64,000 nucleotides of DNA. Origin: a virus. Location of the stretch: positions 13,436 through 77,435 of IMG/VR virus record IMGVR_UViG_3300032053_000039. One strand, given 5' to 3'. The notes beneath the pieces were generated by a model. The model did no database searches, had not been told where the DNA came from, and saw nothing but the letters and a program-made list of their open reading frames with translations. Below are positions 1 to 64,000 of this stretch, in pieces. The translations under genes were made by a program, and so were the position numbers. Within the stretch, counting starts at the first letter, position 1. Each line of letters opens with the position of its first letter.

Positions 1-360
1 TTTTATTTTAGGGATATATACCCAATCATCTATATTTATATCCTTCGCCTCAGATTCTTTAAAATCTGAAGTTATTAACACTCTTTCTCCTTTTTTTCTT
101 TTATCTATCCCTTTTTTAAATCTTCCATAAAAAACATCTTCATTCTTATATATAAAAAATTTATGATCTTCGGTACAAACTATTGGAGATCCTTCTTTGG
201 AAATTGAAAATTCTACCATATTTCCAGAATATTCTTTTTCTAAAATTCCTAAAACCTTATTAAAATTACCATTATGAGTTAAAACAGAATCTCCAATTTT
301 AACTGATTCTATAGCTACTATAGAATCTCTTAACACTACAGGAGTACTAGGATCAAAACA
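1..360 (-). mobile_element. Intein (N-terminal part) inserted in the primase zinc finger
   Basis: Block A CFDPSTPVVL, IESVKIGDSVLTH, and block B VCTEDHKF (TxxH). The C-terminus lies outside the window. Confidence 0.85.
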
Positions 361-537
361 TCCAAAACAATGTATTGCACCCGTTTCTTTATGAACATGC
401 ATAGACGGGTTTCTTTCAACGTGATTAGGATTAAGACATTTTATTTTTACATTATCAGAACCTGCTGCTTTATATTCAATACCTAAATCTTTTAAGACAT
501 CAAGTACCTTTATTTGTATTAAGGTATTACGAAGCAT
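1..537 (-). CDS. DNA primase (DnaG-type, CHC2 zinc finger), N-terminal part; runs off the window edge; intein-containing
   Basis: Not in the ORF track. Manual translation from ATG at 537: MLRNTLIQIKVLDVLKDLGIEYKAAGSDNVKIKCLNPNHVERNPSMHVHKETGAIHCFG|CFDPSTPV..., matching the C..H..(P-S)..HCFGC primase zinc finger. Next to a DnaC-like gene. Confidence 0.85.
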   Translation of the reverse strand, partial: MLRNTLIQIKVLDVLKDLGIEYKAAGSDNVKIKCLNPNHVERNPSMHVHKETGAIHCFGCFDPSTPVVLRDSIVAIESVKIGDSVLTHNGNFNKVLGILEKEYSGNMVEFSISKEGSPIVCTEDHKFFIYKNEDVFYGRFKKGIDKRKKGERVLITSDFKESEAKDINIDDWVYIPKIK

Positions 538-742
538 ATCTGGCTATCCAACCTTTACTTATTAAAAAGTCCAATTGTTCCTTTTCCCGAACTTTATCTA
601 AATCATTAGTAATAAGCCAAGTCTCTATTTTAGCCATTCTACTAGGTGTTACATAATATGGATATTCATCTCTAATAAGGACTCGTTCACTGTCATGAAC
701 ATCAAATATTATATCCGCACATTTAAAACTACAAACGTACAT
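527..742 (-). CDS. hypothetical protein
   Basis: 71-aa ORF packed between the loader and primase genes. Confidence 0.6.
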   Translation of the reverse strand: MYVCSFKCADIIFDVHDSERVLIRDEYPYYVTPSRMAKIETWLITNDLDKVREKEQLDFLISKGWIARYAS

Positions 743-744
743 AA

Positions 745-1470
745 TTATTTCTTTAGCTCCCCTGATGCTAAAGGGCTTGAAAAACTTCCTCGTATTTCAA
801 GTTGTTTATAACTTCTCGAAAGAACAATTCTTGATTGAAGATAATCTTTATCTATTTTTTCTATTGGTGTATTAGAAGTGCATATAAAAATCTTTCCATT
901 ATTAACTGCGTTATTTAACCAATTATAAAGATTTATCTTTGTATAATCTCCTTTGGCAATACATCGAGTTGTGTCAAACATATCGTCTATAACATATATT
1001 TTATGAGTATCAAACTCTTGAAATGATATTTTTTCCTTACTAAAATCTGTGAAGGCGTTAAGAAGATCTTGCATAGAAATAAATCTAACAGAAAGTCCTT
1101 CTTTAATAAAAGCAGTTCCTAATATAACTGCAAGAGTAGTATGGCATGAGTTTTCTTCAGATCCCCATATCCAAACTACCTGAATTTTATCATCAAATAT
1201 TGAATGAGGATTACTTATATACTTTTTTATAGTATCTATATTTAAGTCGTTATGCAACTTAATAGGGGGCTTAAGAAATTTTTCTGAAAGATTTATGTAT
1301 TGGTCAAGAGTATATCCCCAGAATATTCTTGGAATATATGCTCCTATAAGTTTAGTCTCAAGATTTATTCTAGCTTCTTTTTCCTTTCTGCAATCGCAAG
1401 GGTATGCTACTGTTTCTCCGTTCTCTTCAATTGAGATAAATGTAGTATTGTGACATTTAGGGCAATTCAT
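745..1470 (-). CDS. DnaC/IstB-like helicase loader with a degenerate Walker A
   Basis: N-terminal CPKC...CDC zinc motif, Walker B YVIDD and sensor TSN. The P-loop reads GSEENSCHTT. Confidence 0.75.
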   Translation of the reverse strand: MNCPKCHNTTFISIEENGETVAYPCDCRKEKEARINLETKLIGAYIPRIFWGYTLDQYINLSEKFLKPPIKLHNDLNIDTIKKYISNPHSIFDDKIQVVWIWGSEENSCHTTLAVILGTAFIKEGLSVRFISMQDLLNAFTDFSKEKISFQEFDTHKIYVIDDMFDTTRCIAKGDYTKINLYNWLNNAVNNGKIFICTSNTPIEKIDKDYLQSRIVLSRSYKQLEIRGSFSSPLASGELKK

Positions 1471-1482
1471 TTGTAGACCTTC

Positions 1483-1971
1483 CTATTCACATAAATAATT
1501 TTTCATACAATCTACAAAATCTTCCCAGCGCATAAGTACATATTCCTTACCTGATTCTGTAAATTTTATGAGAGCCATCTCGACCTTTTTAGATCGAATA
1601 TAAATATTTAAAAGCTCCTCATATGTAAATAATATACTTTTACCCTTTGAGTTGAAGTGGAACGGAGGGTTTATTTCCATAGTAAAATCTTGTTTTCTAA
1701 CTAGAGCAAAATTCTTTCCTCTAGATTCAAATCCAAACCTAAGAATAGGTATTTTATTAACTTGTTTAGATTCTTTCTCAACTTTAAGAAGTACTCCCAA
1801 TTTTATGGAATAATTATCCTTATGTGTAAATTTATCCTCTACTAAAAAAGTATCATTAGATAAATCTGATTTTTTATTCCATAACGCACCCGAAGCAACA
1901 TGTGCTCTTCCCTTTATATTCTCGGCTGCTTTCTTTTCTCTTTTCTGAGATATCTTTTTATTCGTAATCAT
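1483..1971 (-). CDS. PD-(D/E)XK nuclease, Holliday-junction-resolvase-like
   Basis: E...G....SGA.....D......VEDK pattern typical of phage resolvase-like nucleases. Confidence 0.65.
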   Translation of the reverse strand: MITNKKISQKREKKAAENIKGRAHVASGALWNKKSDLSNDTFLVEDKFTHKDNYSIKLGVLLKVEKESKQVNKIPILRFGFESRGKNFALVRKQDFTMEINPPFHFNSKGKSILFTYEELLNIYIRSKKVEMALIKFTESGKEYVLMRWEDFVDCMKNYLCE

Positions 1972-2068
1972 ATATCCACTATTATATAATTATTTAAGTT
2001 AACTTTAATATTAAAAAATAAGTCTACATAACTAAGAGGAACGGGATACTCTTTAGATTTCCAAGTCA

Positions 2069-3454
2069 TTACTTTATTTTAATATCCTTATATAACTCTC
2101 CTACGAATTGGGGATTTCCTTTAAAGAATTCTACCAGTTTATTCATACCTTGGAATGTCTCCCCTTTAGTTTTATAATAAGGACCTGCTCGCTCTATAAG
2201 ATTTTTTATAACTCCGAGAGATACTATCTCAGCAATATGATCTATTCCTATAGGGAAAGAAGTTCCCGGCCTGAAATAATAATCATAGGTGAACATGTCA
2301 CCAGGAGCATTAAGTTTGTTTTTATCAGCACGGATTCGTATTTTTTGACCATAGAAGTTGTCTTGAAATTTAGCTTCTGTTCCATCTTCCTTTAACCAGC
2401 ATTCTCTTTTCACTTCAATAATAGAAGCGCTATGATGCCCTACTGCATTTCCACCACTAAATGAATCAGGACCTGCGTGAAATGCTGTAAGGTTGGATCG
2501 TACCTGCGACAATATAAATAATGTTGGCTTGTATGCTTCTAATTCATCTTCCATATCGGTAGGTGCAAAAGAGGATACAACATACCGCATAAGCTTTCCA
2601 TTTGCTTTAGCCTCACTTCCCATATCAGCTTGACCTGCTTCTCTTTCTCGTATATAGCGAGGAACAGCTCCTTGAAGAGAATCCCAAACAACAATGTCAA
2701 CACCACGTTCCTTTATAATAGGTCTTAAAAGTTCTACACCTTCTTCAGTATCTTCTGGCTGCGCTACCATAAGCCTTTCTGGAATGATACCACAGGCTAT
2801 TAAATAATCCTGAGTTGCCATTTGTATCACTTCCTGTTCTTGTACAGTAAGCTTCTTGACCCATTTCTCTTTTTCTTTTACCATCTTTTTTTCATCATCA
2901 GAAAGAGTAACTTTCTCTTTAAGATCTTCTATTTCTGCTACAATGGTGTTGTAATCAAGTTCATCAACTTCTCGTTCTCCATAATCAGTGGTTTGAATTA
3001 TTCTTTTCACTTTTATTATTCGAGGATCTTCCATTTGTAAATTATCTTCATAATCCACAAACAATACTTTTTTAGGTTCTGGTTTTTTACATTCACATAC
3101 AGGAATAAGAAGCATATATTTTAATATAGCAGTCCATCGATCTTCTATAGAAGCTTCATAAAACTCAGGAAGAACACCTCGGCACACTCTACAACATCTT
3201 TGAGCAAACGCAGTTGTTTGATTGATCAAAGCGTTCTTACCACTCGAACGCGATCCAAAAATCATTATTATTCTTTTGTATGCAAATCCTCCTCCGGTGA
3301 GTTCATCTACAGAAAAAGATCCGGAAAAATATCTTTTAAGATATACTGACTTGGCTTTATCCAAAGTCGTTATCTTATTTGTTTTATACTTTTTATTTAT
3401 CTCTAAAATACTGGCTGGTAATTCAAACATAAAATCCTCCCTTATTTTGTCCAT
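2069..3454 (-). CDS. recA: RecA/UvsX-like recombinase with two insertions
   Basis: SGSFSVDELTGGG, P-loop GSRSSGKN, FVDYE, VWDSL, SQVR, SGGNAV, KNKLNAP. Confidence 0.9.
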   Translation of the reverse strand: MDKIREDFMFELPASILEINKKYKTNKITTLDKAKSVYLKRYFSGSFSVDELTGGGFAYKRIIMIFGSRSSGKNALINQTTAFAQRCCRVCRGVLPEFYEASIEDRWTAILKYMLLIPVCECKKPEPKKVLFVDYEDNLQMEDPRIIKVKRIIQTTDYGEREVDELDYNTIVAEIEDLKEKVTLSDDEKKMVKEKEKWVKKLTVQEQEVIQMATQDYLIACGIIPERLMVAQPEDTEEGVELLRPIIKERGVDIVVWDSLQGAVPRYIREREAGQADMGSEAKANGKLMRYVVSSFAPTDMEDELEAYKPTLFILSQVRSNLTAFHAGPDSFSGGNAVGHHSASIIEVKRECWLKEDGTEAKFQDNFYGQKIRIRADKNKLNAPGDMFTYDYYFRPGTSFPIGIDHIAEIVSLGVIKNLIERAGPYYKTKGETFQGMNKLVEFFKGNPQFVGELYKDIKIK

Positions 3455-6400
3455 ACTTCTTGAATATCTACATCCACCTTAAGTGGCATGGTTACTTTTG
3501 GAATATTCTCGGTCATACATTTTACAAATACAGGAGATAACTCCTCTACATACTTATCAGGGCTTTCTATTAAGATACTATCATGAATAGTTCCTACAAG
3601 CATTGTTCTATACTGAGGATTTTTTTCTATCCACTCCTGACATCTTGAAATTCCCATAGCGGTTATATCATTAGCAGAGCTTTGAATTTTTGTGTTTGTT
3701 GCCTGCCGCAGAGCTTTTCCTTTTTCTATATCATTACTACTAAGTGCTTTTGAAAGATATCTTTTTCTTCCATAAAGAGTTTCTACATATCCGTACTGCT
3801 GAACGAATATTTCGTTATCATGTATAAATTTTTTAACATTTGGATAGGTACTGAAGAATTTATTCATAAAGTTAAGCGCAGCTATCTCTGTTATTCCTAA
3901 ATCTTCTGCAAGAGATCGAGCCTGTAGACCAAAAATTATTCCAAAATTTATTGCTTTCGCTGAAGATCTTAATTTCTCATGTTCTGGTTTTTTCTTATCA
4001 AAAGAATCAAAAGGTACTCCAAACATTACACATGCAGTATAAGTATGAAAATCATGTCCGGATGCAAAAGCTTTTATCATACTAGTATCATCAGACATCA
4101 TTGCAAGAACACGAAGCTCTATCTGTGAATTATGACTTACAAACCCATTTGCTATGTAGCTGTGTGTTTCTTCTACTTCTATATCATATGTCTCAGCAGG
4201 GCTTATTTTTTTTATATTAGATATTTTACAATATACTTGGTTCCATTCTGATATTTTGTGTAATCCAAGATCTTTATATATTTCAGGGTAGTCTTTTTTT
4301 ATGAGATCAGAAGTATACTTGGATACAGATCCTTTCCTATTTCTAGTATTTTTTAATAAATTTATATTAGTATACTTTTTTGATTTATTTGTTAAATTAG
4401 GATGATTTCCATAAACAGGACTTGCATCAGAACTTTTAAGTATACTTAATAATTTTAATTTTTTTCTTTTACTAATAAATCCTATTTTTTCATAGAATAC
4501 TTTAGTCCAATGAGACTTTATATCAAGTATATATACTGTAAATTTATATCCCCGAATTTCATGGTTTTGTTTTCTCTTTTTAGCTATAATTCCTAAAGAT
4601 AATAATAATAAATGAACATCGTCTATTAATGATTCCTCAACAGAGGAACATCGAATTCTATCATCAACAGATCCATCAGTTTCAAAATATCCACGAAGCC
4701 AGGAAGATATTAAATCCTCGTTGGATTGAAAAAGAAAAGAAGGAACCCGTTTTTTAGATATACCCAAATTATTAAATACTTTTATTAAGGGCTTTGAATT
4801 AAAATTCATTGCAACAGCACCACGTCTCTCTTTGCATATACTACAAGATTCTCCAAATTGCTTGTGTAGTATATTCTCTATGTAATTTATAACATCTTTA
4901 TCTTTAACACAAATGTGCCATTGTATTGTTGTCTTTCGACAATTGCTTTCAAGAGTTGTACCATTACCACTAAGGACTCCAAAAAACTCACATAAAGAAT
5001 TATTTATAAAATTAGGATATTTTTTTAATATTTTATTACTAGCATGTGTATATTCTATTTTTGGCAAAGGTATCTTGTTTTTATTGTTTAAATGAAAGGG
5101 TTGTAATGCTATAAAATCATTTTCAAAATCTAAATTTTTTAAATTTTTCCAAACATAATTTCCATGAATATCTATAACACGAATTCTATGAAGATCTGTC
5201 ATTTTTATTTTATATCCTAGCTCCGTTGTAACCTCATATACTTCCTTAACACCTTGTTTAAAGACATTTAGTACTTTTTTTAGAGATCCATCCTCTTGAA
5301 TAACTTTTTCATTTTTTTTTAAATATTGTATTTCCTTAAGTCCTGTTTCTGTAGCAACTAGGGTATCTCCAACAAGGCATTGGTCCAAGCAAATAAGTTT
5401 ATTACCTCTTTCAGCACGAACCATATTTCTTATTTTATTATCTCTAGGTATTGTATGAAGAAAGCAGCTTGCTCTTCCTGTTGCTGTTAACTGATAATAA
5501 CTCGGGTGTACCCTATGAGTAAGTTTGTCTGCTTTATTCATAAAGCCCACTAAATATGTAGAGTTCTGTTTTGACAAAGTTCTGTATTCTAATATACTTT
5601 TCAATATCGGTTTTTGATTACTAAAGAATGTTATTGCTTCTTCATCTCCTGCAGGATTTCTACCCTTTTTAGTAACATAGTTTTTATTAGGCTCAAGACC
5701 TAAAACATTGTACATTAGGTTACTTATCTCTTTTGAAGAGTTAAGATTTAACTCGTATCCAACTTTATTAAATATCTTAATTTTTATCTTTTCGATCTCT
5801 TCTTTGTTTTGACGAGCTACCTTATCCATATATTTAAAGTCTAATCGTATTCCATTCAGAGTCATGTGTATTAAAGAATAGCAGTATTTCATAATAATAT
5901 TATAAAACACATCTCGATATTCTGAATCTATCTTAGGCTTCATTATCTTATAAAGTCTATAGGTAATATCAGAATCCATCGCTGAGTAATATTGCAAAGG
6001 AGTAAGATTTAATTCTTTTAACTTTTCTTTTCTTTTAGTTTCTATTTGGGTTCTTAATCCAAGAAGATACTTATCATATTCTGTAATAACCCCTTTTTCA
6101 GAAGATTCAAAATCATCTGGATTCCATAATTGCCCTTGTACTTCTACAGCATCTTCTTTAGCCTGATATTTTCCTATTCCTCCGAAAGATGCGAGGATGT
6201 CTTTATATCCTCCTTCGTTGGTCATTATCCAGGATAAAGTTTCCAGCTTATAAAGAGAATTTCCAACATCTCCTTCCGAACTCATATTTAAAGTATGGTA
6301 CGCTAACATTGTATCAAACAAAACTCCATTTACTTTGAATCCTAATTGCATAAGAAAACTCAAATCAAAGGAGATATTATGGCCAACTTTTTCATTATTG

Positions 6401-7194
6401 GAAGTCATACTCTTTCTAAAAAGATCTTCAAATTCGAGGATATTATTCCATTGTATGTGAACGCCTTGACCAACAGTATGACAAAAAGATATATCAGTTA
6501 TTTTATCTTCTCTGTGATTAAATCCCCGGGTTTCTAAGTCAAATGCAAAGGAAGGAACTTCTATAAGTTCTTCAAGATACTTTTTTATATCTACAGGATC
6601 TTCTAAAGTTCGAGCATTTGCTTTCATTTTTCTTTGTGGAGGAAGATCTATAATCTGTTTTGCCAGAATAAGATCATTTACAAAGTGTTGGTATAGTAAC
6701 CTATCTTGTGTTCTCATTAGATATGCTGGATGATATGTAGGAATAATTACTGTATCTAACTCAGGAAAATACATTTTTTTACCACGAGCACTTTCAATAG
6801 TTAGTCCTATCTTTATGAGTTGCTGAAGAGCTATCTTTCCGATTGTTATTATAACTTTCGGTTTCATTTTATTTATGAGTTCTATGGTAAATGCTCTACA
6901 ACAATCTATTTCTTTTGGAGTAGGAGTTCGATTATTTCCAGACTCGTCTATGGGATGACACCGAATTGCATTGCTGATAAAGCAATTTATACCTATCTGA
7001 TCTAAATAATGTTGAAGCATTTTTCCAGAAGCACCTACAAAGGGCATTCCCGCATCTGCTTCTGCCTGTCCTAAAGCTTCTCCAAGAAGAAGGACTCCCG
7101 AATTAATATCTCCTCTTCCAACAACATGAACACTCTTGGAAGTTCTCCACATGTTACATTTTTGGCAGAGATAGTTATTTGTAGTATATTCCAT
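3442..7194 (-). CDS. Family A DNA polymerase with N-terminal family-4 uracil-DNA glycosylase domain and 3'-5' exonuclease; intein in motif A
   Basis: UDG: CxxC, GEALG, PFVGASG, YHPAY. Exonuclease: FDLET, GHNISFD, YSAMD. Polymerase: D-Q|SQIELR, KAINFGIIFG, IHDS. Confidence 0.95.
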   Translation of the reverse strand: MEYTTNNYLCQKCNMWRTSKSVHVVGRGDINSGVLLLGEALGQAEADAGMPFVGASGKMLQHYLDQIGINCFISNAIRCHPIDESGNNRTPTPKEIDCCRAFTIELINKMKPKVIITIGKIALQQLIKIGLTIESARGKKMYFPELDTVIIPTYHPAYLMRTQDRLLYQHFVNDLILAKQIIDLPPQRKMKANARTLEDPVDIKKYLEELIEVPSFAFDLETRGFNHREDKITDISFCHTVGQGVHIQWNNILEFEDLFRKSMTSNNEKVGHNISFDLSFLMQLGFKVNGVLFDTMLAYHTLNMSSEGDVGNSLYKLETLSWIMTNEGGYKDILASFGGIGKYQAKEDAVEVQGQLWNPDDFESSEKGVITEYDKYLLGLRTQIETKRKEKLKELNLTPLQYYSAMDSDITYRLYKIMKPKIDSEYRDVFYNIIMKYCYSLIHMTLNGIRLDFKYMDKVARQNKEEIEKIKIKIFNKVGYELNLNSSKEISNLMYNVLGLEPNKNYVTKKGRNPAGDEEAITFFSNQKPILKSILEYRTLSKQNSTYLVGFMNKADKLTHRVHPSYYQLTATGRASCFLHTIPRDNKIRNMVRAERGNKLICLDQCLVGDTLVATETGLKEIQYLKKNEKVIQEDGSLKKVLNVFKQGVKEVYEVTTELGYKIKMTDLHRIRVIDIHGNYVWKNLKNLDFENDFIALQPFHLNNKNKIPLPKIEYTHASNKILKKYPNFINNSLCEFFGVLSGNGTTLESNCRKTTIQWHICVKDKDVINYIENILHKQFGESCSICKERRGAVAMNFNSKPLIKVFNNLGISKKRVPSFLFQSNEDLISSWLRGYFETDGSVDDRIRCSSVEESLIDDVHLLLLSLGIIAKKRKQNHEIRGYKFTVYILDIKSHWTKVFYEKIGFISKRKKLKLLSILKSSDASPVYGNHPNLTNKSKKYTNINLLKNTRNRKGSVSKYTSDLIKKDYPEIYKDLGLHKISEWNQVYCKISNIKKISPAETYDIEVEETHSYIANGFVSHNSQIELRVLAMMSDDTSMIKAFASGHDFHTYTACVMFGVPFDSFDKKKPEHEKLRSSAKAINFGIIFGLQARSLAEDLGITEIAALNFMNKFFSTYPNVKKFIHDNEIFVQQYGYVETLYGRKRYLSKALSSNDIEKGKALRQATNTKIQSSANDITAMGISRCQEWIEKNPQYRTMLVGTIHDSILIESPDKYVEELSPVFVKCMTENIPKVTMPLKVDVDIQEVWTK
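4129..5379 (-). mobile_element. LAGLIDADG-type intein in DNA polymerase motif A (417 aa)
   Basis: CLVGDT..., TDLH, WLRGYFETDG, ...VSHN|S; the exteins join to LDQ-SQIELR. Confidence 0.95.
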
Positions 7195-7745
7195 TATATA
7201 AGATTTTCTTTTTTATTTGTTTTTACTAAGTTGTTCAAGACATCGATCTGGTATTTTTTTAAATCTATTTTTTTTGGTTTCTTTTCTAAGAAGATATTAT
7301 AGTAATCATGAGCTATTCGTGCCATAGAGTACGCATCTGCAATATTATCGTCTCTAAGCTCTACTCCAAAATTTTTAAATAGATCGAGAATCAGAACACC
7401 TTTTATTTTCTCTTTTGCTGATCCTGATATAAATTTCTTTGCAGAGAGAGGAGAAATACCTATAGATTTTATACCCATTTTAAATAAGTGTAGTTTTAAT
7501 ACACCATTAAGCTCTCCGATATTAAAAAGATGTCCTTCAGCTCGAAAAGCGGGAGTCTCAATTCCTGCTAACTTTATAGTATTTTTAAACGGTTCAAGGG
7601 TTTTTAAAAATATTTCTTCAATGAATAATAATCTTTCAGTATCTTTAGCCTCAACATGAAGGACTTTCTTTTCTAATATAGTATATTTCTCATCTATAAT
7701 AACAAGTCCAGTTCCGGTTAATGACATATCAAGGCCAAGATACAT
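7194..7745 (-). CDS. RuvC-like Holliday junction resolvase
   Basis: YLGLDMSLTGTG, IE, DNIADA. Confidence 0.85.
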   Translation of the reverse strand: MYLGLDMSLTGTGLVIIDEKYTILEKKVLHVEAKDTERLLFIEEIFLKTLEPFKNTIKLAGIETPAFRAEGHLFNIGELNGVLKLHLFKMGIKSIGISPLSAKKFISGSAKEKIKGVLILDLFKNFGVELRDDNIADAYSMARIAHDYYNIFLEKKPKKIDLKKYQIDVLNNLVKTNKKENLI

Positions 7746-7766
7746 AAAGACCTTCCTTAATTTATC

Positions 7767-8954
7767 TTAGGACACCGTATACTTAGCTTGGCAAAATGGG
7801 CATACCGTGGCTTTAGAAGAAATCAAGTTATTGCAAACAGCGCAAGGTTCCATAAGAACTGTATTACAATTTGGACACTTTGTTGTACCTTGCGGTACAA
7901 GTGCCTTACAATTAAAGCAAGGAATAGCTTGAGGAGCAACTGCAAGAACTCTTCGTGGAGGTTCTTGACTTGGAGAAGCCATAGGAATAGCACTATCGTC
8001 AAATGGGAGAGGTTGTTGATTATTTGGCTGCATTGCTGCAGGAGGAGGAGTCATAACATTTATGTATCCCTGAGGAGGTACTTCTATGTTTGTATTCATA
8101 GATTTTTGTTGGCTTTGTCTTTCTTGCCATTGTGCATTTTCTGATGCTGCTTGTTTTTCAAACTCAGCATAGAAATTAGTTCCCATAGCAATATCCATTC
8201 TTTTTATTTTAGTTGGAATGTGCTTCAAACAATAGAATGCTGATGATAGTTTTATAATAGTCTTTAAATCATTTCTTTTATAAAGTTTTTCTTCCTCTTT
8301 AATAAATCCAGCAACAACATGAGGAACATTTACTCCTGCTTTTCGTATATCAGGAGTAGTGTTTTTTCCAGTACCTTCTTTTGTATAATTTACATCATAC
8401 TCACTGAAGTCTCCATCATCATCTACACATTTTTTAAGAGAGGACATAGCTCTTTGACCTAAACGAACTATTTTAGTACTTTTTTCCTTTTGACACCAAA
8501 CAACAGAAGTATTCTCAATAACTTCAGGATTTCTGTGAATAACATTGTAAATAAACTCAAGTTTAGGTCTAGCTGTTGCAGGAGCACCGTAGGCAGGATT
8601 CCAATACTCTGTCATTATCTTATAAAGATCAGGGTCTTTTACTTGGTATGTAGATACTTTTCCAAATTGACCTTTTTTTGTTTCAAAGAATCCACCATCA
8701 AAGTATCTGTTACGATCACCAAACATTCTTCCAAGAAGGCTAACTCCTTCAAACTCATTCTCAGCAATAAATGGTCTGATCTTGTCATCATCACAAAGAA
8801 CCCAAGATATGTAATACCCTATAAAAGAATCAGGCCCATCTATGAATCGCAAAACAGCAGAATTACCTGGAGTAACTCTCACTTCTTTTGCATATTCTTT
8901 CTCATAAGTATTGTCATTAGAAAGATTACCAGTAACTTCATCAAATTTTCCCAT
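7767..8954 (-). CDS. Putative gp32-like ssDNA-binding protein with C-terminal double zinc ribbon
   Basis: LRFI..., D-V-x-Y-T-K-E-G-T-G-K-N-T pattern and replication context; four CxxC at the C-terminus after a P/Q-rich linker. Confidence 0.6.
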   Translation of the reverse strand: MGKFDEVTGNLSNDNTYEKEYAKEVRVTPGNSAVLRFIDGPDSFIGYYISWVLCDDDKIRPFIAENEFEGVSLLGRMFGDRNRYFDGGFFETKKGQFGKVSTYQVKDPDLYKIMTEYWNPAYGAPATARPKLEFIYNVIHRNPEVIENTSVVWCQKEKSTKIVRLGQRAMSSLKKCVDDDGDFSEYDVNYTKEGTGKNTTPDIRKAGVNVPHVVAGFIKEEEKLYKRNDLKTIIKLSSAFYCLKHIPTKIKRMDIAMGTNFYAEFEKQAASENAQWQERQSQQKSMNTNIEVPPQGYINVMTPPPAAMQPNNQQPLPFDDSAIPMASPSQEPPRRVLAVAPQAIPCFNCKALVPQGTTKCPNCNTVLMEPCAVCNNLISSKATVCPFCQAKYTVS

Positions 8955-9009
8955 AGCAGTCTCCTTAATATAATATTTAAGTTCAATAAATTCTTAGATT
9001 TATTGGTAT

Positions 9010-9519
9010 TTACGAAGGTTTTCCAGCTGCAATGTTATAGTCCTTAAGAGCATGCAACTTAAATCCATAATTTTCTAATCCAGAAACAACTCTTTTTACA
9101 AGGCCGAGCTTATATGTCTCTGTTCTTAGAAGATTACTATATTGTTCATATTCTTTTTCAAAATGAACTTTTATAAAATTCTCTTTCTCTTTTTCTGTTC
9201 TTTTTTCAGACTTTCCTAGAGGTGGGAGTATAGCATTAATTTCAAAATATTTTTTAGCTTGCCACATATTGAACTCATCTTCAAGTTGCTGGACAACTTG
9301 ATTTTGAGATTCATAAATCATTCCATAGACAAACAACTTTCTAGAGATTTCATTTATCTCTAGCATAATATCACGAAGATTTGTATAATTTTCTAATTCT
9401 AGTTGCTGTGAATCGAAAACAACGGGGTTAATAGGCAGGTCTTTATAAGAAGTATTTTCCTTATAAAGTTTAAAAGTTTCGTTAATCGTGCCAAAAGACT
9501 TATAAATACTTTCGTCCAT
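9010..9519 (-). CDS. Putative UvsY-like recombination mediator (helical)
   Basis: Size, coiled-coil character and a position next to the SSB in the recombination cluster. Confidence 0.45.
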   Translation of the reverse strand: MDESIYKSFGTINETFKLYKENTSYKDLPINPVVFDSQQLELENYTNLRDIMLEINEISRKLFVYGMIYESQNQVVQQLEDEFNMWQAKKYFEINAILPPLGKSEKRTEKEKENFIKVHFEKEYEQYSNLLRTETYKLGLVKRVVSGLENYGFKLHALKDYNIAAGKPS

Positions 9520-9616
9520 AATAATTCCTCATTCTCATTCTTTTTTTAAAATTCTTAGCTAAAATGCTATTTTTATATTCTACAAATAAATATTCAAGGA
9601 ACATCTAGATCATTTA

Positions 9617-9790
9617 CTATTTTGATTCTTTATACTCTTTCCACTCTTTTTCCAATACTCTTTGTATTAGATCAGAGGCTCCAAAATTAAGTTTTCTGCA
9701 CAAATCATCAAGTATTTTCTTGTGTTTCGGTAAAAGTGATATTGATATATTTTTGGCCTTTTTTTCATCAGAGAGTTTCAACCGACCCAT
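9617..9790 (-). CDS. Ribbon-helix-helix DNA-binding protein (57 aa; not in ORF track)
   Basis: MGRLKLSDEKKAKNISISLLPKHKKILDDLCRKLNFGASDLIQRVLEKEWKEYKESK. Confidence 0.7.
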   Translation of the reverse strand: MGRLKLSDEKKAKNISISLLPKHKKILDDLCRKLNFGASDLIQRVLEKEWKEYKESK

Positions 9791-9901
9791 ATAAATTTTT
9801 CTCTTTCCATGTATTTTTTTATGTCACTTCTATGTTTTAAAAACATCTAATTATTATTAATAATTAAGTCAACAAAAAATTAATAAATATTGTTAAAAAG
9901 C

Positions 9902-9934
9902 TAATAAGGGGAGAAGAAAAAACTCCCCTTATTA
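9902..9934 (-). terminator. Intrinsic terminator hairpin
   Basis: Perfect 12-bp stem TAATAAGGGGAG/CTCCCCTTATTA just after the 9958 stop, followed by GCTTTT on the minus strand. Confidence 0.7.
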
Positions 9935-9957
9935 AATTGGAGATCAAAGCGAGAAAA

Positions 9958-10119
9958 TTACTTAGTTTTTTTCTTTCTATTAGTTTGATCGTTTTTGAAT
10001 TTTTCGTCTTTTTTAGGAAGAGCTGCCTTTCCTGGTTTACTCCCTTTACCGATGTCATATTTTTTGGGAGTTTCTTTTGAACCAATGGTTTTTTCTTTGT
10101 CTGTCTTCATCTTGGGCAT
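9958..10119 (-). CDS. Small Lys-rich basic protein (53 aa; not in ORF track)
   Basis: AGGAG RBS, then MPKMKTDKEKTIGSKETPKKYDIGKGSKPGKAALPKKDEKFKNDQTNRKKKTK, then the terminator. Confidence 0.7.
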   Translation of the reverse strand: MPKMKTDKEKTIGSKETPKKYDIGKGSKPGKAALPKKDEKFKNDQTNRKKKTK

Positions 10120-10169
10120 ACAAATTCTCCTGATACGTTTATTATTTAAAATCTAAAAGATTTTATTTT

Positions 10170-11459
10170 CTAATATCCTGCTATTTCTAATGTGGTAAAA
10201 TCACCGTCAAGAAAAACAAAGTCTTTAAATGCAGGTATATAACAAAGAGATTTTTCGTACTCTTCATATGCTATAATAACAGCTATTTCACCATCAATAT
10301 CTATAAACATATTAGCATCTGGTTCCATCTTAGATGGTTTAAGTTCAAGGTAATTTATTAGGTTTTTTGGGAGTTCTATTTCATATCCCAAGTTAGTAAG
10401 GAAGACTCTTGACTTATTTTCAGTTTTCTCTAATTGAAACCCAATATATGTTTTTGGTATAGGTTGCAATATAAAAGGTTCTTGGAAGTAGAGGGAATCA
10501 TCGACTAATCCAACAGGACGAATATCTTCTACCCAATCACTATCTTGTCCCGCTGTTTTTATCCAAGGGTTATAGGAAGCATATTCGTGAATATCTCCTT
10601 CAAGCTCTTTTAATAGTTCTCTTTCTTGTATTTCTTTTTTATTATCTTTTGTTTTGTAAACAAAAGGTAGTTTATAACTTCTTACATATTTATCAAGATC
10701 TGCTTGAGATAGTGTTGACCATCTATTTATTTTAAGATCTCTTAATTTCAAAAATAACAATCTTTTGTATTGATCTTTAATTTCATTACTAGCATGCATA
10801 GGAATACCAGGAGCATTGTCAGGTATTTCAGATTCTCCTCGAGGAGCATATACTCTTAAGCTACAGCCACAGTTAGAATGACTAAGGTAGATAATAGGTT
10901 TAGGGGGGCTATATCCTTTAACCCCTGCATGCATAATAGCTTCACTAATAAGATTTTCTACAGTGGTTCTTAGACCAAGGTTAGCGGTACAAATTGGCCA
11001 TCCATTTACCTTATGACAATTATCATGTTTAAACTCAGGTCCTCGTATCCAACTAACGTCACTATACCCCACGGATTTTAAATATTCTAGTATCATAAAG
11101 GATCCATCCATATTTCCCTGCTTTTCTTCGGAAGGGAAATATTGATCGATGGCCAAAGATGGAGCGAATGTTTGTAGTACATAAAGTTCTCTTTTTTTCT
11201 TATCTGGAACTTTTTTAGGATATTCTGGTTTCTCTGGAGTTGGAGGAATAGGAGGTTCTGTTGGTGTTACTGGAGGAGATGGAGCAGTAACAGGAGCTAG
11301 AGGTTCCTCTCTTAACTCTTCGGAAGGGACAGGACGAGTAAGTATATTTGGGGTGAAAGGATTTGATTCTACATCAGGGGCAAAAAATCCTTTTGGAAAT
11401 AATTCTCCATAAGGAAATTGCATATCCTGTGGCTTTATAGGAGCAGCCTTTTTTATCAT
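10170..11459 (-). CDS. MuF/gp7-like minor head protein (putative)
   Basis: C...C...G...PP...HSNCGC resembles the MuF HPNCRC motif; Pro-rich N-terminus. Confidence 0.5.
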   Translation of the reverse strand: MIKKAAPIKPQDMQFPYGELFPKGFFAPDVESNPFTPNILTRPVPSEELREEPLAPVTAPSPPVTPTEPPIPPTPEKPEYPKKVPDKKKRELYVLQTFAPSLAIDQYFPSEEKQGNMDGSFMILEYLKSVGYSDVSWIRGPEFKHDNCHKVNGWPICTANLGLRTTVENLISEAIMHAGVKGYSPPKPIIYLSHSNCGCSLRVYAPRGESEIPDNAPGIPMHASNEIKDQYKRLLFLKLRDLKINRWSTLSQADLDKYVRSYKLPFVYKTKDNKKEIQERELLKELEGDIHEYASYNPWIKTAGQDSDWVEDIRPVGLVDDSLYFQEPFILQPIPKTYIGFQLEKTENKSRVFLTNLGYEIELPKNLINYLELKPSKMEPDANMFIDIDGEIAVIIAYEEYEKSLCYIPAFKDFVFLDGDFTTLEIAGY

Positions 11460-11462
11460 TTA

Positions 11463-12410
11463 TTAGTCCTGGCCAGAAAGTATCTTGTATACATTTATAA
11501 CATCATCAGGGCCTATTCTTATACCTTTGTATAACGCAGCAACTTCAAAGAGTATTCTAAGATATCCATATCGTTGGAGTATCTTATAAATAAGATTGCC
11601 TTTGGAATAGTTTAAAGATCCCATTAATTTTTCTAGATCACTTTTAAGACCTACCCTTGAAAATTCCATTTTCCTTAGATTGGATGCTATACCACGATCA
11701 GTAATAAGAGAGTCTATATCATCATTTACTCTATCAAGGGCTACTTGAAAATCTGTGCTTAATAGTTTAAGTTCCTCTTTATCAAGAGTTTTCATGTAGT
11801 CTTTTAAAACTAAGAAATCCACACTATCTCTTTTAGCTTTATCAATATCTATAACGATTTTATCAATATACTTCTGAGCCAGATTTTTAGCAGAATTTAG
11901 TATGTAAGACGAAGAAAGAGTTCCTTCTAGTTTCTTTGGTTCTTTTAGCCATTCATCTGTAATAAGATTATACAAACTATCATATTTTATGAGAGCAGCT
12001 CTCTCTGCTTCCTCTTCTGTAAAAAAATATGTATCTAGAGGATGAAATGTTTCTGGTATAAAAGCAGTTAAAAAAGAACTTCTTCTTCCTGCTTCTATAA
12101 GCTCATCACAAATATCTTCTCCCGTAGAATCTTGATATTTTGGATTATTCTTTTTAAATAAATCTATATTTAAAACAACTTTTACATCTAGGTCTGAATC
12201 ATCTTTATAGAAATATGTCGCTAAGGATGAACCTATGTAAAGATGAGATACAAACTCTTTATATCCTTTAATACCAAAACTAATAAAAAAACCCTCCATA
12301 GATTTATATATAAACTTTTTTATTGAAGGTTTTAATTTATTATCTTCCCATATTTCTGGGGATAATGTTTTTCTTTGGTAATCTAAAATAGATGATATCT
12401 TTTTCATCAT
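11463..12410 (-). CDS. Pol-beta-superfamily nucleotidyltransferase
   Basis: IGSSLATYFYKDDSDLDVKV (GS...DxD), third Asp in HPLDTYF, helical C-terminus with NLIYKILQRYGYL. Confidence 0.8.
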   Translation of the reverse strand: MMKKISSILDYQRKTLSPEIWEDNKLKPSIKKFIYKSMEGFFISFGIKGYKEFVSHLYIGSSLATYFYKDDSDLDVKVVLNIDLFKKNNPKYQDSTGEDICDELIEAGRRSSFLTAFIPETFHPLDTYFFTEEEAERAALIKYDSLYNLITDEWLKEPKKLEGTLSSSYILNSAKNLAQKYIDKIVIDIDKAKRDSVDFLVLKDYMKTLDKEELKLLSTDFQVALDRVNDDIDSLITDRGIASNLRKMEFSRVGLKSDLEKLMGSLNYSKGNLIYKILQRYGYLRILFEVAALYKGIRIGPDDVINVYKILSGQD

Positions 12411-12700
12411 TTGTGTTCCAGGGAGTCTACAACATCTTCATAAGAATCAATAGCGTTGCTATAAGATTGAATAGAGCTTGTAAGTCTTTGTATTCTTTGA
12501 TTTAGATGGAGGACTCGATCATTTAGAGTATTTACTTGAACGAACCAATCATCACTAGTATACATAACTTCTATAACTTTATCCCTTATTTCCTCAATAA
12601 AGAATGTTAAGTTTCTATCAGTATTAGTTTGACTTATTTGTTGAATGTGTGATAGGATATAATCACATTTTGTTCTTATATCATTTTCGAATAACTGCAT
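12407..12700 (-). CDS. hypothetical coiled-coil protein
   Basis: Overlapping start/stop with both neighbours. Confidence 0.6.
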   Translation of the reverse strand: MQLFENDIRTKCDYILSHIQQISQTNTDRNLTFFIEEIRDKVIEVMYTSDDWFVQVNTLNDRVLHLNQRIQRLTSSIQSYSNAIDSYEDVVDSLEHK

Positions 12701-13107
12701 TAGTTTATATCTCCGTAAGGGTCAAGCTCTGTATGAATCTTTGAAAAATCCTTATTACGAAGTTTGAACATACCCTCTTTAGAGACTAGTTGGGATCCAC
12801 CAGTATCCCATTTCACAAGAATGGTATCACCATCATTTTTTATACCTTTAACAATTCCCATTCTTCCTGTTGATCGAGATCTTATAAGGTCTCCTATCTT
12901 AACATCTTCTTCTTTTATGAAGTACTCGATAAGATCTTCTCTCTCTGCTTTCTTGAAGGTTCTCTTAACAAGCGGACTAGAATAGCGTATTCCGTGAATA
13001 GCAAGCCAATCTGCTATTTTTTCTACAGGCATGTTCATCTTAAGCATGCGATACAAAGTTTCAATATGATCTTGATTTCTTTCTGTTCTTACCGGTGTAG
13101 CTTTCAT
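12700..13107 (-). CDS. hypothetical protein with SH3/KOW-like C-terminal domain
   Basis: KIGDLIRSRSTGRMGIVKGI...ILVKWDTG. Confidence 0.55.
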   Translation of the reverse strand: MKATPVRTERNQDHIETLYRMLKMNMPVEKIADWLAIHGIRYSSPLVKRTFKKAEREDLIEYFIKEEDVKIGDLIRSRSTGRMGIVKGIKNDGDTILVKWDTGGSQLVSKEGMFKLRNKDFSKIHTELDPYGDIN

Positions 13108-13114
13108 AATACCT

Positions 13115-13771
13115 CTATTGTTCTATTAAAATTGGAGAGTCATGATCTCCCTTATTTATTATTATCAGCTTAAGAGCACTGCTATTAATATCTCTACCAA
13201 GATCATATCCTGCCGATTGTTGGATTTTTCCTGAACCGAAGCCACCAAAACAATATTTTATGAGTTTTCCTTCAGACAGAAATTCATATTCATACCATGA
13301 TTTTTTCTCAGGATTTTCAAATTGATAGAATCGACTATCAGAATCGTATTTTCCTATATTGTAAAATACATCTAGAGCCTGTTCCTCAAGTTTCTTTCCT
13401 GGTTCTACACCGGCATTAACAACATAGATAAAATCATTAATTTTTATAATTAAAGGAAGTTCCTCTAGGTAGTTTATAAGATAATTACTATCTTTTTCTA
13501 GCCAGTTAGGAATGTTATCTTCAGTACAAGCATCAAACTCTCTTTTTCCTTTAACCGAATAAGTATTATGACAATTGGCTAAAAAATAGAGACAATCTAA
13601 GGATTTATCATTATCAAGATCGATATTATTCCCAGTTGTTACAAGAGTATCATCCTTATTAAATCCTTGATTATATAACAAATTAACAAGAGATTCATAA
13701 TCTCCCCTAATATCTCCAACGACAAAATACCTTTTAGTATTTAGAACCGATAGGTCTAAGACAAAATCCAT
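13115..13771 (-). CDS. Calcineurin-like (PPP/ApaH-type) metallophosphoesterase homolog, catalytically degenerate
   Basis: GDIRG, GNNID, GKRE, NAG and GGF in place of GDIHG, GDxxD, GNHE, HAG and GHT. Confidence 0.75.
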   Translation of the reverse strand: MDFVLDLSVLNTKRYFVVGDIRGDYESLVNLLYNQGFNKDDTLVTTGNNIDLDNDKSLDCLYFLANCHNTYSVKGKREFDACTEDNIPNWLEKDSNYLINYLEELPLIIKINDFIYVVNAGVEPGKKLEEQALDVFYNIGKYDSDSRFYQFENPEKKSWYEYEFLSEGKLIKYCFGGFGSGKIQQSAGYDLGRDINSSALKLIIINKGDHDSPILIEQ

Positions 13772-13845
13772 TATGTACCATTCCTGATAGAAATAGCTTC
13801 TTGAAATAATAATGTTAAAAAAATTGGCAGAATTAAGCCCAAATC

Positions 13846-14112
13846 CTAAACTTTTTCATATACAATGAAAGAATTATTTCTACCCTCAAAAAAGTTACCA
13901 AGGCTCTTTTTTCGTATGGATATTATACCTGGGCCTACAGCACTTTTGAAAAAAACGTAATCCCCTTGATCATCCCCAACCGAATAATCGTATTTATAAT
14001 AATTGTCCTTACCACGAAATTTCAAAATATCTCCTTGAGTAAGCTCTTGAGAAGACTTAGAGTACTTTTTTGGGGTAAGACCAAAATTGTACGAAGATCT
14101 GATTTGGTTCAT
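13846..14112 (-). CDS. hypothetical protein
   Basis: 88-aa ORF with GAGG RBS. Confidence 0.55.
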   Translation of the reverse strand: MNQIRSSYNFGLTPKKYSKSSQELTQGDILKFRGKDNYYKYDYSVGDDQGDYVFFKSAVGPGIISIRKKSLGNFFEGRNNSFIVYEKV

Positions 14113-14152
14113 AACATACCTCTATTTTTATTTTATAATTACCCTCCGGTAA

Positions 14153-15217
14153 TTATCTTTTTTCGTAGTTACTTTCAATCCACTTAAGGTATTCTCCTGT
14201 TTTTATGTCTTCTATCCATTTTTTGTTATTTAAGTACCATTTTACCGTAAAATCCATTCCAGAATAAAAAGATGTACGCTGATTCCACCCCAGAAACTTT
14301 TTTAATTTATCACAATTAACAGCATATCGTTTATCATGCCCAGGCCTATCTTTTACATAGGTTATAAGATTTTTATAAGTATTTATCGGTACTCCGGTAA
14401 GATCTGATACAATCTCACACAAAATTTCTATTATTTCTATGTTCTTTCTTTCGTTATCTCCTCCTATATTATAGGACTCTCCTATCTCTCCTTTGGTAGC
14501 TATTGTCCAAATAGCCTCACAGTGATCTTTTACAAATAACCAATCTCGGATTTGAGTGCCATCCCCATAAACAGGAAGAGGTTTCCTTTCTAGCATATTT
14601 AATATCATAAGAGGGATAAGTTTTTCTGGAAATTGATAAGGACCATAATTATTACTGCAGTTGGATATAAGAATTGGCATATTATAGGTATGATAGTATG
14701 CTCGTACTAAATGATCTGCACTTGCTTTACTAGCAGAATAAACACTTCTAGGATCATAAGGACTTCTTTCATGAAAGTATCCGGATTCAGGTAAAGATCC
14801 AAACACCTCATCGGATGAGATATGATAAAATATAATGTCTTTATTTATCATTCTAATAGCTTCTAAAAGAGAAAATGTTCCTAAAATGTTTGTTTTTATA
14901 AAATCACTAGGACCATATATAGATCTGTCCACATGGCTTTCTGCTGAGAAATTTATTATAAGATCAATATCATAATTTTTAAATGTACTTACAAAGTCTG
15001 TATCGAGAATATCACAGATGTCTAATTTAATAAATTTGTACTTTTCTTCAACACCTAAAAGATTACTTGGATTTCCAGCATATGTTAATTTATCTATATT
15101 TAAAATATTTCCTTTGAAGCCAATATCTTCTATAAGATATCGTATGAAGTTAGATCCTATAAATCCCATTCCTCCCGTTACTGCTATGTTTTTAATATCT
15201 CGTTTAATCTCTTTCAT
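14153..15217 (-). CDS. rfbB: dTDP-glucose 4,6-dehydratase
   Basis: VTGGMGFIGSNF, DKLTYAGN, AESHVDRSI, SSDEVFG, YSASK, DRPGHDKRY. Confidence 0.95.
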   Translation of the reverse strand: MKEIKRDIKNIAVTGGMGFIGSNFIRYLIEDIGFKGNILNIDKLTYAGNPSNLLGVEEKYKFIKLDICDILDTDFVSTFKNYDIDLIINFSAESHVDRSIYGPSDFIKTNILGTFSLLEAIRMINKDIIFYHISSDEVFGSLPESGYFHERSPYDPRSVYSASKASADHLVRAYYHTYNMPILISNCSNNYGPYQFPEKLIPLMILNMLERKPLPVYGDGTQIRDWLFVKDHCEAIWTIATKGEIGESYNIGGDNERKNIEIIEILCEIVSDLTGVPINTYKNLITYVKDRPGHDKRYAVNCDKLKKFLGWNQRTSFYSGMDFTVKWYLNNKKWIEDIKTGEYLKWIESNYEKR

Positions 15218-15240
15218 ATAATTTTAATCTCTTAATATTT

Positions 15241-15468
15241 TTAATCTACTAATTCATATTCTATTTTAAATATAGCTTCATCGCATACGAACATATAACC
15301 GTATTGAGTCATAATAATATAATCACCACAATAACCCTTTATACTAATTCCTTCTACAATAAGTTCAAATTTGGAATCCATTTTCCAGAACATTACAGTA
15401 AGAGGCTTTTTAATTGCTTTTCGAGGGCTAATCTTCGACAGGTCTTTGGGTGATGCTATTGACAACAT
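15241..15468 (-). CDS. hypothetical protein (PGDYG-like)
   Basis: EG...G..GDYII.....G..F.C....F...YE pattern. Confidence 0.55.
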   Translation of the reverse strand: MLSIASPKDLSKISPRKAIKKPLTVMFWKMDSKFELIVEGISIKGYCGDYIIMTQYGYMFVCDEAIFKIEYELVD

Positions 15469-15490
15469 TTATATATCTCCATTTTTAATA

Positions 15491-18400
15491 TTATCCGCAT
15501 TTAGAATACCCACATCCAATATCTGAACATTTGAGACAACCCTCAGAAAATCTTAATTTTGATCCACAGGTAGGACAAACTTCTTGAGCATCCAATCCAT
15601 CCTCTACATATTTTTTGAGTGTTCGAGCGAGGACTTTAGCAAAATGGGTTACATCACCTTCTGCCTTATTAAGCATTATAAGAACTTCATCCAGAGGAAC
15701 TCCTGATTGTAAATGCAAAGAGATGGATCGAGCAAAAGCATCATGCTCTTTATTATAAAAGGATTTCCCTATATTGTTTATAAGAACTTCGTCATCATAT
15801 TCAAAAGAATAATGTTTTGTTCCTTGCCTTTTAATAAATCCATCTTCTATTTTCTTAGGAATACAAACATCATCAACTGCTCCAGCAAACATTTCAAATG
15901 GTTTACCTTCCATAAGACTTACAAAAACAATCCATTTATGACCTTGATACATAACTCTGTGAATCTCGCAAGGAAGGGTAGGAGGCCTTTTTGGGATAGC
16001 TCTATAGACGATACCCTCTATTTTATCTTTTTTATCAGAATCGTGAATGAGTATTCCTTCTCTACATCCATCCCGATAGACAGTAACTCCAATAATTCCC
16101 CTTTTATGAGCATCTAAAAACACACCAGCTACATCTTCCTTAGTAGCATTACTAGGTAAATTAATAGTTTTACTTGCTGATAACGAAACATTAACTGCGG
16201 TAGCTTCTAAAATGCTTAGGTGTTCCATAGGTGTTAAATCTCCTGCGGTTAAAAATACTTTCTTCATATCATCTGGTATATCTTTACATTTCTGGCATGA
16301 GCCTTTATTTTCAGAAACCTCCTTAAGTATCTTTTGTTTTATTTTATCATCAAAATTATCAATGAGATATTTTTCAAATACAGAATCTCCAATACAAACA
16401 ACATCATATTGTTTTACTCCCTCTTTTATACCAGTTTCTATTTTACGTGAATAAGATAAAGCAAAGACGGGTTCGATTCCTCCAGATACTTCGGCGATGT
16501 ATGCAATACTTCCAGTTGGTGCTATAGAAGTGCAGCAACTATTTCTAATTCCGTGTTTTTTAATATCACTTCTAAGTTCTTCTATATTAATATTTCTACA
16601 GGATTTGTGTTTAAAAAATCTTTCGTTAGCCTTTATAAAAAGATCATAGTCAAACGCTTCATAGGATCCTTCTATTTTAGATAATTCTACAGATTCTTGC
16701 ATAGACCTTAAAGTAAGATAACGAATAACCTCTTCAGTAAATTTAAAAGCTTTATCAGAGTTATATGGTATTTCTTTTTTATAGAGAGCATGAGCAAGAC
16801 CCATAACACCAAGACCAATTGGTCGTGTTTTTAATGTAACTTCTTTTATTTTTTTTATAGGAAACTTATTTTTATCAATAGTGCTATTTATAAATCGAGT
16901 TGCTTTTACTATTATTTCTTCGAATTCATCCCAATTAAATTTTTTACCTTCAACTAAAGATGATAAGTTTATAGAACCAAGGGCGCAACTTGTATATGGA
17001 ATATTGGTAAATTCTGAGCAATTCGAGCATACAACATATTCTATACACTTTTTATTTTTTTTATTTAAATACTCTCTTCCGCCTATTAAAAAATTGTGTG
17101 TTTCCTCAACAGTACCATCGTATACATCTTCTTTACCAATATATTTTATTGATATTATTTTATGATTATAAGAATCCCCAATAGCTTTTTTTAATTCAAA
17201 TTTATGTTTATAATTTTTAATATTTTTTTCTGCTAAATATATTAAATCTTTAGCAAATCTTACTTTATTTATATTATCTTTCAAATAAGAAAGAGACGGA
17301 CAAAAAATATTATTATTCCGAATAACAGTTCTTGCTCCTTTATACTCTTTACCGAAATTAAGATAAGTATTACCAAGTTTTTTATAGGCTCTAAACATCT
17401 CTAAAGTTAATTTTAATCTTCTTTTGGTATTTGGATGGTCCAAATACTTTTTTGAAAATTTAGAATTTTCAAACATAAAAGGTTTTTGTATTTCTTTAAC
17501 ACAACAATAATGAGAACAAAATGTTATTTGCCTTCTATCATAGTCTACAATGAATTCCTTTCCACAATATTCACATTTTTTATATATTATAAAATTTAAA
17601 GATTTTTTATCAAATTTAAATATTTGTTCTCCGGACACCAGATTATTATACTGTTTCAAAAGTTTATTATATGTTATAGATTCTATATATTTAACTTTAG
17701 CAAGATCACAATATTCTTTAGGATTACTATATCTATATTTATTTCCTTTATTATTGGTATTTAAGAGAGGAAGATTTAAACTCTTCCACATTTGAAGAGT
17801 AAAGAAATTGTAAAGAGTATTTTTAGAGTATTTTTTTATTAACCTAACAATTTCTTCATTTGATATATTTTTAGAATTACTGTTTTTTAAACCTTGGTTT
17901 AATTCTCTTTGTTTTCTAATCCAGGAATCTCTATCTTTAATTTTAAATACTGGATTGTTTTTACCAAGTTTATCCTTTCCATGTAATTGGTCATGAGTTT
18001 TATAATCCATTATTTGTAAATTTTCTGGTCTGTTGTCTAGAGAGTCATAATTAATATGATGAACAACTTCTCCCTCAGAAAGTAATTTACCTGAAAAATA
18101 TGCTGCAATAAGTCTATGTTCTGATTTTGTAATTCCATTGGTGGTAATAGTACAATATTCTTTTTTCTTAGAAACGGATTTACTATAATTTTTTATTATG
18201 GATTTTATACTACTTCCTTTTTTTAAATCTTTTAATGGAACCATAACACCAGAGGTAGTTAAGAATTCATGATTATTTGTGCATTTTATAATCAAGCCAC
18301 TATCAAAAGAAACTTCATAAATATCAGCGTTTTTTTGTGTGAGTCTGGGATTTAAAAATTTCTTAATTCTCAAATCTCCTTGTTTATCTAAAGTATATAC

Positions 18401-20590
18401 AGGAACATCTTTTTCTTCATCTACTAGTTGCTTAATAGAAATAGAACCTCTTCCATCTGCGACTGCTATGAGAGTATCCCCTGTTATACATGGATTTGAG
18501 ATTACAGTTTTATTGATATTAGTAACAGTACACTGCCTATAAGCTATATCCATATTAAAAATTCCTGGTTCTGCGACCGACCAGGCATTTTCTACAATAG
18601 CATCCCACAACTGTTTTATTGTTACCATCTCCCCTTCTGAATCTAACAAAGCCATTGTGGCTCCATCTGTAACATTTTTTATAGTGTGAGGAATCTCTGG
18701 ATTTTCTTCCAAGTCTTTATAAAAGCTATCAGGAATCATTACAGAAAAATTAAGTCTATTGAATTTACTCAAATTCTTTTTTGCTTCTATAAATTCTAGT
18801 ATAGACGGATGATCTATTGTAAGGAGACCCATCGCAGCACCCCTGCGACTATTGTGAGTAACAATCCCATTAGCTATGTAAGAATGAACGTCTTCCACAT
18901 TTATATCATAGGTTTCATTTTCTCCAGTATCTTCTATTTTTACTACTTTACTAAAAAAGTAATCTCCAACTTCAGGAATAAGATTAAAAGCAAATTCTTT
19001 TTTCTCTTTTAAGTGCTGGTATGAAGATATACTAAAATTTCTTTCATTCCTAAAATATCTTTTTATCTCTTTTTTTAGTTTTTTATGACTTTCTGGTTTA
19101 TAATGATTTTTGTCTATTTCTTCTAAAACTTTAGAAAACCAATACCGAGGAAAGGGAAGAACATAGCTTTTTTCTCGAGTTAGATCACATTTCCAATTTT
19201 TACATTCCATGAAACGTGATTTTTCATCACAGCTTATAATCTTTTTCCAATTTTCTAATCCTACGTAAGATAGTATTTTTAAACTATGTATAAATTCTTC
19301 TTTGCTGAAACAATTTTTCCCATGTTTAGTTAAAAAAATACTATTTGGGCAACCCAGTTCAAATAAAATAGCAGATACTTCTTTTATGAGAACAAAAGAT
19401 GATGAGTTTAATTGAGGGTATCCATGACTAACTGAACCATCTGATTCAAAAAGACCTCTTAAATACATTCCTTTTATCGAAATAGGACTTTTTCTAATTA
19501 ATAAAGGAATTGACGCAGTATTACTTTTGCTTTTATTTAATTTATTTAAAATGAGAAATTCCTTTAATTTTTTATTCGATATAGTGATATTTACACAATC
19601 ACCTTTCCCTCTTTGAGTATAAAAAGATATATCTCCAAATACTTTTTTCAATTTTTTAGGAAAGTCTTCTACCAAATAACTTTTGAGGGGAATGGTAAAA
19701 ACAATTCTATAATCTTTTTCTTTTGATGCTACAGATCCATTTCCTGTAAGATATCCAAGAATAAATGCAAAATCTTCTGTTATTTCTTTAGGTAAGCTAA
19801 TATCATTTTCATTAAAATGATTATATCTAGACTCATCTAATTGTTGTAATTTTTGAATTACTCCATTTCCTGATTTTAATTTGATTACAGCAAAGTCTCC
19901 TTTTTTAACATCTTGAAGCTCTTTCCAAATGAATCCATTTTCTGAAAATATTTTTATTTTATGATTATATGTCCCTTCAAGCTCTATTCCTTCTTCTGTT
20001 ATAATTTTTAATGTGCTCGCAATACCGTTACAGTAAAATCCTTTAGAGTCTTTAATACCATTTTCGGTGTCTATTTTTATACTATGATCATGCCAACCAT
20101 AATCTCTATTGCTTATTATTTCATCTAAATATAATAAGCCTTCTTGAGTAGAGATAAGAGATCTTCCTATGAGACATCCTGACTGATTAACACCATCAAG
20201 CATTTCATTAAATATTGCTATAAAAGGGAGAGGTCCTGAGCTGGTTCTACCATTAAGGGTTTTAATTTCTTCTTTTGATCCTCGTAACCTAAAGTATGGA
20301 ATTCCTATTCCACCTCCCATCTTTGTAACAATAGCACATTCTTTTAATGATTCAAATATTCCCTCAATACTATCTTCTATATCCATAGGGAAGCACGAAC
20401 TAAGAGTTCCCACTCTTTCATTAGTCCCTCCGTTCATCAAAGTCGGAGATGAAGGAATAAATTTCATTTGTTCTAGGTATGGATAGATATCAGGATATAT
20501 TTTTGAGATTCGCTTAGCTAATTCCTCCCAGGTATTTTCACTTGATAGAAAATATCTATCTCTAAGCAATTTTACAATAGATTCATTCAT
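15491..20590 (-). CDS. nrdJ: Class II (B12-dependent) ribonucleotide reductase with two inteins
   Basis: PSSPTLMN, LSSCF, QSG|SRRGA, NP|CSE, CALGSINL, SIAPTG, GVTVYRDG; C-terminal TSCPD-like region and CPTCG..EGCLKC..CGYSKC. Confidence 0.93.
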   Translation of the reverse strand: MNESIVKLLRDRYFLSSENTWEELAKRISKIYPDIYPYLEQMKFIPSSPTLMNGGTNERVGTLSSCFPMDIEDSIEGIFESLKECAIVTKMGGGIGIPYFRLRGSKEEIKTLNGRTSSGPLPFIAIFNEMLDGVNQSGCLIGRSLISTQEGLLYLDEIISNRDYGWHDHSIKIDTENGIKDSKGFYCNGIASTLKIITEEGIELEGTYNHKIKIFSENGFIWKELQDVKKGDFAVIKLKSGNGVIQKLQQLDESRYNHFNENDISLPKEITEDFAFILGYLTGNGSVASKEKDYRIVFTIPLKSYLVEDFPKKLKKVFGDISFYTQRGKGDCVNITISNKKLKEFLILNKLNKSKSNTASIPLLIRKSPISIKGMYLRGLFESDGSVSHGYPQLNSSSFVLIKEVSAILFELGCPNSIFLTKHGKNCFSKEEFIHSLKILSYVGLENWKKIISCDEKSRFMECKNWKCDLTREKSYVLPFPRYWFSKVLEEIDKNHYKPESHKKLKKEIKRYFRNERNFSISSYQHLKEKKEFAFNLIPEVGDYFFSKVVKIEDTGENETYDINVEDVHSYIANGIVTHNSRRGAAMGLLTIDHPSILEFIEAKKNLSKFNRLNFSVMIPDSFYKDLEENPEIPHTIKNVTDGATMALLDSEGEMVTIKQLWDAIVENAWSVAEPGIFNMDIAYRQCTVTNINKTVISNPCITGDTLIAVADGRGSISIKQLVDEEKDVPVYTLDKQGDLRIKKFLNPRLTQKNADIYEVSFDSGLIIKCTNNHEFLTTSGVMVPLKDLKKGSSIKSIIKNYSKSVSKKKEYCTITTNGITKSEHRLIAAYFSGKLLSEGEVVHHINYDSLDNRPENLQIMDYKTHDQLHGKDKLGKNNPVFKIKDRDSWIRKQRELNQGLKNSNSKNISNEEIVRLIKKYSKNTLYNFFTLQMWKSLNLPLLNTNNKGNKYRYSNPKEYCDLAKVKYIESITYNKLLKQYNNLVSGEQIFKFDKKSLNFIIYKKCEYCGKEFIVDYDRRQITFCSHYCCVKEIQKPFMFENSKFSKKYLDHPNTKRRLKLTLEMFRAYKKLGNTYLNFGKEYKGARTVIRNNNIFCPSLSYLKDNINKVRFAKDLIYLAEKNIKNYKHKFELKKAIGDSYNHKIISIKYIGKEDVYDGTVEETHNFLIGGREYLNKKNKKCIEYVVCSNCSEFTNIPYTSCALGSINLSSLVEGKKFNWDEFEEIIVKATRFINSTIDKNKFPIKKIKEVTLKTRPIGLGVMGLAHALYKKEIPYNSDKAFKFTEEVIRYLTLRSMQESVELSKIEGSYEAFDYDLFIKANERFFKHKSCRNINIEELRSDIKKHGIRNSCCTSIAPTGSIAYIAEVSGGIEPVFALSYSRKIETGIKEGVKQYDVVCIGDSVFEKYLIDNFDDKIKQKILKEVSENKGSCQKCKDIPDDMKKVFLTAGDLTPMEHLSILEATAVNVSLSASKTINLPSNATKEDVAGVFLDAHKRGIIGVTVYRDGCREGILIHDSDKKDKIEGIVYRAIPKRPPTLPCEIHRVMYQGHKWIVFVSLMEGKPFEMFAGAVDDVCIPKKIEDGFIKRQGTKHYSFEYDDEVLINNIGKSFYNKEHDAFARSISLHLQSGVPLDEVLIMLNKAEGDVTHFAKVLARTLKKYVEDGLDAQEVCPTCGSKLRFSEGCLKCSDIGCGYSKCG
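17021..18490 (-). mobile_element. HNH-type intein at the RNR active-site NPC motif (490 aa)
   Basis: CITGDT..., CTNNHEF, EHRL...VHHINYDSLDNRPENL, ...VCSN|C. Confidence 0.92.
18851..20176 (-). mobile_element. LAGLIDADG-type intein in RNR (442 aa)
   Basis: CLIGRS..., GTYNH, YLRGLFESDG, ...VTHN|S. Confidence 0.93.
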
Positions 20591-20678
20591 ATTATATCTC
20601 CCCCGAGGTATTGGTTCTTATTTTTTATTCATATAATCTTTCTATAATAAAATCGAAAGTATACTAAGGATACTTAAG

Positions 20679-21467
20679 TTACATCTTCTTATTTAAATCT
20701 TGCATTAAATCTCCAAGCCATATTGCGAAAGAATGTTCTGCTATTATTGCACTGGAATCTCCCCAAGTTATTTTCTCAAGCCCCCATTTTTTTGTATAAA
20801 CATTCATATCACAATATCTTACCAAGCCATTGCAAGTATCATAAACCATAGCAATATGTTGATTATTTCCTCCTAAATCAAGCATGATTATATCTCCTGA
20901 TTTGATTTCCTGGATATTCTTTCTTATCTTAAGCTCTCCTCGTTCGGATAAGTTTTGTACTCTCCTTTTGAATGTAGAAATACCCTCTAATTCCATATTA
21001 GAACCCCATCCTCGAAAATACACGTAAACCGAACCTACACAATCTGCCTGTTTGCTTTTAGGATCTCCACTTAATGCATAGTTCCAATCTTTAAACATCC
21101 AGATCCATTTCATTAACTTTTCTTCAGGAGATGCTTGCACAAATCGATCATAAGATAATTTTAAATCTGCAATCCTATTTAATGTATTAAACTTATTTCC
21201 AAATATATCCGAATTTGTATTGCTTGAATATTTCCATACAGTAGATATAACCGAAATACAAACAATTACGGTTACAATAGCAATAAGAGAAAGCCAGTTT
21301 ATATTTTTAATAGGATAATGTATGAATTGCCAAATCTTTGAGGGAAAATTCTTAAAAAAGTCTTTTATTTCTTTTTTAGAATCTTTCTGTTTGAGTTCTT
21401 TTAGAAGTACTTTCTTTTCTTCCGTATAAGAAGACTCGAAGCTATTTGATTGTTTCTCTGCTTCCAC
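20679..21467 (-). CDS. Membrane-anchored NlpC/P60-family peptidase (putative cell-wall hydrolase)
   Basis: Hydrophobic segment WLSLIAIVTVIVCISVISTVW; Y..G.....DCVG, GDII, HIAM. Confidence 0.6.
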   Translation of the reverse strand: MEAEKQSNSFESSYTEEKKVLLKELKQKDSKKEIKDFFKNFPSKIWQFIHYPIKNINWLSLIAIVTVIVCISVISTVWKYSSNTNSDIFGNKFNTLNRIADLKLSYDRFVQASPEEKLMKWIWMFKDWNYALSGDPKSKQADCVGSVYVYFRGWGSNMELEGISTFKRRVQNLSERGELKIRKNIQEIKSGDIIMLDLGGNNQHIAMVYDTCNGLVRYCDMNVYTKKWGLEKITWGDSSAIIAEHSFAIWLGDLMQDLNKKM

Positions 21468-21535
21468 TGGAATACCCCCGGGGTATGAATATTTAGTAAT
21501 ACTTATTTTATTTTTATTTTAGGGAAAAGTATTAC

Positions 21536-21562
21536 TTAGTAAATGATAGAATCATTTACTAA
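21536..21562. terminator. Hairpin, possible terminator
   Basis: 12-bp inverted repeat TTAGTAAATGAT-AGA-ATCATTTACTAA. Confidence 0.4.
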
Positions 21563-21577
21563 CGATATTGAGATGGT

Positions 21578-21865
21578 TCATTTTGTATAGTTTAGTATAA
21601 ATCGAATATGATCTTTATACACTCGTTGATTGTTAAGATCTTTTCCAAATACAGGGCCGTGAGTTTCTCTTTTTTTTCTTCCTCCAATCCACTCAGCGTC
21701 TACGAATGTGTAATAATCTCCTTCTAGTTTAAATAACTCTATATAACCTTTCTTACTACGGCTATTAATATAGGTTTCTGCCTCAGATTTTGTATCACAT
21801 CCCATAAAAGCATGATATGTCATATCTCTAGCAAGATAAATAGTTTTTGGTAAAGATCCCTTCAT
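21578..21865 (-). CDS. hypothetical protein
   Basis: GGAGG RBS, 95 aa. Confidence 0.6.
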   Translation of the reverse strand: MKGSLPKTIYLARDMTYHAFMGCDTKSEAETYINSRSKKGYIELFKLEGDYYTFVDAEWIGGRKKRETHGPVFGKDLNNQRVYKDHIRFILNYTK

Positions 21866-21876
21866 ATAAACCTCCC

Positions 21877-22152
21877 TTAATCTTTTGCTTCTTCAGTCCT
21901 TTCTTCTCCATGATGTTCTTGATGACATTTTCGACACCAGATCTTACATTTAGCAGCCTCTTTCTTAAATTTTTCTGGAGACCAGGACCAAATTTTGTGA
22001 CTTATTTTTTCATCTTTATCTTTATGATGCATTTCTAGGTTTTTCTTAGAACCGCACTTCTCGCACTTTTTGTCTTTAAAGAAATCTCTTTTTTTCTTTT
22101 CAAGCCATTGTCGTTGATATTCTTGTTTATCTTCCAATTTTTTAAATGGCAC
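21877..22152 (-). CDS. Small HNH endonuclease
   Basis: CEKCG...LEMHH...CKIWCRKCHQEHH. Confidence 0.8.
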   Translation of the reverse strand: MPFKKLEDKQEYQRQWLEKKKRDFFKDKKCEKCGSKKNLEMHHKDKDEKISHKIWSWSPEKFKKEAAKCKIWCRKCHQEHHGEERTEEAKD

Positions 22153-22206
22153 AATTTCCTCCTAACAGTATGTTGTTTTAATATCTAAAGAAAAATAATA
22201 ATTTTA

Positions 22207-22482
22207 TTAATATAGAAAATCTTCAACAAATATGGGAGTTTGATCTCCCATATAGGAACCATCGACGTTAAAATCAAAATATTCAATAGCTTCTTCAAGG
22301 CTCATATCCTTAGATAATATATCAATACATTTTGATTTGGAATATACTACTCTAAGAGTTTTTGTGCAAACTCCTATAATAGCAGGATTAAAGTTATCGG
22401 CAAATAGGAAAGTATCTTCTGGGAAGGACTCGATGATTAGATCTTGGACAGAGGTAGTATCCTTTTTATTGTATGTATTCAT
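22207..22482 (-). CDS. hypothetical phage protein
   Basis: AIIGV...VVYS..KCI..L...MS.EEA.EYFDFN..GSYMG..TPIF resembles a small-protein pattern common in phages. Confidence 0.7.
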   Translation of the reverse strand: MNTYNKKDTTSVQDLIIESFPEDTFLFADNFNPAIIGVCTKTLRVVYSKSKCIDILSKDMSLEEAIEYFDFNVDGSYMGDQTPIFVEDFLY

Positions 22483-22493
22483 ATTAATATCTC

Positions 22494-22682
22494 TTATATC
22501 ATATTTGGATAAAGCTGGTTCTTAGATCTACCAATTACAACGTGAAACTGTTCAATATCTGGAACAAAGGAATGTTCATGAAATTTAAAATCATTAGAAT
22601 TTTCTACAATAAGAACTCGGCTACAAATATCTGAACAGTATCAGACTTCTTTATAATTAGTAATGCTAAGAAGTCTATTCAT
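22494..22682 (-). pseudogene. 62-codon ORF with one in-frame TGA (pseudogene or readthrough)
   Basis: ATGA-coupled to the upstream gene. MNRLLSITNYKEV*YCSDICSRVLIVE...YPNMI fills the gap exactly. Confidence 0.4.
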
Positions 22683-23077
22683 TTTGTGACCGCATTTGCA
22701 TTTAATTTCTTTTTCTCTTTTAGTTCTGGATAGAATATGATAATATCGTCGCCTAGTATAGATTTTTTTATTATTTTAGCGTTCCAGGTTTGGAAATTTG
22801 TAAGAGACTCAAGAGTTTTCCCGGCATTATCCACAGTTGTTGATAACTGTATCCATTGAATCTGATCAGATGAGTAGGGTGTTCCGTTTATAACGACAGT
22901 GCTTTGAGATTGGCCTTGAAGATTAAGAGTATTTATACTTTTATCTATTTTCAATCCCCCACCCAAAATAAAATAAACATTAAGAGATATAGATACAAGT
23001 AAAAATAGTGTTATCGCAATAAATGCTGCTTTCGTAAATTTGTCTTTTATGAAATTTAAAAAATTGGTTCCTGGCAT
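22679..23077 (-). CDS. hypothetical membrane protein
   Basis: N-terminal TM segment. Confidence 0.6.
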   Translation of the reverse strand: MPGTNFLNFIKDKFTKAAFIAITLFLLVSISLNVYFILGGGLKIDKSINTLNLQGQSQSTVVINGTPYSSDQIQWIQLSTTVDNAGKTLESLTNFQTWNAKIIKKSILGDDIIIFYPELKEKKKLNANAVTK

Positions 23078-23317
23078 TCCTTTTTCCTATTATATAAATA
23101 ATAATAAATATCCCCAAATAACTTAAGTCTATAAAACACAAATACCGTAATTTTTTGTAAATTTCTTATTTTTTATAACACAATGAGTCTTCTTCCGAGA
23201 AGAAGAGGATTCAAAATTAAAACGAAGACAATAAACTTATTATGTATAAAAATTTTTTAATAATAATTAATACTACAATGCTTCATATAAGTTTTTTAAT
23301 AAATTTCATAATATATA

Positions 23318-23569
23318 TTATTCATACTCAACAACAGCTTGTCTGCAAAAATCTATAAGTTGAATATATGTTTTAGTATCACAATTTTCTTTTCCAGTAA
23401 GATTATATTCAACTAATTTTAGATCTAGGCACTTTTTGAAATCTTCATTAATGTCTAAACATTTTTTCTTTGTAGGTTCTCGACAGATAAAGAATATTAC
23501 AAACAATAGAAATAAACATAGAGCAATAGCAGCTCCTCTTTTAGCCCCCTTTTTCATATAACACCTCAT
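23318..23569 (-). CDS. hypothetical membrane/secreted protein
   Basis: N-terminal TM segment, Cys-rich. Confidence 0.55.
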   Translation of the reverse strand: MRCYMKKGAKRGAAIALCLFLLFVIFFICREPTKKKCLDINEDFKKCLDLKLVEYNLTGKENCDTKTYIQLIDFCRQAVVEYE

Positions 23570-23691
23570 ATAGTTTAAATATAAATTTAGTTTTATATTT
23601 TATTTATACACTTTATTTCTATTTTCTTTATGTCTTTATCAATAGGGTATATCCAAGCGTAAAGACTGAAGGAATATCCTTTATCTCTAGA

Positions 23692-24033
23692 CTAATCTTC
23701 TTCGGCTCTAAGTATTTTCCTATAAATAGATATCCTTGGAATTCTAAATCCATACACTAAGAAACTATATGTTTTGCCTTTTTCTATTTTATCATATATT
23801 CCAAAATTAAATTTGTCGTTAGTTTTATCTGACTCTACAAAAATTTCTTTATCTGTTACTATTGTATATGTTACTTCAAAATTCTTATTTTTTTCAATCG
23901 TATCTATTTTTTTATCTAACACTTTAGCAATAACAATATCTATAGCATTATAGTATATAACAGGAACAATTGTAAAAAAATTAATAGATCCTACGAGCAC
24001 AAATAGCAAAAAAGTCATTAATGCTAACTTCAT
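23692..24033 (-). CDS. hypothetical membrane protein
   Basis: N-terminal TM segment, beta-rich C-terminus (YSFLVYGFRIP..SIYRKI). Confidence 0.6.
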   Translation of the reverse strand: MKLALMTFLLFVLVGSINFFTIVPVIYYNAIDIVIAKVLDKKIDTIEKNKNFEVTYTIVTDKEIFVESDKTNDKFNFGIYDKIEKGKTYSFLVYGFRIPRISIYRKILRAEED

Positions 24034-24108
24034 TAAAATATGATTCCTATAGTAGAATTTATTTTGAAAAGATATCTTTATTATAATAATACATAATTTT
24101 TATTTTTT

Positions 24109-24369
24109 TTAAGGTGTGTCTATACATTTAATTTTGTTTGCATTATTATCAAGCATGGGTATTCCTATAAGCTTCTCGGGCCAGGTATGATAATAATATC
24201 CCAAGATACATTTTACTTCGAATACCTCTTCAACATTAATTCCCCTTTGCCTAAATTCATTAAATCTCCAATCAAGTACAATTGGAGCATCTTTCGTTGT
24301 TTTAACAAAGAGTATTAGAATAGTGATTATAGTTATCACTATTAAAAAATTTTTCATATAGACCCCCAT
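24109..24369 (-). CDS. hypothetical membrane protein
   Basis: N-terminal TM segment. Confidence 0.55.
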   Translation of the reverse strand: MGVYMKNFLIVITIITILILFVKTTKDAPIVLDWRFNEFRQRGINVEEVFEVKCILGYYYHTWPEKLIGIPMLDNNANKIKCIDTP

Positions 24370-24401
24370 TTATGAAAAAATTTTATGTTGTAAGATCTCG
24401 C

Positions 24402-24644
24402 TTAGTTCAGTCCAATTCTGTAAGTTCTTTTGTTTTTATTTATTTTTACTTTTCGATTTTGTTCTTCTTCTTCTATATCAAAAGTGCTATATTTAATATA
24501 TCCAGCTATAATACCAAGTTCATCTATAGATGAATTTATTCGGCTCATAATATCGTTAATTAAATCAAAGTCGTTTCTAGTATCTAATATTTTTATGTTC
24601 ATTACTAAATTGGCATTGATCCTTTTTTCCATCAAATCCTCCAT
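24402..24644 (-). CDS. hypothetical protein
   Basis: Co-oriented packed ORF; the real start may be the second Met after GGAGG. Confidence 0.55.
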   Translation of the reverse strand: MEDLMEKRINANLVMNIKILDTRNDFDLINDIMSRINSSIDELGIIAGYIKYSTFDIEEEEQNRKVKINKNKRTYRIGLN

Positions 24645-25082
24645 TTAATTATAAACAGTGTTTTTATAGGATTCTATTAGTTCTTGAGATTTTTTTAATA
24701 ATTCTATATTTGGTTCTTTTTTTTCTATAAAAAAATGCTTATAGACGAGTACAAATAGCTCTTTGTTTTCTACTATTCCTTTTATAACATATTTATATTT
24801 TTCTGTATCCTTTATAAATCGAGAGATATCCCAAATCCAAAATTTAAGAATCATATTGTTGTAAGGGATAAACATGTTACTAAGAAGATCATTTAATTCA
24901 TAAGCAGAATCCTCGTCTTTAATACAAGCAATGATACTTCTTACGAATATATTACAATCAAATGATATTTTTTCTTTAAAAACCCATTTTGTTCTAAAGG
25001 ACAAAAACGATAGTGCTAAAGACAATGCTATAATTATCGAGATTATTATAACCATAACTATAGAGGCAACGTACAAATTCAT
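24645..25082 (-). CDS. hypothetical membrane protein
   Basis: N-terminal TM segment. Confidence 0.6.
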   Translation of the reverse strand: MNLYVASIVMVIIISIIIALSLALSFLSFRTKWVFKEKISFDCNIFVRSIIACIKDEDSAYELNDLLSNMFIPYNNMILKFWIWDISRFIKDTEKYKYVIKGIVENKELFVLVYKHFFIEKKEPNIELLKKSQELIESYKNTVYN

Positions 25083-25084
25083 AA

Positions 25085-25288
25085 CTATTCTCCAATAAGT
25101 TTAAAATACAATTTAATCCTATCGGATTTACTCCATACATTATAATTACTATCTCTATTTAAAATGTCATCAAAAAACCAATATATCCCATTTTTATCCT
25201 CTTGCGGAAAGAAGACCCCTTGCTTTAGCTGGGGGATGAATTTTCCGCTAATTTCTTTCAATTCCATACATTGCATCATCAAAAGCAC
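25085..25288 (-). CDS. hypothetical protein
   Basis: Packed ORF. Confidence 0.5.
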   Translation of the reverse strand: MLLMMQCMELKEISGKFIPQLKQGVFFPQEDKNGIYWFFDDILNRDSNYNVWSKSDRIKLYFKLIGE

Positions 25289-25497
25289 TTCGATGAAAAA
25301 AAATATAATATGATAGCTAAGGTTACTATAATTAAAGTAGATAAACTTATTATCGCTGCAATTGCTGTAGCTAAGATACCCTTATCCTCTTTCCAGGCCA
25401 ACCAAACTCCAATATTGGTTAATATAACTGCAGAGACTCCAAGAAATCCTAAGGATATGAGTAAAACCCATATAAGTGATTTTATACTATTGCACAT
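25279..25497 (-). CDS. hypothetical two-TM membrane protein
   Basis: Two hydrophobic helices. Confidence 0.55.
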   Translation of the reverse strand: MCNSIKSLIWVLLISLGFLGVSAVILTNIGVWLAWKEDKGILATAIAAIISLSTLIIVTLAIILYFFSSKCF

Positions 25498-25503
25498 AAG
25501 TTT

Positions 25504-25641
25504 CTATGGAAAGAGGCACAATACCTGTGTATGTACCTTCAATATTCGTAATTCTATATATTTCAAATTTGACCAATTCTTGTATCCTGATAATAGAATA
25601 ATAAAAAAGCACATTATTACTATTTTAAGACAAAATTTCAT
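25504..25641 (-). CDS. small hypothetical protein (45 aa; not in ORF track)
   Basis: ATGA-coupled; MKFCLKIVIMCFFIILLSGYKNWSNLKYIELRILKVHTQVLCLFP. Confidence 0.4.
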   Translation of the reverse strand: MKFCLKIVIMCFFIILLSGYKNWSNLKYIELRILKVHTQVLCLFP

Positions 25642-25919
25642 TTTAATAGCTCCTTAGTTTTTTTTAATTTATCTCTGAGCTGTTTAAGATCTTCTTCTGT
25701 TTTATTTATATTACAATTTAATATTTCTATTATCTGTTCTCGTGTTAGTATAGAAAAATTCATATCATCCCCATAAATTGATATCTTGTCTCCAGAGTCA
25801 AATAGCATATTTATGGACTGTTTTGATGAAAACCCGACAGGTTCATTTGAAGTTTCTATAATTTTTTTACCTTTTAAGAAATTTGCTACATCGTCTGTTT
25901 TTATTTTGTTTGTTCTCAT
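25638..25919 (-). CDS. hypothetical protein
   Basis: GGGGTG RBS, 93 aa. Confidence 0.6.
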   Translation of the reverse strand: MRTNKIKTDDVANFLKGKKIIETSNEPVGFSSKQSINMLFDSGDKISIYGDDMNFSILTREQIIEILNCNINKTEEDLKQLRDKLKKTKELLK

Positions 25920-26000
25920 TATTACACCCCCATATAATTTTACTTCATCGAGGGTTCATATTTTTATTTTATTTTTTTTTTATATTCTTCGTCTTTCCTT

Positions 26001-26219
26001 CTATTCTTCGTCTTTCCTTCTATCTATATATGATTCTGCCAAATGAATTATAGTATTCTCTAATTGCTTATCTGAAAAACTGAGTCCGGATAAAAGTCTA
26101 TAAAATAACTCAAATAGTTCTTCTGTTGTAGAATCAATATCTAGTGTTGTTTCTACAACCTCACAACTATCAATTTCACCACTAACGTTATTAGTCCCAT
26201 CAATTCTCAGTTTTATCAT
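26001..26219 (-). CDS. hypothetical protein
   Basis: AGGAG RBS. Confidence 0.6.
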   Translation of the reverse strand: MIKLRIDGTNNVSGEIDSCEVVETTLDIDSTTEELFELFYRLLSGLSFSDKQLENTIIHLAESYIDRRKDEE

Positions 26220-26255
26220 AATAATCTCCTTATTTCTTTTTAAGGTATTTATAAA

Positions 26256-26489
26256 CTAAACAGCATATTCTTTTTTTATGATTGTAAGGAATTTGAGGAG
26301 GCCGTTTTCAGTTTTAAATTCCTGGAGAGTTCCATCTATATAAAAGTATGTCTCTACTTTTCCAATATTACCACAAGGATTCTTATAAACTTTTATTTCC
26401 TTTTGAATATCCATAAAGTTATCTCTGTACACAGTAAGCCAATATCTTTTATGAAACAAATACCCAGTCTTTATCCAATTTGGTTTCAT
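26256..26489 (-). CDS. hypothetical protein
   Basis: G-rich RBS. Confidence 0.55.
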   Translation of the reverse strand: MKPNWIKTGYLFHKRYWLTVYRDNFMDIQKEIKVYKNPCGNIGKVETYFYIDGTLQEFKTENGLLKFLTIIKKEYAV

Positions 26490-26580
26490 GATAACCCCCC
26501 GATAATTATTCTGTTAGACTTCCTTTTTTAATTTATATTTATTAGGTAACAAAATCTATTAATAACTTACAAAAACTCCT

Positions 26581-26733
26581 TTATTTGGAATATTTTTTAA
26601 CTAAATCTTTGACTGCTTTTCGAATAAGATCTGCGACAGTAACAGTATATCCATGCTTTTCTTGTTCATCTTTAGCTAATTTTTCAAGAGAGTCTTTGTC
26701 TTTCTTATCTATTCTGAAATTAAGCTGCTCCAT
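26581..26733 (-). CDS. Ribbon-helix-helix protein (50 aa; not in ORF track)
   Basis: AGGAG RBS; MEQLNFRIDKKDKDSLEKLAKDEQEKHGYTVTVADLIRKAVKDLVKKYSK. Confidence 0.75.
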   Translation of the reverse strand: MEQLNFRIDKKDKDSLEKLAKDEQEKHGYTVTVADLIRKAVKDLVKKYSK

Positions 26734-26859
26734 GAGAAACTCCTTTTAAACTATATTATAACAGGAAATACCTTATGTATAATACGACATAACAATTAGT
26801 CAATAATATTAGTATAACCTTTTAATTATTTTTTGAAAATTAGGAAATACAAGTGTATA

Positions 26860-26976
26860 TTATTTTTTCTTTTTATATCTATCTAAAATTCGTTCTTGGT
26901 AATTTTGACGAACGATTCTATCCGGATCTTGCTTCCGAAATAAAAAATTCAATAATCCCATAAAGAATTTTTTCAT
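26860..26976 (-). CDS. small hypothetical protein (38 aa; not in ORF track)
   Basis: MKKFFMGLLNFLFRKQDPDRIVRQNYQERILDRYKKKK. Confidence 0.35.
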   Translation of the reverse strand: MKKFFMGLLNFLFRKQDPDRIVRQNYQERILDRYKKKK

Positions 26977-27050
26977 TGTTATTCACACCAGATTAAATTT
27001 TTTTATACATTATCAGTACATCAGGAAACTTAGTCAATTTAAGCAACTTG

Positions 27051-27245
27051 TCAAATATTTTTTAAATACATTGATTTTCGTGTAAGGGATTGATCTCTAT
27101 TTTTTAGTTCTAGAGTTTGTTTGCTTTTAATAATGTAAAGGCATCTCTTGCAGGTTACTTTGTCGATATTAGATGAATTCTTACTTCCATAACCAGAGTA
27201 ACCGCAAATAGACAGTCCCCCATCTCTCTTGTAATGAATTGCCAT
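27051..27245 (-). CDS. small zinc-finger-like protein
   Basis: IH...CG...VTCKRC. Confidence 0.55.
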   Translation of the reverse strand: MAIHYKRDGGLSICGYSGYGSKNSSNIDKVTCKRCLYIIKSKQTLELKNRDQSLTRKSMYLKNI

Positions 27246-27263
27246 AACAACCTCATCTTAATA

Positions 27264-27452
27264 TTATCTGTTTTTATCTTTGATTTTTGAAGTCTGCTTG
27301 CCTTGCTTTTGTATATATATTTTAAGGCAATTCTTTAGTATCCAGTTTACAGACCTATCAAGTTTCATGGACATCTTTGCTAATTCTACTATATCTTCCT
27401 TAGGAAGTTCTATGCTAACTTCCACTTTATCATCACCTCCATTCATAATCAT
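27264..27452 (-). CDS. Ribbon-helix-helix (CopG-like) protein
   Basis: VSIELPKE...LAKMS....RSVNWIL...LKIYI. Confidence 0.6.
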   Translation of the reverse strand: MIMNGGDDKVEVSIELPKEDIVELAKMSMKLDRSVNWILKNCLKIYIQKQGKQTSKIKDKNR

Positions 27453-27454
27453 TA

Positions 27455-27775
27455 TTAGTGCATATCGGTTTTATCGTTTATTATTCTATCAGAAAGATTT
27501 TTAAATAACCATAACTCTGCATCCTCTCGAGAACTAAAACTTTTAGGATGAATATAATAAAGATAGTTATAAGAATCTTTCATAGCAACAGGACACTTAG
27601 AGTTATCACAAGCACATTCTATAGATTCTCTATCATTAATGATATCTGTAATAAATATGAGATTGTATCCATTGGGAACAAGTCCATACTGTTCATGAAC
27701 AAGTGGTTCTATTATCTCAATAGACACTATCCTCTCTGTATTAATAAAAACTCCGTTACCTAAATTGAGAAGCAC
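27455..27775 (-). CDS. hypothetical protein
   Basis: 106-aa ORF (FINTERIVSI). Confidence 0.55.
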   Translation of the reverse strand: MLLNLGNGVFINTERIVSIEIIEPLVHEQYGLVPNGYNLIFITDIINDRESIECACDNSKCPVAMKDSYNYLYYIHPKSFSSREDAELWLFKNLSDRIINDKTDMH

Positions 27776-27790
27776 CTCTATGCCCCTTAT

Positions 27791-27964
27791 TTATAATATT
27801 GCTATATACTTCTCTATATTTAATCTAATAAATCTTCAAAATCTAACCAATTTTTCTCAATCATAAGAAGAATTAAATAACCAATTGGTTTTAAACGTAT
27901 CTATATTATTACGAATATATTCAATTTCATCTTTTGAAAGTAGTGTGGGTGGTATATATCGCAT
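27791..27964 (-). pseudogene. Small ORF: 35 aa to the first TGA, or 57 aa if two TGAs are read through
   Basis: MRYIPPTLLSKDEIEYIRNNIDTFKTNWLFNSSYD*EKLVRF*RFIRLNIEKYIAIL. Confidence 0.35.
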
Positions 27965-27973
27965 AAATATTGT

Positions 27974-28249
27974 TTAATCTACTAAATCCTCATAGGTTGT
28001 CCAATCTTGTTGTATACATAAAAGAACCAAGTAGCCCATTAAATCACAAATATCGTTTTTTCTTAATTCGGGACTGTTTCTTATTCTAGAAAGTTTCTCA
28101 TCACATCTATTTAATATATTATCCCCTGCTTCGCTTTTAGAGAATATTCTTATAGGAGCTATAGCAGAGTCTCCGTATCGTTTATTCTTCTCTTTTAGGA
28201 ATGTAGCAAAATTACTACAAACTTGATCTATCTTCTCTTGAGTAGTCAT
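27974..28249 (-). CDS. DUF1599-like (nucleotide-modification-associated, all-helical) protein
   Basis: KNKRYGDSA, RCDEKLSRI, DLMGYLVL. Confidence 0.7.
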   Translation of the reverse strand: MTTQEKIDQVCSNFATFLKEKNKRYGDSAIAPIRIFSKSEAGDNILNRCDEKLSRIRNSPELRKNDICDLMGYLVLLCIQQDWTTYEDLVD

Positions 28250-28713
28250 TGTGCTCTCCCATACCGATCTTTTATTCTTACAATATCTTGTTCATCATTT
28301 TCACCAAAGGCTACATCGAGAACAAGACCTTGAGGATCAGGACCCACATAAGTTGCTCTATGAATAACAAATCTATGGAAACCAAACATATCTCCTTTCT
28401 CTGCTTTTACTGTTATAATATTTTCTTTAAGAAAAAGTTCAAGATCTCCAAATCTTTTATACTCATCTTGTTCACTTAGTATTTCTTCTGGAACAGGCTT
28501 ACTGCTATAATCAATTACAAACCCTTCACTTAGAATAAGATAAAATTGATCACGTTTGAAATGATATTGCATTGAAAGAGACTCATTCTTATTTATGTAT
28601 AATATCTTAGTTGTGCATTTTTCATTGTCAGAATATAAACCGTAATATCCCCAAGGCCGGTTTTCTGTAGAGTATTTGAATGGTTCTTCTTGCTTTCCTA
28701 GAAACAATTTCAT
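28246..28713 (-). CDS. Mannose-6-phosphate isomerase-type cupin
   Basis: RPWG, LSMQYHFKR, HR, EQDIVRIKDRYGR. Confidence 0.8.
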   Translation of the reverse strand: MKLFLGKQEEPFKYSTENRPWGYYGLYSDNEKCTTKILYINKNESLSMQYHFKRDQFYLILSEGFVIDYSSKPVPEEILSEQDEYKRFGDLELFLKENIITVKAEKGDMFGFHRFVIHRATYVGPDPQGLVLDVAFGENDEQDIVRIKDRYGRAQ

Positions 28714-28737
28714 AAAGCACCTCTTACTAATATATAC

Positions 28738-29607
28738 CTAATCTTCTTCAGGTTCTGTTGGAGGTTCTGTAGGTTTAGCTTTTGCTTTTTCCGTACCTTG
28801 AATAACTCCACCTGATTTTAAAATACTATCCTCAAGAAAATTAAATTTCTCTGAAAGGGATATTCTGAGATTTTGAATAAGATTTGCATAAGCAGGATTC
28901 TTTTCAAAATCTACAAAAACTATTTGAATATCATCAAGTATCTTACTCAATACACCAAGTTTGTAGGAAAGAATAGCATTAGATAAATCATCTCGACTTA
29001 TAGGGAATAATCTTTTATCAATTATCTGCCAGGTTTTTAGAATAGAATTTTCAACTTCTTCAGCTAATTTATTCATTTGAAAAAATTCTTGAATCTCTAT
29101 ATCCTCAAGTATTCTTGTTTCTTGATGATCAGATAATTCCTTTATTCTATTCTGAATAAAATGAAGTCTCTGCCCTTTTGCTTCGAGAACTCCCTGAGCT
29201 CCTGCAAAAAGATCTATATTTCCTTCTAAGATAGAAGCAACAAGTTCTCGTGACTCCTGGTTGGTATCCTCTTTTATATTTATTATTTTTTGAACACTAG
29301 AAGATATAATATAATGATTATTAAAATGTGTAGTAAGGTTATCAACGGAAATATTTACATTATAGGATATATCACTTAAGGGTAAATGTTTTTTTGCTCT
29401 CATCATATTTATTTCCATATGATCTCGACGAGTGCAAACAATACAAGCACGACTTTTTTTTATATACTTTCCATAATAATCCATCTTATCAGGTTCAATT
29501 GTTGGAACAATAGCAGTATTAGATGTTACTGGCAGGAAGGATTCTTCCTTGGGATCTTCTGAGCACATATCTATTATATTTTTTTCATTACTAAAATCAT
29601 TATCCAT
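28738..29607 (-). CDS. hypothetical protein with CxxC..HxxxH/HTH N-terminus (possible terminase small subunit or regulator)
   Basis: CIVC...H-F-N-N-H motif followed by a helical region. Confidence 0.4.
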   Translation of the reverse strand: MDNDFSNEKNIIDMCSEDPKEESFLPVTSNTAIVPTIEPDKMDYYGKYIKKSRACIVCTRRDHMEINMMRAKKHLPLSDISYNVNISVDNLTTHFNNHYIISSSVQKIINIKEDTNQESRELVASILEGNIDLFAGAQGVLEAKGQRLHFIQNRIKELSDHQETRILEDIEIQEFFQMNKLAEEVENSILKTWQIIDKRLFPISRDDLSNAILSYKLGVLSKILDDIQIVFVDFEKNPAYANLIQNLRISLSEKFNFLEDSILKSGGVIQGTEKAKAKPTEPPTEPEED

Positions 29608-29992
29608 TTCGCAATACCTTCGCTGTAACTATTCTTATTTTATCACCAGTATAAGAAGTATTTTTATTTATTGATAATATTATCTTATCTTCTTCTACTA
29701 GAGGATAGACATCGATAAAAGAAAATTTCGATTTATCTAGTTCTGATATATGCTTACAAACTTTTAAAATATCTTTTATTGATATATCTTTCTTATCCAT
29801 TATTTCAAGAAAGTCAGCTAAGGATATAAACGTCTCATTTTTCTGTTCTAATATAGTTTCATATTCTATTTCATCTAATTTCTTTGATTTTTTATTTATA
29901 TCTTGAGATAACTCTGCAGCATCTTTAATATAAGATGTTAGCTTTGATGGGGATTTACCTCTGGACTTTAATTTATTGAAAAGTGGAAACAT
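29600..29992 (-). CDS. hypothetical protein
   Basis: Packed ORF. Confidence 0.55.
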   Translation of the reverse strand: MFPLFNKLKSRGKSPSKLTSYIKDAAELSQDINKKSKKLDEIEYETILEQKNETFISLADFLEIMDKKDISIKDILKVCKHISELDKSKFSFIDVYPLVEEDKIILSINKNTSYTGDKIRIVTAKVLRNG

Positions 29993-31443
29993 TAGCTCTC
30001 TTTAACTATAAGCAATGTATTCTCTATTCTTGGGTTTTCTATAGGAAATACAGAAAAGAAATTATTAAAGTATAATCCAAAGTAATCTGTGAGTACCTGA
30101 CGAGAAGCAAGAGCTTGTATTACATATATATTATTATTTGGAAACTGCTCCATAAGATTTGAAGCCAGGTTAGTCGTATGATATCCAAAGAAGTATCTTA
30201 GATAATTGGCTATAATTGTTACCGGAAGTGGTTGAAGACTAGAAGATAAATGAGTTACGATTGTATTATTTTCTATATTGCTTATAGTAGCATCTGCATA
30301 AGAGTGAGATTGCTCGAATTTGAGTTGCTTATCTAAATTTTTAGATTTTATACCTTTAAGTTTTGTCTCATGATTGAGCATTTCTTTAAAAAGAATATCT
30401 TGCTCAGCATTAAGTTGATTTATTCTAGTATCAATACTACTAAGATCAGTATCTTTATAGCTATCTATTCTTTGAATTTCTTTACTAAGAATTTCTATAT
30501 TAGAACCGGATGTCCTTACAAGAAGAGATATATCTTTGAGAGTTTTTTCTACAGAGGTTCTGTCATGATCGAATACTATTTTTTTGTCATGAAGATATCT
30601 TAAATCTTCATCATTTCCACCTCTATCTACCATAAAAGAAAGTTCAGCATCAATATCTTTTATTATGTTATTAAGTTGAAGCAACCTATCTTCGTATGTT
30701 TTTTTCGATTCTGATAGCATTTGATTTTCTATAGCGAATTTTTCTCTTTCTTGCATAAGAGATTCTCTGTTATTCACCTTCTCAAACATCTCGCTTTTGT
30801 TGTTTTGAAGATTCTCTCTTTCCATCTTTATATGTTCTATTCTTGTTAATACCTGAGAAATCTTTTCTTCGAGAGAATCTATAAGGAGTTTCTCTGTCAT
30901 AATATTTTTTTGATTTATACCTTGACTCTCTACCTCAAATTTAGAAATCTTTGTTCCAAACTTTTTCTCCAATGCAGGAAATATTCCTTTCACTGGATTT
31001 TTAAATTTATCTATAAAACTAAATATTGAGTCATATTCAAAGAATATATCCCTAACAGGATGAGTCATAAAAAATAAATGAAAATAGTCTTTTATAAAAT
31101 TTATTTCATCTGGTATTGTAGTTCCTTCTGAATTACAAATAACCAAATGCTCAGCGTCTTTATAAGACATTCCTATTGTAACAACTACTGATTTTGGAAG
31201 AGTGTAGTAATTTCCAAAAGCGTTCTTTATAAGCTCAACAACATAAAGTGGTATTGTTTCGTCTTTGGAAAAATTGATCATTGAGGTAGTATCAGCATCT
31301 TTATCATTGTATATAAAATACAACCATTTCAAGTCATTTAATTTATAAAGGTTTTCTTCAATTCTAGAGAATATGGTTTCATACACTGAATCAGAAAGGC
31401 CTGTATAGTCACGAAAATCTTTATAGATGTTCTTTTTTATCAT
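29992..31443 (-). CDS. hypothetical long coiled-coil protein
   Basis: Central heptad-rich region; adjacent to SbcC. Confidence 0.65.
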   Translation of the reverse strand: MIKKNIYKDFRDYTGLSDSVYETIFSRIEENLYKLNDLKWLYFIYNDKDADTTSMINFSKDETIPLYVVELIKNAFGNYYTLPKSVVVTIGMSYKDAEHLVICNSEGTTIPDEINFIKDYFHLFFMTHPVRDIFFEYDSIFSFIDKFKNPVKGIFPALEKKFGTKISKFEVESQGINQKNIMTEKLLIDSLEEKISQVLTRIEHIKMERENLQNNKSEMFEKVNNRESLMQEREKFAIENQMLSESKKTYEDRLLQLNNIIKDIDAELSFMVDRGGNDEDLRYLHDKKIVFDHDRTSVEKTLKDISLLVRTSGSNIEILSKEIQRIDSYKDTDLSSIDTRINQLNAEQDILFKEMLNHETKLKGIKSKNLDKQLKFEQSHSYADATISNIENNTIVTHLSSSLQPLPVTIIANYLRYFFGYHTTNLASNLMEQFPNNNIYVIQALASRQVLTDYFGLYFNNFFSVFPIENPRIENTLLIVKES

Positions 31444-31461
31444 ATAATCTCCAATTAATTT

Positions 31462-33552
31462 TTAATTGATATAACTAATTTCATTTTGATCCATATGGAT
31501 AGTTATTAAGTTGGGAAAAGATTCTGCATCTTCCGTATGTGTAATAACTAATATTTGATTAAAGGATTCCGATATTAAAGTCAATATTTTTTTAACCAAC
31601 GTCCGGTTTTCTTCATCAAGAGCCCCAAAAGGTTCATCCATGACTATAAACTGAATGTTAGACATTGTTTGCTGAGTTATAACTTTAGAGAACCCCAGTC
31701 GTAACCCGATATTAACGATTGTTTTTTGTCCTCCAGAGAGTCTTTTATAGCTTCGATACTTGCCATTTTTCTCAAATCCTATTACGATTGGACTGTTCTT
31801 TTTAGAGGTATCCTCATATATTTTTACTACAAGATTCGGCATTACATGTTGTATTATTTCATTAGAAAATTGTTCTATAGAGGCAATAGACTCATTAAAT
31901 ATATTCTTTGGTATTTCTAAGAATATTTTATAAAGTTCATCATTTACAGATTTCTCTTCTTTGTAGGAATTCAGTAACTTCTTTTCAGAATCTATTTGAT
32001 TATCTAGATCTTTCTTCGACTTTTCTTTCTCTAGAAGAGAGCCTAATTCTAGGGATAAACTATTTAAGGACTTATCTATATTGGTAAGTTCTATTGTTTT
32101 TTGTTTTAGTTCAGATTCATTAAACTGTATTTTAGAAAGTGTTTCCTCAAGGGATTTTATATCTAGTTCGAGGACGCTTATCTTTTCTATTTTATTGAGT
32201 TTGTTTTCTTCAAAAGAGCTTAACTGAGATTTACAAATATCTAAGTTGTTTTTACAAGAGTTGTAATCTATAATATTTCTATTCTTTCTATCTTCCAAGG
32301 TCTTTATTTTTAGTTCACTGTTTTCTATAGATAATTTTAATTGCCCTTTTTCAGTTTTTATTATATCTAACGATTTCAAAATATCTAGTTTTGATTTATT
32401 AAGGGGTTCAAGAGTTTTATTAATAGAATCCAATTGATTAGATACTTTTAAATTTTCTTCTTGAAGATGATCTTCAGTAACTTCTTGCTTACAAGTAGGG
32501 CATACTCCAGATCCTATATTAAGTTTTTGAGATTCTAGATTCTTAATATCTTGATTAATCCGAGCAATTTCTACAGCTAGATTGTTGTTTTTATCTTTTA
32601 ATTCTTGCTCCTCACTTTCCTTGAATTCAAGATTGTCTTTAAATTTTAGCAAGTCCTCTGTATATCCATTAATTTCAGGTTCTACATCTTCCAAATTAAA
32701 TGAATTCAATTTTAAAGATAATTCTTCTTCAATCTTTTTTGTAGCATCTATCTTAGTTACTATCCCTTCTAGATCTCTGCTCTCTGATATAAGAGAGGAT
32801 TTTTTTAAAGATAGCATATCAAGATCAGATTTATATTTATAAAACTCTTGTATGAATTCATTAGCTTCTATTTTTCTTTTATATAAATTTTCTATGTTTT
32901 TTTCAAGAGGTTCCTTTTTGAATAGGGATTCTCCTATACTTTTTGATTTCTCTTCCCAAATTGTTATATTATTTTGAGAGCTTAAAATTGAGTCGGATAA
33001 TTTTTTTATATCTTTTGATATATCCTTGCTAAGGGTCCTCCATATTTCCATATCGAGAACTTTGTTTATATAGTTTCTTCTCTCTTCAGGACTTGTCTTA
33101 TTATTATCTATAAATTTATCCATATTCATCTGTTCAAAGAAGACAGATGCGGTAAACATATCATAATCCATTCCTATTATTCTATTTATATGCTCTTGGG
33201 TTGTATCTATTTTATCACCAAGTCTTACGTCTTCTTGAAATAGATCCAGGTATGAAGCTCCTTTATTTATGCCTCTTTCACAAGTATATGCTTGCCCATC
33301 CTTAATAAATTTAACCCTTACGTACATTGAATCAGAAGTATCATTAACAAATTCTAATATTTTATCAGCCTCTCCTTCTCCATAAAGAGCGTATATTATA
33401 GACATTACTAAAGAGCTTTTACCACAGCCGTTGCTCTTACCAGTAGCATCATCAAAAACTCCAACTATTCCAGTAATACCTTCTGGTATTTGAACAAGGG
33501 TATAATTTTTATAAGAACTATAACCTTCAAGTTCAATAGTTTCTATCTTCAT
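31462..33552 (-). CDS. SbcC/Rad50 (gp46-like) ATPase
   Basis: SNGCGKSS, zinc hook CPTC, LSGGQ, MDEPFGALD, ITH. Confidence 0.93.
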   Translation of the reverse strand: MKIETIELEGYSSYKNYTLVQIPEGITGIVGVFDDATGKSNGCGKSSLVMSIIYALYGEGEADKILEFVNDTSDSMYVRVKFIKDGQAYTCERGINKGASYLDLFQEDVRLGDKIDTTQEHINRIIGMDYDMFTASVFFEQMNMDKFIDNNKTSPEERRNYINKVLDMEIWRTLSKDISKDIKKLSDSILSSQNNITIWEEKSKSIGESLFKKEPLEKNIENLYKRKIEANEFIQEFYKYKSDLDMLSLKKSSLISESRDLEGIVTKIDATKKIEEELSLKLNSFNLEDVEPEINGYTEDLLKFKDNLEFKESEEQELKDKNNNLAVEIARINQDIKNLESQKLNIGSGVCPTCKQEVTEDHLQEENLKVSNQLDSINKTLEPLNKSKLDILKSLDIIKTEKGQLKLSIENSELKIKTLEDRKNRNIIDYNSCKNNLDICKSQLSSFEENKLNKIEKISVLELDIKSLEETLSKIQFNESELKQKTIELTNIDKSLNSLSLELGSLLEKEKSKKDLDNQIDSEKKLLNSYKEEKSVNDELYKIFLEIPKNIFNESIASIEQFSNEIIQHVMPNLVVKIYEDTSKKNSPIVIGFEKNGKYRSYKRLSGGQKTIVNIGLRLGFSKVITQQTMSNIQFIVMDEPFGALDEENRTLVKKILTLISESFNQILVITHTEDAESFPNLITIHMDQNEISYIN

Positions 33553-33553
33553 A

Positions 33554-34672
33554 TTATTTATCCTTATTTATCTCTGCATAAGATTCAATACGTTTAATAC
33601 CACAGCTTATAATCTTTTCTTTATCTAGATCTGTTTTATAATTATTAACATAATCCCTAAATATATCATAACTGCTTTTTCTTGTATTTATAAAAATACT
33701 GTCAGAACCTGTATTTTCTTTTTTATCTCTCTTTTTAATACTTCCAATAAGGCATTCTCGATCTTTAAAGAATTTATATATTTCTGTAATATTTAATTTT
33801 TCTTCAAATAAATGATCTATAAAAATAACGGATCCTAGTAATATTCTTGATGATTTAAAAAATTCTAGAGGATCTATTCCATCTGGTACAGAGTATCTTA
33901 AAAACTTTCTTATTCCTGGTATTTCTTCAAAGTAAGAATTTCCATCTTTATCTATAAGGCAAAATCCTTTTTTAAGTCCTATGTCTGTAGCATCCATATA
34001 GGATGTTGATCCAGGGTAGATAACAGATACATTTCCTTTTACATAATTTTGGGCTGTGTGGATATGACCTAGAAGAAATAAAAACTTTCTATCTTTAAAT
34101 ACATCTGCATCAAGAAGATAAACTCCCCGAGACAGCATTCGGCTTTCAGATCCTATACGGCTAGAATACTCTTGAATATGTGATACGATCATAGTTCTGT
34201 CTCTTGCAGAAGAGATGGCCATCTCAAGTTCTTGATTGACAAAGGCATCCTTATCCTTAAGACTTTTATTTGGGACATACGGTATAAATTTAACATTCCA
34301 ATCGTACCAATTAAAATTGTGGTTTTCTTCGTAGATAAACTTTATATTTTTAAGTTTCAGTTTACTTCCAAAAATCATTCCATGATGGTACATAGAAGTA
34401 TCATGATTTCCTGTAATAATATATACGGGTTTATTCAAAGAATCCATATTAAAAAGCCATTCTGCCAAAAATTGAACATTCGGTGGGGTAGGATGGTTTG
34501 TATGAGTCATATCTCCACCAAAGATTATAGTATTAATATCATCCTTTTTACCTCTTTCAAATATATAATCAAGAGCCTTCATAGCATCAAGTTCTGCTGA
34601 ATATATTCCGTTAGAGTCCTGAATTGAATGAGATCTTAATCCTAGATGAATATCACTGAAAAAAAGTATCAT
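33554..34672 (-). CDS. SbcD/Mre11 (gp47-like) nuclease
   Basis: SDIHLG, GGD, GNHD, SH, GHIH, YPGS. Confidence 0.92.
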   Translation of the reverse strand: MILFFSDIHLGLRSHSIQDSNGIYSAELDAMKALDYIFERGKKDDINTIIFGGDMTHTNHPTPPNVQFLAEWLFNMDSLNKPVYIITGNHDTSMYHHGMIFGSKLKLKNIKFIYEENHNFNWYDWNVKFIPYVPNKSLKDKDAFVNQELEMAISSARDRTMIVSHIQEYSSRIGSESRMLSRGVYLLDADVFKDRKFLFLLGHIHTAQNYVKGNVSVIYPGSTSYMDATDIGLKKGFCLIDKDGNSYFEEIPGIRKFLRYSVPDGIDPLEFFKSSRILLGSVIFIDHLFEEKLNITEIYKFFKDRECLIGSIKKRDKKENTGSDSIFINTRKSSYDIFRDYVNNYKTDLDKEKIISCGIKRIESYAEINKDK

Positions 34673-35697
34673 TTAATTTTCTCCCTTATTTCAAGTTTCT
34701 CCAGTATTTCAAGGTTAATTATATCTAATCCCTTAAGTATCCCTGATTTTGAAGAATTAAGAACGTATCTATGTGATACTTTAATCAAAGATAAGAGGAG
34801 CATAGCATAGTAACTAAATAATTTAGAGGTATAATAATCATTTTCTGTGTGAGGATCAAAGTACTTAAGTTCTTTTTTTACTTCATATTTTATAACTTCT
34901 TTTTTAGAAATTCCTAAGGCACGAGCTCTTCTTTCAAGATAGTCCTTACAATAATATTTTTTATGAGTATATGCTAGATCGTATCCTGATAAAATAATAC
35001 AACTAGGATCAAGAAGAACCGATATTATAAACATTGCATTTCCGACCCATCCGTTATTTTGGACATAAGGGTACTTTCTTGTCTTCCATGTCATTTTCTT
35101 TAGTACTAAATTTTTATATCGAATAGTATCTGATTGATTAAAAAATAATATTTTTCCTTTCCAGGCTTTTAGTGCTTCGGGGTTTAGTGTCGAAGATGCA
35201 ACTAGTATTAAATCAGAAGTATCTAGATCATGCCAAAAGAATTTAATTAGTATTGATGGATCTAAAGATACTACAAGATTTGGTTTTATTTTATTTTTTA
35301 GACAATTATAAAGAACGGCATCTTGACAGATTATATAAAAATTGTGGGTCATTTTTTTAATAACCTTTATATCTTTATCAAGAGAAGGTCCATCTGCAAG
35401 AAGAATAACTGGTATGTTTCTTGATAATCTTTTCTTTAAGATTTCCAAAGAATCAACCCTTGTTGTTATTTTAAATATTCCTAATTTTAAATTTTCTGTG
35501 TAATTATCTCTCCATGTTTTTATAAAAGGATCTTTCTTTACCAATTCTATTTCTTTGGGTATTGATCTTATTTCTTTTATACAGGAATAAATTAATTTTA
35601 TACATTTTAATAAATAAAAAATAAAATTTATTCCAAACAGCTTAAGATACTTTATAGTTTTTTTGAAATATCTTTCCAATCTATTAAAGAACCACAT
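34669..35697 (-). CDS. Maf/DUF115 (MptE-like) family protein, putative glycosyltransferase
   Basis: ILLADGPSLDKDI, IICQDAV, VVSLDP, ILSGYDLAY. Confidence 0.7.
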   Translation of the reverse strand: MWFFNRLERYFKKTIKYLKLFGINFIFYLLKCIKLIYSCIKEIRSIPKEIELVKKDPFIKTWRDNYTENLKLGIFKITTRVDSLEILKKRLSRNIPVILLADGPSLDKDIKVIKKMTHNFYIICQDAVLYNCLKNKIKPNLVVSLDPSILIKFFWHDLDTSDLILVASSTLNPEALKAWKGKILFFNQSDTIRYKNLVLKKMTWKTRKYPYVQNNGWVGNAMFIISVLLDPSCIILSGYDLAYTHKKYYCKDYLERRARALGISKKEVIKYEVKKELKYFDPHTENDYYTSKLFSYYAMLLLSLIKVSHRYVLNSSKSGILKGLDIINLEILEKLEIREKIK

Positions 35698-36158
35698 TTA
35701 GAACACTCCATAGTCCAAGCATCAATGATATTACTGCAGCTACATGTATAATCCCAATTTAGATATTCTGTACCCATACCCTCTCTAACTTTCTTATATT
35801 TCGTAGGTGTAGCTAATTTAATTTCTTTTTTATCGGAAGAAAGACCTGGCTTTTTTATTTGTTTTAAATTTTCTACAACAGCATTAAAATATTTTAACGA
35901 ATGCGTTTTAACTAATCCTTTTTCCCAATCTTCTTTAAAATATTTTACACATTCTACAAGTCTATCTTTACCTACTTTTTCTACCAACATTGATATATTT
36001 GTTATCTTGTCCTGTTTCGTTATTTTTTTCTCTGCACCTTCTCTTTTAAATTTAGTATAATCGAAAAATGAATTATAAAATCTACAAACAATATCTCCAT
36101 CTTCCCTTCCAAATGTTTTATGACAAAACTCTCTAAATCCTTCGAATACCTCTCTCAT
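35652..36158 (-). CDS. Paralog of the replication initiator C-terminal domain with zinc ribbon
   Basis: KYF...YTCSC...CSKCGSLIDW versus the initiator's KYF...YVCKC...CSVCGTEVDY. Confidence 0.6.
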   Translation of the reverse strand: MREVFEGFREFCHKTFGREDGDIVCRFYNSFFDYTKFKREGAEKKITKQDKITNISMLVEKVGKDRLVECVKYFKEDWEKGLVKTHSLKYFNAVVENLKQIKKPGLSSDKKEIKLATPTKYKKVREGMGTEYLNWDYTCSCSNIIDAWTMECSKCGSLIDWKDISKKL

Positions 36159-37342
36159 GAATAAATCCTCTCACCTTCTTGTGTTACTAAATAGTCTACC
36201 TCCGTTCCACACACAGAACAGAATCTTAAATCATCATGAAGTTGTGTTTTATGACCACATTTACAAACATATACATAATTATCTTCAACAGGTTCTAAAT
36301 GAGATGTGTCTTCAGGTACATTTCTTAGCAGGGCCTCTAGAAAATACTTAGGGGTTATCTTTCTTGAACAGATTCCAAGTGCAATGCTTCCTTCGATGGT
36401 TTCTATAGCTTCAAGTACTTTACTCAAAGTGAATCTATTTATCCAAGTTTCTAAAGATTCTAATCGAATAATATTTTTTTCAATTTTAGATTGTTTCCCG
36501 TACACCTCTATCCGTTGTAAAATATTAATTATCCTGTTGCTATTCTTAATTAAATCATTATAATATATAGGTATACATCCATTGTTTTTATCTATTAAAA
36601 ATTGAATAAGTCCCGCCGAGGTCAATTCTTTTAAACTTTCCTGAGTCCTTTCTTCTCTTAACTCTTCTAAGGAGTTCTCTTTCTCCCCCTCTTCTCTTTT
36701 AGGAATTCCTAAAGAGTTATCTTCCTGATGTTTTTTTTCTTCCCCAAAAAAAAGATCTGTAGTAATCTCTGTAGTATTCTCTGTAGTAATCTTTGTATAT
36801 GTATTACAGATTTCCGTAGGAGGGTCATACGGATTTCCGTATGAGGGTGGTACAGATTCTCGTAGGGGGGTGGTACGGATTTTTGTATGACCCCCCTTTT
36901 CGATATGATTATAAGTTATTTCAGTTATTCTTTCAACATTAGGTTCTACAAACATTACATTATAGAGCATTGTGTTTTTTACAAGTACTTGTCTAAATTC
37001 TACAGAAATAAGATTTAAACGTACTAATGTCTCAAATGAATCACGGACTTGCCTTTTGCTAGATCCAGTTAATTCAGCGTAATCACTATAGCTTTTCTGA
37101 AGTTTATCAGAATTGAATTTTTTTGATATTGATGCGATATCATCGGTTTGAGGATCTCTTGTGGTTGTAGGAGTATACCAATATCTAATATTGGCTAGTA
37201 TATACGCAGCTAAGAAATCAGTAACTTTTTTTCCTTTAGTTGTTGTATATGTAATTGCTTTTAACCAAGAAGGAGGTAGAATATCACCGGATATATTTAA
37301 TTTTCCAATAGCATCTACAGTAGGTGTTGTATTTTTTATCAT
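36155..37342 (-). CDS. Phage replication initiator (lambda O/DnaD-like architecture) with internal iterons
   Basis: N-terminal winged helix (ILANIRYWY...LQKSYSDYAE), linker with iterons, TKITTENTTEITT signature, C-terminal helical domain plus zinc ribbon. Confidence 0.8.
   Translation of the reverse strand: MIKNTTPTVDAIGKLNISGDILPPSWLKAITYTTTKGKKVTDFLAAYILANIRYWYTPTTTRDPQTDDIASISKKFNSDKLQKSYSDYAELTGSSKRQVRDSFETLVRLNLISVEFRQVLVKNTMLYNVMFVEPNVERITEITYNHIEKGGHTKIRTTPLRESVPPSYGNPYDPPTEICNTYTKITTENTTEITTDLFFGEEKKHQEDNSLGIPKREEGEKENSLEELREERTQESLKELTSAGLIQFLIDKNNGCIPIYYNDLIKNSNRIINILQRIEVYGKQSKIEKNIIRLESLETWINRFTLSKVLEAIETIEGSIALGICSRKITPKYFLEALLRNVPEDTSHLEPVEDNYVYVCKCGHKTQLHDDLRFCSVCGTEVDYLVTQEGERIYS
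36805..36896. repeat. Four 23-bp direct repeats (iterons); putative origin of replication
   Basis: Copies start at 36805, 36828, 36851 and 36874; core TAC(A/G)GATT(T/C)(C/T)(C/T)GTA is palindromic (TACGGA-TT-TCCGTA). Confidence 0.8.
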
Positions 37343-37533
37343 GAGTTCCTCTCGAGTTCATATGTTATATTTTTTATTTTTTCAGGGTTTGGTTTAACAA
37401 ACATCACATTATAGAGTACTCCTCCTTTAATTTTTATATTTTTAAATTCTAATTTTACAATATCTAGAGATTCTAACGTATTAAATGATTCTCGAATTTG
37501 CTTTTTACTGAAATTTAATAATGAGGACAGGAT
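37339..37533 (-). other. Truncated paralog of the initiator winged-helix region (leader ORF or pseudogene; no canonical start near the 5' end)
   Basis: ILSSLLNFSKKQIRESFNTLESLDIVKLEFKNIKIKGGVLYNVMFVKPNPEKIKNITYELERNS* aligns to the initiator's SKRQVRDSFETL...LYNVMFVEPNVERITEITY; ATGA overlap with the initiator start. Confidence 0.7.
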
Positions 37534-37538
37534 AAAAT

Positions 37539-37634
37539 AAAAAACCTCCAGAAAGTACCACCTGTTTCCAGGTTCTGCTCGGTATTTCTGAAGGTTGAGG
37601 GCTATTACACCCTTAGATATGAGCAGAAAAACCT
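37539..37634 (-). ncRNA. Putative c4/CI-like antisense-attenuator RNA upstream of the initiator
   Basis: Stem AACCTTCAGAAATACC/GGTACTTTCTGGAGGTT enclosing GAGCAGA and ACCTG-GAAA-CAGGT, followed by a U tract; upstream complementary TTCTGCTC. Confidence 0.55.
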
Positions 37635-37985
37635 AAGAGTACAATAACGATATTACAAATTGTGAAATTTTATGTTTCTTATTCTTAAATACTAAAATAA
37701 GAGCTGTTTCGTCGGAATATTATAGATAGAGCGGTTTTAATTTTGGGTTCGATTCTGTTTTAGTCATTATTTAATCTAATATGGTTCATCTATCTATGTT
37801 TTATATAGCAGGACGCTATTTTATAATAAATATCTGTCAATAGAATTTTTTTAAGTCCCCTGAAAAATATTCAGGAATGAACTTAAACTTACCTTTTCAG
37901 GTTAAAATTTTAATCAAATTTCATATAATTATATTAAACGCAATTATACATTTAATCAACATTTAATAAATACGAGGTTCTTATC

Positions 37986-38954
37986 ATGGCAGAAGTAGTG
38001 AAAATAAATTCTAAAAAGGGTCTGGTTTCACTTACCCAGAAAGATATAGCCGAAAACGACTTGGCTTCCTGGTTGAGAACAAACTCTAAAGGTTTCGGTC
38101 ATTATTCTTTTATTAATCAACAACCCTTTGAAAGGGTAGCAGCAAAACTTTTTGTGGATAAATATCCTTCTACACATGTGAAGATAGCAGAAAGTATTGT
38201 ATGTACAAAAGAAGGAGGTGTTGATGTATTTCTTAAAATCACAGATGATCAATCTCGAGGATTTTATAACACTCATCCCACAAAGCTTGTATTCAATAAA
38301 GGAAAACAAACCGTTATTGATGATATCACAAAACATGGATCAGAAGAAGGAGTTTTGGATGTTATAGAGGATGATGACTTGAAAGAAGACTTCGAAGATA
38401 ATTCTTCTGATTATGAAGAATCTGCGGATGAGGAATTCTATGGTGAGATTGAAAATTTTCTTAGTGAAATAAAAAGTCTTTCTGAAGAAGATCTTATTAA
38501 AAAAGTATCTCCAGAAGAACTTGAAGAGATAAGTAAAATGTTAGATCTTGATAATAAATCAGAATACGAAGAAGACGAAGATTCTGAAAAGGAAGATTTG
38601 AAGGATGAAGATTTGGATGATATAGATATTGATTTAGAAGAAGAGGGAGACGAGAAAGAAGATGAAGAGGAAGAAGACGATTATGAGTATGAGGACGAAG
38701 AGGAGATTGGTGAGGATGAAAACGAGAAGGAAGATGATGATAATGACAACAATGATATCGAATTTGAGGAAGGCTTTATCGAATCTAAAGGGGATGATGG
38801 GATTCTTAAAGAAGTTAATCTCGAGGATTTCTCTGAAGATAAAGGGCCTGAAATAATTGAGATAGAAGGAAAGATTCCAGAAGAAAAAGGATCAATCGAA
38901 AAAGTTCCCTCTGATAAAATTCTCAGAGATTTAATAAAAGAAATTTTGGGGTAA
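37986..38954 (+). CDS. Highly acidic hypothetical virion-associated protein
   Basis: D/E-rich C-terminal half; first gene of the plus-strand head module. Confidence 0.65.
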   Translation: MAEVVKINSKKGLVSLTQKDIAENDLASWLRTNSKGFGHYSFINQQPFERVAAKLFVDKYPSTHVKIAESIVCTKEGGVDVFLKITDDQSRGFYNTHPTKLVFNKGKQTVIDDITKHGSEEGVLDVIEDDDLKEDFEDNSSDYEESADEEFYGEIENFLSEIKSLSEEDLIKKVSPEELEEISKMLDLDNKSEYEEDEDSEKEDLKDEDLDDIDIDLEEEGDEKEDEEEEDDYEYEDEEEIGEDENEKEDDDNDNNDIEFEEGFIESKGDDGILKEVNLEDFSEDKGPEIIEIEGKIPEEKGSIEKVPSDKILRDLIKEILG

Positions 38955-38958
38955 TATT

Positions 38959-40380
38959 ATGAATTCTAGGAATGTATTTTCTGAAGTGCAGAATTATTTT
39001 AATGATAATGGATTTTTATCGTATTTTCTTGATTTTGTTGAAGGTTCCTTTCCTAAAGCTTTGAGTTCTTTTAATACAGCTTTTCCTGATATGGGTTCTG
39101 AATCAAATATAAAAGCAGGGTTAACTTTATTCTACTATCTTTATTTTAAATCCCCTGAAGTTTTAAATAAATTACTGGATTTGGATCCAGCCGAGTTTGA
39201 AAAAAGAAAAGAATATTACAATAAGCACTATGGAAGATATTTTAATTATTTTAATAGAGAGTATGGTTCTACTTTAAATCACTCAATATTTTCTAAAATA
39301 AAAAAGATTTTAGCAACATTGAGAAATCATTGGGAAAAAAAAGTTAAAGGAGCTAGTTCTAAATATACAGACACATCTTCCCTTGAAGAAAAAGAAAATA
39401 GATTAAATATGGAACAAGAACTCGGAGCTAATGCCTACAGAGAGTTTTTTTCTAGTTCATTACTTCCTGTAAATAAAAAAGAAGAGACTGATGAATACTT
39501 TGAAGATCAATTGGGAAATAGTCTTAATATAGGGGATGCTTTTTATATTCCTAAAATAAAATATGCTAACTTAGAGTATATAAAGAAGACTGCGATATTT
39601 GATAAATTCTTTAAACAAGATGATCCTAAAAAAACAGTAGAAGAATTATCAGAAGATGCTGCTGAGCGAGGTCGTCAGGTTTGGGAAGGATATGAATTTC
39701 CAAATCAAGAACAAAAAAGTCAGAAAGAAACCCCTAAGGCTGTGGAACCTACAAAGGATTTAAAAATTCCTTATCCTTCTCCTTCCTCTAAAAAAGAAGA
39801 ACCTGAGGATGCAGAAAAGAAAAAATACTTAGAAACTCAGAGTAAAGAACAAGATTATTTAAAACACAATGTTTTTAAAATAATTAAAAAATTTATGAGA
39901 AGAGATCCTTTTGGGGATGAGATTGTCTCTTGGGTAGAAGGTATTAATTTTGATCCAGAAACAGGAAAGGAAAACTACTCTTATAAAATGAAAATTCCTA
40001 CTTATCTTGTTTCTTCCTACAAAGCAGAATTTCCAACAGAGAAAAAAGATAATAAAAAAATGGAAGAAAAACCAAGATACCTTATTCCTCCGAGATCTGC
40101 TTCTGAAGACATTGACGAAGAAATTTTTATTCATGAAGCTATCTATGCAGCTCTTCTTAATATTAAAGAGGCTGCAGAAGGAGAATTAACACCATCACAA
40201 GCTGTTAGTGAAGGTAAGAAAGAATTTTACGATACTAAGAAAGATAAAAAAGTAATTGTTACTCCTCAAAGTGGTGTTATTACAGTAACTCCTGAAGGGA
40301 GTGGACCGGAAGAGGAAGATGTTTATAAGTCGGATAGTATTGACGCAATAGAAAAAGAAGGGATAAAACCAATTATTTGA
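38959..40380 (+). CDS. hypothetical (putative internal head) protein
   Basis: Context; K-x-A motifs. Confidence 0.6.
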   Translation: MNSRNVFSEVQNYFNDNGFLSYFLDFVEGSFPKALSSFNTAFPDMGSESNIKAGLTLFYYLYFKSPEVLNKLLDLDPAEFEKRKEYYNKHYGRYFNYFNREYGSTLNHSIFSKIKKILATLRNHWEKKVKGASSKYTDTSSLEEKENRLNMEQELGANAYREFFSSSLLPVNKKEETDEYFEDQLGNSLNIGDAFYIPKIKYANLEYIKKTAIFDKFFKQDDPKKTVEELSEDAAERGRQVWEGYEFPNQEQKSQKETPKAVEPTKDLKIPYPSPSSKKEEPEDAEKKKYLETQSKEQDYLKHNVFKIIKKFMRRDPFGDEIVSWVEGINFDPETGKENYSYKMKIPTYLVSSYKAEFPTEKKDNKKMEEKPRYLIPPRSASEDIDEEIFIHEAIYAALLNIKEAAEGELTPSQAVSEGKKEFYDTKKDKKVIVTPQSGVITVTPEGSGPEEEDVYKSDSIDAIEKEGIKPII

Positions 40381-40396
40381 TAGTAGGAGATTAGAA

Positions 40397-43300
40397 ATGT
40401 CTCAAATAGATCTTTCCATGTTTGATAGAGAAGAAGATTTGTCTCTTCTTTTAGATGTTCTTAAAGAAGAATATTTTTTTTATAAGATAAGAAATGCTTC
40501 TAATAAAATAGGAAAAATTCCTCAAGAGGAATTTGATTCTATAGTTAATGTTATTGCTGAAGAATTTATAAAATTCGCTGCTGAAGAAGACGAAGGCACA
40601 GATAAAAAAGGTGAATACTCTTTTTCTTTGTCAGGTTATGATATAAATACCTGGATGGATTATTGGTTTGGAATTTCTGAAAAAGGAACATCTCTTAAAG
40701 ATAATGGTGTTTTCTTTTCTACAAGTGAAGAGAGAATAAATAATCTTAGAAACCGGATAGATACTCTTTCAAAAAGATTTGGATATGAAGTTTCTTCTAC
40801 AAAAGAACAAAAACCCGTACGGGTTTATGGGAAACAATCTAGAAAGACACCTCCAGATATACAAGTAGACTCTCCTAAATTTGAAATAAGTGGGGATCCT
40901 TTTGAAGGCATTAATGATTTTGCAAGGGATGTTAATACTCTTGCATCCAGTTCTGATAAAAAATATTTATCTGAGTTTGTAAAGAAATACAAGGATATTG
41001 TTTATAAACAATTTAAAGCAGAGCCTTCTAAACTATTTGGGAAAATTCCTGCTGAAGGAAGAAAATCTTATAAAACAGAATTAGTAGGATTACTAAAAGA
41101 TAATATTGAAAAACTACAAAGTGAATTATATTCTCCGGAAGGAGTTTCTGGAAAGAATGTAGGTTTTATGTCTTTAACGACAGAGCCTGCAGAAGGCCAA
41201 GGTGTTTCAGGACGTTCTGTTGAGAAAGAAACTAAGATTGATCTTAATAAAGCAGAAGTAGAAAGATTAGATAGGAACATAGAAATTCTTTATAACGGAT
41301 TGAATGCGTTGATAGAAGATCAAAAATCTCTTATTCAAGAAAATCAAACATTAAACGAAGCTATAAAGAATAATGAAATCGATCCTAAATATGACGTTCA
41401 GACAAAACTTCAAAGTATTCAATCAAATCTAGATAATACCTCTAAACAAATTAATAGCAAGAAAGAGGAAATCAGCAAAGCTCAAAGTAATAAAGAAAAA
41501 ATAATTAGTTATAGAACTAAGAACTTGGAGCATGCTACAGGAGATATTTTATCAACAGAAGAACTTATAGAAAGATACGAAAGCATTCTTAAAAAATTAA
41601 TATCGACTGGAAATGATATAACTAAAGAAGATCTTAATGATCCTGAGGTATACAGTTATATTCTTAGAAGATTAGGTCAAATGGATAAGGATGTTTTTGA
41701 AGAATCTCTATTCCCTAAAGAAATGGATAATACTTTTAGTAAATACATTGATGATCTTTCTAGGGGAAATATTGAGAGTATTCCTGATGATTATTTTGAA
41801 AACTTAAAAAATAAAATAGAAGATATTGCTAAAAAAAGGGTGGAGTTTAAGGTAGCAGAGAGAGAATCGTCGAAAGCGATTATAGATAGAGTAATAACTG
41901 TTACTGAAGGGTTAATCTCTCACTATTTAGCATCAAAACAATATATTGAGGCAAAGAAAGAAGGTTTTATAAAAGAGTTAACTGAATTCAATTCAGCTGA
42001 GTCCGTAAAGAATAAGGCATTTAGTGATATGCATAATTCTTTTCAGGGAATAGATAAACTCATAAGATCGAGAGAAAGTGGATATACATCCATATATGAC
42101 AAATTTTATAAAGATGCAGAAAGAAATTTAAATGGGCTTTCTTCTGAGTATAACAGACTAGTAAGAGCTATACCTAAAGATTTCCCTCAAGAGATTGTTA
42201 AGCCGTTTAAGGATAATAATAAAAAGATTACTTTAGCTGTAGAAGATGTTATGAATTTTTATAACAGTTATACTCCTGCTGGTGAGGATGAACAAGGAGA
42301 TATATCTGACAAAGATTTGGACTTCTACAGACGTTTAAATTATAAGAACAGACAAGCAGTAAATATTATTGAAGAATCAAAGAATTTGCTAGATGTAATG
42401 GAAAAGACTTCAGAAGGGTTAACTAAGGATTATAGAAATGTTTTAAATATTGTTTTAAGATATATAAAAACTGCTCCTACTGAGGCATTTACTGTTAAAA
42501 ATAAAAATGATCTTTCTACAAAGAAAGAAGGAGTAGAAATGATGATGACTGCCCTTAAAAATATGAAGGGCAATAAACAATTTACAGTAAACTCTTTTAT
42601 TTCTATGCTCAATTTATTTGATAGTATTGGAGAGTATAAAGGGATAATAAATACTCAAAGTCTTATAGACATAGCAAATGCTAAGAGAAAAAGAATAGAT
42701 GATATTTCGGGAGATATAGAAAAATCAATAAATCCCTTAAGTCAAATAATGAATATTTTCTTTAAGAAAGACACTCTTGTAAATATGAATAATACTTTAA
42801 ATACCTCTGTTCAAGATGATGTAAAAAATCTTATAGGGGATAAATCAAATTTTTCTTATTCACAAGAGAGCATACAGAATTTTATTTTATCAGAGTTTTC
42901 TAGTAAGTATAAACTTACTCCAAAAATTATTGAAGATATTCATAATGTTCTACATTTTGATCCTGTATATTCAGAGTCTATTCAGAATATGTCTGGTGTT
43001 GGATTTGATACTTATACCAAAGTACCTCGAAGTCAGATTCCTTCTTCTGAGTGGAATTCTTTATATATACTTAATGATTGGAAATCTTTAGTGAATCAAT
43101 GTATGAGATCTTTAAAGTCTTGTAAGTCTACGGCTGCGGGAACATTTAATCCTGCTCATGCAGAATATGCTCCTCAAATAGATTATTCTAAAAAGATGGA
43201 AGAATCTAAAAAAACAGATTACATTGCACATCCAGGAAAAAGTACTGAAAAATCAGAGGATATTTCCAAACTGAGAAGATTTGGAGGAGTAACAGGGACA

Positions 43301-44107
43301 AGTTCTCTTGCTTTAACATTTTCTGAAAAAACAAGAGATCATCAAAGGCAGCAACTGGTTGATAACTTTGTATTTCTTATGGATGAGTTTGAGAACTATC
43401 TTCGTAAAGAGAAGACAGATTTTCCTAAAACAGAGAAATATAAAGATAACCTTTATGTAAACTTATTAAACAATGCAGAGGAAGTATTTAGGAGTCTTAA
43501 ATCTTCTAAAGATCTTAACTTAGGAACTATTGTTGGAAATAAAAATAAATTATTCGATGCAATAGAAAAAGCAAACACTGCTATCTTAGAAAGAAAAGGT
43601 AAAGATTATAAGATAATATCGATGGACGATGTTTCTGAATTGTATAAAGCTGCGGAACTTGTAAATTTTGCAGATAAGACTCGTCCCGATAATAAAATAG
43701 TTTTTAAATATTTGTATTCTCCGGAAAGTCTTACAGAGGATGAAAGAAAGAAATCTAAAGAGATTATTTCTTTTATGACGAATTATTTAGATACTGCACA
43801 AAAATCAACTTATAAGCCTTCAAAGCCTGCTAAACTTGAGACGGAAGAGAGATACTTTTCAAATAATCCTAATATACCTGTAGAACTTACGGCTCCAGAT
43901 GCATATGGATGGCCAGGAATATCTATTGTTCGTATTCCTCAGGATTCTAAGTTACGAGAGAAAAAACGTATTCCTGGAAGTGTTAATTTCATAGTTACAA
44001 AACCAACATCTATGACTGACACAGAGGTAAAGTCTCTTCCTAGAGAGATTCAAGAGAAGTATAAGCAAATGGTAGATATACTAGGTCATACATATGTTCC
44101 TAAGTAA
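40397..44107 (+). CDS. Large hypothetical (putative internal head) protein
   Basis: 1236 aa, helical/coiled-coil, upstream of the portal. Confidence 0.65.
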   Translation: MSQIDLSMFDREEDLSLLLDVLKEEYFFYKIRNASNKIGKIPQEEFDSIVNVIAEEFIKFAAEEDEGTDKKGEYSFSLSGYDINTWMDYWFGISEKGTSLKDNGVFFSTSEERINNLRNRIDTLSKRFGYEVSSTKEQKPVRVYGKQSRKTPPDIQVDSPKFEISGDPFEGINDFARDVNTLASSSDKKYLSEFVKKYKDIVYKQFKAEPSKLFGKIPAEGRKSYKTELVGLLKDNIEKLQSELYSPEGVSGKNVGFMSLTTEPAEGQGVSGRSVEKETKIDLNKAEVERLDRNIEILYNGLNALIEDQKSLIQENQTLNEAIKNNEIDPKYDVQTKLQSIQSNLDNTSKQINSKKEEISKAQSNKEKIISYRTKNLEHATGDILSTEELIERYESILKKLISTGNDITKEDLNDPEVYSYILRRLGQMDKDVFEESLFPKEMDNTFSKYIDDLSRGNIESIPDDYFENLKNKIEDIAKKRVEFKVAERESSKAIIDRVITVTEGLISHYLASKQYIEAKKEGFIKELTEFNSAESVKNKAFSDMHNSFQGIDKLIRSRESGYTSIYDKFYKDAERNLNGLSSEYNRLVRAIPKDFPQEIVKPFKDNNKKITLAVEDVMNFYNSYTPAGEDEQGDISDKDLDFYRRLNYKNRQAVNIIEESKNLLDVMEKTSEGLTKDYRNVLNIVLRYIKTAPTEAFTVKNKNDLSTKKEGVEMMMTALKNMKGNKQFTVNSFISMLNLFDSIGEYKGIINTQSLIDIANAKRKRIDDISGDIEKSINPLSQIMNIFFKKDTLVNMNNTLNTSVQDDVKNLIGDKSNFSYSQESIQNFILSEFSSKYKLTPKIIEDIHNVLHFDPVYSESIQNMSGVGFDTYTKVPRSQIPSSEWNSLYILNDWKSLVNQCMRSLKSCKSTAAGTFNPAHAEYAPQIDYSKKMEESKKTDYIAHPGKSTEKSEDISKLRRFGGVTGTSSLALTFSEKTRDHQRQQLVDNFVFLMDEFENYLRKEKTDFPKTEKYKDNLYVNLLNNAEEVFRSLKSSKDLNLGTIVGNKNKLFDAIEKANTAILERKGKDYKIISMDDVSELYKAAELVNFADKTRPDNKIVFKYLYSPESLTEDERKKSKEIISFMTNYLDTAQKSTYKPSKPAKLETEERYFSNNPNIPVELTAPDAYGWPGISIVRIPQDSKLREKKRIPGSVNFIVTKPTSMTDTEVKSLPREIQEKYKQMVDILGHTYVPK

Positions 44108-44221
44108 TCTAAAAAATAAATAGTGAGTATAAAATCCCGCTCGGCTGTGAAAAGTAGTATCAATATATAGAAAGGGTAAATAATAATATTATTTATCTTA
44201 ACATAATGGGGAGGATAACCC

Positions 44222-47200
44222 GTGGCAGATGAACTAAAAAATGAAAATAGTCCTATTTCAGGTTATCGAGATAATTTTGATATAATTCTACCAAGAGATG
44301 TTCATTCTGCAGCAGTACAAGATGATCGTGGAGATAAGCAGAGTACTTCTTCTTATACAGGAACAGTAAACACTTCTTCTTTTATGGGAATGCAGTCATC
44401 TGCTAATATACTGAGAAATCCTACTCGTAGATTTTATGATCCTGAAATTACTACTACAGCTATCTATCTTCCCAAAGATATAAAAAGGAATAATAGATGG
44501 TGTCGATGGTTTTATGACCATGATGAAATGATTGGAGCTATTTTGGATGTTCATGCAGAACTTCCTTATTCTAGAGCAAAGTTACGAGTAGATGATCCTG
44601 TTATTCAAAGAGCTATTGATGAGTGCCTTGATAAAACAAATTTCTTTTCAATGCTTCCTTTGATTGATCTTGAATATATGAAAGTTGGAGAAGTCTTTAT
44701 TTATACAAACTGGAGTGATTCTCTAGGAATGTGGGATAGTATTGTAATTCACAATCCTGACTTTATTGAAGTTAAATATTCACCTTTTGCTGATAGAGAT
44801 CCCGTATTAGAATTAACTCCAGACGAAGAACTTAGATCTTTGGTTCATTCAAGAAGACCTGAAGACCAACAACTTAAAAAACGTCTTCCTCAGGATATTG
44901 TGAAAAGAGTACTTACGGGTAGAAATATCATGCTCAGCCCCAGTTGTACCACGCACATAGCTCGGAGAAGTAACCCTTATGATCTACGAGGTACTTCTAT
45001 ACTGCGCAGATTGTTCAGATTGCTCCAATATGAGGACAAACTTAGGGAAGCGCAGATTACGATTGCTGATAACTTTATTTACCCGCTGAAGATATTTAAA
45101 CTTGGTGATGAAAATAAAGGATGGATACCGAATGCAAACCATCAGAAGGCTTTGGCTCAGATGCTTCAGCAGGCAAACTTTGACCCAAATTTTAGTTTGA
45201 TATATCATTATGGTCTCAAAGTTGATATAATAACTGTAGCTGATAAGCTTATGAAAATGGATACTGAGTGGACCGAGATAAATAAAAAGAAATGCATGGC
45301 TCTTGGAATCAGTGAAGATTTTTTGATGAAAGGTGAGAATTACGCTTGTTTTACTGAAGGAACACAAGTAACAACACCGGATGGTAAAAATAATATAGAG
45401 AACATTTCTAAAGATACTTTCGTTATTGATAAAAATGGAACTTCACAGAAGGTACTTGATAATTGGTGTGAAGGAGTACCTGAAACTTTAGTTAATATTA
45501 AATTATGGGGTGGAAAAGAATTTCAATGCACTTCTAATCACAAATGGCCGATATGGGCATGGCCTAGGAACTGTGCTTGTGGTTGCGGGAAAGAAATTAA
45601 GACTGGAAAGATGTATGCTCACTCTGGAGCTCGTATTGGAGGAAGAACTGAAAATAAAGTTATTTTTAATAAAGTATCTTTTGTAAAATGTTTTGGCCAC
45701 ACGACAGTAGCAGGACTTCCTGAAGGATATGATCCTAATATTACTCTTCAAGCATCTGAAATTAAAAAATATGATTATTTGATGATTCCCCGAAAGTTTT
45801 CTGAAATTAAGACAAACACATCCAGGGAGCAAGCACGATTGTTAGGATACTTCTTGGCTGAGGGTAACTATTCAAAACATCATACGACAAAGGAATTAAC
45901 TGGGATTAATTTAACTTTTAATGTTAAAGAAAAAGATACCTTAGTGAAAGATGCTTTAGACCTTTGTAAAAAGATTGGATTGCCTATTGTTCAAATTGAA
46001 GAAAACAATAAAAAGAATACAATACGTTTACGTTCTGCAAATAGATTAGAATTCAAAGATCTTATTATATGGTTTAAGAAAAGTGCTGGGGAATACTCTT
46101 ATGGTAAGAAATTATCTGAAGATATTATGAGATGGCCCCTTTTCTTAAAGGAAGAATTAATTAAGGGAATATTTAGAGGGGATGGTAGTCAGACATCCAA
46201 AGTAGTTATGTATACTACAACATCTGAAGTTTTGGCGTATCAAGTGGAACTTATACTAGCACAGTTAGGATTTATTGCTAATTGGACAATACAGAATAAC
46301 AGGATAAGAAATTTAACTAGTGTTTATAAAAGGAGAACAACCTATCGATTAGATTTTCATGGTAAATTTGCACTTGATCTGGCTAACTTGGTTTGGGGAG
46401 AAGATTCAAAAGTGCTAGATGAAACAGAGAAAAAGTTTCAATGTCAAAAAGCGTGGGTTGATGATAATTATGTATACGTTATGGTTAAATCGGTTGAAGT
46501 AGTAAAAAATACCAAGAAAGTCTATAATCTTACTGTAGAGAATTCTCATAGTTACTTAGTACATAATATAGGAACATTTAATTCTGCCAATGTTGGATTA
46601 CAAATGGCACTGGCACGATATAAAGCAAAAAGGGATCTTTTTGAAATAAAATTTTTACGAGATAAATTTTTAAGAGTAATGGCTGAGAAGAATGGATGGT
46701 ATCAGAGGGATGCCAGGGAAATAGTAGGTCAGTATCGAGTAACAAGAAAAGGAGAAGAACTTAACAAAAGACTTATTCTACCTCAGATAATATGGGATAA
46801 GAAATTAGTTCTACGAGATGATCAGCAATATCTTACCTTTTTAAATAATGTTTATTCTAATGGAAAAGGTCCCGTATCTGTATTAACAATGTTGACAGCA
46901 ATGGGACTTACTTTAGAGGAAGAATTATCGAATAAAGAAAAGCAGAGAGAGCTGGAAGAAAAATTTGGAGTAAAATCGATTGCGCCTTTACCTGGAGGGC
47001 AAGGAGCTCCATTAGGAGCAATGGCTTCAAAAATAATGGATAGATTAAAGTTCGGTAAGAAGAAAGAAGCTCGTATGGATGAACCGCCCACATTAAAACC
47101 AGATGGAGATTTTGTTACACTGGATAATATAAAAGAATACGGAACTTATACTCAGGAAGATGAAAATAATTATGCAGTAGAAATATCAAAAGATTTAATA

Positions 47201-48490
47201 CTAATAGATGATCAGGACTGGAAGAAAAGTTTACAATCTAAAAATGTACCTCAAGAAGTCATAACGATACTTTCAAACTACAATGATAAACTGGAAGTAA
47301 CCTATAAAAGATCAAATGGAAAATTTGCTTCAGAGATACAAGCAACAGGAAAAGAAATTTCAGATGTATTGGGTAGAATATATCTTCAGGGAAAACTTTG
47401 GGCATATGGATCCACCAACTTTTTGCAGGTATCAAGAAATGTCTATGCCAGGGAAATAAAAGATTTCTCAGATATATTGATGGTAGAAGAATTCAGGAGC
47501 TGGGTAGATCTTATAGCCTCAGCTGACATGGATAAGTCAGCCATATTGAAAAATCTTAGAACACTGGGGAATACCTGCTTTTCTTATGGTCAATTGAAGG
47601 GGTATCAAGAGCAAGGGATAGAAACAGCAAAATTAAGTAATGTTATAGAGAATGACGGTATAAGATATGAGATACTAGATTTGCTTACTAAACGGCACAA
47701 TCTTGCTTCGTTGATATCTCCTCGGGGGGATATTATACTCTTTTCTGGATGTATTGAAGGAAATGAAACAGTAGATCCTCATATAGAACGATACAAAGAT
47801 TTTATATCTAACGGAATACGAGTATCTTCTTGCCCTGTTGAGTTTATTAGGCCTACAAAACAATACTTAGATAAAGTAGGAAGAGTTCTTAAAAAGAAAT
47901 ACGATACAATCTATTTCGTGCCGGATGTTATAGATTTACCTGAATGGGAAGAACATACTAAAAAGGCAATAGAAAAGGATCTTATAGATCTTGATAAGAA
48001 TGCCCGATCTTTATCAATTTCTTCTTCTTTAATGTATGAAAAGCTTAAAAAAAGAGGAAATCTCGCCATATTTAATAATGGTAGGCATCTTTATGTATCT
48101 AATTGGATAGGTACTCAAGATAAATCTATTATTGATAATCTTATAAAGCATGTTGATATTTACCAGGAAATCGAGAAATCTATAGATAAAGCTTTTGAGA
48201 AAAAAGCATATGATCTTACCAGAAACGAACTAGAAACGTATCGGGTTTTTGGATACATAGAACCTATAATGCGAAATTCAGAAGTTATTGGATGGAGAGC
48301 TGTAGATTCTGGAGAAGAAAGATCTAATGAAAAGATAAAGTTTGGAAAAGCTTGGGATTCTGAAGGTATTTGTATTAATGAAACAGATCAAGATTCAAAA
48401 TCATTCTTCTTTGATAATTTAAAATTATGGATAGAATACCCTCATAAACTAGAGGAGTCAACAGTACAGAGCTTTAACAAAATATTCTAA
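44222..48490 (+). CDS. Portal protein with an intein and a long C-terminal extension
   Basis: RWCRWFY..D..IGAILD..AELP, GTSILRRLFRLL.YEDKLREAQ, PLKIFKLG, GENYA|SANV. Confidence 0.85.
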   Translation: MADELKNENSPISGYRDNFDIILPRDVHSAAVQDDRGDKQSTSSYTGTVNTSSFMGMQSSANILRNPTRRFYDPEITTTAIYLPKDIKRNNRWCRWFYDHDEMIGAILDVHAELPYSRAKLRVDDPVIQRAIDECLDKTNFFSMLPLIDLEYMKVGEVFIYTNWSDSLGMWDSIVIHNPDFIEVKYSPFADRDPVLELTPDEELRSLVHSRRPEDQQLKKRLPQDIVKRVLTGRNIMLSPSCTTHIARRSNPYDLRGTSILRRLFRLLQYEDKLREAQITIADNFIYPLKIFKLGDENKGWIPNANHQKALAQMLQQANFDPNFSLIYHYGLKVDIITVADKLMKMDTEWTEINKKKCMALGISEDFLMKGENYACFTEGTQVTTPDGKNNIENISKDTFVIDKNGTSQKVLDNWCEGVPETLVNIKLWGGKEFQCTSNHKWPIWAWPRNCACGCGKEIKTGKMYAHSGARIGGRTENKVIFNKVSFVKCFGHTTVAGLPEGYDPNITLQASEIKKYDYLMIPRKFSEIKTNTSREQARLLGYFLAEGNYSKHHTTKELTGINLTFNVKEKDTLVKDALDLCKKIGLPIVQIEENNKKNTIRLRSANRLEFKDLIIWFKKSAGEYSYGKKLSEDIMRWPLFLKEELIKGIFRGDGSQTSKVVMYTTTSEVLAYQVELILAQLGFIANWTIQNNRIRNLTSVYKRRTTYRLDFHGKFALDLANLVWGEDSKVLDETEKKFQCQKAWVDDNYVYVMVKSVEVVKNTKKVYNLTVENSHSYLVHNIGTFNSANVGLQMALARYKAKRDLFEIKFLRDKFLRVMAEKNGWYQRDAREIVGQYRVTRKGEELNKRLILPQIIWDKKLVLRDDQQYLTFLNNVYSNGKGPVSVLTMLTAMGLTLEEELSNKEKQRELEEKFGVKSIAPLPGGQGAPLGAMASKIMDRLKFGKKKEARMDEPPTLKPDGDFVTLDNIKEYGTYTQEDENNYAVEISKDLILIDDQDWKKSLQSKNVPQEVITILSNYNDKLEVTYKRSNGKFASEIQATGKEISDVLGRIYLQGKLWAYGSTNFLQVSRNVYAREIKDFSDILMVEEFRSWVDLIASADMDKSAILKNLRTLGNTCFSYGQLKGYQEQGIETAKLSNVIENDGIRYEILDLLTKRHNLASLISPRGDIILFSGCIEGNETVDPHIERYKDFISNGIRVSSCPVEFIRPTKQYLDKVGRVLKKKYDTIYFVPDVIDLPEWEEHTKKAIEKDLIDLDKNARSLSISSSLMYEKLKKRGNLAIFNNGRHLYVSNWIGTQDKSIIDNLIKHVDIYQEIEKSIDKAFEKKAYDLTRNELETYRVFGYIEPIMRNSEVIGWRAVDSGEERSNEKIKFGKAWDSEGICINETDQDSKSFFFDNLKLWIEYPHKLEESTVQSFNKIF
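45347..46582 (+). mobile_element. LAGLIDADG-type intein in the portal (412 aa)
   Basis: CFTEGT..., CTSNHKW, LLGYFLAEG, LIKGIFRGDG, VYNLTVENSHSY, ...GTFN|S. Confidence 0.93.
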
Positions 48491-48491
48491 T

Positions 48492-48944
48492 ATGAACTAC
48501 AAAAATTACATACAAAGAAAAATAGGATCTCTTGTTAATAAGAGAAACAACAACATCTTAAAAGAAAGACGTGCCTATACCTACAAGGGACTTTCAAGTA
48601 ATAAAGAGAAAGAGATCATAGTATATATTAGAATACAAAAGGATATGGATAAGCAGCAGCTTGTTGATTTCATTATGAAAAGATTTAATGTAAATGAACA
48701 AGATGCCGAAAGACTTTTCTATTTAGCATACCCAGATGGATTAGATTTTCAGGAAAATAAATCTTTAGATGCCTTGAATAATATACTCTCAACTCTTGAT
48801 TGTCTACCTAAAGAATTTATAGATAAAATATTTGAAGCTATACTTGAAAAAAGAAATATTGATATAAGGGAAATAGATCCTATAATTATTGATACTACAA
48901 AAATTGTAGTATCTTCTCTTCTTCGCAGAAGAAATTTAATTTAG
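48492..48944 (+). CDS. hypothetical protein
   Basis: Between portal and protease. Confidence 0.6.
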   Translation: MNYKNYIQRKIGSLVNKRNNNILKERRAYTYKGLSSNKEKEIIVYIRIQKDMDKQQLVDFIMKRFNVNEQDAERLFYLAYPDGLDFQENKSLDALNNILSTLDCLPKEFIDKIFEAILEKRNIDIREIDPIIIDTTKIVVSSLLRRRNLI

Positions 48945-48954
48945 AGGTTTCACC

Positions 48955-49830
48955 ATGAATGAGAGAACAGCAGTATCAACTCCTATTAAATACCAGCTTT
49001 TTACTGAATTCAATAAAAAGGAAAAAGATAAAATAGCTGAGATAGTAGAAGTTAATCATAAAGAATTTTATATTGCTCCTACTGTTGAAAACTATGTTTA
49101 TGCAACAACAAGGGCTTTAGACTTTGGTGACTTTCATGGAACTCTTAATAAAAAAGCATTATGGGAACATGCTGTGAACAAGAACGCAGATTTATTTAAC
49201 TATGATGAAATTATGGCAGAACATCCTGTAAGGAAAATCGCTCGATATCTTACTTTTAGAACTGCTGGTATATTTCTTAATCATCAAAGTAATAATCCTG
49301 AAGCAGCAATAGGACTTGCTTTTGATGCTACCCTTGTAATGGAGCCTTATGAAGATATGCATGCGGTTCTTCTTTTTGGTATCGATAAAATGAAAAGTCC
49401 TGGAGTGGCCCGAACACTTCAGACATATCCTACAAGGGTAGGAACTTCAATGGGTTGCTCTATAAAGAGCAGTTCTTGCACTATATGTGGAAAGGAAATA
49501 TTTAAGGATTCAGATATATGTGCTTGTTTAAAACACAACAGGGGATCTCGACTCAAAGGGAAAAAAGTAGCAGAACTTCTTAAAGATATGGAATTTTATG
49601 AGCAAAGTGTTGTGACTTCTCCTGCTTGTGATACAGCATATGTCATAGATGCCATATCAGAAATAATACCTGGTAGGTTACTGAAAGTAGCTACTGATGA
49701 TTTACAGCCAATACTTTCTATAATGGGTACTATTTATAATAGTATTAAGGAAGCGAAAACAATTCAAGATAAAAAAAGATTAAGCAATCAGCTCGATTCT
49801 CTTATTTATAAACTGGAAAAAATGATATAA
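48955..49830 (+). CDS. Prohead maturation protease (zinc-finger-containing type)
   Basis: NKNAD.F, IFLNH, TSMGC..CTICG..C.C, FYEQSVVTSPA. Confidence 0.8.
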   Translation: MNERTAVSTPIKYQLFTEFNKKEKDKIAEIVEVNHKEFYIAPTVENYVYATTRALDFGDFHGTLNKKALWEHAVNKNADLFNYDEIMAEHPVRKIARYLTFRTAGIFLNHQSNNPEAAIGLAFDATLVMEPYEDMHAVLLFGIDKMKSPGVARTLQTYPTRVGTSMGCSIKSSSCTICGKEIFKDSDICACLKHNRGSRLKGKKVAELLKDMEFYEQSVVTSPACDTAYVIDAISEIIPGRLLKVATDDLQPILSIMGTIYNSIKEAKTIQDKKRLSNQLDSLIYKLEKMI

Positions 49831-49846
49831 CTGGAGAAGTTTTGTA

Positions 49847-52219
49847 ATGACACCACACGAACCTAGAATGTTTCAGAGAGCAGGCGTATTTATAACTAAT
49901 ATCCCTTTTGGGAGTTTTGGAAATAATAAGGATGAAGTTATAAATAATTTAATAGATTCTTTATACTCTATAAATAATATAGAATCTGGTAGTATTGCTA
50001 TAGTTCCTAATGTTAATAATACAATAAGACTGATTGTGAGTTCTTATAATCCCTCTATAAAAAAAGAAATAAAAGATAATATAACTTCTGTAATAGAAAA
50101 ATATCTTCCAAAGAAGAAAAAGGTAGATCCTAAAACAGGGGAAGAAACTACTATTGTTTCTTATACACCAGAGTTCTTATTTGATGCAGAACTTGATAAA
50201 GATTACTATGGAACTCTTGGAAAGACTGGAGAAGGTACTGAAAAGGGTTGGTTCATGTTTACTTCATTTGCTGGAAACCAAATGAAGATAAATGCAATGA
50301 TGAATCATATAAATAAGATGACAACTCCTGTAACAAAAGATGGGAAGCCTAATAAGACATACGATCCTTTTTTAGGAATATACTCAGCAATACCTCTTTT
50401 TGGGAATCTTTTTATATATGCTGATCGTACAGAAGAAGTCTACAAGAAGATATTATCTACTCCTTTTGTTTACTTTGAACCTCATGCGAAGACAGGTCAA
50501 TTTCTTGTTCCTATGGATACAAAAAGTGATATAACTAGGTATCTTGGGGATCAAGTTAATGCTTCTGAGATATTTAAAAGTTTGGATTCCATTAAAAATA
50601 TTGTATCTGGCAAAGGTGGTAAAGAAGTAACTGCCTCAATGCTTAAATACTTAAAAGATAATTATAATAAAATTATAACGTATGTAGATGTTTCCTTAAC
50701 TCCTGATTTTAAGACGGATACTATTGTTTATGTAAAACAGGAGATTCCTTTAGGAACACACAAAAAGGGAATGACTGTTGATATACCTGATTGGTTAAAT
50801 AAGACAAGAGCTCTTGAAGCGTTAGCTAGTCCCATAAACAAGGAAGCTGCTATGGACTATCATCTTCAGCAGGGCGAAAAATTGGATATAGGAGATATAA
50901 GTTTTTCATTAAAATCTAAAGTATTTTCAGAGATATTGAGAGATACTAGTTCTGCAGACGTTCTTAGGGATCCCACTCAAGTAAAAAATAGAATGATTCT
51001 TGATGATCATATTATCAACTTAGGTTCTTTCTCTGGAGAGAACGGAATGCTTGATTCTAAAAAAATATTTGATGCTTTTACTAATGCACAAAGCAACTTG
51101 GAAGAGGTACTTAGCAGAGATAAGGAATTAAGTGATCTTTTTGGAATGACCTATATTGAGGATGAATCTAAGAGTAAATCAAAAAAACCTATTAAGAAAC
51201 CTTTAAAGAATTTTCCTGATTTTTATTTTGATACAAAAAAAGAAGGAGCCGTTTCTGGTGAGTATGTTAAAAATCTTGAAAATGAATTGAAGATATTAGA
51301 ATCCTCTATAAAGAAGAGTTTACGAAACAAAGAGAATGTTTCTAAAAGTCTAGAAAACTATAAAAAATCAAATTTTAGTTTAGTCGATAAAGACATACTA
51401 GAAAATCTTAATTCTATTATAGGATCCGAGATAGAAAATAATATAATAGGTCCTTCTGTACAGAAGGAATCAAAACTTCCAGAAGAAGAAAAAAGTAAAA
51501 TACAATCTTTTAGTGATTATATAAATAAAGCACTTAGTACAAGAAGTTTTGATGATGAGCTATCATCTCAAATTTATTGGAGAATACAGGATATTTTAGA
51601 TGATAATGAGTTTACTGCATCTAAAAAGAAAGAGTTCGAAGATTATTATGAATCTGAAGTTTCTCGAAAGTCGGGAGAGTATGCAGAAAAACAAAAAGAG
51701 TATGTAGGTCTTATTGAAAAAAGTCCTGTAGGTGGAGAAAAAGAGGAACTTTCTAAAGAGGAAGAAAAGGATATTTCTGAAAAAGAAGAGCCTAAAGAGG
51801 AAAAGGAATTTTCTCCTTATTATAATTATGAAATTCTTATGTCAGCTTCTAAAGGATTGTATGGTAAGGCATATATTTACAAAGATTTGGGAAGGAAACC
51901 GGAATCTCGAATATTTAACTTATCGGGAGGTGGATTAGGATCTCCCACTATAGATATGTTTATATCTGAAGAAGGTAAAAATAAAATATTAGAAGAGGCT
52001 CAAAAAATACTTAAGGCTCATGAAAGTTCCATTGTTCCTATTACAAGGCCTATTATTTCTTTTTATCCTGAATATATAAAAGATTTCGAATCTGCTGATA
52101 CAAAGAGAGCAGTAACCATAAACGGTAATATTAAAGTAGTACAAACATCTGATATAGACATAAGTGCTATGGAAAAAAGAATGCAGGAAGTAGAGAAAGA
52201 AGAAAAGGAATCTAAATAA
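49847..52219 (+). CDS. hypothetical head-module protein
   Basis: 790-aa ORF in the head operon. Confidence 0.6.
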   Translation: MTPHEPRMFQRAGVFITNIPFGSFGNNKDEVINNLIDSLYSINNIESGSIAIVPNVNNTIRLIVSSYNPSIKKEIKDNITSVIEKYLPKKKKVDPKTGEETTIVSYTPEFLFDAELDKDYYGTLGKTGEGTEKGWFMFTSFAGNQMKINAMMNHINKMTTPVTKDGKPNKTYDPFLGIYSAIPLFGNLFIYADRTEEVYKKILSTPFVYFEPHAKTGQFLVPMDTKSDITRYLGDQVNASEIFKSLDSIKNIVSGKGGKEVTASMLKYLKDNYNKIITYVDVSLTPDFKTDTIVYVKQEIPLGTHKKGMTVDIPDWLNKTRALEALASPINKEAAMDYHLQQGEKLDIGDISFSLKSKVFSEILRDTSSADVLRDPTQVKNRMILDDHIINLGSFSGENGMLDSKKIFDAFTNAQSNLEEVLSRDKELSDLFGMTYIEDESKSKSKKPIKKPLKNFPDFYFDTKKEGAVSGEYVKNLENELKILESSIKKSLRNKENVSKSLENYKKSNFSLVDKDILENLNSIIGSEIENNIIGPSVQKESKLPEEEKSKIQSFSDYINKALSTRSFDDELSSQIYWRIQDILDDNEFTASKKKEFEDYYESEVSRKSGEYAEKQKEYVGLIEKSPVGGEKEELSKEEEKDISEKEEPKEEKEFSPYYNYEILMSASKGLYGKAYIYKDLGRKPESRIFNLSGGGLGSPTIDMFISEEGKNKILEEAQKILKAHESSIVPITRPIISFYPEYIKDFESADTKRAVTINGNIKVVQTSDIDISAMEKRMQEVEKEEKESK

Positions 52220-54021
52220 TGTCAGTATCGATTGGAGCAGGAACAGACATATTTGTGAGGAAGGTACAACCAGGAGCTTCAGTAGGAGTAGGTTATTGGA
52301 TAGATGTATTTCAGAATGGTGTAAAAATAGATTCTTTCAGAGTAGAAACTAAAAAGAAAGTAGTAGAAATAGTAAAAAGGTATAAAGAAAAATATCATAC
52401 AGACAGGGCTTTCTTAAATGAATCACAGACCCATATCACGTATAAAACGAAAGAAGAGAGAGGAGAAACTGCTATGCAATCATTAGATCAAGAACTTCAC
52501 AAGAAAGCGAATACTATAAATATTGCTCTTCAAAAACTTCTTACACCCCTATTACCGGTAAAGATACGTGAAGCTGAAGCACTGGGACAGGAAATAATAA
52601 ATCCTCAAGGAATAAATATAATACCAGAAACCCCGGGAAATGAGCCTGCTATGAGTGAAGATCAAATAGGTCCCCTGCTTGCCGGTAAATTCATAGAATT
52701 TGTGAATAAGAACCAGCCACAACAAGGCCAGGAATGGGTAAAAAGTGATGACCTGTATAACCCATTAAAAAAATGGCTGACCGCTATAAAAAAGAAAATC
52801 AACGATTATGAAAGAATGAATACTGTTCAACTGGATATGAATAAAATATCAGATATAGCAGAAGGAATAGTATTTTCTGGAGATCCAGGAAAGATAAAAG
52901 AATCAACAAAAATAGAAGTAACCCCTGAAGTATCTGCCAAAGTAAAAGAAGTAGCTTCTATGAAGGCCGGAATAAGGAAGAAACAATCTTCAGATATAAG
53001 TGGGATGGTTCGAGTCGCTTTAGAAGACCCTTTTGATGCAGAATTAGAAAAGGCTATAGGAGAGGAAGAAAATAAAAACCCCTCGAAAGAATCTGATGAG
53101 GCTATTGAAGGTAAAGAAGAATTTGGTGGAAGTGAAGATACTACTTACATTGGTGAGATAGATATTTTTAAGAAAGAAGCTCCTGAAGAAAAAGAAGACA
53201 TAAGAAGTCAGATATTGTCGTTCCTTAGTTTTTCAAAGAATATCAAGCAAGCTATGGAATTAGGACGTGCTATATCTGAGTGGTCTAATAAATCAGGAAC
53301 TTCCTTAGATATAGCAAAACAGGTACTTAGTGAAATAAGTAATAATACTGATATGTATAAAGAGGCGTTTAATCCTCCAACAATTCTTGAAAAAGATTAT
53401 TTTGAAATAGCTGTCACGTCTGGATTTTTAGGAACAGAAAATTTTATAAAACTTATGAAGAATATCATCAATGCTCTTTCAGCAAAAGAAAGAGCATCTG
53501 ATAAGGAAATTGATTACATAATACTGAGTGCATTTAATTCCATAGGTGGAGAACCAGGACTGGTTGAAAATGCTGAGAATGCTATAAAAATGGTTATGGA
53601 GAGATATCTTAATAATTGGATGATTCAGAATAAAGATATAGATTATAATACTGCTAAACAAGGGGTTACCTCTTTTTGCAATAATGCCTTTAGTGAAGTT
53701 AACTCTAGATATTTATATGCTTATTTATCTGGTGGAAGTTCCATAGTTTCTCGAATCAAAGAATCACTTCTTCTTTCTAAAAAAGATATAGTTGTAAGAT
53801 CAACTTCATATATTACAGGGGAGATTGTTAGATATCTTCGTAGTTACGTAATAAAGGCTTTTGATAATGGATCTTGGGTAGAGACTTACATAACAAAATA
53901 CAGTATCATCAACGCTGCTGCCAAGATATTGAAATCTAAATTTGATGAGGTAGTACAGATAGAATCTCCTACAAAGAAGACTCCTGGTTCTTCTCAATCT
54001 TTTGAATCTCCTGAGGCATAG
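52219..54021 (+). CDS. hypothetical head-module protein
   Basis: 600 aa; several K/R-x-A motifs; possible internal start at 52474. Confidence 0.6.
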   Translation: MSVSIGAGTDIFVRKVQPGASVGVGYWIDVFQNGVKIDSFRVETKKKVVEIVKRYKEKYHTDRAFLNESQTHITYKTKEERGETAMQSLDQELHKKANTINIALQKLLTPLLPVKIREAEALGQEIINPQGINIIPETPGNEPAMSEDQIGPLLAGKFIEFVNKNQPQQGQEWVKSDDLYNPLKKWLTAIKKKINDYERMNTVQLDMNKISDIAEGIVFSGDPGKIKESTKIEVTPEVSAKVKEVASMKAGIRKKQSSDISGMVRVALEDPFDAELEKAIGEEENKNPSKESDEAIEGKEEFGGSEDTTYIGEIDIFKKEAPEEKEDIRSQILSFLSFSKNIKQAMELGRAISEWSNKSGTSLDIAKQVLSEISNNTDMYKEAFNPPTILEKDYFEIAVTSGFLGTENFIKLMKNIINALSAKERASDKEIDYIILSAFNSIGGEPGLVENAENAIKMVMERYLNNWMIQNKDIDYNTAKQGVTSFCNNAFSEVNSRYLYAYLSGGSSIVSRIKESLLLSKKDIVVRSTSYITGEIVRYLRSYVIKAFDNGSWVETYITKYSIINAAAKILKSKFDEVVQIESPTKKTPGSSQSFESPEA

Positions 54022-54034
54022 ATTACTAGAATTT

Positions 54035-54658
54035 CTATTCGTAGAAAAGAAATTCATTCATAGAATTTTTTTCATTAGGTTCTAACATATATTTAGAAGT
54101 TTCTATAATATATTTTATATCTTCATCTTGAACTGGAATATGAGAAGCATCTTTCAATATAGAGTATAGCTCTTCTATTTTATGAGGATCTACATAAGGC
54201 ATGCTTTCTATTTCCTCGGGATTAAATCTAAGTAATCTAAAGAATTTATTTTTATCCTTTATAAAGATTCTTTTGTAAGTTCTATTGTGATTAAAAAATA
54301 ATGAAATAATCTGCCCTTTACCAAAATCTTCTTTAGTCATAACAACATTATCCATAAATCTTGTAGGTACGTTTCTTTCTAAGAGATATAATTTTATAAA
54401 TTTATCAAGATATTCTTTTTTTGATTCTCTTAAAGAGAATGGCTCATGACCTATATCTTTAAAAGAATATCTATTAGGGTCTCTTACTCCAGGTCCTATG
54501 GTAGGTTTATATTCTTCAGGGAATTTTATATCTTTATCAATATGAAACTGATACCTATAATTGAAACAGTATAGTGCATGACTTAATTCATGCATAAAGG
54601 CCATAGGAGGGCAATCAAGACAATTAGGATCTAAAATATCAGTTATAAGTCCTTCCAT
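54035..54658 (-). CDS. HExxH-motif protein (possible Zn metallopeptidase), counter-oriented
   Basis: CLDC..AFMHELSHALYC; GGAG RBS; own promoter. Confidence 0.55.
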   Translation of the reverse strand: MEGLITDILDPNCLDCPPMAFMHELSHALYCFNYRYQFHIDKDIKFPEEYKPTIGPGVRDPNRYSFKDIGHEPFSLRESKKEYLDKFIKLYLLERNVPTRFMDNVVMTKEDFGKGQIISLFFNHNRTYKRIFIKDKNKFFRLLRFNPEEIESMPYVDPHKIEELYSILKDASHIPVQDEDIKYIIETSKYMLEPNEKNSMNEFLFYE

Positions 54659-54696
54659 ATATTATCTCCATAATATTAATGTTTCTTCCTATATAT

Positions 54697-54725
54697 AATA
54701 TACATCTATTATACATCATCGTCAA
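54697..54725 (-). promoter_or_regulatory. sigma70-like promoter
   Basis: TTGACG-N17-TATATT upstream of 54658. Confidence 0.5.
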
Positions 54726-54815
54726 CTTTTTTTTATTCCAAACTTAAATTTTAAACAGTTTTGTACATAATTATTTTGATACTACCAGATTAGTTTATCT
54801 AAGGAAATATACAAA

Positions 54816-55100
54816 ATGCCTGGAACTTTTTGGGATTTTGCTAAAAATACGAACAAAATAGCATCTCTTGAAGATGTTTTTTCTGATTGGGCTACTAAGA
54901 AAAAGTTAAGTCTTGATGAAGCAAGAAAAGAATGGAGTACTATAAATAGTGATATAAGAACTATTTTTTCTGCAGATACTACCCAAGGACTTTCAATTAC
55001 CGAACCAACTCTTGCTCCTAATGCGGGTTTAGCAACTTCTGTTGAAGAAGACAATAAAGAAGACGATACTACGTTAATAAAAGGAATCTTAACTTCTTAA
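54816..55100 (+). CDS. hypothetical head protein
   Basis: 94 aa, NKIAS motif. Confidence 0.6.
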   Translation: MPGTFWDFAKNTNKIASLEDVFSDWATKKKLSLDEARKEWSTINSDIRTIFSADTTQGLSITEPTLAPNAGLATSVEEDNKEDDTTLIKGILTS

Positions 55101-55111
55101 GGTTAACACAT

Positions 55112-57172
55112 TTGGCAGCACCTACTGTAGACAGCATGACTCCTCCGGAAGGTCCACCTGTATCAGGTCCTGGAAGTAAAACTCCTATGGATTCTCCTTT
55201 GGCTCCTCCGACTCCTTTGGGAGGATCTCCTGTAAAACCTATGGGTGCTCCTGGGGCTCCTACGAAAGATCAAGGATCTCCTTTAGAACCTTTAGATAAA
55301 GATACTTTTGATACACTTGTGGATGATATCTATTCTGCTATTGATGACGAAAAAATAAAATCAGAAAATGTTGAAGATGTACTGAATTACCTTTTAAACA
55401 ACTCATGGTCAGAAAAGAGAATTCGTCGTCTTTCTAAATATCTAAAATCATCAATCAAGAGTATGATTTTTTCTATTATAAAGCATATTAAGGAAGATGG
55501 GGTTAACGAAACCATCGATTTAATAAAAGAGAAGATAAAAGAGATAAATGGGGAAGAGGGAATACCTGAGGGAGCAGCTCCTCCCCCCGCAGGGGGGCCT
55601 GGGGGTCTTCCATCTTTAGGTCTCCCGCCGTTAGGGGCATCAGAGGATAGAAGTAACGAAAGGGAAATAACAGATGTAGATCTGGATATTATAAACAAAC
55701 GAGGTTTTAATATGGGCAAGATCATTGTTAAAGAAGGGGCTGTCGTTGACTCAGCCGAATACGCAAAAGAAATTATTAATAAAATATCATCAACTGCAAG
55801 AAAAGTCAAAACTAGCATGAAACAATTCGAAGATGTTAAACTTAAATATGCTGGTCTTCTTGCTCTTAAGCATGCTGTCGAGGGTGTTGATACAGCTGCG
55901 GGTGGTATGGGTGCAGGTATGGGTGCTGGCGTTGATGCTGGTATGCCTGCTATGGATGCTGGTCCTGTAGGTCCGGAAGAAGCATCAGGTGGAGTTTCTG
56001 CTGATCTTAAAGAAGATGTTAGCGAAGCTCTCGAAAAGCTTGATGATATCAAAGACGAGCTTGTTGAAGTAAAAGAACTTATGAAAGAAGACGTTGGTAA
56101 AGCCGAAGAAGCTATTGGCGAGGGCGAAGACGTTCTTGAGAAAGCAGATCTTGGTGGCCTTGAGTCAGATGAAGCAGACGAAGTTGAAGAAAAAGCAGCT
56201 GCTGCTCGTGAAATTGTAAAAGAAGCCAAGAAAAAACTAAAAGAAGATGTTTTTGCTATGGCTAACTTCTTTGATAAATTCAAAAAGAAAGACAAGAAGA
56301 AAGACGAGAAGAAAGAAGAAGACGAAGAAGACGATAAAGGTAAGAAGAAGGATGAGAAGAAGGATGAGAAGAAGGACGAGAAAGGTAAGAAAAAAGAAGA
56401 TAAAAAATCTTCTACTGATGTTGACTCCCTTCTTCGTAAAGTAAAAGCACGGATTGAAGAGCTTCGTTCAGAGAAAGAAGCCAATCTGTATCCTTTCAAA
56501 AAAGAAGTAAAACCAATAGCTAAAGTTGATAACATTAATGCGGAAACTGCAAAGAAACAAATCAGCACTGCTGATGGTGAGATTAAAAAACAGCCCGTAG
56601 CTGACAAAAAATACGAAAATATTAATCCAGAAGAAGCTTATGCTGACCTTTCTGTTTCTGAAGAAAAAGGAAGTAAGGGAGAAAAGAAAGTTTCTATGGA
56701 AGTTGCAGAAAGGGTTCGGAAACATAGTGTTCAGAATGCTGTAGATAAAGCTCGTCTTTCTGTAGAGCTTGCATCTCGTCAGCAGTTGAAAGGTATGATT
56801 GAAGATCCTCTTCGTGAAGCTCTTGCAAAGAACATGATAGAGTCTGGTGCTGATCCAGAACTTGCAGAAGTTATTATTCACAATGCTTATGTTGATGCAT
56901 ACGAAAACTCACATAAAGCTATTATGAAAGAAGCGTTTGAAACTTTCATGGAGAAAGATATTGATGAGTTCATCAAGATAGCAAAATTCGTTGATGATTA
57001 TGTAGTAAAAACAGGTTCAATTGGTTCTGTAGAGAACACAGAAGAAACCTTTAGAGATAAGGAAGCCAGTACTTCAGCACCTCTTCGTGGATTTAGTGCA
57101 GACAAAGATTCTCAAAAAGAGATGTTTAAGAACTATTGGCAAGACGTTGCCCGTAAAAGAGGCATCGTTTAG
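55112..57172 (+). CDS. Capsid scaffolding protein (putative)
   Basis: Pro-rich N-terminus, acidic coiled coil, K/D/E repeats; immediately upstream of the decoration and capsid genes. Confidence 0.7.
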   Translation: MAAPTVDSMTPPEGPPVSGPGSKTPMDSPLAPPTPLGGSPVKPMGAPGAPTKDQGSPLEPLDKDTFDTLVDDIYSAIDDEKIKSENVEDVLNYLLNNSWSEKRIRRLSKYLKSSIKSMIFSIIKHIKEDGVNETIDLIKEKIKEINGEEGIPEGAAPPPAGGPGGLPSLGLPPLGASEDRSNEREITDVDLDIINKRGFNMGKIIVKEGAVVDSAEYAKEIINKISSTARKVKTSMKQFEDVKLKYAGLLALKHAVEGVDTAAGGMGAGMGAGVDAGMPAMDAGPVGPEEASGGVSADLKEDVSEALEKLDDIKDELVEVKELMKEDVGKAEEAIGEGEDVLEKADLGGLESDEADEVEEKAAAAREIVKEAKKKLKEDVFAMANFFDKFKKKDKKKDEKKEEDEEDDKGKKKDEKKDEKKDEKGKKKEDKKSSTDVDSLLRKVKARIEELRSEKEANLYPFKKEVKPIAKVDNINAETAKKQISTADGEIKKQPVADKKYENINPEEAYADLSVSEEKGSKGEKKVSMEVAERVRKHSVQNAVDKARLSVELASRQQLKGMIEDPLREALAKNMIESGADPELAEVIIHNAYVDAYENSHKAIMKEAFETFMEKDIDEFIKIAKFVDDYVVKTGSIGSVENTEETFRDKEASTSAPLRGFSADKDSQKEMFKNYWQDVARKRGIV

Positions 57173-57204
57173 AAATAATCTATAATTTATATTAGGAGGA
57201 AACC

Positions 57205-57897
57205 ATGTCAACCTTACCAGATCTTGGCATGAACGGTCTCGTTAACTCCGTGCGAAAACTGACTGGCCTCAATAACCCTGGTTTTAGGGATGTTGATCCT
57301 GCAGCAGAATTCGTAGCTGGTTGTGTAGCGAAACTCGGACTTGATTCTAATGGCAATGTTGTTCTTAAGACTGCAGGCGCAGCTGATACTACAGCCCTTA
57401 TAGGTCTGTTTTATTGCCACAAAACTATCAGCTTCTACAAACCTGTAGTTGATGAAGAGCAGACTTTTAGCGTATCCCCGAATACGAGCACGATTCTTTA
57501 TTTGAATCATGCAAATGTGAAGGCAAACTCTGTCTATATCACAAGCGGTGGTCTTAAGGTAGCCTCAGGCTGGACTCTTACTGAAGTTAATGGCTATATT
57601 ACAAAAGGTTCAACTGGAACAGGAACTTGGAAAATCAGCTACTTGTATCAAGATCCTAATCTGGTTGGTATTGACCAAACTCTTGGTTCAGGGAAAGCTG
57701 CAACTATTGAGGATGCTGGTGAAGTTGCAACTCTTGTATATGATACATCTGTAGCATATGCTTTGAATGGCAATTTGTATGCTAACGCTTATGGTTACAT
57801 AACATCATATCCCGGTGGTGGTGGTTCGATTGTTGGTCGGTGTACTAAAGTTCCGACAGCAGCTGATCCAGAACTTCATTTTAAACTCAAAATATAA
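57205..57897 (+). CDS. Capsid decoration/stabilising protein (putative)
   Basis: G/T/A-rich beta protein before the MCP, strong AGGAGG RBS. Confidence 0.6.
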   Translation: MSTLPDLGMNGLVNSVRKLTGLNNPGFRDVDPAAEFVAGCVAKLGLDSNGNVVLKTAGAADTTALIGLFYCHKTISFYKPVVDEEQTFSVSPNTSTILYLNHANVKANSVYITSGGLKVASGWTLTEVNGYITKGSTGTGTWKISYLYQDPNLVGIDQTLGSGKAATIEDAGEVATLVYDTSVAYALNGNLYANAYGYITSYPGGGGSIVGRCTKVPTAADPELHFKLKI

Positions 57898-57914
57898 GGA
57901 GGAGGTAACTAACT

Positions 57915-59063
57915 ATGTGGGCAAATAACATGGAAAAGAAAGAAATTAAAAAAGTTGCCTCTACTCAAGACGAGAGGCTGCTTAACCCTAAAGCTTTTGG
58001 TGGAACAGATTCCAAAGGCCGTCAGGTACAATCGTCACAAGACATGTTCGACAGCAAAGGCCAAATCAATGCTTACGATCATGAAGATGTAATTAACCAA
58101 CAGCAAAAATTTGCTGGTCTTATGAGCCAGTATAAGAAAACCGGATCTTTTTATTCTCTTGCTGAGAAACAAAGGATTATGGAAGCTGCATTCGGTGGAA
58201 ACCAAGAAGAAAGAATGAGATTCGGAGCAGAAATGATTCCTCTTATTCTGGATAGATTGGACTATGAAGGTTTTATCCGTCAGGTGTTCAAAACTCATGA
58301 AGTTGCACAAGGACAGATAATTTCTTATGAGAAAGATATTAACGTAACTGCGCTTGTCATACAAGAAGATGGTCAGACAATCGAGACTGTTGTAAAAGGA
58401 AATCGTGTATTCCCTCCTGAATTCTGGGTAACTGCATTTCCTAAGATCAACATGGGCGAGATTGCAAAACGTCAGTATGACGTGGTAGATCGTACTCATG
58501 ATAAAGCTACGTTCCAGATCATGCTCCAAGAGGACAGAAATGGACTTCGTCAGCTGTATCAAGCATCGACTATTGAAAACAGCCAGATTAACATTACTTC
58601 TTCTCTGAATAAATCGGTTCTTGAAACTCTGCAACTCGAAGTTGAAAGACATCGTTTGATTGTAGATAAATTCATCATGAATCGTGCTGAACTGGGCGAT
58701 TTCAAAAAGAACATCAACAGCATGGATTACGATCCTATTACTTCTCGTGATATTCTGCTTACCGGCGTGTTTGCAAATATTTGGGGAGTAAACGTATTCG
58801 TATCTGCTGGTGTTGACGAAGCAGGTCTCCAGAACGTCAGCGTACCTCAGGGTGTTATTTTTGCTTGTACAGAGGGCCGGTATCTTGGAGCAATGCCGAT
58901 AAGGATCAGCCTTACTATGCTTCCTGCTGATCAGTTTATGTTTGGTAAATTCTCTTATGGATATTTATTCGGGGAGATGATTGGCCAGGCGGTGTTGAAT
59001 CCGAGAAGTTGTGCAGTTGGCATCAAGAGTACCGCAGTGGTTCCTTCTTGGTTAAGTGCATAA
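57915..59063 (+). CDS. Major capsid protein (HK97 fold)
   Basis: PLILDRLDYEGFIRQ, PEF..TAFPKI, I..QED, G....IWG..V, E.IG.AVLNP; AAGGAGGAGG RBS; biased codon usage; followed by a terminator. Confidence 0.88.
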   Translation: MWANNMEKKEIKKVASTQDERLLNPKAFGGTDSKGRQVQSSQDMFDSKGQINAYDHEDVINQQQKFAGLMSQYKKTGSFYSLAEKQRIMEAAFGGNQEERMRFGAEMIPLILDRLDYEGFIRQVFKTHEVAQGQIISYEKDINVTALVIQEDGQTIETVVKGNRVFPPEFWVTAFPKINMGEIAKRQYDVVDRTHDKATFQIMLQEDRNGLRQLYQASTIENSQINITSSLNKSVLETLQLEVERHRLIVDKFIMNRAELGDFKKNINSMDYDPITSRDILLTGVFANIWGVNVFVSAGVDEAGLQNVSVPQGVIFACTEGRYLGAMPIRISLTMLPADQFMFGKFSYGYLFGEMIGQAVLNPRSCAVGIKSTAVVPSWLSA

Positions 59064-59094
59064 TAAAATTTGTATATAACTAAAAGTTAGAAAG

Positions 59095-59123
59095 TACCCT
59101 CTTACATAAGAGGGTATTTTTTT
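59095..59123 (+). terminator. Intrinsic terminator after the MCP
   Basis: TACCCTCTT/AAGAGGGTA stem followed by T7. Confidence 0.85.
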
Positions 59124-59155
59124 ATATATTTAAAATAAATTTATTAATTTTTTAT

Positions 59156-59184
59156 TTGACTTATCTTATATTATTTATTATACT
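59156..59184 (+). promoter_or_regulatory. sigma70-like promoter for the endonuclease gene
   Basis: TTGACT-N17-TATACT. Confidence 0.65.
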
Positions 59185-59213
59185 TTACTCAAATAAACTA
59201 AGAGAAGATAAAT

Positions 59214-61184
59214 ATGAAAAATGAAATATTTTTGGATTATGAGAAAGGTCTTTCACTTCGGGAATTGAGTAGTAAGTATAAAATAAGTAGAAATTTAATT
59301 CGTTCTATTTTAATAGAAGAAGGATTAAATATAAGAGATTCTAGTGAATCTCTATCAAAGAAATTATCTAAAAAAGAAATACAGTTAATATTAAATTTTC
59401 ATAAAGAAAAAGTCTCCTATGAAGAAATTGCTAAAATATTATCTATAGGAAGAAATTTGGTAATAAAAACTCTTCGAAAAGAAGGGATAGATGCACAACC
59501 TGATGAGATATTTCAATTATTACAAAGGTATTCTAATAAAATTATAAACGATTTTAAATTTGGAAAAAGTACTAAAAGCATAGCTGAAGAGTATAACGTA
59601 AGTTCTAGTTCTATTAGAAGATTTTTAAAGAAAAGAGGTGTTATTGTAAAACAACAGAATCTTAATGATATAAAAGAAGAAGTAATAGACAAATACCAAA
59701 AAGGACGAACTATTACAGAGTTAGGAAAAGAATACAATGTAACAAAACAAGCTATAAGTATATTTCTAAAGAGACATGATATAGAATCCAGGAGAGCTCT
59801 AAGTGTTTTAGAGCCTCATAAAAAAGATATTATTGATAAATACCTAGAAGGGAATTCTTGTCAGATTATTGCAGATATATATAATTCCAATTCTTCTTCT
59901 ATATTAAATATATTGAAAGAAAATAATGTAGAAAGAAGATCTCCGGAAGAAAGTAAGAGAATTTATTCTTTAGATATAAATTTTTTTGATTCAATTGATT
60001 CTGAAGAAAAAGCATATTTTCTTGGATTTCTTTATGCAGATGGGAATGTATCAAGTACAAGCAATGCTATTAGACTAGAGCTTAAAAGTTCTGATAGAGA
60101 TATACTAGAAAAATTGAATGGAGCTATTAATAGTAATAACCCCTTACATGATAGCAACGGAATGTCTTGTTTACGTATTCATAGTAAACATATGAAAGAA
60201 TCAGTTATTAGATTAGGATTAGTTCCGAGAAAAACGCATATTCTTACTTTTCCTGAATGGCTTAATCCTCCATTATATTCTCATTTTATAAGAGGATATT
60301 TCGATGGTGATGGTTCTATCTCTCATAATTCTATTACAGATACGTATACATTTTCTTTAGCTGGTACTAAAGAATTTTTATCCAGGGTGCAGGAAATTTT
60401 AATTAAGGAATGTAATCTTAATAAAGTTTCTATTACTTCTGCAAAAACAATATCTATTTTGGCTTATGGAGGATCTAAACAATTATTAAGAATAAGGGAT
60501 TTTCTTTACAAAGATGCAACTATCTTTTTAGATAGAAAAAAAGATATTTTTGATAAGATTGTTGTTAAAGAAAATTATTTAGAAGATGAAAAGTTTAAAA
60601 ATGCCTTTGAACAATTTTCTACTAATAAAGAGATAGCTGAAAATCTGGATGTCTCTTATAAGACTGTCTATAGACGACTTAAAGATCTTGAAATGGAAAG
60701 AGGAAGGCGTGAAGTTATTCTTGATGAAAAGGAAGCTATTCGATTATACGTGGATGAAAAAATGACTGCAGGAGATATAGGAAAAATATTTGGTACATCA
60801 CATACCACGATTTTAAAGATCCTCAGACGAAATGGTGTAGATATTAGAGATAGCCACGGATCTTTGAAAATGGAAAGAGTTTTATATCCTCATAAGGAAG
60901 AAATTATTGATTTATACACAAGACAATTAAAATCCGCTCAACACATAGCTAATCAATTTAAGGTTAATCAAAATACTATTATTAAATTTTTGAATACTTT
61001 AAATATTCCGATGCGTGGGAGAAACGATACTACAAAAAGTGTACTAGATGGTAAAAAAGAGGAAGTCATTAAGCTTCTTAAAGAAAGTAAAAAAGTACAT
61101 GAAATTGCCAATCATTATAGTGTAACGGAAGCAGTTGTTAGAAAATTCTTTAAACGCTGGGGAATTTCTTCTCGTAGTTATTAA
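59214..61184 (+). CDS. Free-standing LAGLIDADG homing endonuclease with 5 N-terminal and 4 C-terminal HTH repeats
   Basis: AYFLGFLYADG and HFIRGYFDGDG; ~45-aa repeats of I..Y..G.S...IA..Y.VS...I...L...G..R. Confidence 0.85.
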   Translation: MKNEIFLDYEKGLSLRELSSKYKISRNLIRSILIEEGLNIRDSSESLSKKLSKKEIQLILNFHKEKVSYEEIAKILSIGRNLVIKTLRKEGIDAQPDEIFQLLQRYSNKIINDFKFGKSTKSIAEEYNVSSSSIRRFLKKRGVIVKQQNLNDIKEEVIDKYQKGRTITELGKEYNVTKQAISIFLKRHDIESRRALSVLEPHKKDIIDKYLEGNSCQIIADIYNSNSSSILNILKENNVERRSPEESKRIYSLDINFFDSIDSEEKAYFLGFLYADGNVSSTSNAIRLELKSSDRDILEKLNGAINSNNPLHDSNGMSCLRIHSKHMKESVIRLGLVPRKTHILTFPEWLNPPLYSHFIRGYFDGDGSISHNSITDTYTFSLAGTKEFLSRVQEILIKECNLNKVSITSAKTISILAYGGSKQLLRIRDFLYKDATIFLDRKKDIFDKIVVKENYLEDEKFKNAFEQFSTNKEIAENLDVSYKTVYRRLKDLEMERGRREVILDEKEAIRLYVDEKMTAGDIGKIFGTSHTTILKILRRNGVDIRDSHGSLKMERVLYPHKEEIIDLYTRQLKSAQHIANQFKVNQNTIIKFLNTLNIPMRGRNDTTKSVLDGKKEEVIKLLKESKKVHEIANHYSVTEAVVRKFFKRWGISSRSY

Positions 61185-61195
61185 ATTTATTCAGC

Positions 61196-61795
61196 TTATT
61201 TCTTTTCTATTAGTTTTAGTAGACCTGACTCTGATTTATCCGAAAGCATGATCTTATCAATCTTAGGTTCAAGTGTTTTCATTTTGGTTGAATGAAAATC
61301 AGCCATATCTTCTAATTGCTCAAATTGTTGAACAACCTCCTCACTTCCCATCCTAACTTTTTCAGATGCTATTTTCATTCTTCGAACCATAGATATGAGA
61401 TGTTCTCTCATATACTTATAGTTTTCGTAGGCTTCCTCGTAGGCCCTCAACTTCTCTTTAAGACTCTTATTAGATTCTTTAAGTTCACGAATATCGGATA
61501 TCTTTTCTCTAAGAATTTGTTTATACTTATTGGTTCTTTCTGCTAATTTATCAGATACCTTTTGGTTGAGCTCCTTGTCTTTTTCTTTTATATTTTTTCT
61601 ATGATTATCGTGGATTTCTTTGAGTTGATCTGTATATTTTTTATGTACAGTGTTTATAGCTTCAAAATGCTCTACATTAAGTTTATTTATAAGTTTTTCA
61701 AATTCTTTCTTATCTTCTATCTTCTGATTAATTTTTATTGCTTCTACATCAAATTCTAATTTTTTATTAAACATATGCAAATACTCCTTCTTCAT
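61196..61795 (-). CDS. hypothetical coiled-coil protein, counter-oriented
   Basis: Heptad-rich. The start is probably at about 61795 or 61777 (GGAG before ATG 61777), not 61951. Confidence 0.6.
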   Translation of the reverse strand: MKKEYLHMFNKKLEFDVEAIKINQKIEDKKEFEKLINKLNVEHFEAINTVHKKYTDQLKEIHDNHRKNIKEKDKELNQKVSDKLAERTNKYKQILREKISDIRELKESNKSLKEKLRAYEEAYENYKYMREHLISMVRRMKIASEKVRMGSEEVVQQFEQLEDMADFHSTKMKTLEPKIDKIMLSDKSESGLLKLIEKK

Positions 61796-61976
61796 ATAAT
61801 ATATATTATTGTTTTTACGACACATATCAAATTTCAAGTTATTTTCAGGGAATAAGGGTAAAATACTATAAATATATACAAATCTCTGACTTAAATTTAT
61901 GGCAATATGTCTTATTATTATAATAAGATGATATATGAATCTATATTTCAAATATTAAGATGAAGGAGATGAATGT

Positions 61977-62843
61977 ATGGATGATTTTAATTTGACCCCG
62001 GAACAGTCTAATAAGCTTAGTTCTCATTTGCAACAGAGGGCCACTGATGATTTTAATATTGATCTTGGTCCTCCAAAGATAGTTTCTTCTGATGGACCTA
62101 TACCGGCTCCTAAACCTTTAGTGGTTCCAGAGGAAATTTCTGAGTTTAAGAAGGATGATATCCGGAAAAGGATAGCAGACGTTGAAAAAGAGTATTATGG
62201 AGGAGTAGGTGTTTCCGCATCTTCTATAACAACAGCAACAAGTTATAAAGACGAATATGGAAATGATACCTACTATGTTAAGAATATATCTGACGGTCAT
62301 GTTACTATAAAGGATCCTGACCTGGTAGTACCGAAAGGAAAAGTTATGGATCTTCTTCAGTTTGCTGGTATGGAAGAACTTTTTTCTTGTAGGGATATGC
62401 GAGTAGCGATGTCTCCTACCAACAGAATGGGCTCTATGCTTAAACGATTAACCCAGCGAGAATACCTGGAGGAGATGGAAAAAGAACTTTCTATAAAGAA
62501 AAGAATAAATATAGTTCGTCAGCAAGAATCTTTAAGAAATGCTCAGAATGCTCAGAATGCTCAAAATCCTAATAACAGGAATCAATTTCAGAATAATCCT
62601 GTTCAAGAACAACAAGGTCCAAAGATACGGCCTTTGGTTCTAGGAAAAGTTGAGAAGTTGCGTTTGTCTTCTGATCCAGATCCAGACAATGCAAAATATG
62701 GTATAAACCCAGCTGAATTCATCCAGTGGGTTATGGGAGAGTTTCTTTCAGATGAGGAATTGGATTATCTTTTAGGAGATCCGGTTATCTCTAATAAGCA
62801 TGATATTAAAGCAGCTATTGTTGAAAAGAAAACTATAATGTAA
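61977..62843 (+). CDS. hypothetical structural-module protein
   Basis: AAGGAG RBS; YYVKNISDGHV motif. Confidence 0.65.
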   Translation: MDDFNLTPEQSNKLSSHLQQRATDDFNIDLGPPKIVSSDGPIPAPKPLVVPEEISEFKKDDIRKRIADVEKEYYGGVGVSASSITTATSYKDEYGNDTYYVKNISDGHVTIKDPDLVVPKGKVMDLLQFAGMEELFSCRDMRVAMSPTNRMGSMLKRLTQREYLEEMEKELSIKKRINIVRQQESLRNAQNAQNAQNPNNRNQFQNNPVQEQQGPKIRPLVLGKVEKLRLSSDPDPDNAKYGINPAEFIQWVMGEFLSDEELDYLLGDPVISNKHDIKAAIVEKKTIM

Positions 62844-62875
62844 TGAAATTTCATTTAGGATATAAATAAAAGATA

Positions 62876-63811
62876 ATGCTCAGATTAGTAGATGTAGTTT
62901 CGAGAACTTCCACAGGGGTTCAGTTTCGGACGCAGGAGATATCTGTGTCCGATTCTGTTCCTTATATTGTATACGATACCTCCACTGGAGCGACTTACTT
63001 ACAAGGGTTGATTGAAGATTATTATGGGTGGCGTTCTTTGACAACTCTTACATCAACAGGGGCAAGTGATGTTTACTTTTCTATAGACAACACGAATATT
63101 TATCCTTCTTATACAGACCCGCTTTTGAATTATTCTGTTCTGAAACCATCTCTTTTTAAAGTGATGAGTTATCAAGAATATGTTATTATACAGAATGTTC
63201 TTACACGACTTGATTTAGTAAGAAGACGATACCCTAATCCAGGGTTTGCTGTAGATACTACCAATAGTGTAGGTCAAAATGGTACGGTATCTTTTGCGGG
63301 TGGATTTGAAAAGAAACTTACCATAGGTGAGATAGGACAGATGATGGAAGGTACTATTGTTGAAATAAATGCATCATCTCCTATGACTTATTTCTGGCCT
63401 CAATACATGTCAAAAGACGCAGATCCTTTTACTAATCCTTATGGCATAGTTCAGGGAATACCTTATGACATGATCGAACTTATTATATTAGGAACTCTTA
63501 TACGGGCTCTGATGGCTATAGGAATACTTGAAGTTGATATAAGTTTTTCTGCATCTGAATCCGGATTACAGATAACATTTGATCGTGCTTCCCAGATAAA
63601 AGGATGGAGAGATACTTTAGTAACAGAATATAAAGAAACAAAATCTCAATTCAAATGGAATTACGCAAATCATGCAGGTGTGGGAATCGGGACTACTCCG
63701 TGGAGTGCCATGGGTCTGTGGGGTACATTGTTAAACAATGCTACTGCAGGAGGAAATCTCGCATATACAACTATTATGGGATTTGGGGCCAAAGGAAATG
63801 TTCCCCTCTAA
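62876..63811 (+). CDS. Putative head-tail adaptor/neck protein
   Basis: Position after the MCP; EIN..P...., ISFSASESGLQITFDR pattern. Confidence 0.5.
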   Translation: MLRLVDVVSRTSTGVQFRTQEISVSDSVPYIVYDTSTGATYLQGLIEDYYGWRSLTTLTSTGASDVYFSIDNTNIYPSYTDPLLNYSVLKPSLFKVMSYQEYVIIQNVLTRLDLVRRRYPNPGFAVDTTNSVGQNGTVSFAGGFEKKLTIGEIGQMMEGTIVEINASSPMTYFWPQYMSKDADPFTNPYGIVQGIPYDMIELIILGTLIRALMAIGILEVDISFSASESGLQITFDRASQIKGWRDTLVTEYKETKSQFKWNYANHAGVGIGTTPWSAMGLWGTLLNNATAGGNLAYTTIMGFGAKGNVPL

Positions 63812-63858
63812 TAAAGAGTAATATATAAAGTGAACAATAATTTTAAGGAGAAGTTCTT

Positions 63859-64000
63859 ATGAAAATTAACAGTAATACTATTAGTCTCGAGAAAGAAGAT
63901 CATGCTAAATTAGAAGAAATTGTTACTAAGATTGCTTCTGATAATAGCATAGAAAATGTGGAAGAAATCAATATTGTTCTTAGTCAAGAGAGCGGTCTTG
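63859..64000 (+). CDS. hypothetical protein, partial
   Basis: AAGGAG RBS; MKINSNTISLEKEDHAKLEEIVTKIASDN..., open to the window end. Confidence 0.6.
   Translation, partial: MKINSNTISLEKEDHAKLEEIVTKIASDNSIENVEEINIVLSQESGL

Follow-up and report, generated by a model that had tools for sequence, protein, structure and literature searches.

A replication initiator whose own gene contains the origin is a textbook plan. Initiators may also exist in shortened versions, and the short pi proteins of plasmid R6K, which comprise part of the initiator only, are made from start sites within the initiator gene itself. In phage lambda, four 18-bp iterons and an AT-rich stretch lie inside O (PMC3349717). Phage ICP1 encodes Odn, a protein that borrows the origin-binding domain of a satellite's RepA, is fused to a nuclease, and targets the origin of that satellite (PMC8263062). 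We analyzed a 64,000-nucleotide stretch of an IMG/VR virus record (IMGVR_UViG_3300032053_000039), here called the window, which appears to carry the replication-origin module of an uncultured sediment phage laid out on the lambda O plan. All of the features described below lie on the minus strand of the window. A structured leader is followed by a partial copy of the initiator N-domain, by rep, which encodes a 395-aa replication initiator recognized by profile and BLAST matches (36155-37342), and by a 168-aa gene (35652-36158). ATGA overlaps, read directly in the sequence, join the upstream frame to rep (37339-37342) and rep to the 168-aa gene (36155-36158). The module is very probably a lambda-O-like replication module accompanied by a decaying accessory paralogue of the N-domain and by an unnamed C-module partner gene, a gene layout that is uncommon, though not radically new. 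The first-pass annotation had described a structured leader, a full initiator with iterons, ATGA at both junctions, and an open reading frame (ORF) resembling the initiator C-domain, all of which were recovered in our analysis. Comparisons at the DNA level rest on three related loci, and those of synteny on L003, the more distant relative L004, and matching contigs from sediment runs; a scan of Rep and of the Rep alignment against IMG/VR found no relative.

Rep matched the PHROG families phrog_270 ("replication initiation protein," E 2.3e-10) and phrog_678 ("O-like," E 4.8e-6). Its residues 1 to 170 were approximately 35% identical to Bacillus and Acinetobacter phage initiators, and its comparison with Bacillus DnaD-annotated proteins gave a 100% probability in hhalign. 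Rep (P0001) would work like an O-type initiator yet is outside the Pfam family Phage_rep_O (PF04492), for which no match was obtained at E values up to 1. The N-terminal winged-helix origin-binding domain (residues 1 to 144, 36911-37342) was delimited by homology and by the AF2 model of a paralogue from a relative, P0144, which adopts a winged-helix fold (pLDDT 91.4) and had only weak matches in the PDB (5kbj, 4pql, and 2v79; E 0.02 to 0.1). A repeat search located four 23-nt iterons at 36805-36897, all of them containing a TACGGAAATCCGTA-like dyad, together with ACAGAGATTACT-like 12-nt repeats (0.06 expected by chance) at 36755-36797. The latter encode a TEITTENTTEITT linker peptide that is kept in Bacillus relatives. 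Arrays of iterons were present at the equivalent place in both L003 (four of 23 nt) and L004 (seven to eight of 22 nt). The dyad was also sought elsewhere in the window, including the leader, where it could have formed an operator, and no copy was found with two or fewer mismatches. The C-terminal part of Rep (residues 283 to 384, 36191-36496), defined by hhalign, consists of a helical domain and a CxC...CxxC zinc ribbon and had a dN/dS of 0.08 compared to that of L003. The winged-helix domain of Rep would bind the iterons inside its own gene, and the helical and zinc-ribbon module would recruit the replication machinery.

The 168-aa gene, P0003, was identified through its homologues, synteny, and fusions as a stand-alone paralogue of the C-terminal module of the initiator. 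Its divergence (dN/dS 0.07) is that of a real, strongly constrained gene. We collected 64 representative homologues, with E values reaching 8.5e-59; approximately 18 of these are the C-terminal parts of proteins of 440 to 630 aa, and free-standing members, approximately 170 aa long and aligned at their N termini, are widespread. A homologue follows rep in both L003 and L004. In P0007, from a close relative, a Rep N-domain (56% identity) is fused to a P0003-like C terminus (E 2e-22), eight of the nine fused proteins tested had N termini matching PHROG replication initiators, and one fused protein had the Pfam Phage_rep_O domain. Members of the family share a helical domain with FG..G..V..FYR and YF...(V)EN motifs, the CxC...CxxC ribbon, and then DW; in an alignment of 30 members, C139, C141, C152, C155, and P118 were invariant and F27, Y28, F91, and W161 were nearly so.

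The relationship between P0003 and the Rep C-domain was examined at two levels of sensitivity. BLASTP detected the zinc ribbon only (E 0.029), a type of motif that is widespread and prone to convergence; as the helical part of P0003 falls outside every Pfam and PHROG family, the likeness might be confined to the ribbon and the ORF might be an unrelated neighbor rather than a paralogue. The hhalign comparison, however, matched Rep residues 283 to 384 to P0003 residues 41 to 161 with 96.4% probability (E 1.1e-9), from a shallow query profile (four sequences, Neff 1.7) and with part of the score added by the ribbon. This match covers 99 columns, of which approximately 65 are helical positions with a shared YF...(E/L)N motif. 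In addition, a second BLAST match (E 0.008) joined P0003 residues 55 to 90 to the helical domain in the middle of P0007, and, paralogue or not, the ORF is tied to replication by its repeated fusion to initiators. We therefore consider a likeness limited to the ribbon unlikely and retain P0003 as a paralogue of the Rep C-terminal module. The AF2 model of P0003 (pLDDT 87.9) had no assignable fold when compared to the PDB with Foldseek (best E 0.56) or to BFVD (best E 0.03, to zinc-ribbon proteins), and a wide VIA-align search of the PDB gave a best Z of 5.6, which is helical noise. Because the model lacks a clear match to a solved fold, the recruiting role suggested for this module comes solely from its position in fused initiators. 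Searches of the Rep and P0003 profiles against PDB sequences returned nothing meaningful, tblastn of P0003 detected nothing in cultured phages, and the ESM Atlas contained only unnamed viral clusters. At the origin, the 168-aa product most likely cooperates with Rep, serving as its partner or as an adaptor subunit. Its module represents an unnamed family that recurs on many phage initiators with differing origin-binding domains as well as in the form of a free neighbor gene, which makes it a candidate new domain in phage replication, one that would recruit the helicase or act as an adaptor.

Transcription of the leader and rep may begin at a promoter-like site, TTGACA-16 nt-TAGCGT (37813-37840), which was recognized by consensus match only; in the alignment, L003 and L004 have TTGACA-16-TATTGT at the same position. 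Folding of the leader gave two hairpins and a T-run with a minimum free energy of -45.4 kcal/mol (z = -3.4). Hairpin 1 (37601-37648) has an 18-bp stem and a 12-nt loop with UUCUGCUC; it is almost unchanged in L003, and an 18-bp hairpin of different sequence lies at the equivalent place in L004. The second structure (37532-37594) resembles an intrinsic terminator and is composed of hairpin 2 (37594-37545), with GAGCAGA in an internal loop, and a T-run (37544-37532). The UUCUGCUC of the hairpin 1 loop and this GAGCAGA are complementary and make up a candidate regulatory feature. Pairing in hairpin 2 is kept despite differences in L003 and in the contig X12 (U-G to U-A and A-U to G-U). No Rfam family reached its gathering score anywhere in the window. 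A Phe_leader identity for the leader was considered and rejected, as the match was below threshold (23.6 bits versus 55) and reflected the shape of the terminator. A search for tRNA genes was negative.

Between the leader and rep, a winged-helix-like reading frame had been proposed at 37533-37339. Its likeness to the initiator held, with 45% identity to Rep residues 81 to 144 over 64 residues (BLASTP, E 7e-17), but its start did not, as the codon at 37533 is ATC. The frame is open from stop to stop (37339-37632) for 97 codons without stops or frameshifts, has no in-frame ATG, GTG, or TTG before an NVMFV motif near its end, and lacks a ribosome-binding site. BLASTP and comparison with relatives identified the stretch at 37339-37522 as a remnant comprising the 3' 40% of a stand-alone gene that is paralogous to the Rep N-domain and is, in this genome, a pseudogene. 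Alignment with L003 and X12 placed a deletion junction at 37523-37531, where relatives have approximately 265 to 271 more bases with a ribosome-binding site, an ATG, and approximately 85 codons. Relative to L003, 263 nt are missing in the DNA alignment, including an AAAGGA ribosome-binding site, the ATG, and approximately 85 codons, and X12 has 271 extra letters between 37522 and 37532. The deletion is real, because contigs from three other sediment runs (X8, X10, and X11) bridge the junction without differences. It also looks recent. The C-terminal half of the intact P0145 and P0146 is matched almost perfectly by the remnant, which has only one substitution within the domain and differs from X12 at 4 of approximately 184 nt; the adjacent rep differs at 19 of 239 nt. 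A recent loss of approximately 265 nt thus appears to have stripped a stand-alone N-domain gene of its ribosome-binding site, start, and approximately 85 codons.

In the AF2 model of P0144, the portion still encoded by the remnant is limited to the recognition helix, the wing, and the final helix, whereas helices 1 and 2 and the N-terminal portion of the winged helix are missing. Compared to the intact orthologue, the fragment therefore lacks essential parts as well as a start and a ribosome-binding site, as expected of a pseudogene. We also weighed whether the truncated frame might still function, either as a short peptide or as an upstream ORF coupled to rep via ATGA, or whether the deletion could be adaptive by placing rep directly under the leader terminator. 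All 97 codons of the frame are open, its ATGA overlap with rep is retained, the ATC at 37533 is preceded at a distance of 11 nt by a GGAGG, and the deleted form was seen in at least 10 sediment runs. The GGAGG, however, belongs to the terminator stem and forms its 3' arm, rep is served by a GAGAGGAA site of its own, no canonical start is present, and helices 1 and 2 with the N-terminal part of the winged helix are gone. Given the near-identity to the intact allele, the recency of the deletion suffices to account for the open frame. Function of the truncated frame is thus very improbable, and translation from a rare start (the ATC at 37533 or a CTG) is a formal option only. The upstream piece in the window is a nonfunctional remnant produced by ordinary gene decay, and it cannot be a stand-alone domain, because the 5' deletion took the start, the ribosome-binding site, approximately 85 codons, and helices 1 and 2.

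Two relatives with approximately 265 more bases have the intact stand-alone N-domain gene, encoding 137 or 143 aa, between the structured leader and rep; P0144, P0145, and P0146 are intact forms from relatives. This gene has its own ribosome-binding site, start, and stop, is approximately 40% identical to Rep, and ends exactly at the boundary between the N-domain and the iterons. L004 has no N-domain copy. The gene is intact in some relatives, absent from L004, and truncated in the window; it is accessory and dispensable. The dN/dS between the L003 and window alleles was 0.18, over 52 codons only, which reflects purifying selection. In the tree, the clade of paralogues falls in with the resident Reps (SH-aLRT 99) on a long stem (0.78), a pattern that a partial duplication inside this group of phages would produce. 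We rejected a recent copying of the resident rep as the source of the fragment, which is 45% identical to the resident Rep versus 40 to 51% to other clade members. No full-length initiator close to the paralogue was found by a word-index search, which makes this weak evidence.

The first-pass annotation had offered two explanations for the flanking copies. In one, a new rep and origin cassette landed inside an older rep and split it, leaving the old N-domain upstream and the old C-domain, now the 168-aa ORF, downstream. The order of N-copy, rep, and C-copy is what such an insertion would leave, and the upstream gene, where intact, stops precisely at the domain boundary. The alleles of the paralogue and rep are also discordant, with the remnant approximately 98% and the adjacent rep approximately 92% identical to X12 and with a dS of 0.57 for the paralogue versus 0.21 for rep; this discordance indicates recombination in the region. 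Yet L004 has the 168-aa gene next to rep without an N-copy, and the 168-aa family is widespread and free-standing, has N termini that align, and includes approximately 40 conserved residues outside the alignment with the Rep C-domain. The 168-aa gene is under strong purifying selection, the paralogue has a start, stop, and ribosome-binding site of its own, and its clade lies within the resident Rep clade on a long branch. An insertion that split an older rep is not supported by these comparisons and appears quite improbable.

In the other explanation, the stand-alone domains act as regulators or adaptors. This fails for the 5'-deleted upstream piece of the window, whereas the intact N-domain gene of the relatives may have a regulatory role; an adaptor or partner function would fit the 168-aa gene, which is intact, conserved, and fused to the initiator elsewhere. 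Both small paralogous genes are part of the replication module in this phage group. For relatives with the intact form (L003 and the P0145 and P0146 contigs), a three-gene initiator system is possible, and we put it forward tentatively. In such a system, Rep would carry the origin, the stand-alone C-module would pair with the Rep C-domain to recruit the helicase, and a stand-alone origin-binding domain that evolves fast would act at the iterons, competing with Rep or tuning it, perhaps as a copy-control factor or as an exclusion factor against coinfecting kin. If so, the window would be a natural knockout of the stand-alone origin-binding component. Natural variants in which this domain is intact, deleted, or absent provide a ready-made comparison that could show whether it modulates origin firing or excludes related phages.

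Among described systems, the module resembles lambda O in its N-terminal origin-binding domain, its iterons within the initiator gene, and its C-terminal effector domain. The four 23-nt dyad iterons are at the same place in the gene, and the PHROG "replication initiation O-like" families match Rep weakly. It differs from lambda O in the missing Phage_rep_O match, in a C-module made up of a helical domain and a zinc ribbon of an unnamed family, in the additional 12-nt repeats, and in the two small paralogous genes that flank rep in this phage group and that lambda lacks. An N-domain of the same family (35 to 40% identity) occurs in the DnaD-annotated initiators of Bacillus cereus-group prophages and Acinetobacter phages (phrog_270), with the 100% hhalign probability extending over residues 6 to 197 and including the TNTEITTENTT linker from the 12-nt repeats. 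In contrast, the C-domain of these initiators is DnaB_2/DnaD-like (PF07261) and had a 0.3% hhalign probability when compared to the P0003 family. Neither the Rep C-domain nor P0003 matched PF07261, and the P0003 model aligned with the DnaD C-domain fold (2zc2_B) only at rank 10 (VIA-align, Z 4.0, rmsd 3.1, 66 residues), in the noise range for helical models. Neither a second N-domain copy nor a P0003 homologue was present in any of the 56 cultured phage records with a Rep match. As with the short pi proteins of R6K, a product that has the DNA-binding part of the initiator and lacks its other functions could compete for iterons, and by analogy this could be the role of the intact 137- to 143-aa gene of the relatives. 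Unlike short pi, however, the form found here is a separate gene, approximately 40% identical to Rep and broken in the window genome. ICP1 Odn provides a precedent for a phage with an extra initiator origin-binding domain that serves a purpose other than initiation, whereas the paralogue described here has no added domain and has the phage's own Rep clade as its nearest kin.

The arrangement described in the first-pass annotation, a replication initiator gene lying under a structured leader and flanked by sequences resembling its own N- and C-terminal domains, was confirmed. The initiator, Rep (P0001; 395 aa; 36155-37342, minus strand), matched PHROG "replication initiation protein" families (phrog_270, E 2.3e-10; phrog_678, "O-like," E 4.8e-6) and had no match to Pfam Phage_rep_O. 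Its residues 1 to 170 were approximately 35% identical to initiators of Bacillus and Acinetobacter phages, and profile comparison matched residues 6 to 197 to DnaD-annotated Bacillus relatives with 100% probability. In several Acinetobacter phages (e.g., NC_041857.1, 24714-25187), the stretch matching the Rep N-domain was annotated twice, once as a replication initiation protein and once as an HNH endonuclease. A metagenome scan returned two related loci, L003 and L004, whose Reps were 85% and 51% identical to that of the window, respectively.

The IMG/VR virus record holding the window is 77.4 kb long, with a G+C content of ~30% and a CheckV completeness of 32%, and the exact rep-region stretch was present in at least 10 sediment metagenome runs. 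Both GC skew and coding strand switch near 37,900, and the rep region forms the beginning of the minus-strand arm, followed downstream by genes for an MptE-like protein, SbcD-like and SbcC-like nucleases, and an intein-bearing ribonucleotide reductase. The large subunit of the latter (1,699 aa; 15491-20590, minus strand) contains intein splicing, LAGLIDADG, and HNH domains. The MptE-like gene (PF01973, E 1.4e-29; 34669-35697, minus strand) comes next after the 168-aa gene discussed below, an order shared with L004; its first ATG gives a 46-nt overlap with that gene, so the real start may be more internal. The divergent arm opens with a gene (37986-38954, plus strand) that is conserved in L004 (2640-3533); it encodes a conserved 120-aa N-terminal part and a strongly acidic, D/E-rich tail, and its product matched nothing in Pfam or PHROG.

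Upstream of rep, a minus-strand frame of 97 open codons (37339-37632) resembles the Rep N-domain, its final 64 codons being 45% identical to Rep residues 81 to 144 (E 7e-17). The start codon previously assigned at 37533 is ATC, and no ATG, GTG, or TTG precedes an NVMFV motif close to the end of the frame. At the same position L003 has an intact 137-aa ORF with an ATG start, P0144, which matched the Rep N-domain in full (40% identity, E 1e-29). Alignment of the window with L003 DNA showed that 263 nt, comprising a ribosome-binding site, the ATG, and ~85 codons, are missing from the window, with 85 to 99% identity in the flanking sequence. A 1,835-nt contig (X12), taken from another study's freshwater-sediment run, carried 271 additional letters between 37522 and 37532, and contigs of three other sediment runs spanned the deleted junction with zero differences; since contigs from other runs showed both forms, the deletion is a real natural variant and not an assembly error. 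The remnant differed from the intact X12 allele at 4 of ~184 nt, compared to 19 of 239 nt for the adjoining rep, and judged by this near-identity the deletion is recent. With the AF2 model of P0144 as a guide, no more than the recognition helix, the beta-wing, and the final helix survives in the remnant. Its identity to other clade members was 40 to 51%, so that the resident Rep is no closer than these, and a recent copying of the neighboring rep was therefore rejected as its origin.

Two more intact versions of the stand-alone gene, P0145 and P0146 (143 aa each), were found, and the remnant was almost identical to the C-terminal half of each, down to the YELER tail that enters the rep start. 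L004 had no paralogue, rep following directly after the leader. A phylogeny of 81 N-domains grouped the three paralogues in a single clade with a long stem (0.78), nested within a well-supported clade (SH-aLRT 99) that also holds the Reps resident in this phage group, which suggests partial duplication or exchange among close kin and then fast evolution. Between L003 and the related initiator P0004, the Reps were 97% identical and the paralogues 74%. The paralogue dN/dS was 0.18 (52 shared codons), showing purifying selection during allele divergence. P0144 was modeled (pLDDT 91.4) as a winged helix extended at its N terminus; the PDB matches of the model were weak but were to winged-helix proteins, among them the DnaD N-domain and a plasmid Rep in complex with DNA.

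Downstream, P0003 (168 aa; 35652-36158, minus strand) overlaps the rep stop by ATGA, and homologues occupy the position after rep in L003 (partial) and L004 (164 aa). Its dN/dS was 0.07. An exhaustive HMMER search yielded 64 representative relatives (E down to 8.5e-59), ~40 free-standing (160 to 200 aa) and ~18 forming the C-terminal part of 440- to 630-aa proteins; no homologue occurred in 50,697 cultured phage records. In one such fused protein, P0007, the N-domain was 56% identical to that of Rep and the C terminus matched P0003 across 160 residues (E 2e-22). Nine other long members were tested: eight had N termini matching PHROG replication-initiator families, and one had an above-threshold Pfam Phage_rep_O match. 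These initiator-type N termini indicate that the P0003-type module recurs on initiators carrying different predicted origin-binding domains. Profile-profile alignment matched Rep 283-384 to P0003 41-161 (96.4% probability, E 1.1e-9, 99 columns, with a shallow Rep profile of 4 sequences, Neff 1.7), spanning a helical stretch with a common YF...N motif plus the zinc ribbon, and a second BLAST match (E 0.008) tied P0003 55-90 to the helical domain in the middle of P0007. Searches of the family against Pfam and PHROG gave zinc-ribbon matches only, comparison with the DnaD C-domain of the Bacillus relatives gave no similarity, and structure comparison of the confident AF2 model (pLDDT 87.9) yielded no clear fold match. 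The alignment through the helical stretch and the second BLAST match support the earlier impression that P0003 is a copy of the Rep C-domain. The interpretation offered in the first-pass annotation held up only in part. It had proposed that both stand-alone domains act as regulators or adaptors; by its sequence, the upstream piece in this genome is a freshly broken accessory gene and no working stand-alone domain. Its other proposal, that a new rep-plus-origin cassette split an older rep gene, does not fit, because L004 has the 168-aa gene without an N-copy and the 168-aa family is free-standing and strongly conserved.

The leader, upstream of the remnant on the minus strand, consists of an 18-bp hairpin (37601-37648) and then a long hairpin (37545-37594) with a T-run after it. 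Its folding z scores were -3.4 in the window and -5.5 in L003, between which it was the best-conserved stretch of the region, with few changes and pairing preserved. In L004 the equivalent position holds two hairpins that differ in sequence, a promoter-like site (TTGACA-16-TATTGT) is conserved ~270 nt upstream, and no Rfam family fits. In form, the leader resembles a terminator or attenuator preceding the rep operon. The internal loop of hairpin 2 contains GAGCAGA(A), the complement of UUCUGCUC within the loop of hairpin 1; L003 retains both, and the two could form a loop-loop contact or a switch.

Within rep, four 23-nt iterons (36805-36897, minus strand), each with a TACGGAAATCCGTA-like dyad, directly follow the N-domain and are succeeded by 12-nt repeats (36755-36797, minus strand); equivalent arrays had 4 units of 23 nt in L003 and 7 to 8 of 22 nt in L004. 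The iteron-coding linker comprises Rep residues 145 to 200 (36743-36910), and iteron sequences vary between relatives. Rep dN/dS between the window and L003 was 0.45 for the N-domain, ~1.2 for the linker, and 0.08 for the C-domain; constraint seems to act on the linker at the DNA level and on the C-domain at the protein level, and the linker value together with the differing iterons suggests co-evolution of the iteron sites with the N-domain. The 12-nt repeats encode TKITTENTTEITT (Rep residues 181 to 195), and a near-identical TNTEITTENTT is kept in Bacillus prophage initiators despite only ~35% overall identity; across very distant hosts, it is the repeat DNA or else the peptide that is conserved. 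Directly upstream of the iterons lies a strong sigma-70-like site (TTGAAA-17-TATAAT, 11/12; 36908-36936, minus strand), weaker in L003 (9/12) and not found in L004; this site could be a promoter for transcription entering the origin or could be due to chance.

Binding, recruitment, and regulation at rep, P0003, and the paralogue are what we infer from these comparisons: most likely, a lambda-O-like Rep works together with P0003 as a paralogous C-module partner, and in phages retaining the gene, occupancy of the iterons may be modulated by a stand-alone origin-binding domain that is optional and evolves fast. In carrying its iterons inside the initiator gene, the window rep follows the plan of lambda O and ori-lambda, where the initiator gene likewise contains its iterons (PMC3349717).

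What the first reader, a model, noticed from the sequence alone, without database searches (positions are those of the whole stretch)
37539..37634. c4/CI-like antisense-attenuator RNA with a GNRA loop, sequestering a GGAGG
Seen: on the minus strand a ~16-bp stem (37596-37581 with 37559-37543) encloses a single-stranded GAGCAGA and an ACCTG-GAAA-CAGGT hairpin and ends in a U tract. About 40 nt upstream is the exact complement TTCTGCTC (37628-37621), which allows alternative pairing. The 3' arm contains GGAGG 11-14 nt before ATC/CTG codons in frame with the initiator-fragment ORF. Known: P1/P7 c4 and P4 CI RNAs use loop-target pairing to cause termination and control a coupled leader ORF (icd/kil). 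Inference: an analogous RNA switch controls replication initiation in a large phage.
Basis: partly seen in the sequence, partly recalled or inferred. Interest (0 to 1): 0.7.

Follow-up and report, generated by a model that had tools for sequence, protein, structure and literature searches.

The report
Kissing-hairpin terminator leader before phage rep
In front of its DNA-replication genes this large uncultured sediment phage has a two-hairpin RNA that ends in the strongest transcription-stop signal of the window; the tip of the first hairpin matches a bulge in the stop hairpin, so it is probably an RNA gate on replication-gene expression, and it is not a relative of the P1 c4 or P4 CI RNAs.

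Summary
On the minus strand, P1 (37648-37601, 18 bp, 12-nt loop) is followed 4 nt later by P2 (37596-37543: 16-bp outer stem, 7-nt bulge GAGCAGA, 5-bp stem with a GNRA loop) and a U tract (37544-37532). The P1 loop carries UUCUGCUC, the exact complement of the bulge.

The fold is strand-specific (-42.9 against -26.7 kcal/mol). P2 is the strongest hairpin plus T-tract in all 64 kb. The only close relative (L004, Rep 85% identical) keeps the element at 96.6% identity against 84-91% in the flanks. All four substitutions preserve the structure, including GAAA to GCAA.

- No Rfam family matches, C4 included.
- The GGAGG is not conserved (GAAGG in L004).
- The "initiator-fragment ORF" is a 5'-deleted copy of a 137-aa paralog of the Rep N-terminal domain, which is intact in L004 with its own ribosome site.

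Among distant Rep relatives, about 15 distinct leaders carry a terminator just before rep. Their unpaired interiors match an upstream box more often than shuffled controls do (combined p about 4e-5). Two of them are true loop-loop kissing pairs.

Best reading: a cis-acting leader attenuator tuned by a kissing contact. Earlier unchecked notes of this scan describe similar leaders in other phages. There are no RNA data and no two-sided covariation for this element itself.

The parts
37813..37840 (-). Promoter-like site P_left: TTGACA (37840-37835), 16-nt spacer, TAGCGT (37818-37813), with an A-tract upstream.
   Evidence: Read. The TTGACA-N16-TAttGT-CC block is conserved in L004 and also in L005, whose Rep is only 51% identical. 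The window's -10 hexamer is weak (3 of 6), so the consensus scan did not call it. The transcription start has not been shown.
37649..37812 (-). 5' part of the leader. It is non-coding.
   Evidence: It is 90.6% identical to L004. A 34-codon frame that is open in L004 is cut by a TAA at codon 10 in the window and has no ribosome site.
37601..37648 (-). Hairpin P1: an 18-bp stem (5 G.U pairs) and a 12-nt loop UUUUCUGCUCAU (37630-37619). The box UUCUGCUC is at 37628-37621.
   Evidence: Folds (-16.7 kcal/mol on its own). There is one substitution against L004, G.U to A-U at 37632.
37543..37596 (-). Hairpin P2 (terminator hairpin): a 16-bp outer stem, a 7-nt 5' bulge GAGCAGA (37580-37574), and an inner 5-bp stem with the GNRA loop GAAA (37568-37565).
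   Evidence: -24.8 kcal/mol, the strongest hairpin plus T-tract in the window. There are three substitutions against L004, all compatible with the structure: A-U to G.U at 37573, GAAA to GCAA at 37567, and U.G to U-A at 37548.
37532..37544 (-). U tract UUUUUUAUUUUAU directly after P2. The first two U pair with the AA at the base of P2.
   Evidence: It is identical in L004. There is no matching T run on the plus strand, so the terminator is one-directional.
37523..37531 (-). Deletion scar: 9 nt in the window stand where L004-type genomes have 271 nt.
   Evidence: Contigs of runs X12 and X13 bridge 37522/37532 with 271 letters in between. The alignment with L004 shows the same.
37339..37522 (-). 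5'-truncated remnant of a 137-aa paralog of the Rep N-terminal domain. Its TGA (37341-37339) overlaps the rep ATG. An internal site AAAGGAGGAG (37428-37419) with GTG/ATG at 37407/37404 could give a 21-22-codon upstream ORF.
   Evidence: The best local alignment to the intact L004 ORF is 58% identical over 86 aligned positions, E = 4e-30. The intact ORF is 40% identical to Rep residues 9-144, E = 1e-29.
36155..37342 (-). rep: a 395-aa replication initiator of the DnaD-like / phage O-like kind. It is the first complete gene behind the leader.
   Evidence: phrog_270 (2.3e-10) and phrog_678. Homologs are named DnaD-domain proteins.
36756..36896 (.). Iterons inside rep (three 12-bp units, then four 23-bp dyad units). 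This is the probable origin that Rep binds.
   Evidence: This is the least conserved part of rep against L004 (83.3%).

Best explanation
P1-P2 is a cis-acting leader RNA (an attenuator) at the head of the leftward replication operon.

Proposed mechanism:
1. Transcription starts either at the conserved TTGACA-N16-TAGCGT site about 200 nt upstream, or at a weaker site just before P1.
2. The RNA first forms P1, then P2.
3. P2 with its U tract is an intrinsic terminator. It stops a fraction of polymerases about 190 nt before rep. In the undeleted relative it stops them 22 nt before the ribosome site of a small Rep-N-domain paralog.
4. The P1 loop (UUCUGCUC) and the P2 bulge (GAGCAGA, plus one more base) form a 7-8-bp kissing helix.
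5. This contact sets how efficiently the terminator forms. The most likely direction is that it hinders completion of the long outer stem and so favours read-through, as the kissing loop does in the guanidine-IV riboswitch.
6. Anything that occupies the P1 loop (a trans RNA, a protein, or nothing at all) would then tune how much Rep mRNA is made, and how much transcription crosses the origin inside rep.

Shown: the structure, its strand specificity, the terminator-like anatomy, the position, the conservation, and the recurrence of the layout in other leaders of this Rep family.

Inferred: that termination happens, that the kissing helix forms, which way it acts, and what regulates it.
For: - The fold is significant and strand-specific.
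- P2 is the strongest hairpin plus T-tract of the 64-kb window. The phage also has a canonical terminator after the gene that ends at 59063, so intrinsic terminators appear to be in use.
- Position: the element lies between a promoter-like block conserved in three lineages and the first gene of the rep operon.
- The box and the bulge are both unpaired in the MFE, and both fall exactly in a loop and a bulge. Shuffle p = 0.001. The isolated duplex is -13 kcal/mol.
- Against L004, P1-P2 is 96.6% identical, the leader 5' part 90.6% and the paralog remnant 84.4%.
- All 46 proposed pairs are standard in both sequences. The three stem substitutions are G.U/A-U swaps, and the loop stays GNRA.
- Independent recurrence: in 15 distinct terminator-bearing leaders in front of Rep-N-domain genes, the unpaired interior of the terminator matches an upstream box more often than shuffles do. 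Fisher combined p = 3.6e-5 for all 15. Without the window my hand calculation from the same table gives about 9e-4.
- L062 (7 nt) and L092 (8 nt) are loop-to-loop pairs between an upstream hairpin and the terminator tip. L072 (9 nt) uses an internal loop of the terminator.
- Precedent for a kissing loop that blocks completion of a terminator stem: guanidine-IV (PMC11611296).
Against: - No RNA data exist. The transcription start, the 3' end at the U tract and termination itself are not shown.
- Only two closely related haplotypes carry this exact element, so there is no two-sided covariation.
- The next relative, L005 (Rep 51% identical), keeps the promoter but has an unrelated leader.
- The window's -10 hexamer is poor (3 of 6).
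- The nested alternative helix is 18 kcal/mol worse than the MFE. Any switch must therefore be kinetic or tertiary, and I cannot compute that.
- P1 (18 bp) and the P2 outer stem (16 bp) are about equally long, so the kissing helix might coexist with a complete terminator. The direction of the effect is therefore open.
- The class-level statistic rests on predicted hairpins and mononucleotide shuffles.
Confidence: 0.55

Rival explanations
1. Plain terminator or small-RNA gene. P2 simply ends a short non-coding transcript from P_left, or insulates the rep operon. P1 is a stability hairpin, and the 8-nt complement is only a folding contact or an accident. rep would then be transcribed from a separate promoter downstream of P2.
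For: P2 has the anatomy of an efficient terminator. A perfect TATAAT lies at about 37413-37408 inside the paralog remnant. In a two-sequence comparison, conservation cannot separate a regulated terminator from an unregulated one.
Against: That TATAAT sits on the conserved LYNVM codons and has no good -35; the scan did not call it. The box/bulge complement has p = 0.001, and the same layout recurs with other sequences in unrelated leaders of this Rep family. In L004 the terminator ends 22 nt before the ribosome site of the first gene, which is the usual geometry of an attenuator.
Confidence: 0.17
2. Countertranscript-driven attenuation as in pT181 and pIP501. An antisense RNA made from the plus strand of the leader would bind the P1 loop and push the nascent rep leader into the terminator form.
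For: The replicon context is the same: a rep leader with a terminator just before the first gene. In pIP501, RNAIII induces premature termination in the repR leader through loop-loop contacts (PMC4981023). An antisense copy of P2 would carry the same sequence as the P1 box, so it could compete for the bulge.
Against: No plus-strand promoter plus terminator pair brackets P1-P2. The only plus-strand promoter-like site nearby (37433-37461) lies inside the paralog coding region and is about 300 nt further from P2 in L004. No plus-strand hairpin plus T-tract lies between 37600 and 37800. The plus strand folds far worse.
Confidence: 0.1
3. c4/CI-like processed antisense RNA. The element would be cut out of the leader and act through its loops on target boxes, hiding a ribosome site and causing termination of a coupled leader ORF.
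For: Self-complementary boxes within one leader are formally like seqA/seqB of P4 and a'/a2 of P1. The C4 RNA blocks expression of the downstream icd-ant genes of its own operon (PMC8198154).
Against: There is no Rfam C4-type hit at E up to 10. There is no further copy of either box near any ribosome site in the window; the only other GAGCAGAA is inside a late gene at 58225. The GGAGG is not conserved and is not the ribosome site of any gene. The "leader ORF" is a deletion remnant.
Confidence: 0.05
4. RNase III processing or stability site. Two long helices with an asymmetric bulge would be cut to set the 5' end and half-life of the rep mRNA, as at phage T7 early processing sites (from my own knowledge).
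For: P1 is an 18-bp helix, and P2's 16-bp outer and 5-bp inner stems stack into 21 bp with a one-sided bulge.
Against: This does not explain the U tract, the GNRA loop, or the exact loop-bulge complement and its recurrence in other leaders.
Confidence: 0.06
5. DNA-level element: an operator, or a single-strand initiation site or cruciform that belongs to the origin.
For: It lies beside rep, and the origin iterons are 650-800 bp away.
Against: Six G.U pairs make the structure much weaker on the other strand (-26.7 against -42.9 kcal/mol). No iteron motif occurs in P1-P2. The substitutions are G.U/A-U swaps, which matter for RNA pairing and not for a protein-bound duplex.
Confidence: 0.04

Closest known systems
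Guanidine-IV (mepA-motif) riboswitch
   Same: It has two hairpins in a 5' leader. A kissing-loop contact between them competes with completion of an intrinsic terminator stem, and the decision is made during transcription (PMC11611296).
   Different: No Rfam match. Here the second hairpin is the whole terminator and the receptor is a bulge, not an apical loop. The helix is 7-8 Watson-Crick pairs, long enough to form without a ligand. The genes controlled are phage replication genes, not exporters. No ligand is implied.
Antisense-RNA transcription attenuators in plasmid rep leaders (pIP501 RNAIII/repR; pT181 and pAMbeta1 from my own knowledge)
   Same: A terminator in the leader just before the replication-initiator gene. 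RNA loop-loop pairing decides between termination and read-through. The replicon style is Bacillota-like (PMC4981023).
   Different: No countertranscript promoter or terminator was found. Both complementary boxes lie on the same RNA. The host element is a phage, not a plasmid.
IncI-alpha/IncB rep mRNA pseudoknot (ColIb-P9 repZ; from my own knowledge and named in earlier scan notes)
   Same: A hairpin loop in a rep leader pairs with a distant downstream single strand of the same RNA, and this controls initiator synthesis.
   Different: That pseudoknot activates translation at the rep ribosome site and is opposed by an antisense Inc RNA. Here the partner is a bulge inside a terminator, about 190 nt from rep in the window.
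P1/P7 c4 RNA and P4 CI RNA (Rfam C4 family)
   Same: A phage leader RNA with short boxes complementary to other boxes in the same transcript, controlling downstream genes (PMC8198154).
   Different: No sequence or structure match to the family. No target at a ribosome site. No sign of processing. It controls a replication operon rather than an antirepressor or immunity operon.
Kissing-loop leader RNAs before phage replication genes, noted earlier in this scan (for example e1-5348570, e1-5888263, e1-6070689; unpublished AI notes)
   Same: Promoter, first hairpin, terminator hairpin, replication genes, with the first hairpin's loop complementary to an exposed part of the terminator hairpin. Absent from Rfam.
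   Different: I could not compare sequences with those families. Here the receptor is a 5' bulge rather than the tip, and the host lineage is a sediment phage with a Bacillota-like Rep rather than a gut or rumen Bacteroidota phage.

Membership tests
Rfam C4 antisense RNA (P1/P7 c4, P4 CI, IsrK-like) and the c4-2 / c4-a1b1 motifs | Match to the family covariance model | tested here: not met
   cmscan with permissive filters, E up to 10, over 36800-38400 on both strands gave no C4-type hit. The same was true for L004 and four analogous leaders.
Rfam C4 antisense RNA (P1/P7 c4, P4 CI) | Antisense loops complementary to target boxes that overlap the ribosome site of the next gene in the same transcript | tested here: not met
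   The two boxes pair with each other. No further copy lies near a ribosome site. The GGAGG in the 3' arm is GAAGG in L004 and serves no gene.
Rfam C4 antisense RNA (P1/P7 c4, P4 CI) | Processing of the leader into a stable small RNA | not testable with these tools
   No RNA run holds this DNA.
Intrinsic (Rho-independent) terminator / leader attenuator | Stable hairpin with G-C pairs near its base, followed directly by a U tract, on the transcribed strand | tested here: met
   -24.8 kcal/mol. The base of the stem is A-U, A-U, C-G, C-G, followed by six U, one A and four U. It ranks first of 60 candidates in the window.
Intrinsic (Rho-independent) terminator / leader attenuator | Location between a promoter and the first gene of the operon | tested here: met
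   It lies downstream of a promoter-like block conserved in three lineages. In L004 it ends 22 nt before the ribosome site of the first gene. The promoter itself is only predicted.
Intrinsic (Rho-independent) terminator / leader attenuator | RNA 3' ends at the U tract and regulated read-through | not testable with these tools
   No RNA holders are listed.
Guanidine-IV riboswitch | Match to the family model (conserved loop nucleotides that bind guanidine) | tested here: not met
   No Rfam hit of any riboswitch class.
pT181 / pIP501-type countertranscript attenuator | Antisense promoter and terminator within the leader that give a countertranscript | tested here: not met
   No plus-strand promoter-terminator pair brackets P1-P2. 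These are consensus scans only, so a non-consensus promoter is not excluded.
Kissing-loop terminator leaders of phage replication genes (class noted by this scan, not published) | Upstream hairpin loop complementary to an unpaired part of a terminator hairpin just before a replication gene | tested here: met
   Window: 8 nt, loop to bulge, p = 0.001. The same layout occurs in L062, L092 and L072 in front of homologous Rep genes.
Kissing-loop terminator leaders of phage replication genes (class noted by this scan, not published) | Pairing kept by compensatory changes among relatives | tested here: inconclusive
   Only two haplotypes exist and the 7 box pairs are invariant. Different box sequences in analogous but non-alignable leaders give support only at the level of the layout.

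The most novel reading that the evidence does not exclude
The element belongs to a widespread, uncatalogued class of self-contained RNA gates in front of replication-initiator genes of phages and prophages. In this class an upstream hairpin loop kisses an exposed loop or bulge of the leader terminator and so sets read-through. This one would be a variant with a bulge as receptor. The class would be the phage counterpart of plasmid copy-control RNAs, with both partners on one transcript.
Probability: 0.45. Interest if true: 0.7.

Novelty: new variant of a known kind. Interest (0 to 1): 0.55.

Why it matters
How lytic and large phages dose their replication initiator is mostly unknown. For plasmids, RNA-based control of rep is textbook knowledge. 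A compact leader with both pairing partners on one RNA, recurring with different sequences in front of related Rep genes, would be a simple and testable control module for phage replication timing. It would also be a candidate new RNA family for Rfam. In addition it offers a natural example of a long Watson-Crick kissing contact acting on a terminator, which is useful for understanding, and for building, transcriptional RNA switches. For this window it also clarifies the annotation: the "fragment ORF" is a deletion remnant of a stand-alone Rep DNA-binding-domain paralog, not a leader peptide gene.

Tried and rejected
The other contigs that hold the identical Rep (P0001; longest contig 127,857 bases) and the contigs of P0004 and P0005 could not be fetched.
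- **RNA evidence.** No RNA holder is listed for this DNA, so nothing can be said about expression.
- **Read laying on four DNA runs** gave no new haplotype. X12 and X13 are L004-type and X10 and X11 are window-type fragments.
- **Searches for more copies of the element** found nothing: the exact and degenerate P2 and P1-P2 patterns in viral contigs and in genome contigs; phage GenBank records by blastn; covariance model R1 on the phage's own record (a single copy) and on 80 viral loci (only one weak hit, on the strand opposite the rep match and overlapping it).
- **Close Rep relatives in IMG/VR:** none. The small-paralog query and the single-protein queries from L066 and L072 found either nothing or only themselves.
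- **L005 leader.** No significant similarity to P1-P2. My impression that its last hairpin resembles the base of P2 did not survive a shuffle test. Its 63-aa ORF is not significantly like the paralog (E = 1.9).
- **Nested antiterminator reading.** Rejected on energy: -25.0 against -42.9 kcal/mol.
- **Leader-peptide attenuation** (prompted by the weak Phe_leader hit). Rejected: the only upstream frame is broken in the window and has no ribosome site.
- **Promoter directly before P1.** L004 has a TATAAT there and the window has TGTAAT, both with a poor -35. This remains undecided.
- **Literature.** Two full-text searches found no paper on kissing-loop terminator leaders before phage replication genes.

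Full report
**Context.** The window is bases 13436-77435 of a 77.4-kb IMG/VR viral contig that CheckV rates 32% complete, so the phage is large. It is AT-rich, with 69% A+T. A leftward arm carries replication and nucleotide-metabolism genes: DNA polymerase, ribonucleotide reductase, an SbcC-like protein and Rep. A rightward arm carries structural genes, including the portal. The finding lies in the 643-bp divergent gap (37343-37985) between the two arms, on the strand of the replication arm. The first complete gene behind it is a 395-aa initiator (36155-37342; phrog_270 and phrog_678, with DnaD-like relatives). Iterons lie inside its own coding sequence at 36756-36896.

**The observation.** The picture has one more piece. 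The upstream complement UUCUGCUC is not free leader sequence. It sits in the 12-nt apical loop of an 18-bp hairpin, P1 (37648-37601), which ends 4 nt before the terminator hairpin P2 (37596-37543). P2 has a 16-bp outer stem, a one-sided 7-nt bulge GAGCAGA, and a 5-bp inner stem capped by GAAA. It is followed by UUUUUUAUUUUAU.

**Is it more than chance?**
- The 111-nt fold has z = -3.7, and 0 of 200 shuffles fold as well.
- The 126-nt element folds at -42.9 kcal/mol on the minus strand and -26.7 on the plus strand, because it holds six G.U pairs. This points to an RNA of the minus strand and away from a duplex-DNA signal.
- In a scan of both strands of the whole window for hairpins that abut a T tract, P2 ranks first at -24.8 kcal/mol. 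A textbook terminator after the late gene that ends at 59063 also appears, so such terminators appear to be used in this genome.

**Relatives.** The one metagenome scan gave two loci: L004 (Rep 85% identical) and L005 (Rep 51%).
- L004 keeps P1-P2 at 96.6% identity. The 5' leader is 90.6% identical, the sequence just downstream 84.4%, and rep 83-93%.
- The four substitutions are G.U to A-U in P1, A-U to G.U in the inner stem, U.G to U-A in the outer stem, and GAAA to GCAA in the tetraloop. All 46 proposed pairs stay standard and the loop stays GNRA. This fits selection on the fold, but with two sequences there is no two-sided covariation.
- L005 keeps the divergent promoter block, including TTGACA-N16-TATTGT with an upstream A tract. 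Its leader is unrelated in sequence.
- Contigs from sediment metagenomes showed only the same two haplotypes.

**What lies downstream.** In L004 the terminator is followed after 22 nt by a ribosome site and an intact 137-aa ORF (L004 430-843). This ORF is a paralog of the Rep N-terminal DNA-binding domain (40% identity to Rep residues 9-144, E = 1e-29). In the window 271 nt of that gene are replaced by 9 nt (37523-37531), which removes the ribosome site, the ATG and about 90 codons.

The open frame that runs back through the hairpin is an accident of the scar, so the ATC/CTG "starts" and the "sequestered GGAGG" fall away. The GGAGG is GAAGG in L004 and serves no gene. The remnant has since acquired AAAGGAGGAG before an in-frame GTG/ATG, and it has lost its stop, so it now ends in an ATGA overlap with rep. 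That might act as a short coupled upstream ORF, but this is a side issue.

**Family membership.** A permissive Rfam scan found nothing of the C4 kind and no riboswitch. The top hit, Phe_leader at E = 0.38, only reflects a hairpin-plus-terminator shape. L004 and four analogous leaders are equally blank. The element is not a member of the c4/CI family. There is no third box at any ribosome site.

**How the two boxes could act.** Forcing them into an ordinary nested helix gives -25.0 kcal/mol against -42.9 for P1 plus P2, so this is not a classic antiterminator stem. Both boxes are unpaired in the MFE, one in a loop and one in a bulge, and the isolated duplex is worth -13 kcal/mol. The natural reading is a kissing or pseudoknot contact. 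The chance of finding 8 nt or more of complement between the unpaired interior of P2 and the 110 nt upstream is 0.001 by shuffling.

**Recurrence in the Rep family.** With a broader alignment of the Rep N-domain I fetched 80 viral and 80 genomic loci.
- Most rep genes sit inside operons.
- About 15 distinct leaders have a hairpin plus U tract just before rep.
- Across these, the unpaired interior of the terminator matches an upstream box more often than shuffled controls do. Fisher combined p = 3.6e-5. Without the window my hand calculation from the same table gives about 9e-4.
- In L062 a 6-bp hairpin with loop GUGAGAG faces a terminator whose 7-nt tip is CUCUCAC. In L092 a hairpin with a 12-nt loop carries GGUCUCAC, and the terminator tip carries GUGAGACC. 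In L072 a 9-nt box matches an internal loop of the terminator. In L066 a 10-nt box pairs with the loop and inner stem, and the MFE there is the antiterminated form.
- The box sequences all differ. What recurs is the layout, not the sequence.

Earlier unchecked notes of this scan report the same layout, with covariation, in front of replication genes of other phage groups. I treat that as a lead. My own test above agrees with it.

**Mechanism.** I commit to a leader attenuator. P2 terminates part of the transcription that enters the replication operon, and the P1-loop/P2-bulge helix sets the fraction. By analogy with guanidine-IV, where a kissing loop hinders completion of the terminator stem and a short linker makes the two structures sterically exclusive (PMC11611296), I favour the contact as read-through-promoting. 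The 4-nt P1-P2 linker and the 16-bp outer stem make it plausible that a closed kissing complex cannot be wound into a full terminator while the 3' end is still held by the polymerase. This step is inference. Because P1 and the P2 outer stem are nearly the same length, the two helices could also lie side by side with the contact formed, and in that case it would stabilise the terminator.

Whether anything titrates the P1 loop is unknown. I found no countertranscript signals of the pIP501 kind (PMC4981023). Because the origin lies inside rep, the gate would control both Rep synthesis and transcription across the origin.

**Novelty and score.** I found no paper on such leaders in front of phage replication genes, and Rfam has no family for them. 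The principles are known: a leader terminator, a kissing loop, and RNA control of rep. I therefore rate this a new variant of a known kind. The element itself rests on two haplotypes and on predictions, which keeps the score moderate.

Noticed in passing
window 36756-36896: Two iteron sets lie inside the rep coding sequence: three 12-bp units, then four 23-bp units with an internal dyad. This is probably the origin. It is the least conserved part of rep against L004 (83%), as expected if Rep and its sites co-evolve.
   Followed up: partly
window 37339-37531; L004 430-843: A stand-alone 137-aa paralog of the Rep DNA-binding domain sits between the leader and rep in L004-type genomes. In the window lineage it is 5'-deleted (271 nt replaced by 9 nt). 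Both forms occur in sediment metagenomes, so the paralog is dispensable. It might be a regulator that binds the iterons.
   Followed up: partly
window 37339-37428: The paralog remnant has gained a strong ribosome site (AAAGGAGGAG), an ATG-TGA start-stop, and an in-frame GTG/ATG. It has lost its stop, so a 21-22-codon frame now ends in an ATGA overlap with rep. This is a possible new coupled upstream ORF.
   Followed up: no
window 35652-36158: The 168-aa ORF after rep shares only a CxC...CxxC zinc-ribbon-like stretch with the Rep C-terminus (E = 0.029).
   Followed up: partly
L092 1-180: In a Tenacibaculum MAG contig, the Rep relative with a kissing-loop leader starts right after the 3' part of a tRNA gene (Rfam tRNA, E = 8e-4). 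This looks like an integrated element at a tRNA site, with the leader beginning a few bases after the tRNA.
   Followed up: partly
L072 559-1992: Here the initiator is split into an N-domain-only gene of 141 aa and an adjacent 335-aa gene. It sits behind a promoter, a 9-nt box and a terminator with the complementary internal loop.
   Followed up: no
L122, L125, L129, L132, L140 at about 748-804: A family of Bacillaceae prophage rep genes has a 45-50-nt hairpin plus seven U that ends 8 nt before the ATG. The ribosome-site-like GAAGGGTGGA lies in the 3' arm, so terminator and ribosome-site masking appear combined. No upstream complementary box was found.
   Followed up: no
L036 about 1385-1480: Two direct repeats of about 32 nt lie just upstream of a rep relative. 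They may be operators or iterons.
   Followed up: no
window 15491-20590 and 3442-7194: The ribonucleotide reductase large subunit (1699 aa) and the DNA polymerase (1250 aa) are over-long and carry HNH-endonuclease or unrelated inserts in their PHROG matches. This suggests inteins.
   Followed up: no
window 37902-37929 (+): A TTAAAA-N16-TATAAT promoter-like site for the rightward (structural) arm lies in a block that is 96.9% identical to L004 and also conserved in L005.
   Followed up: partly
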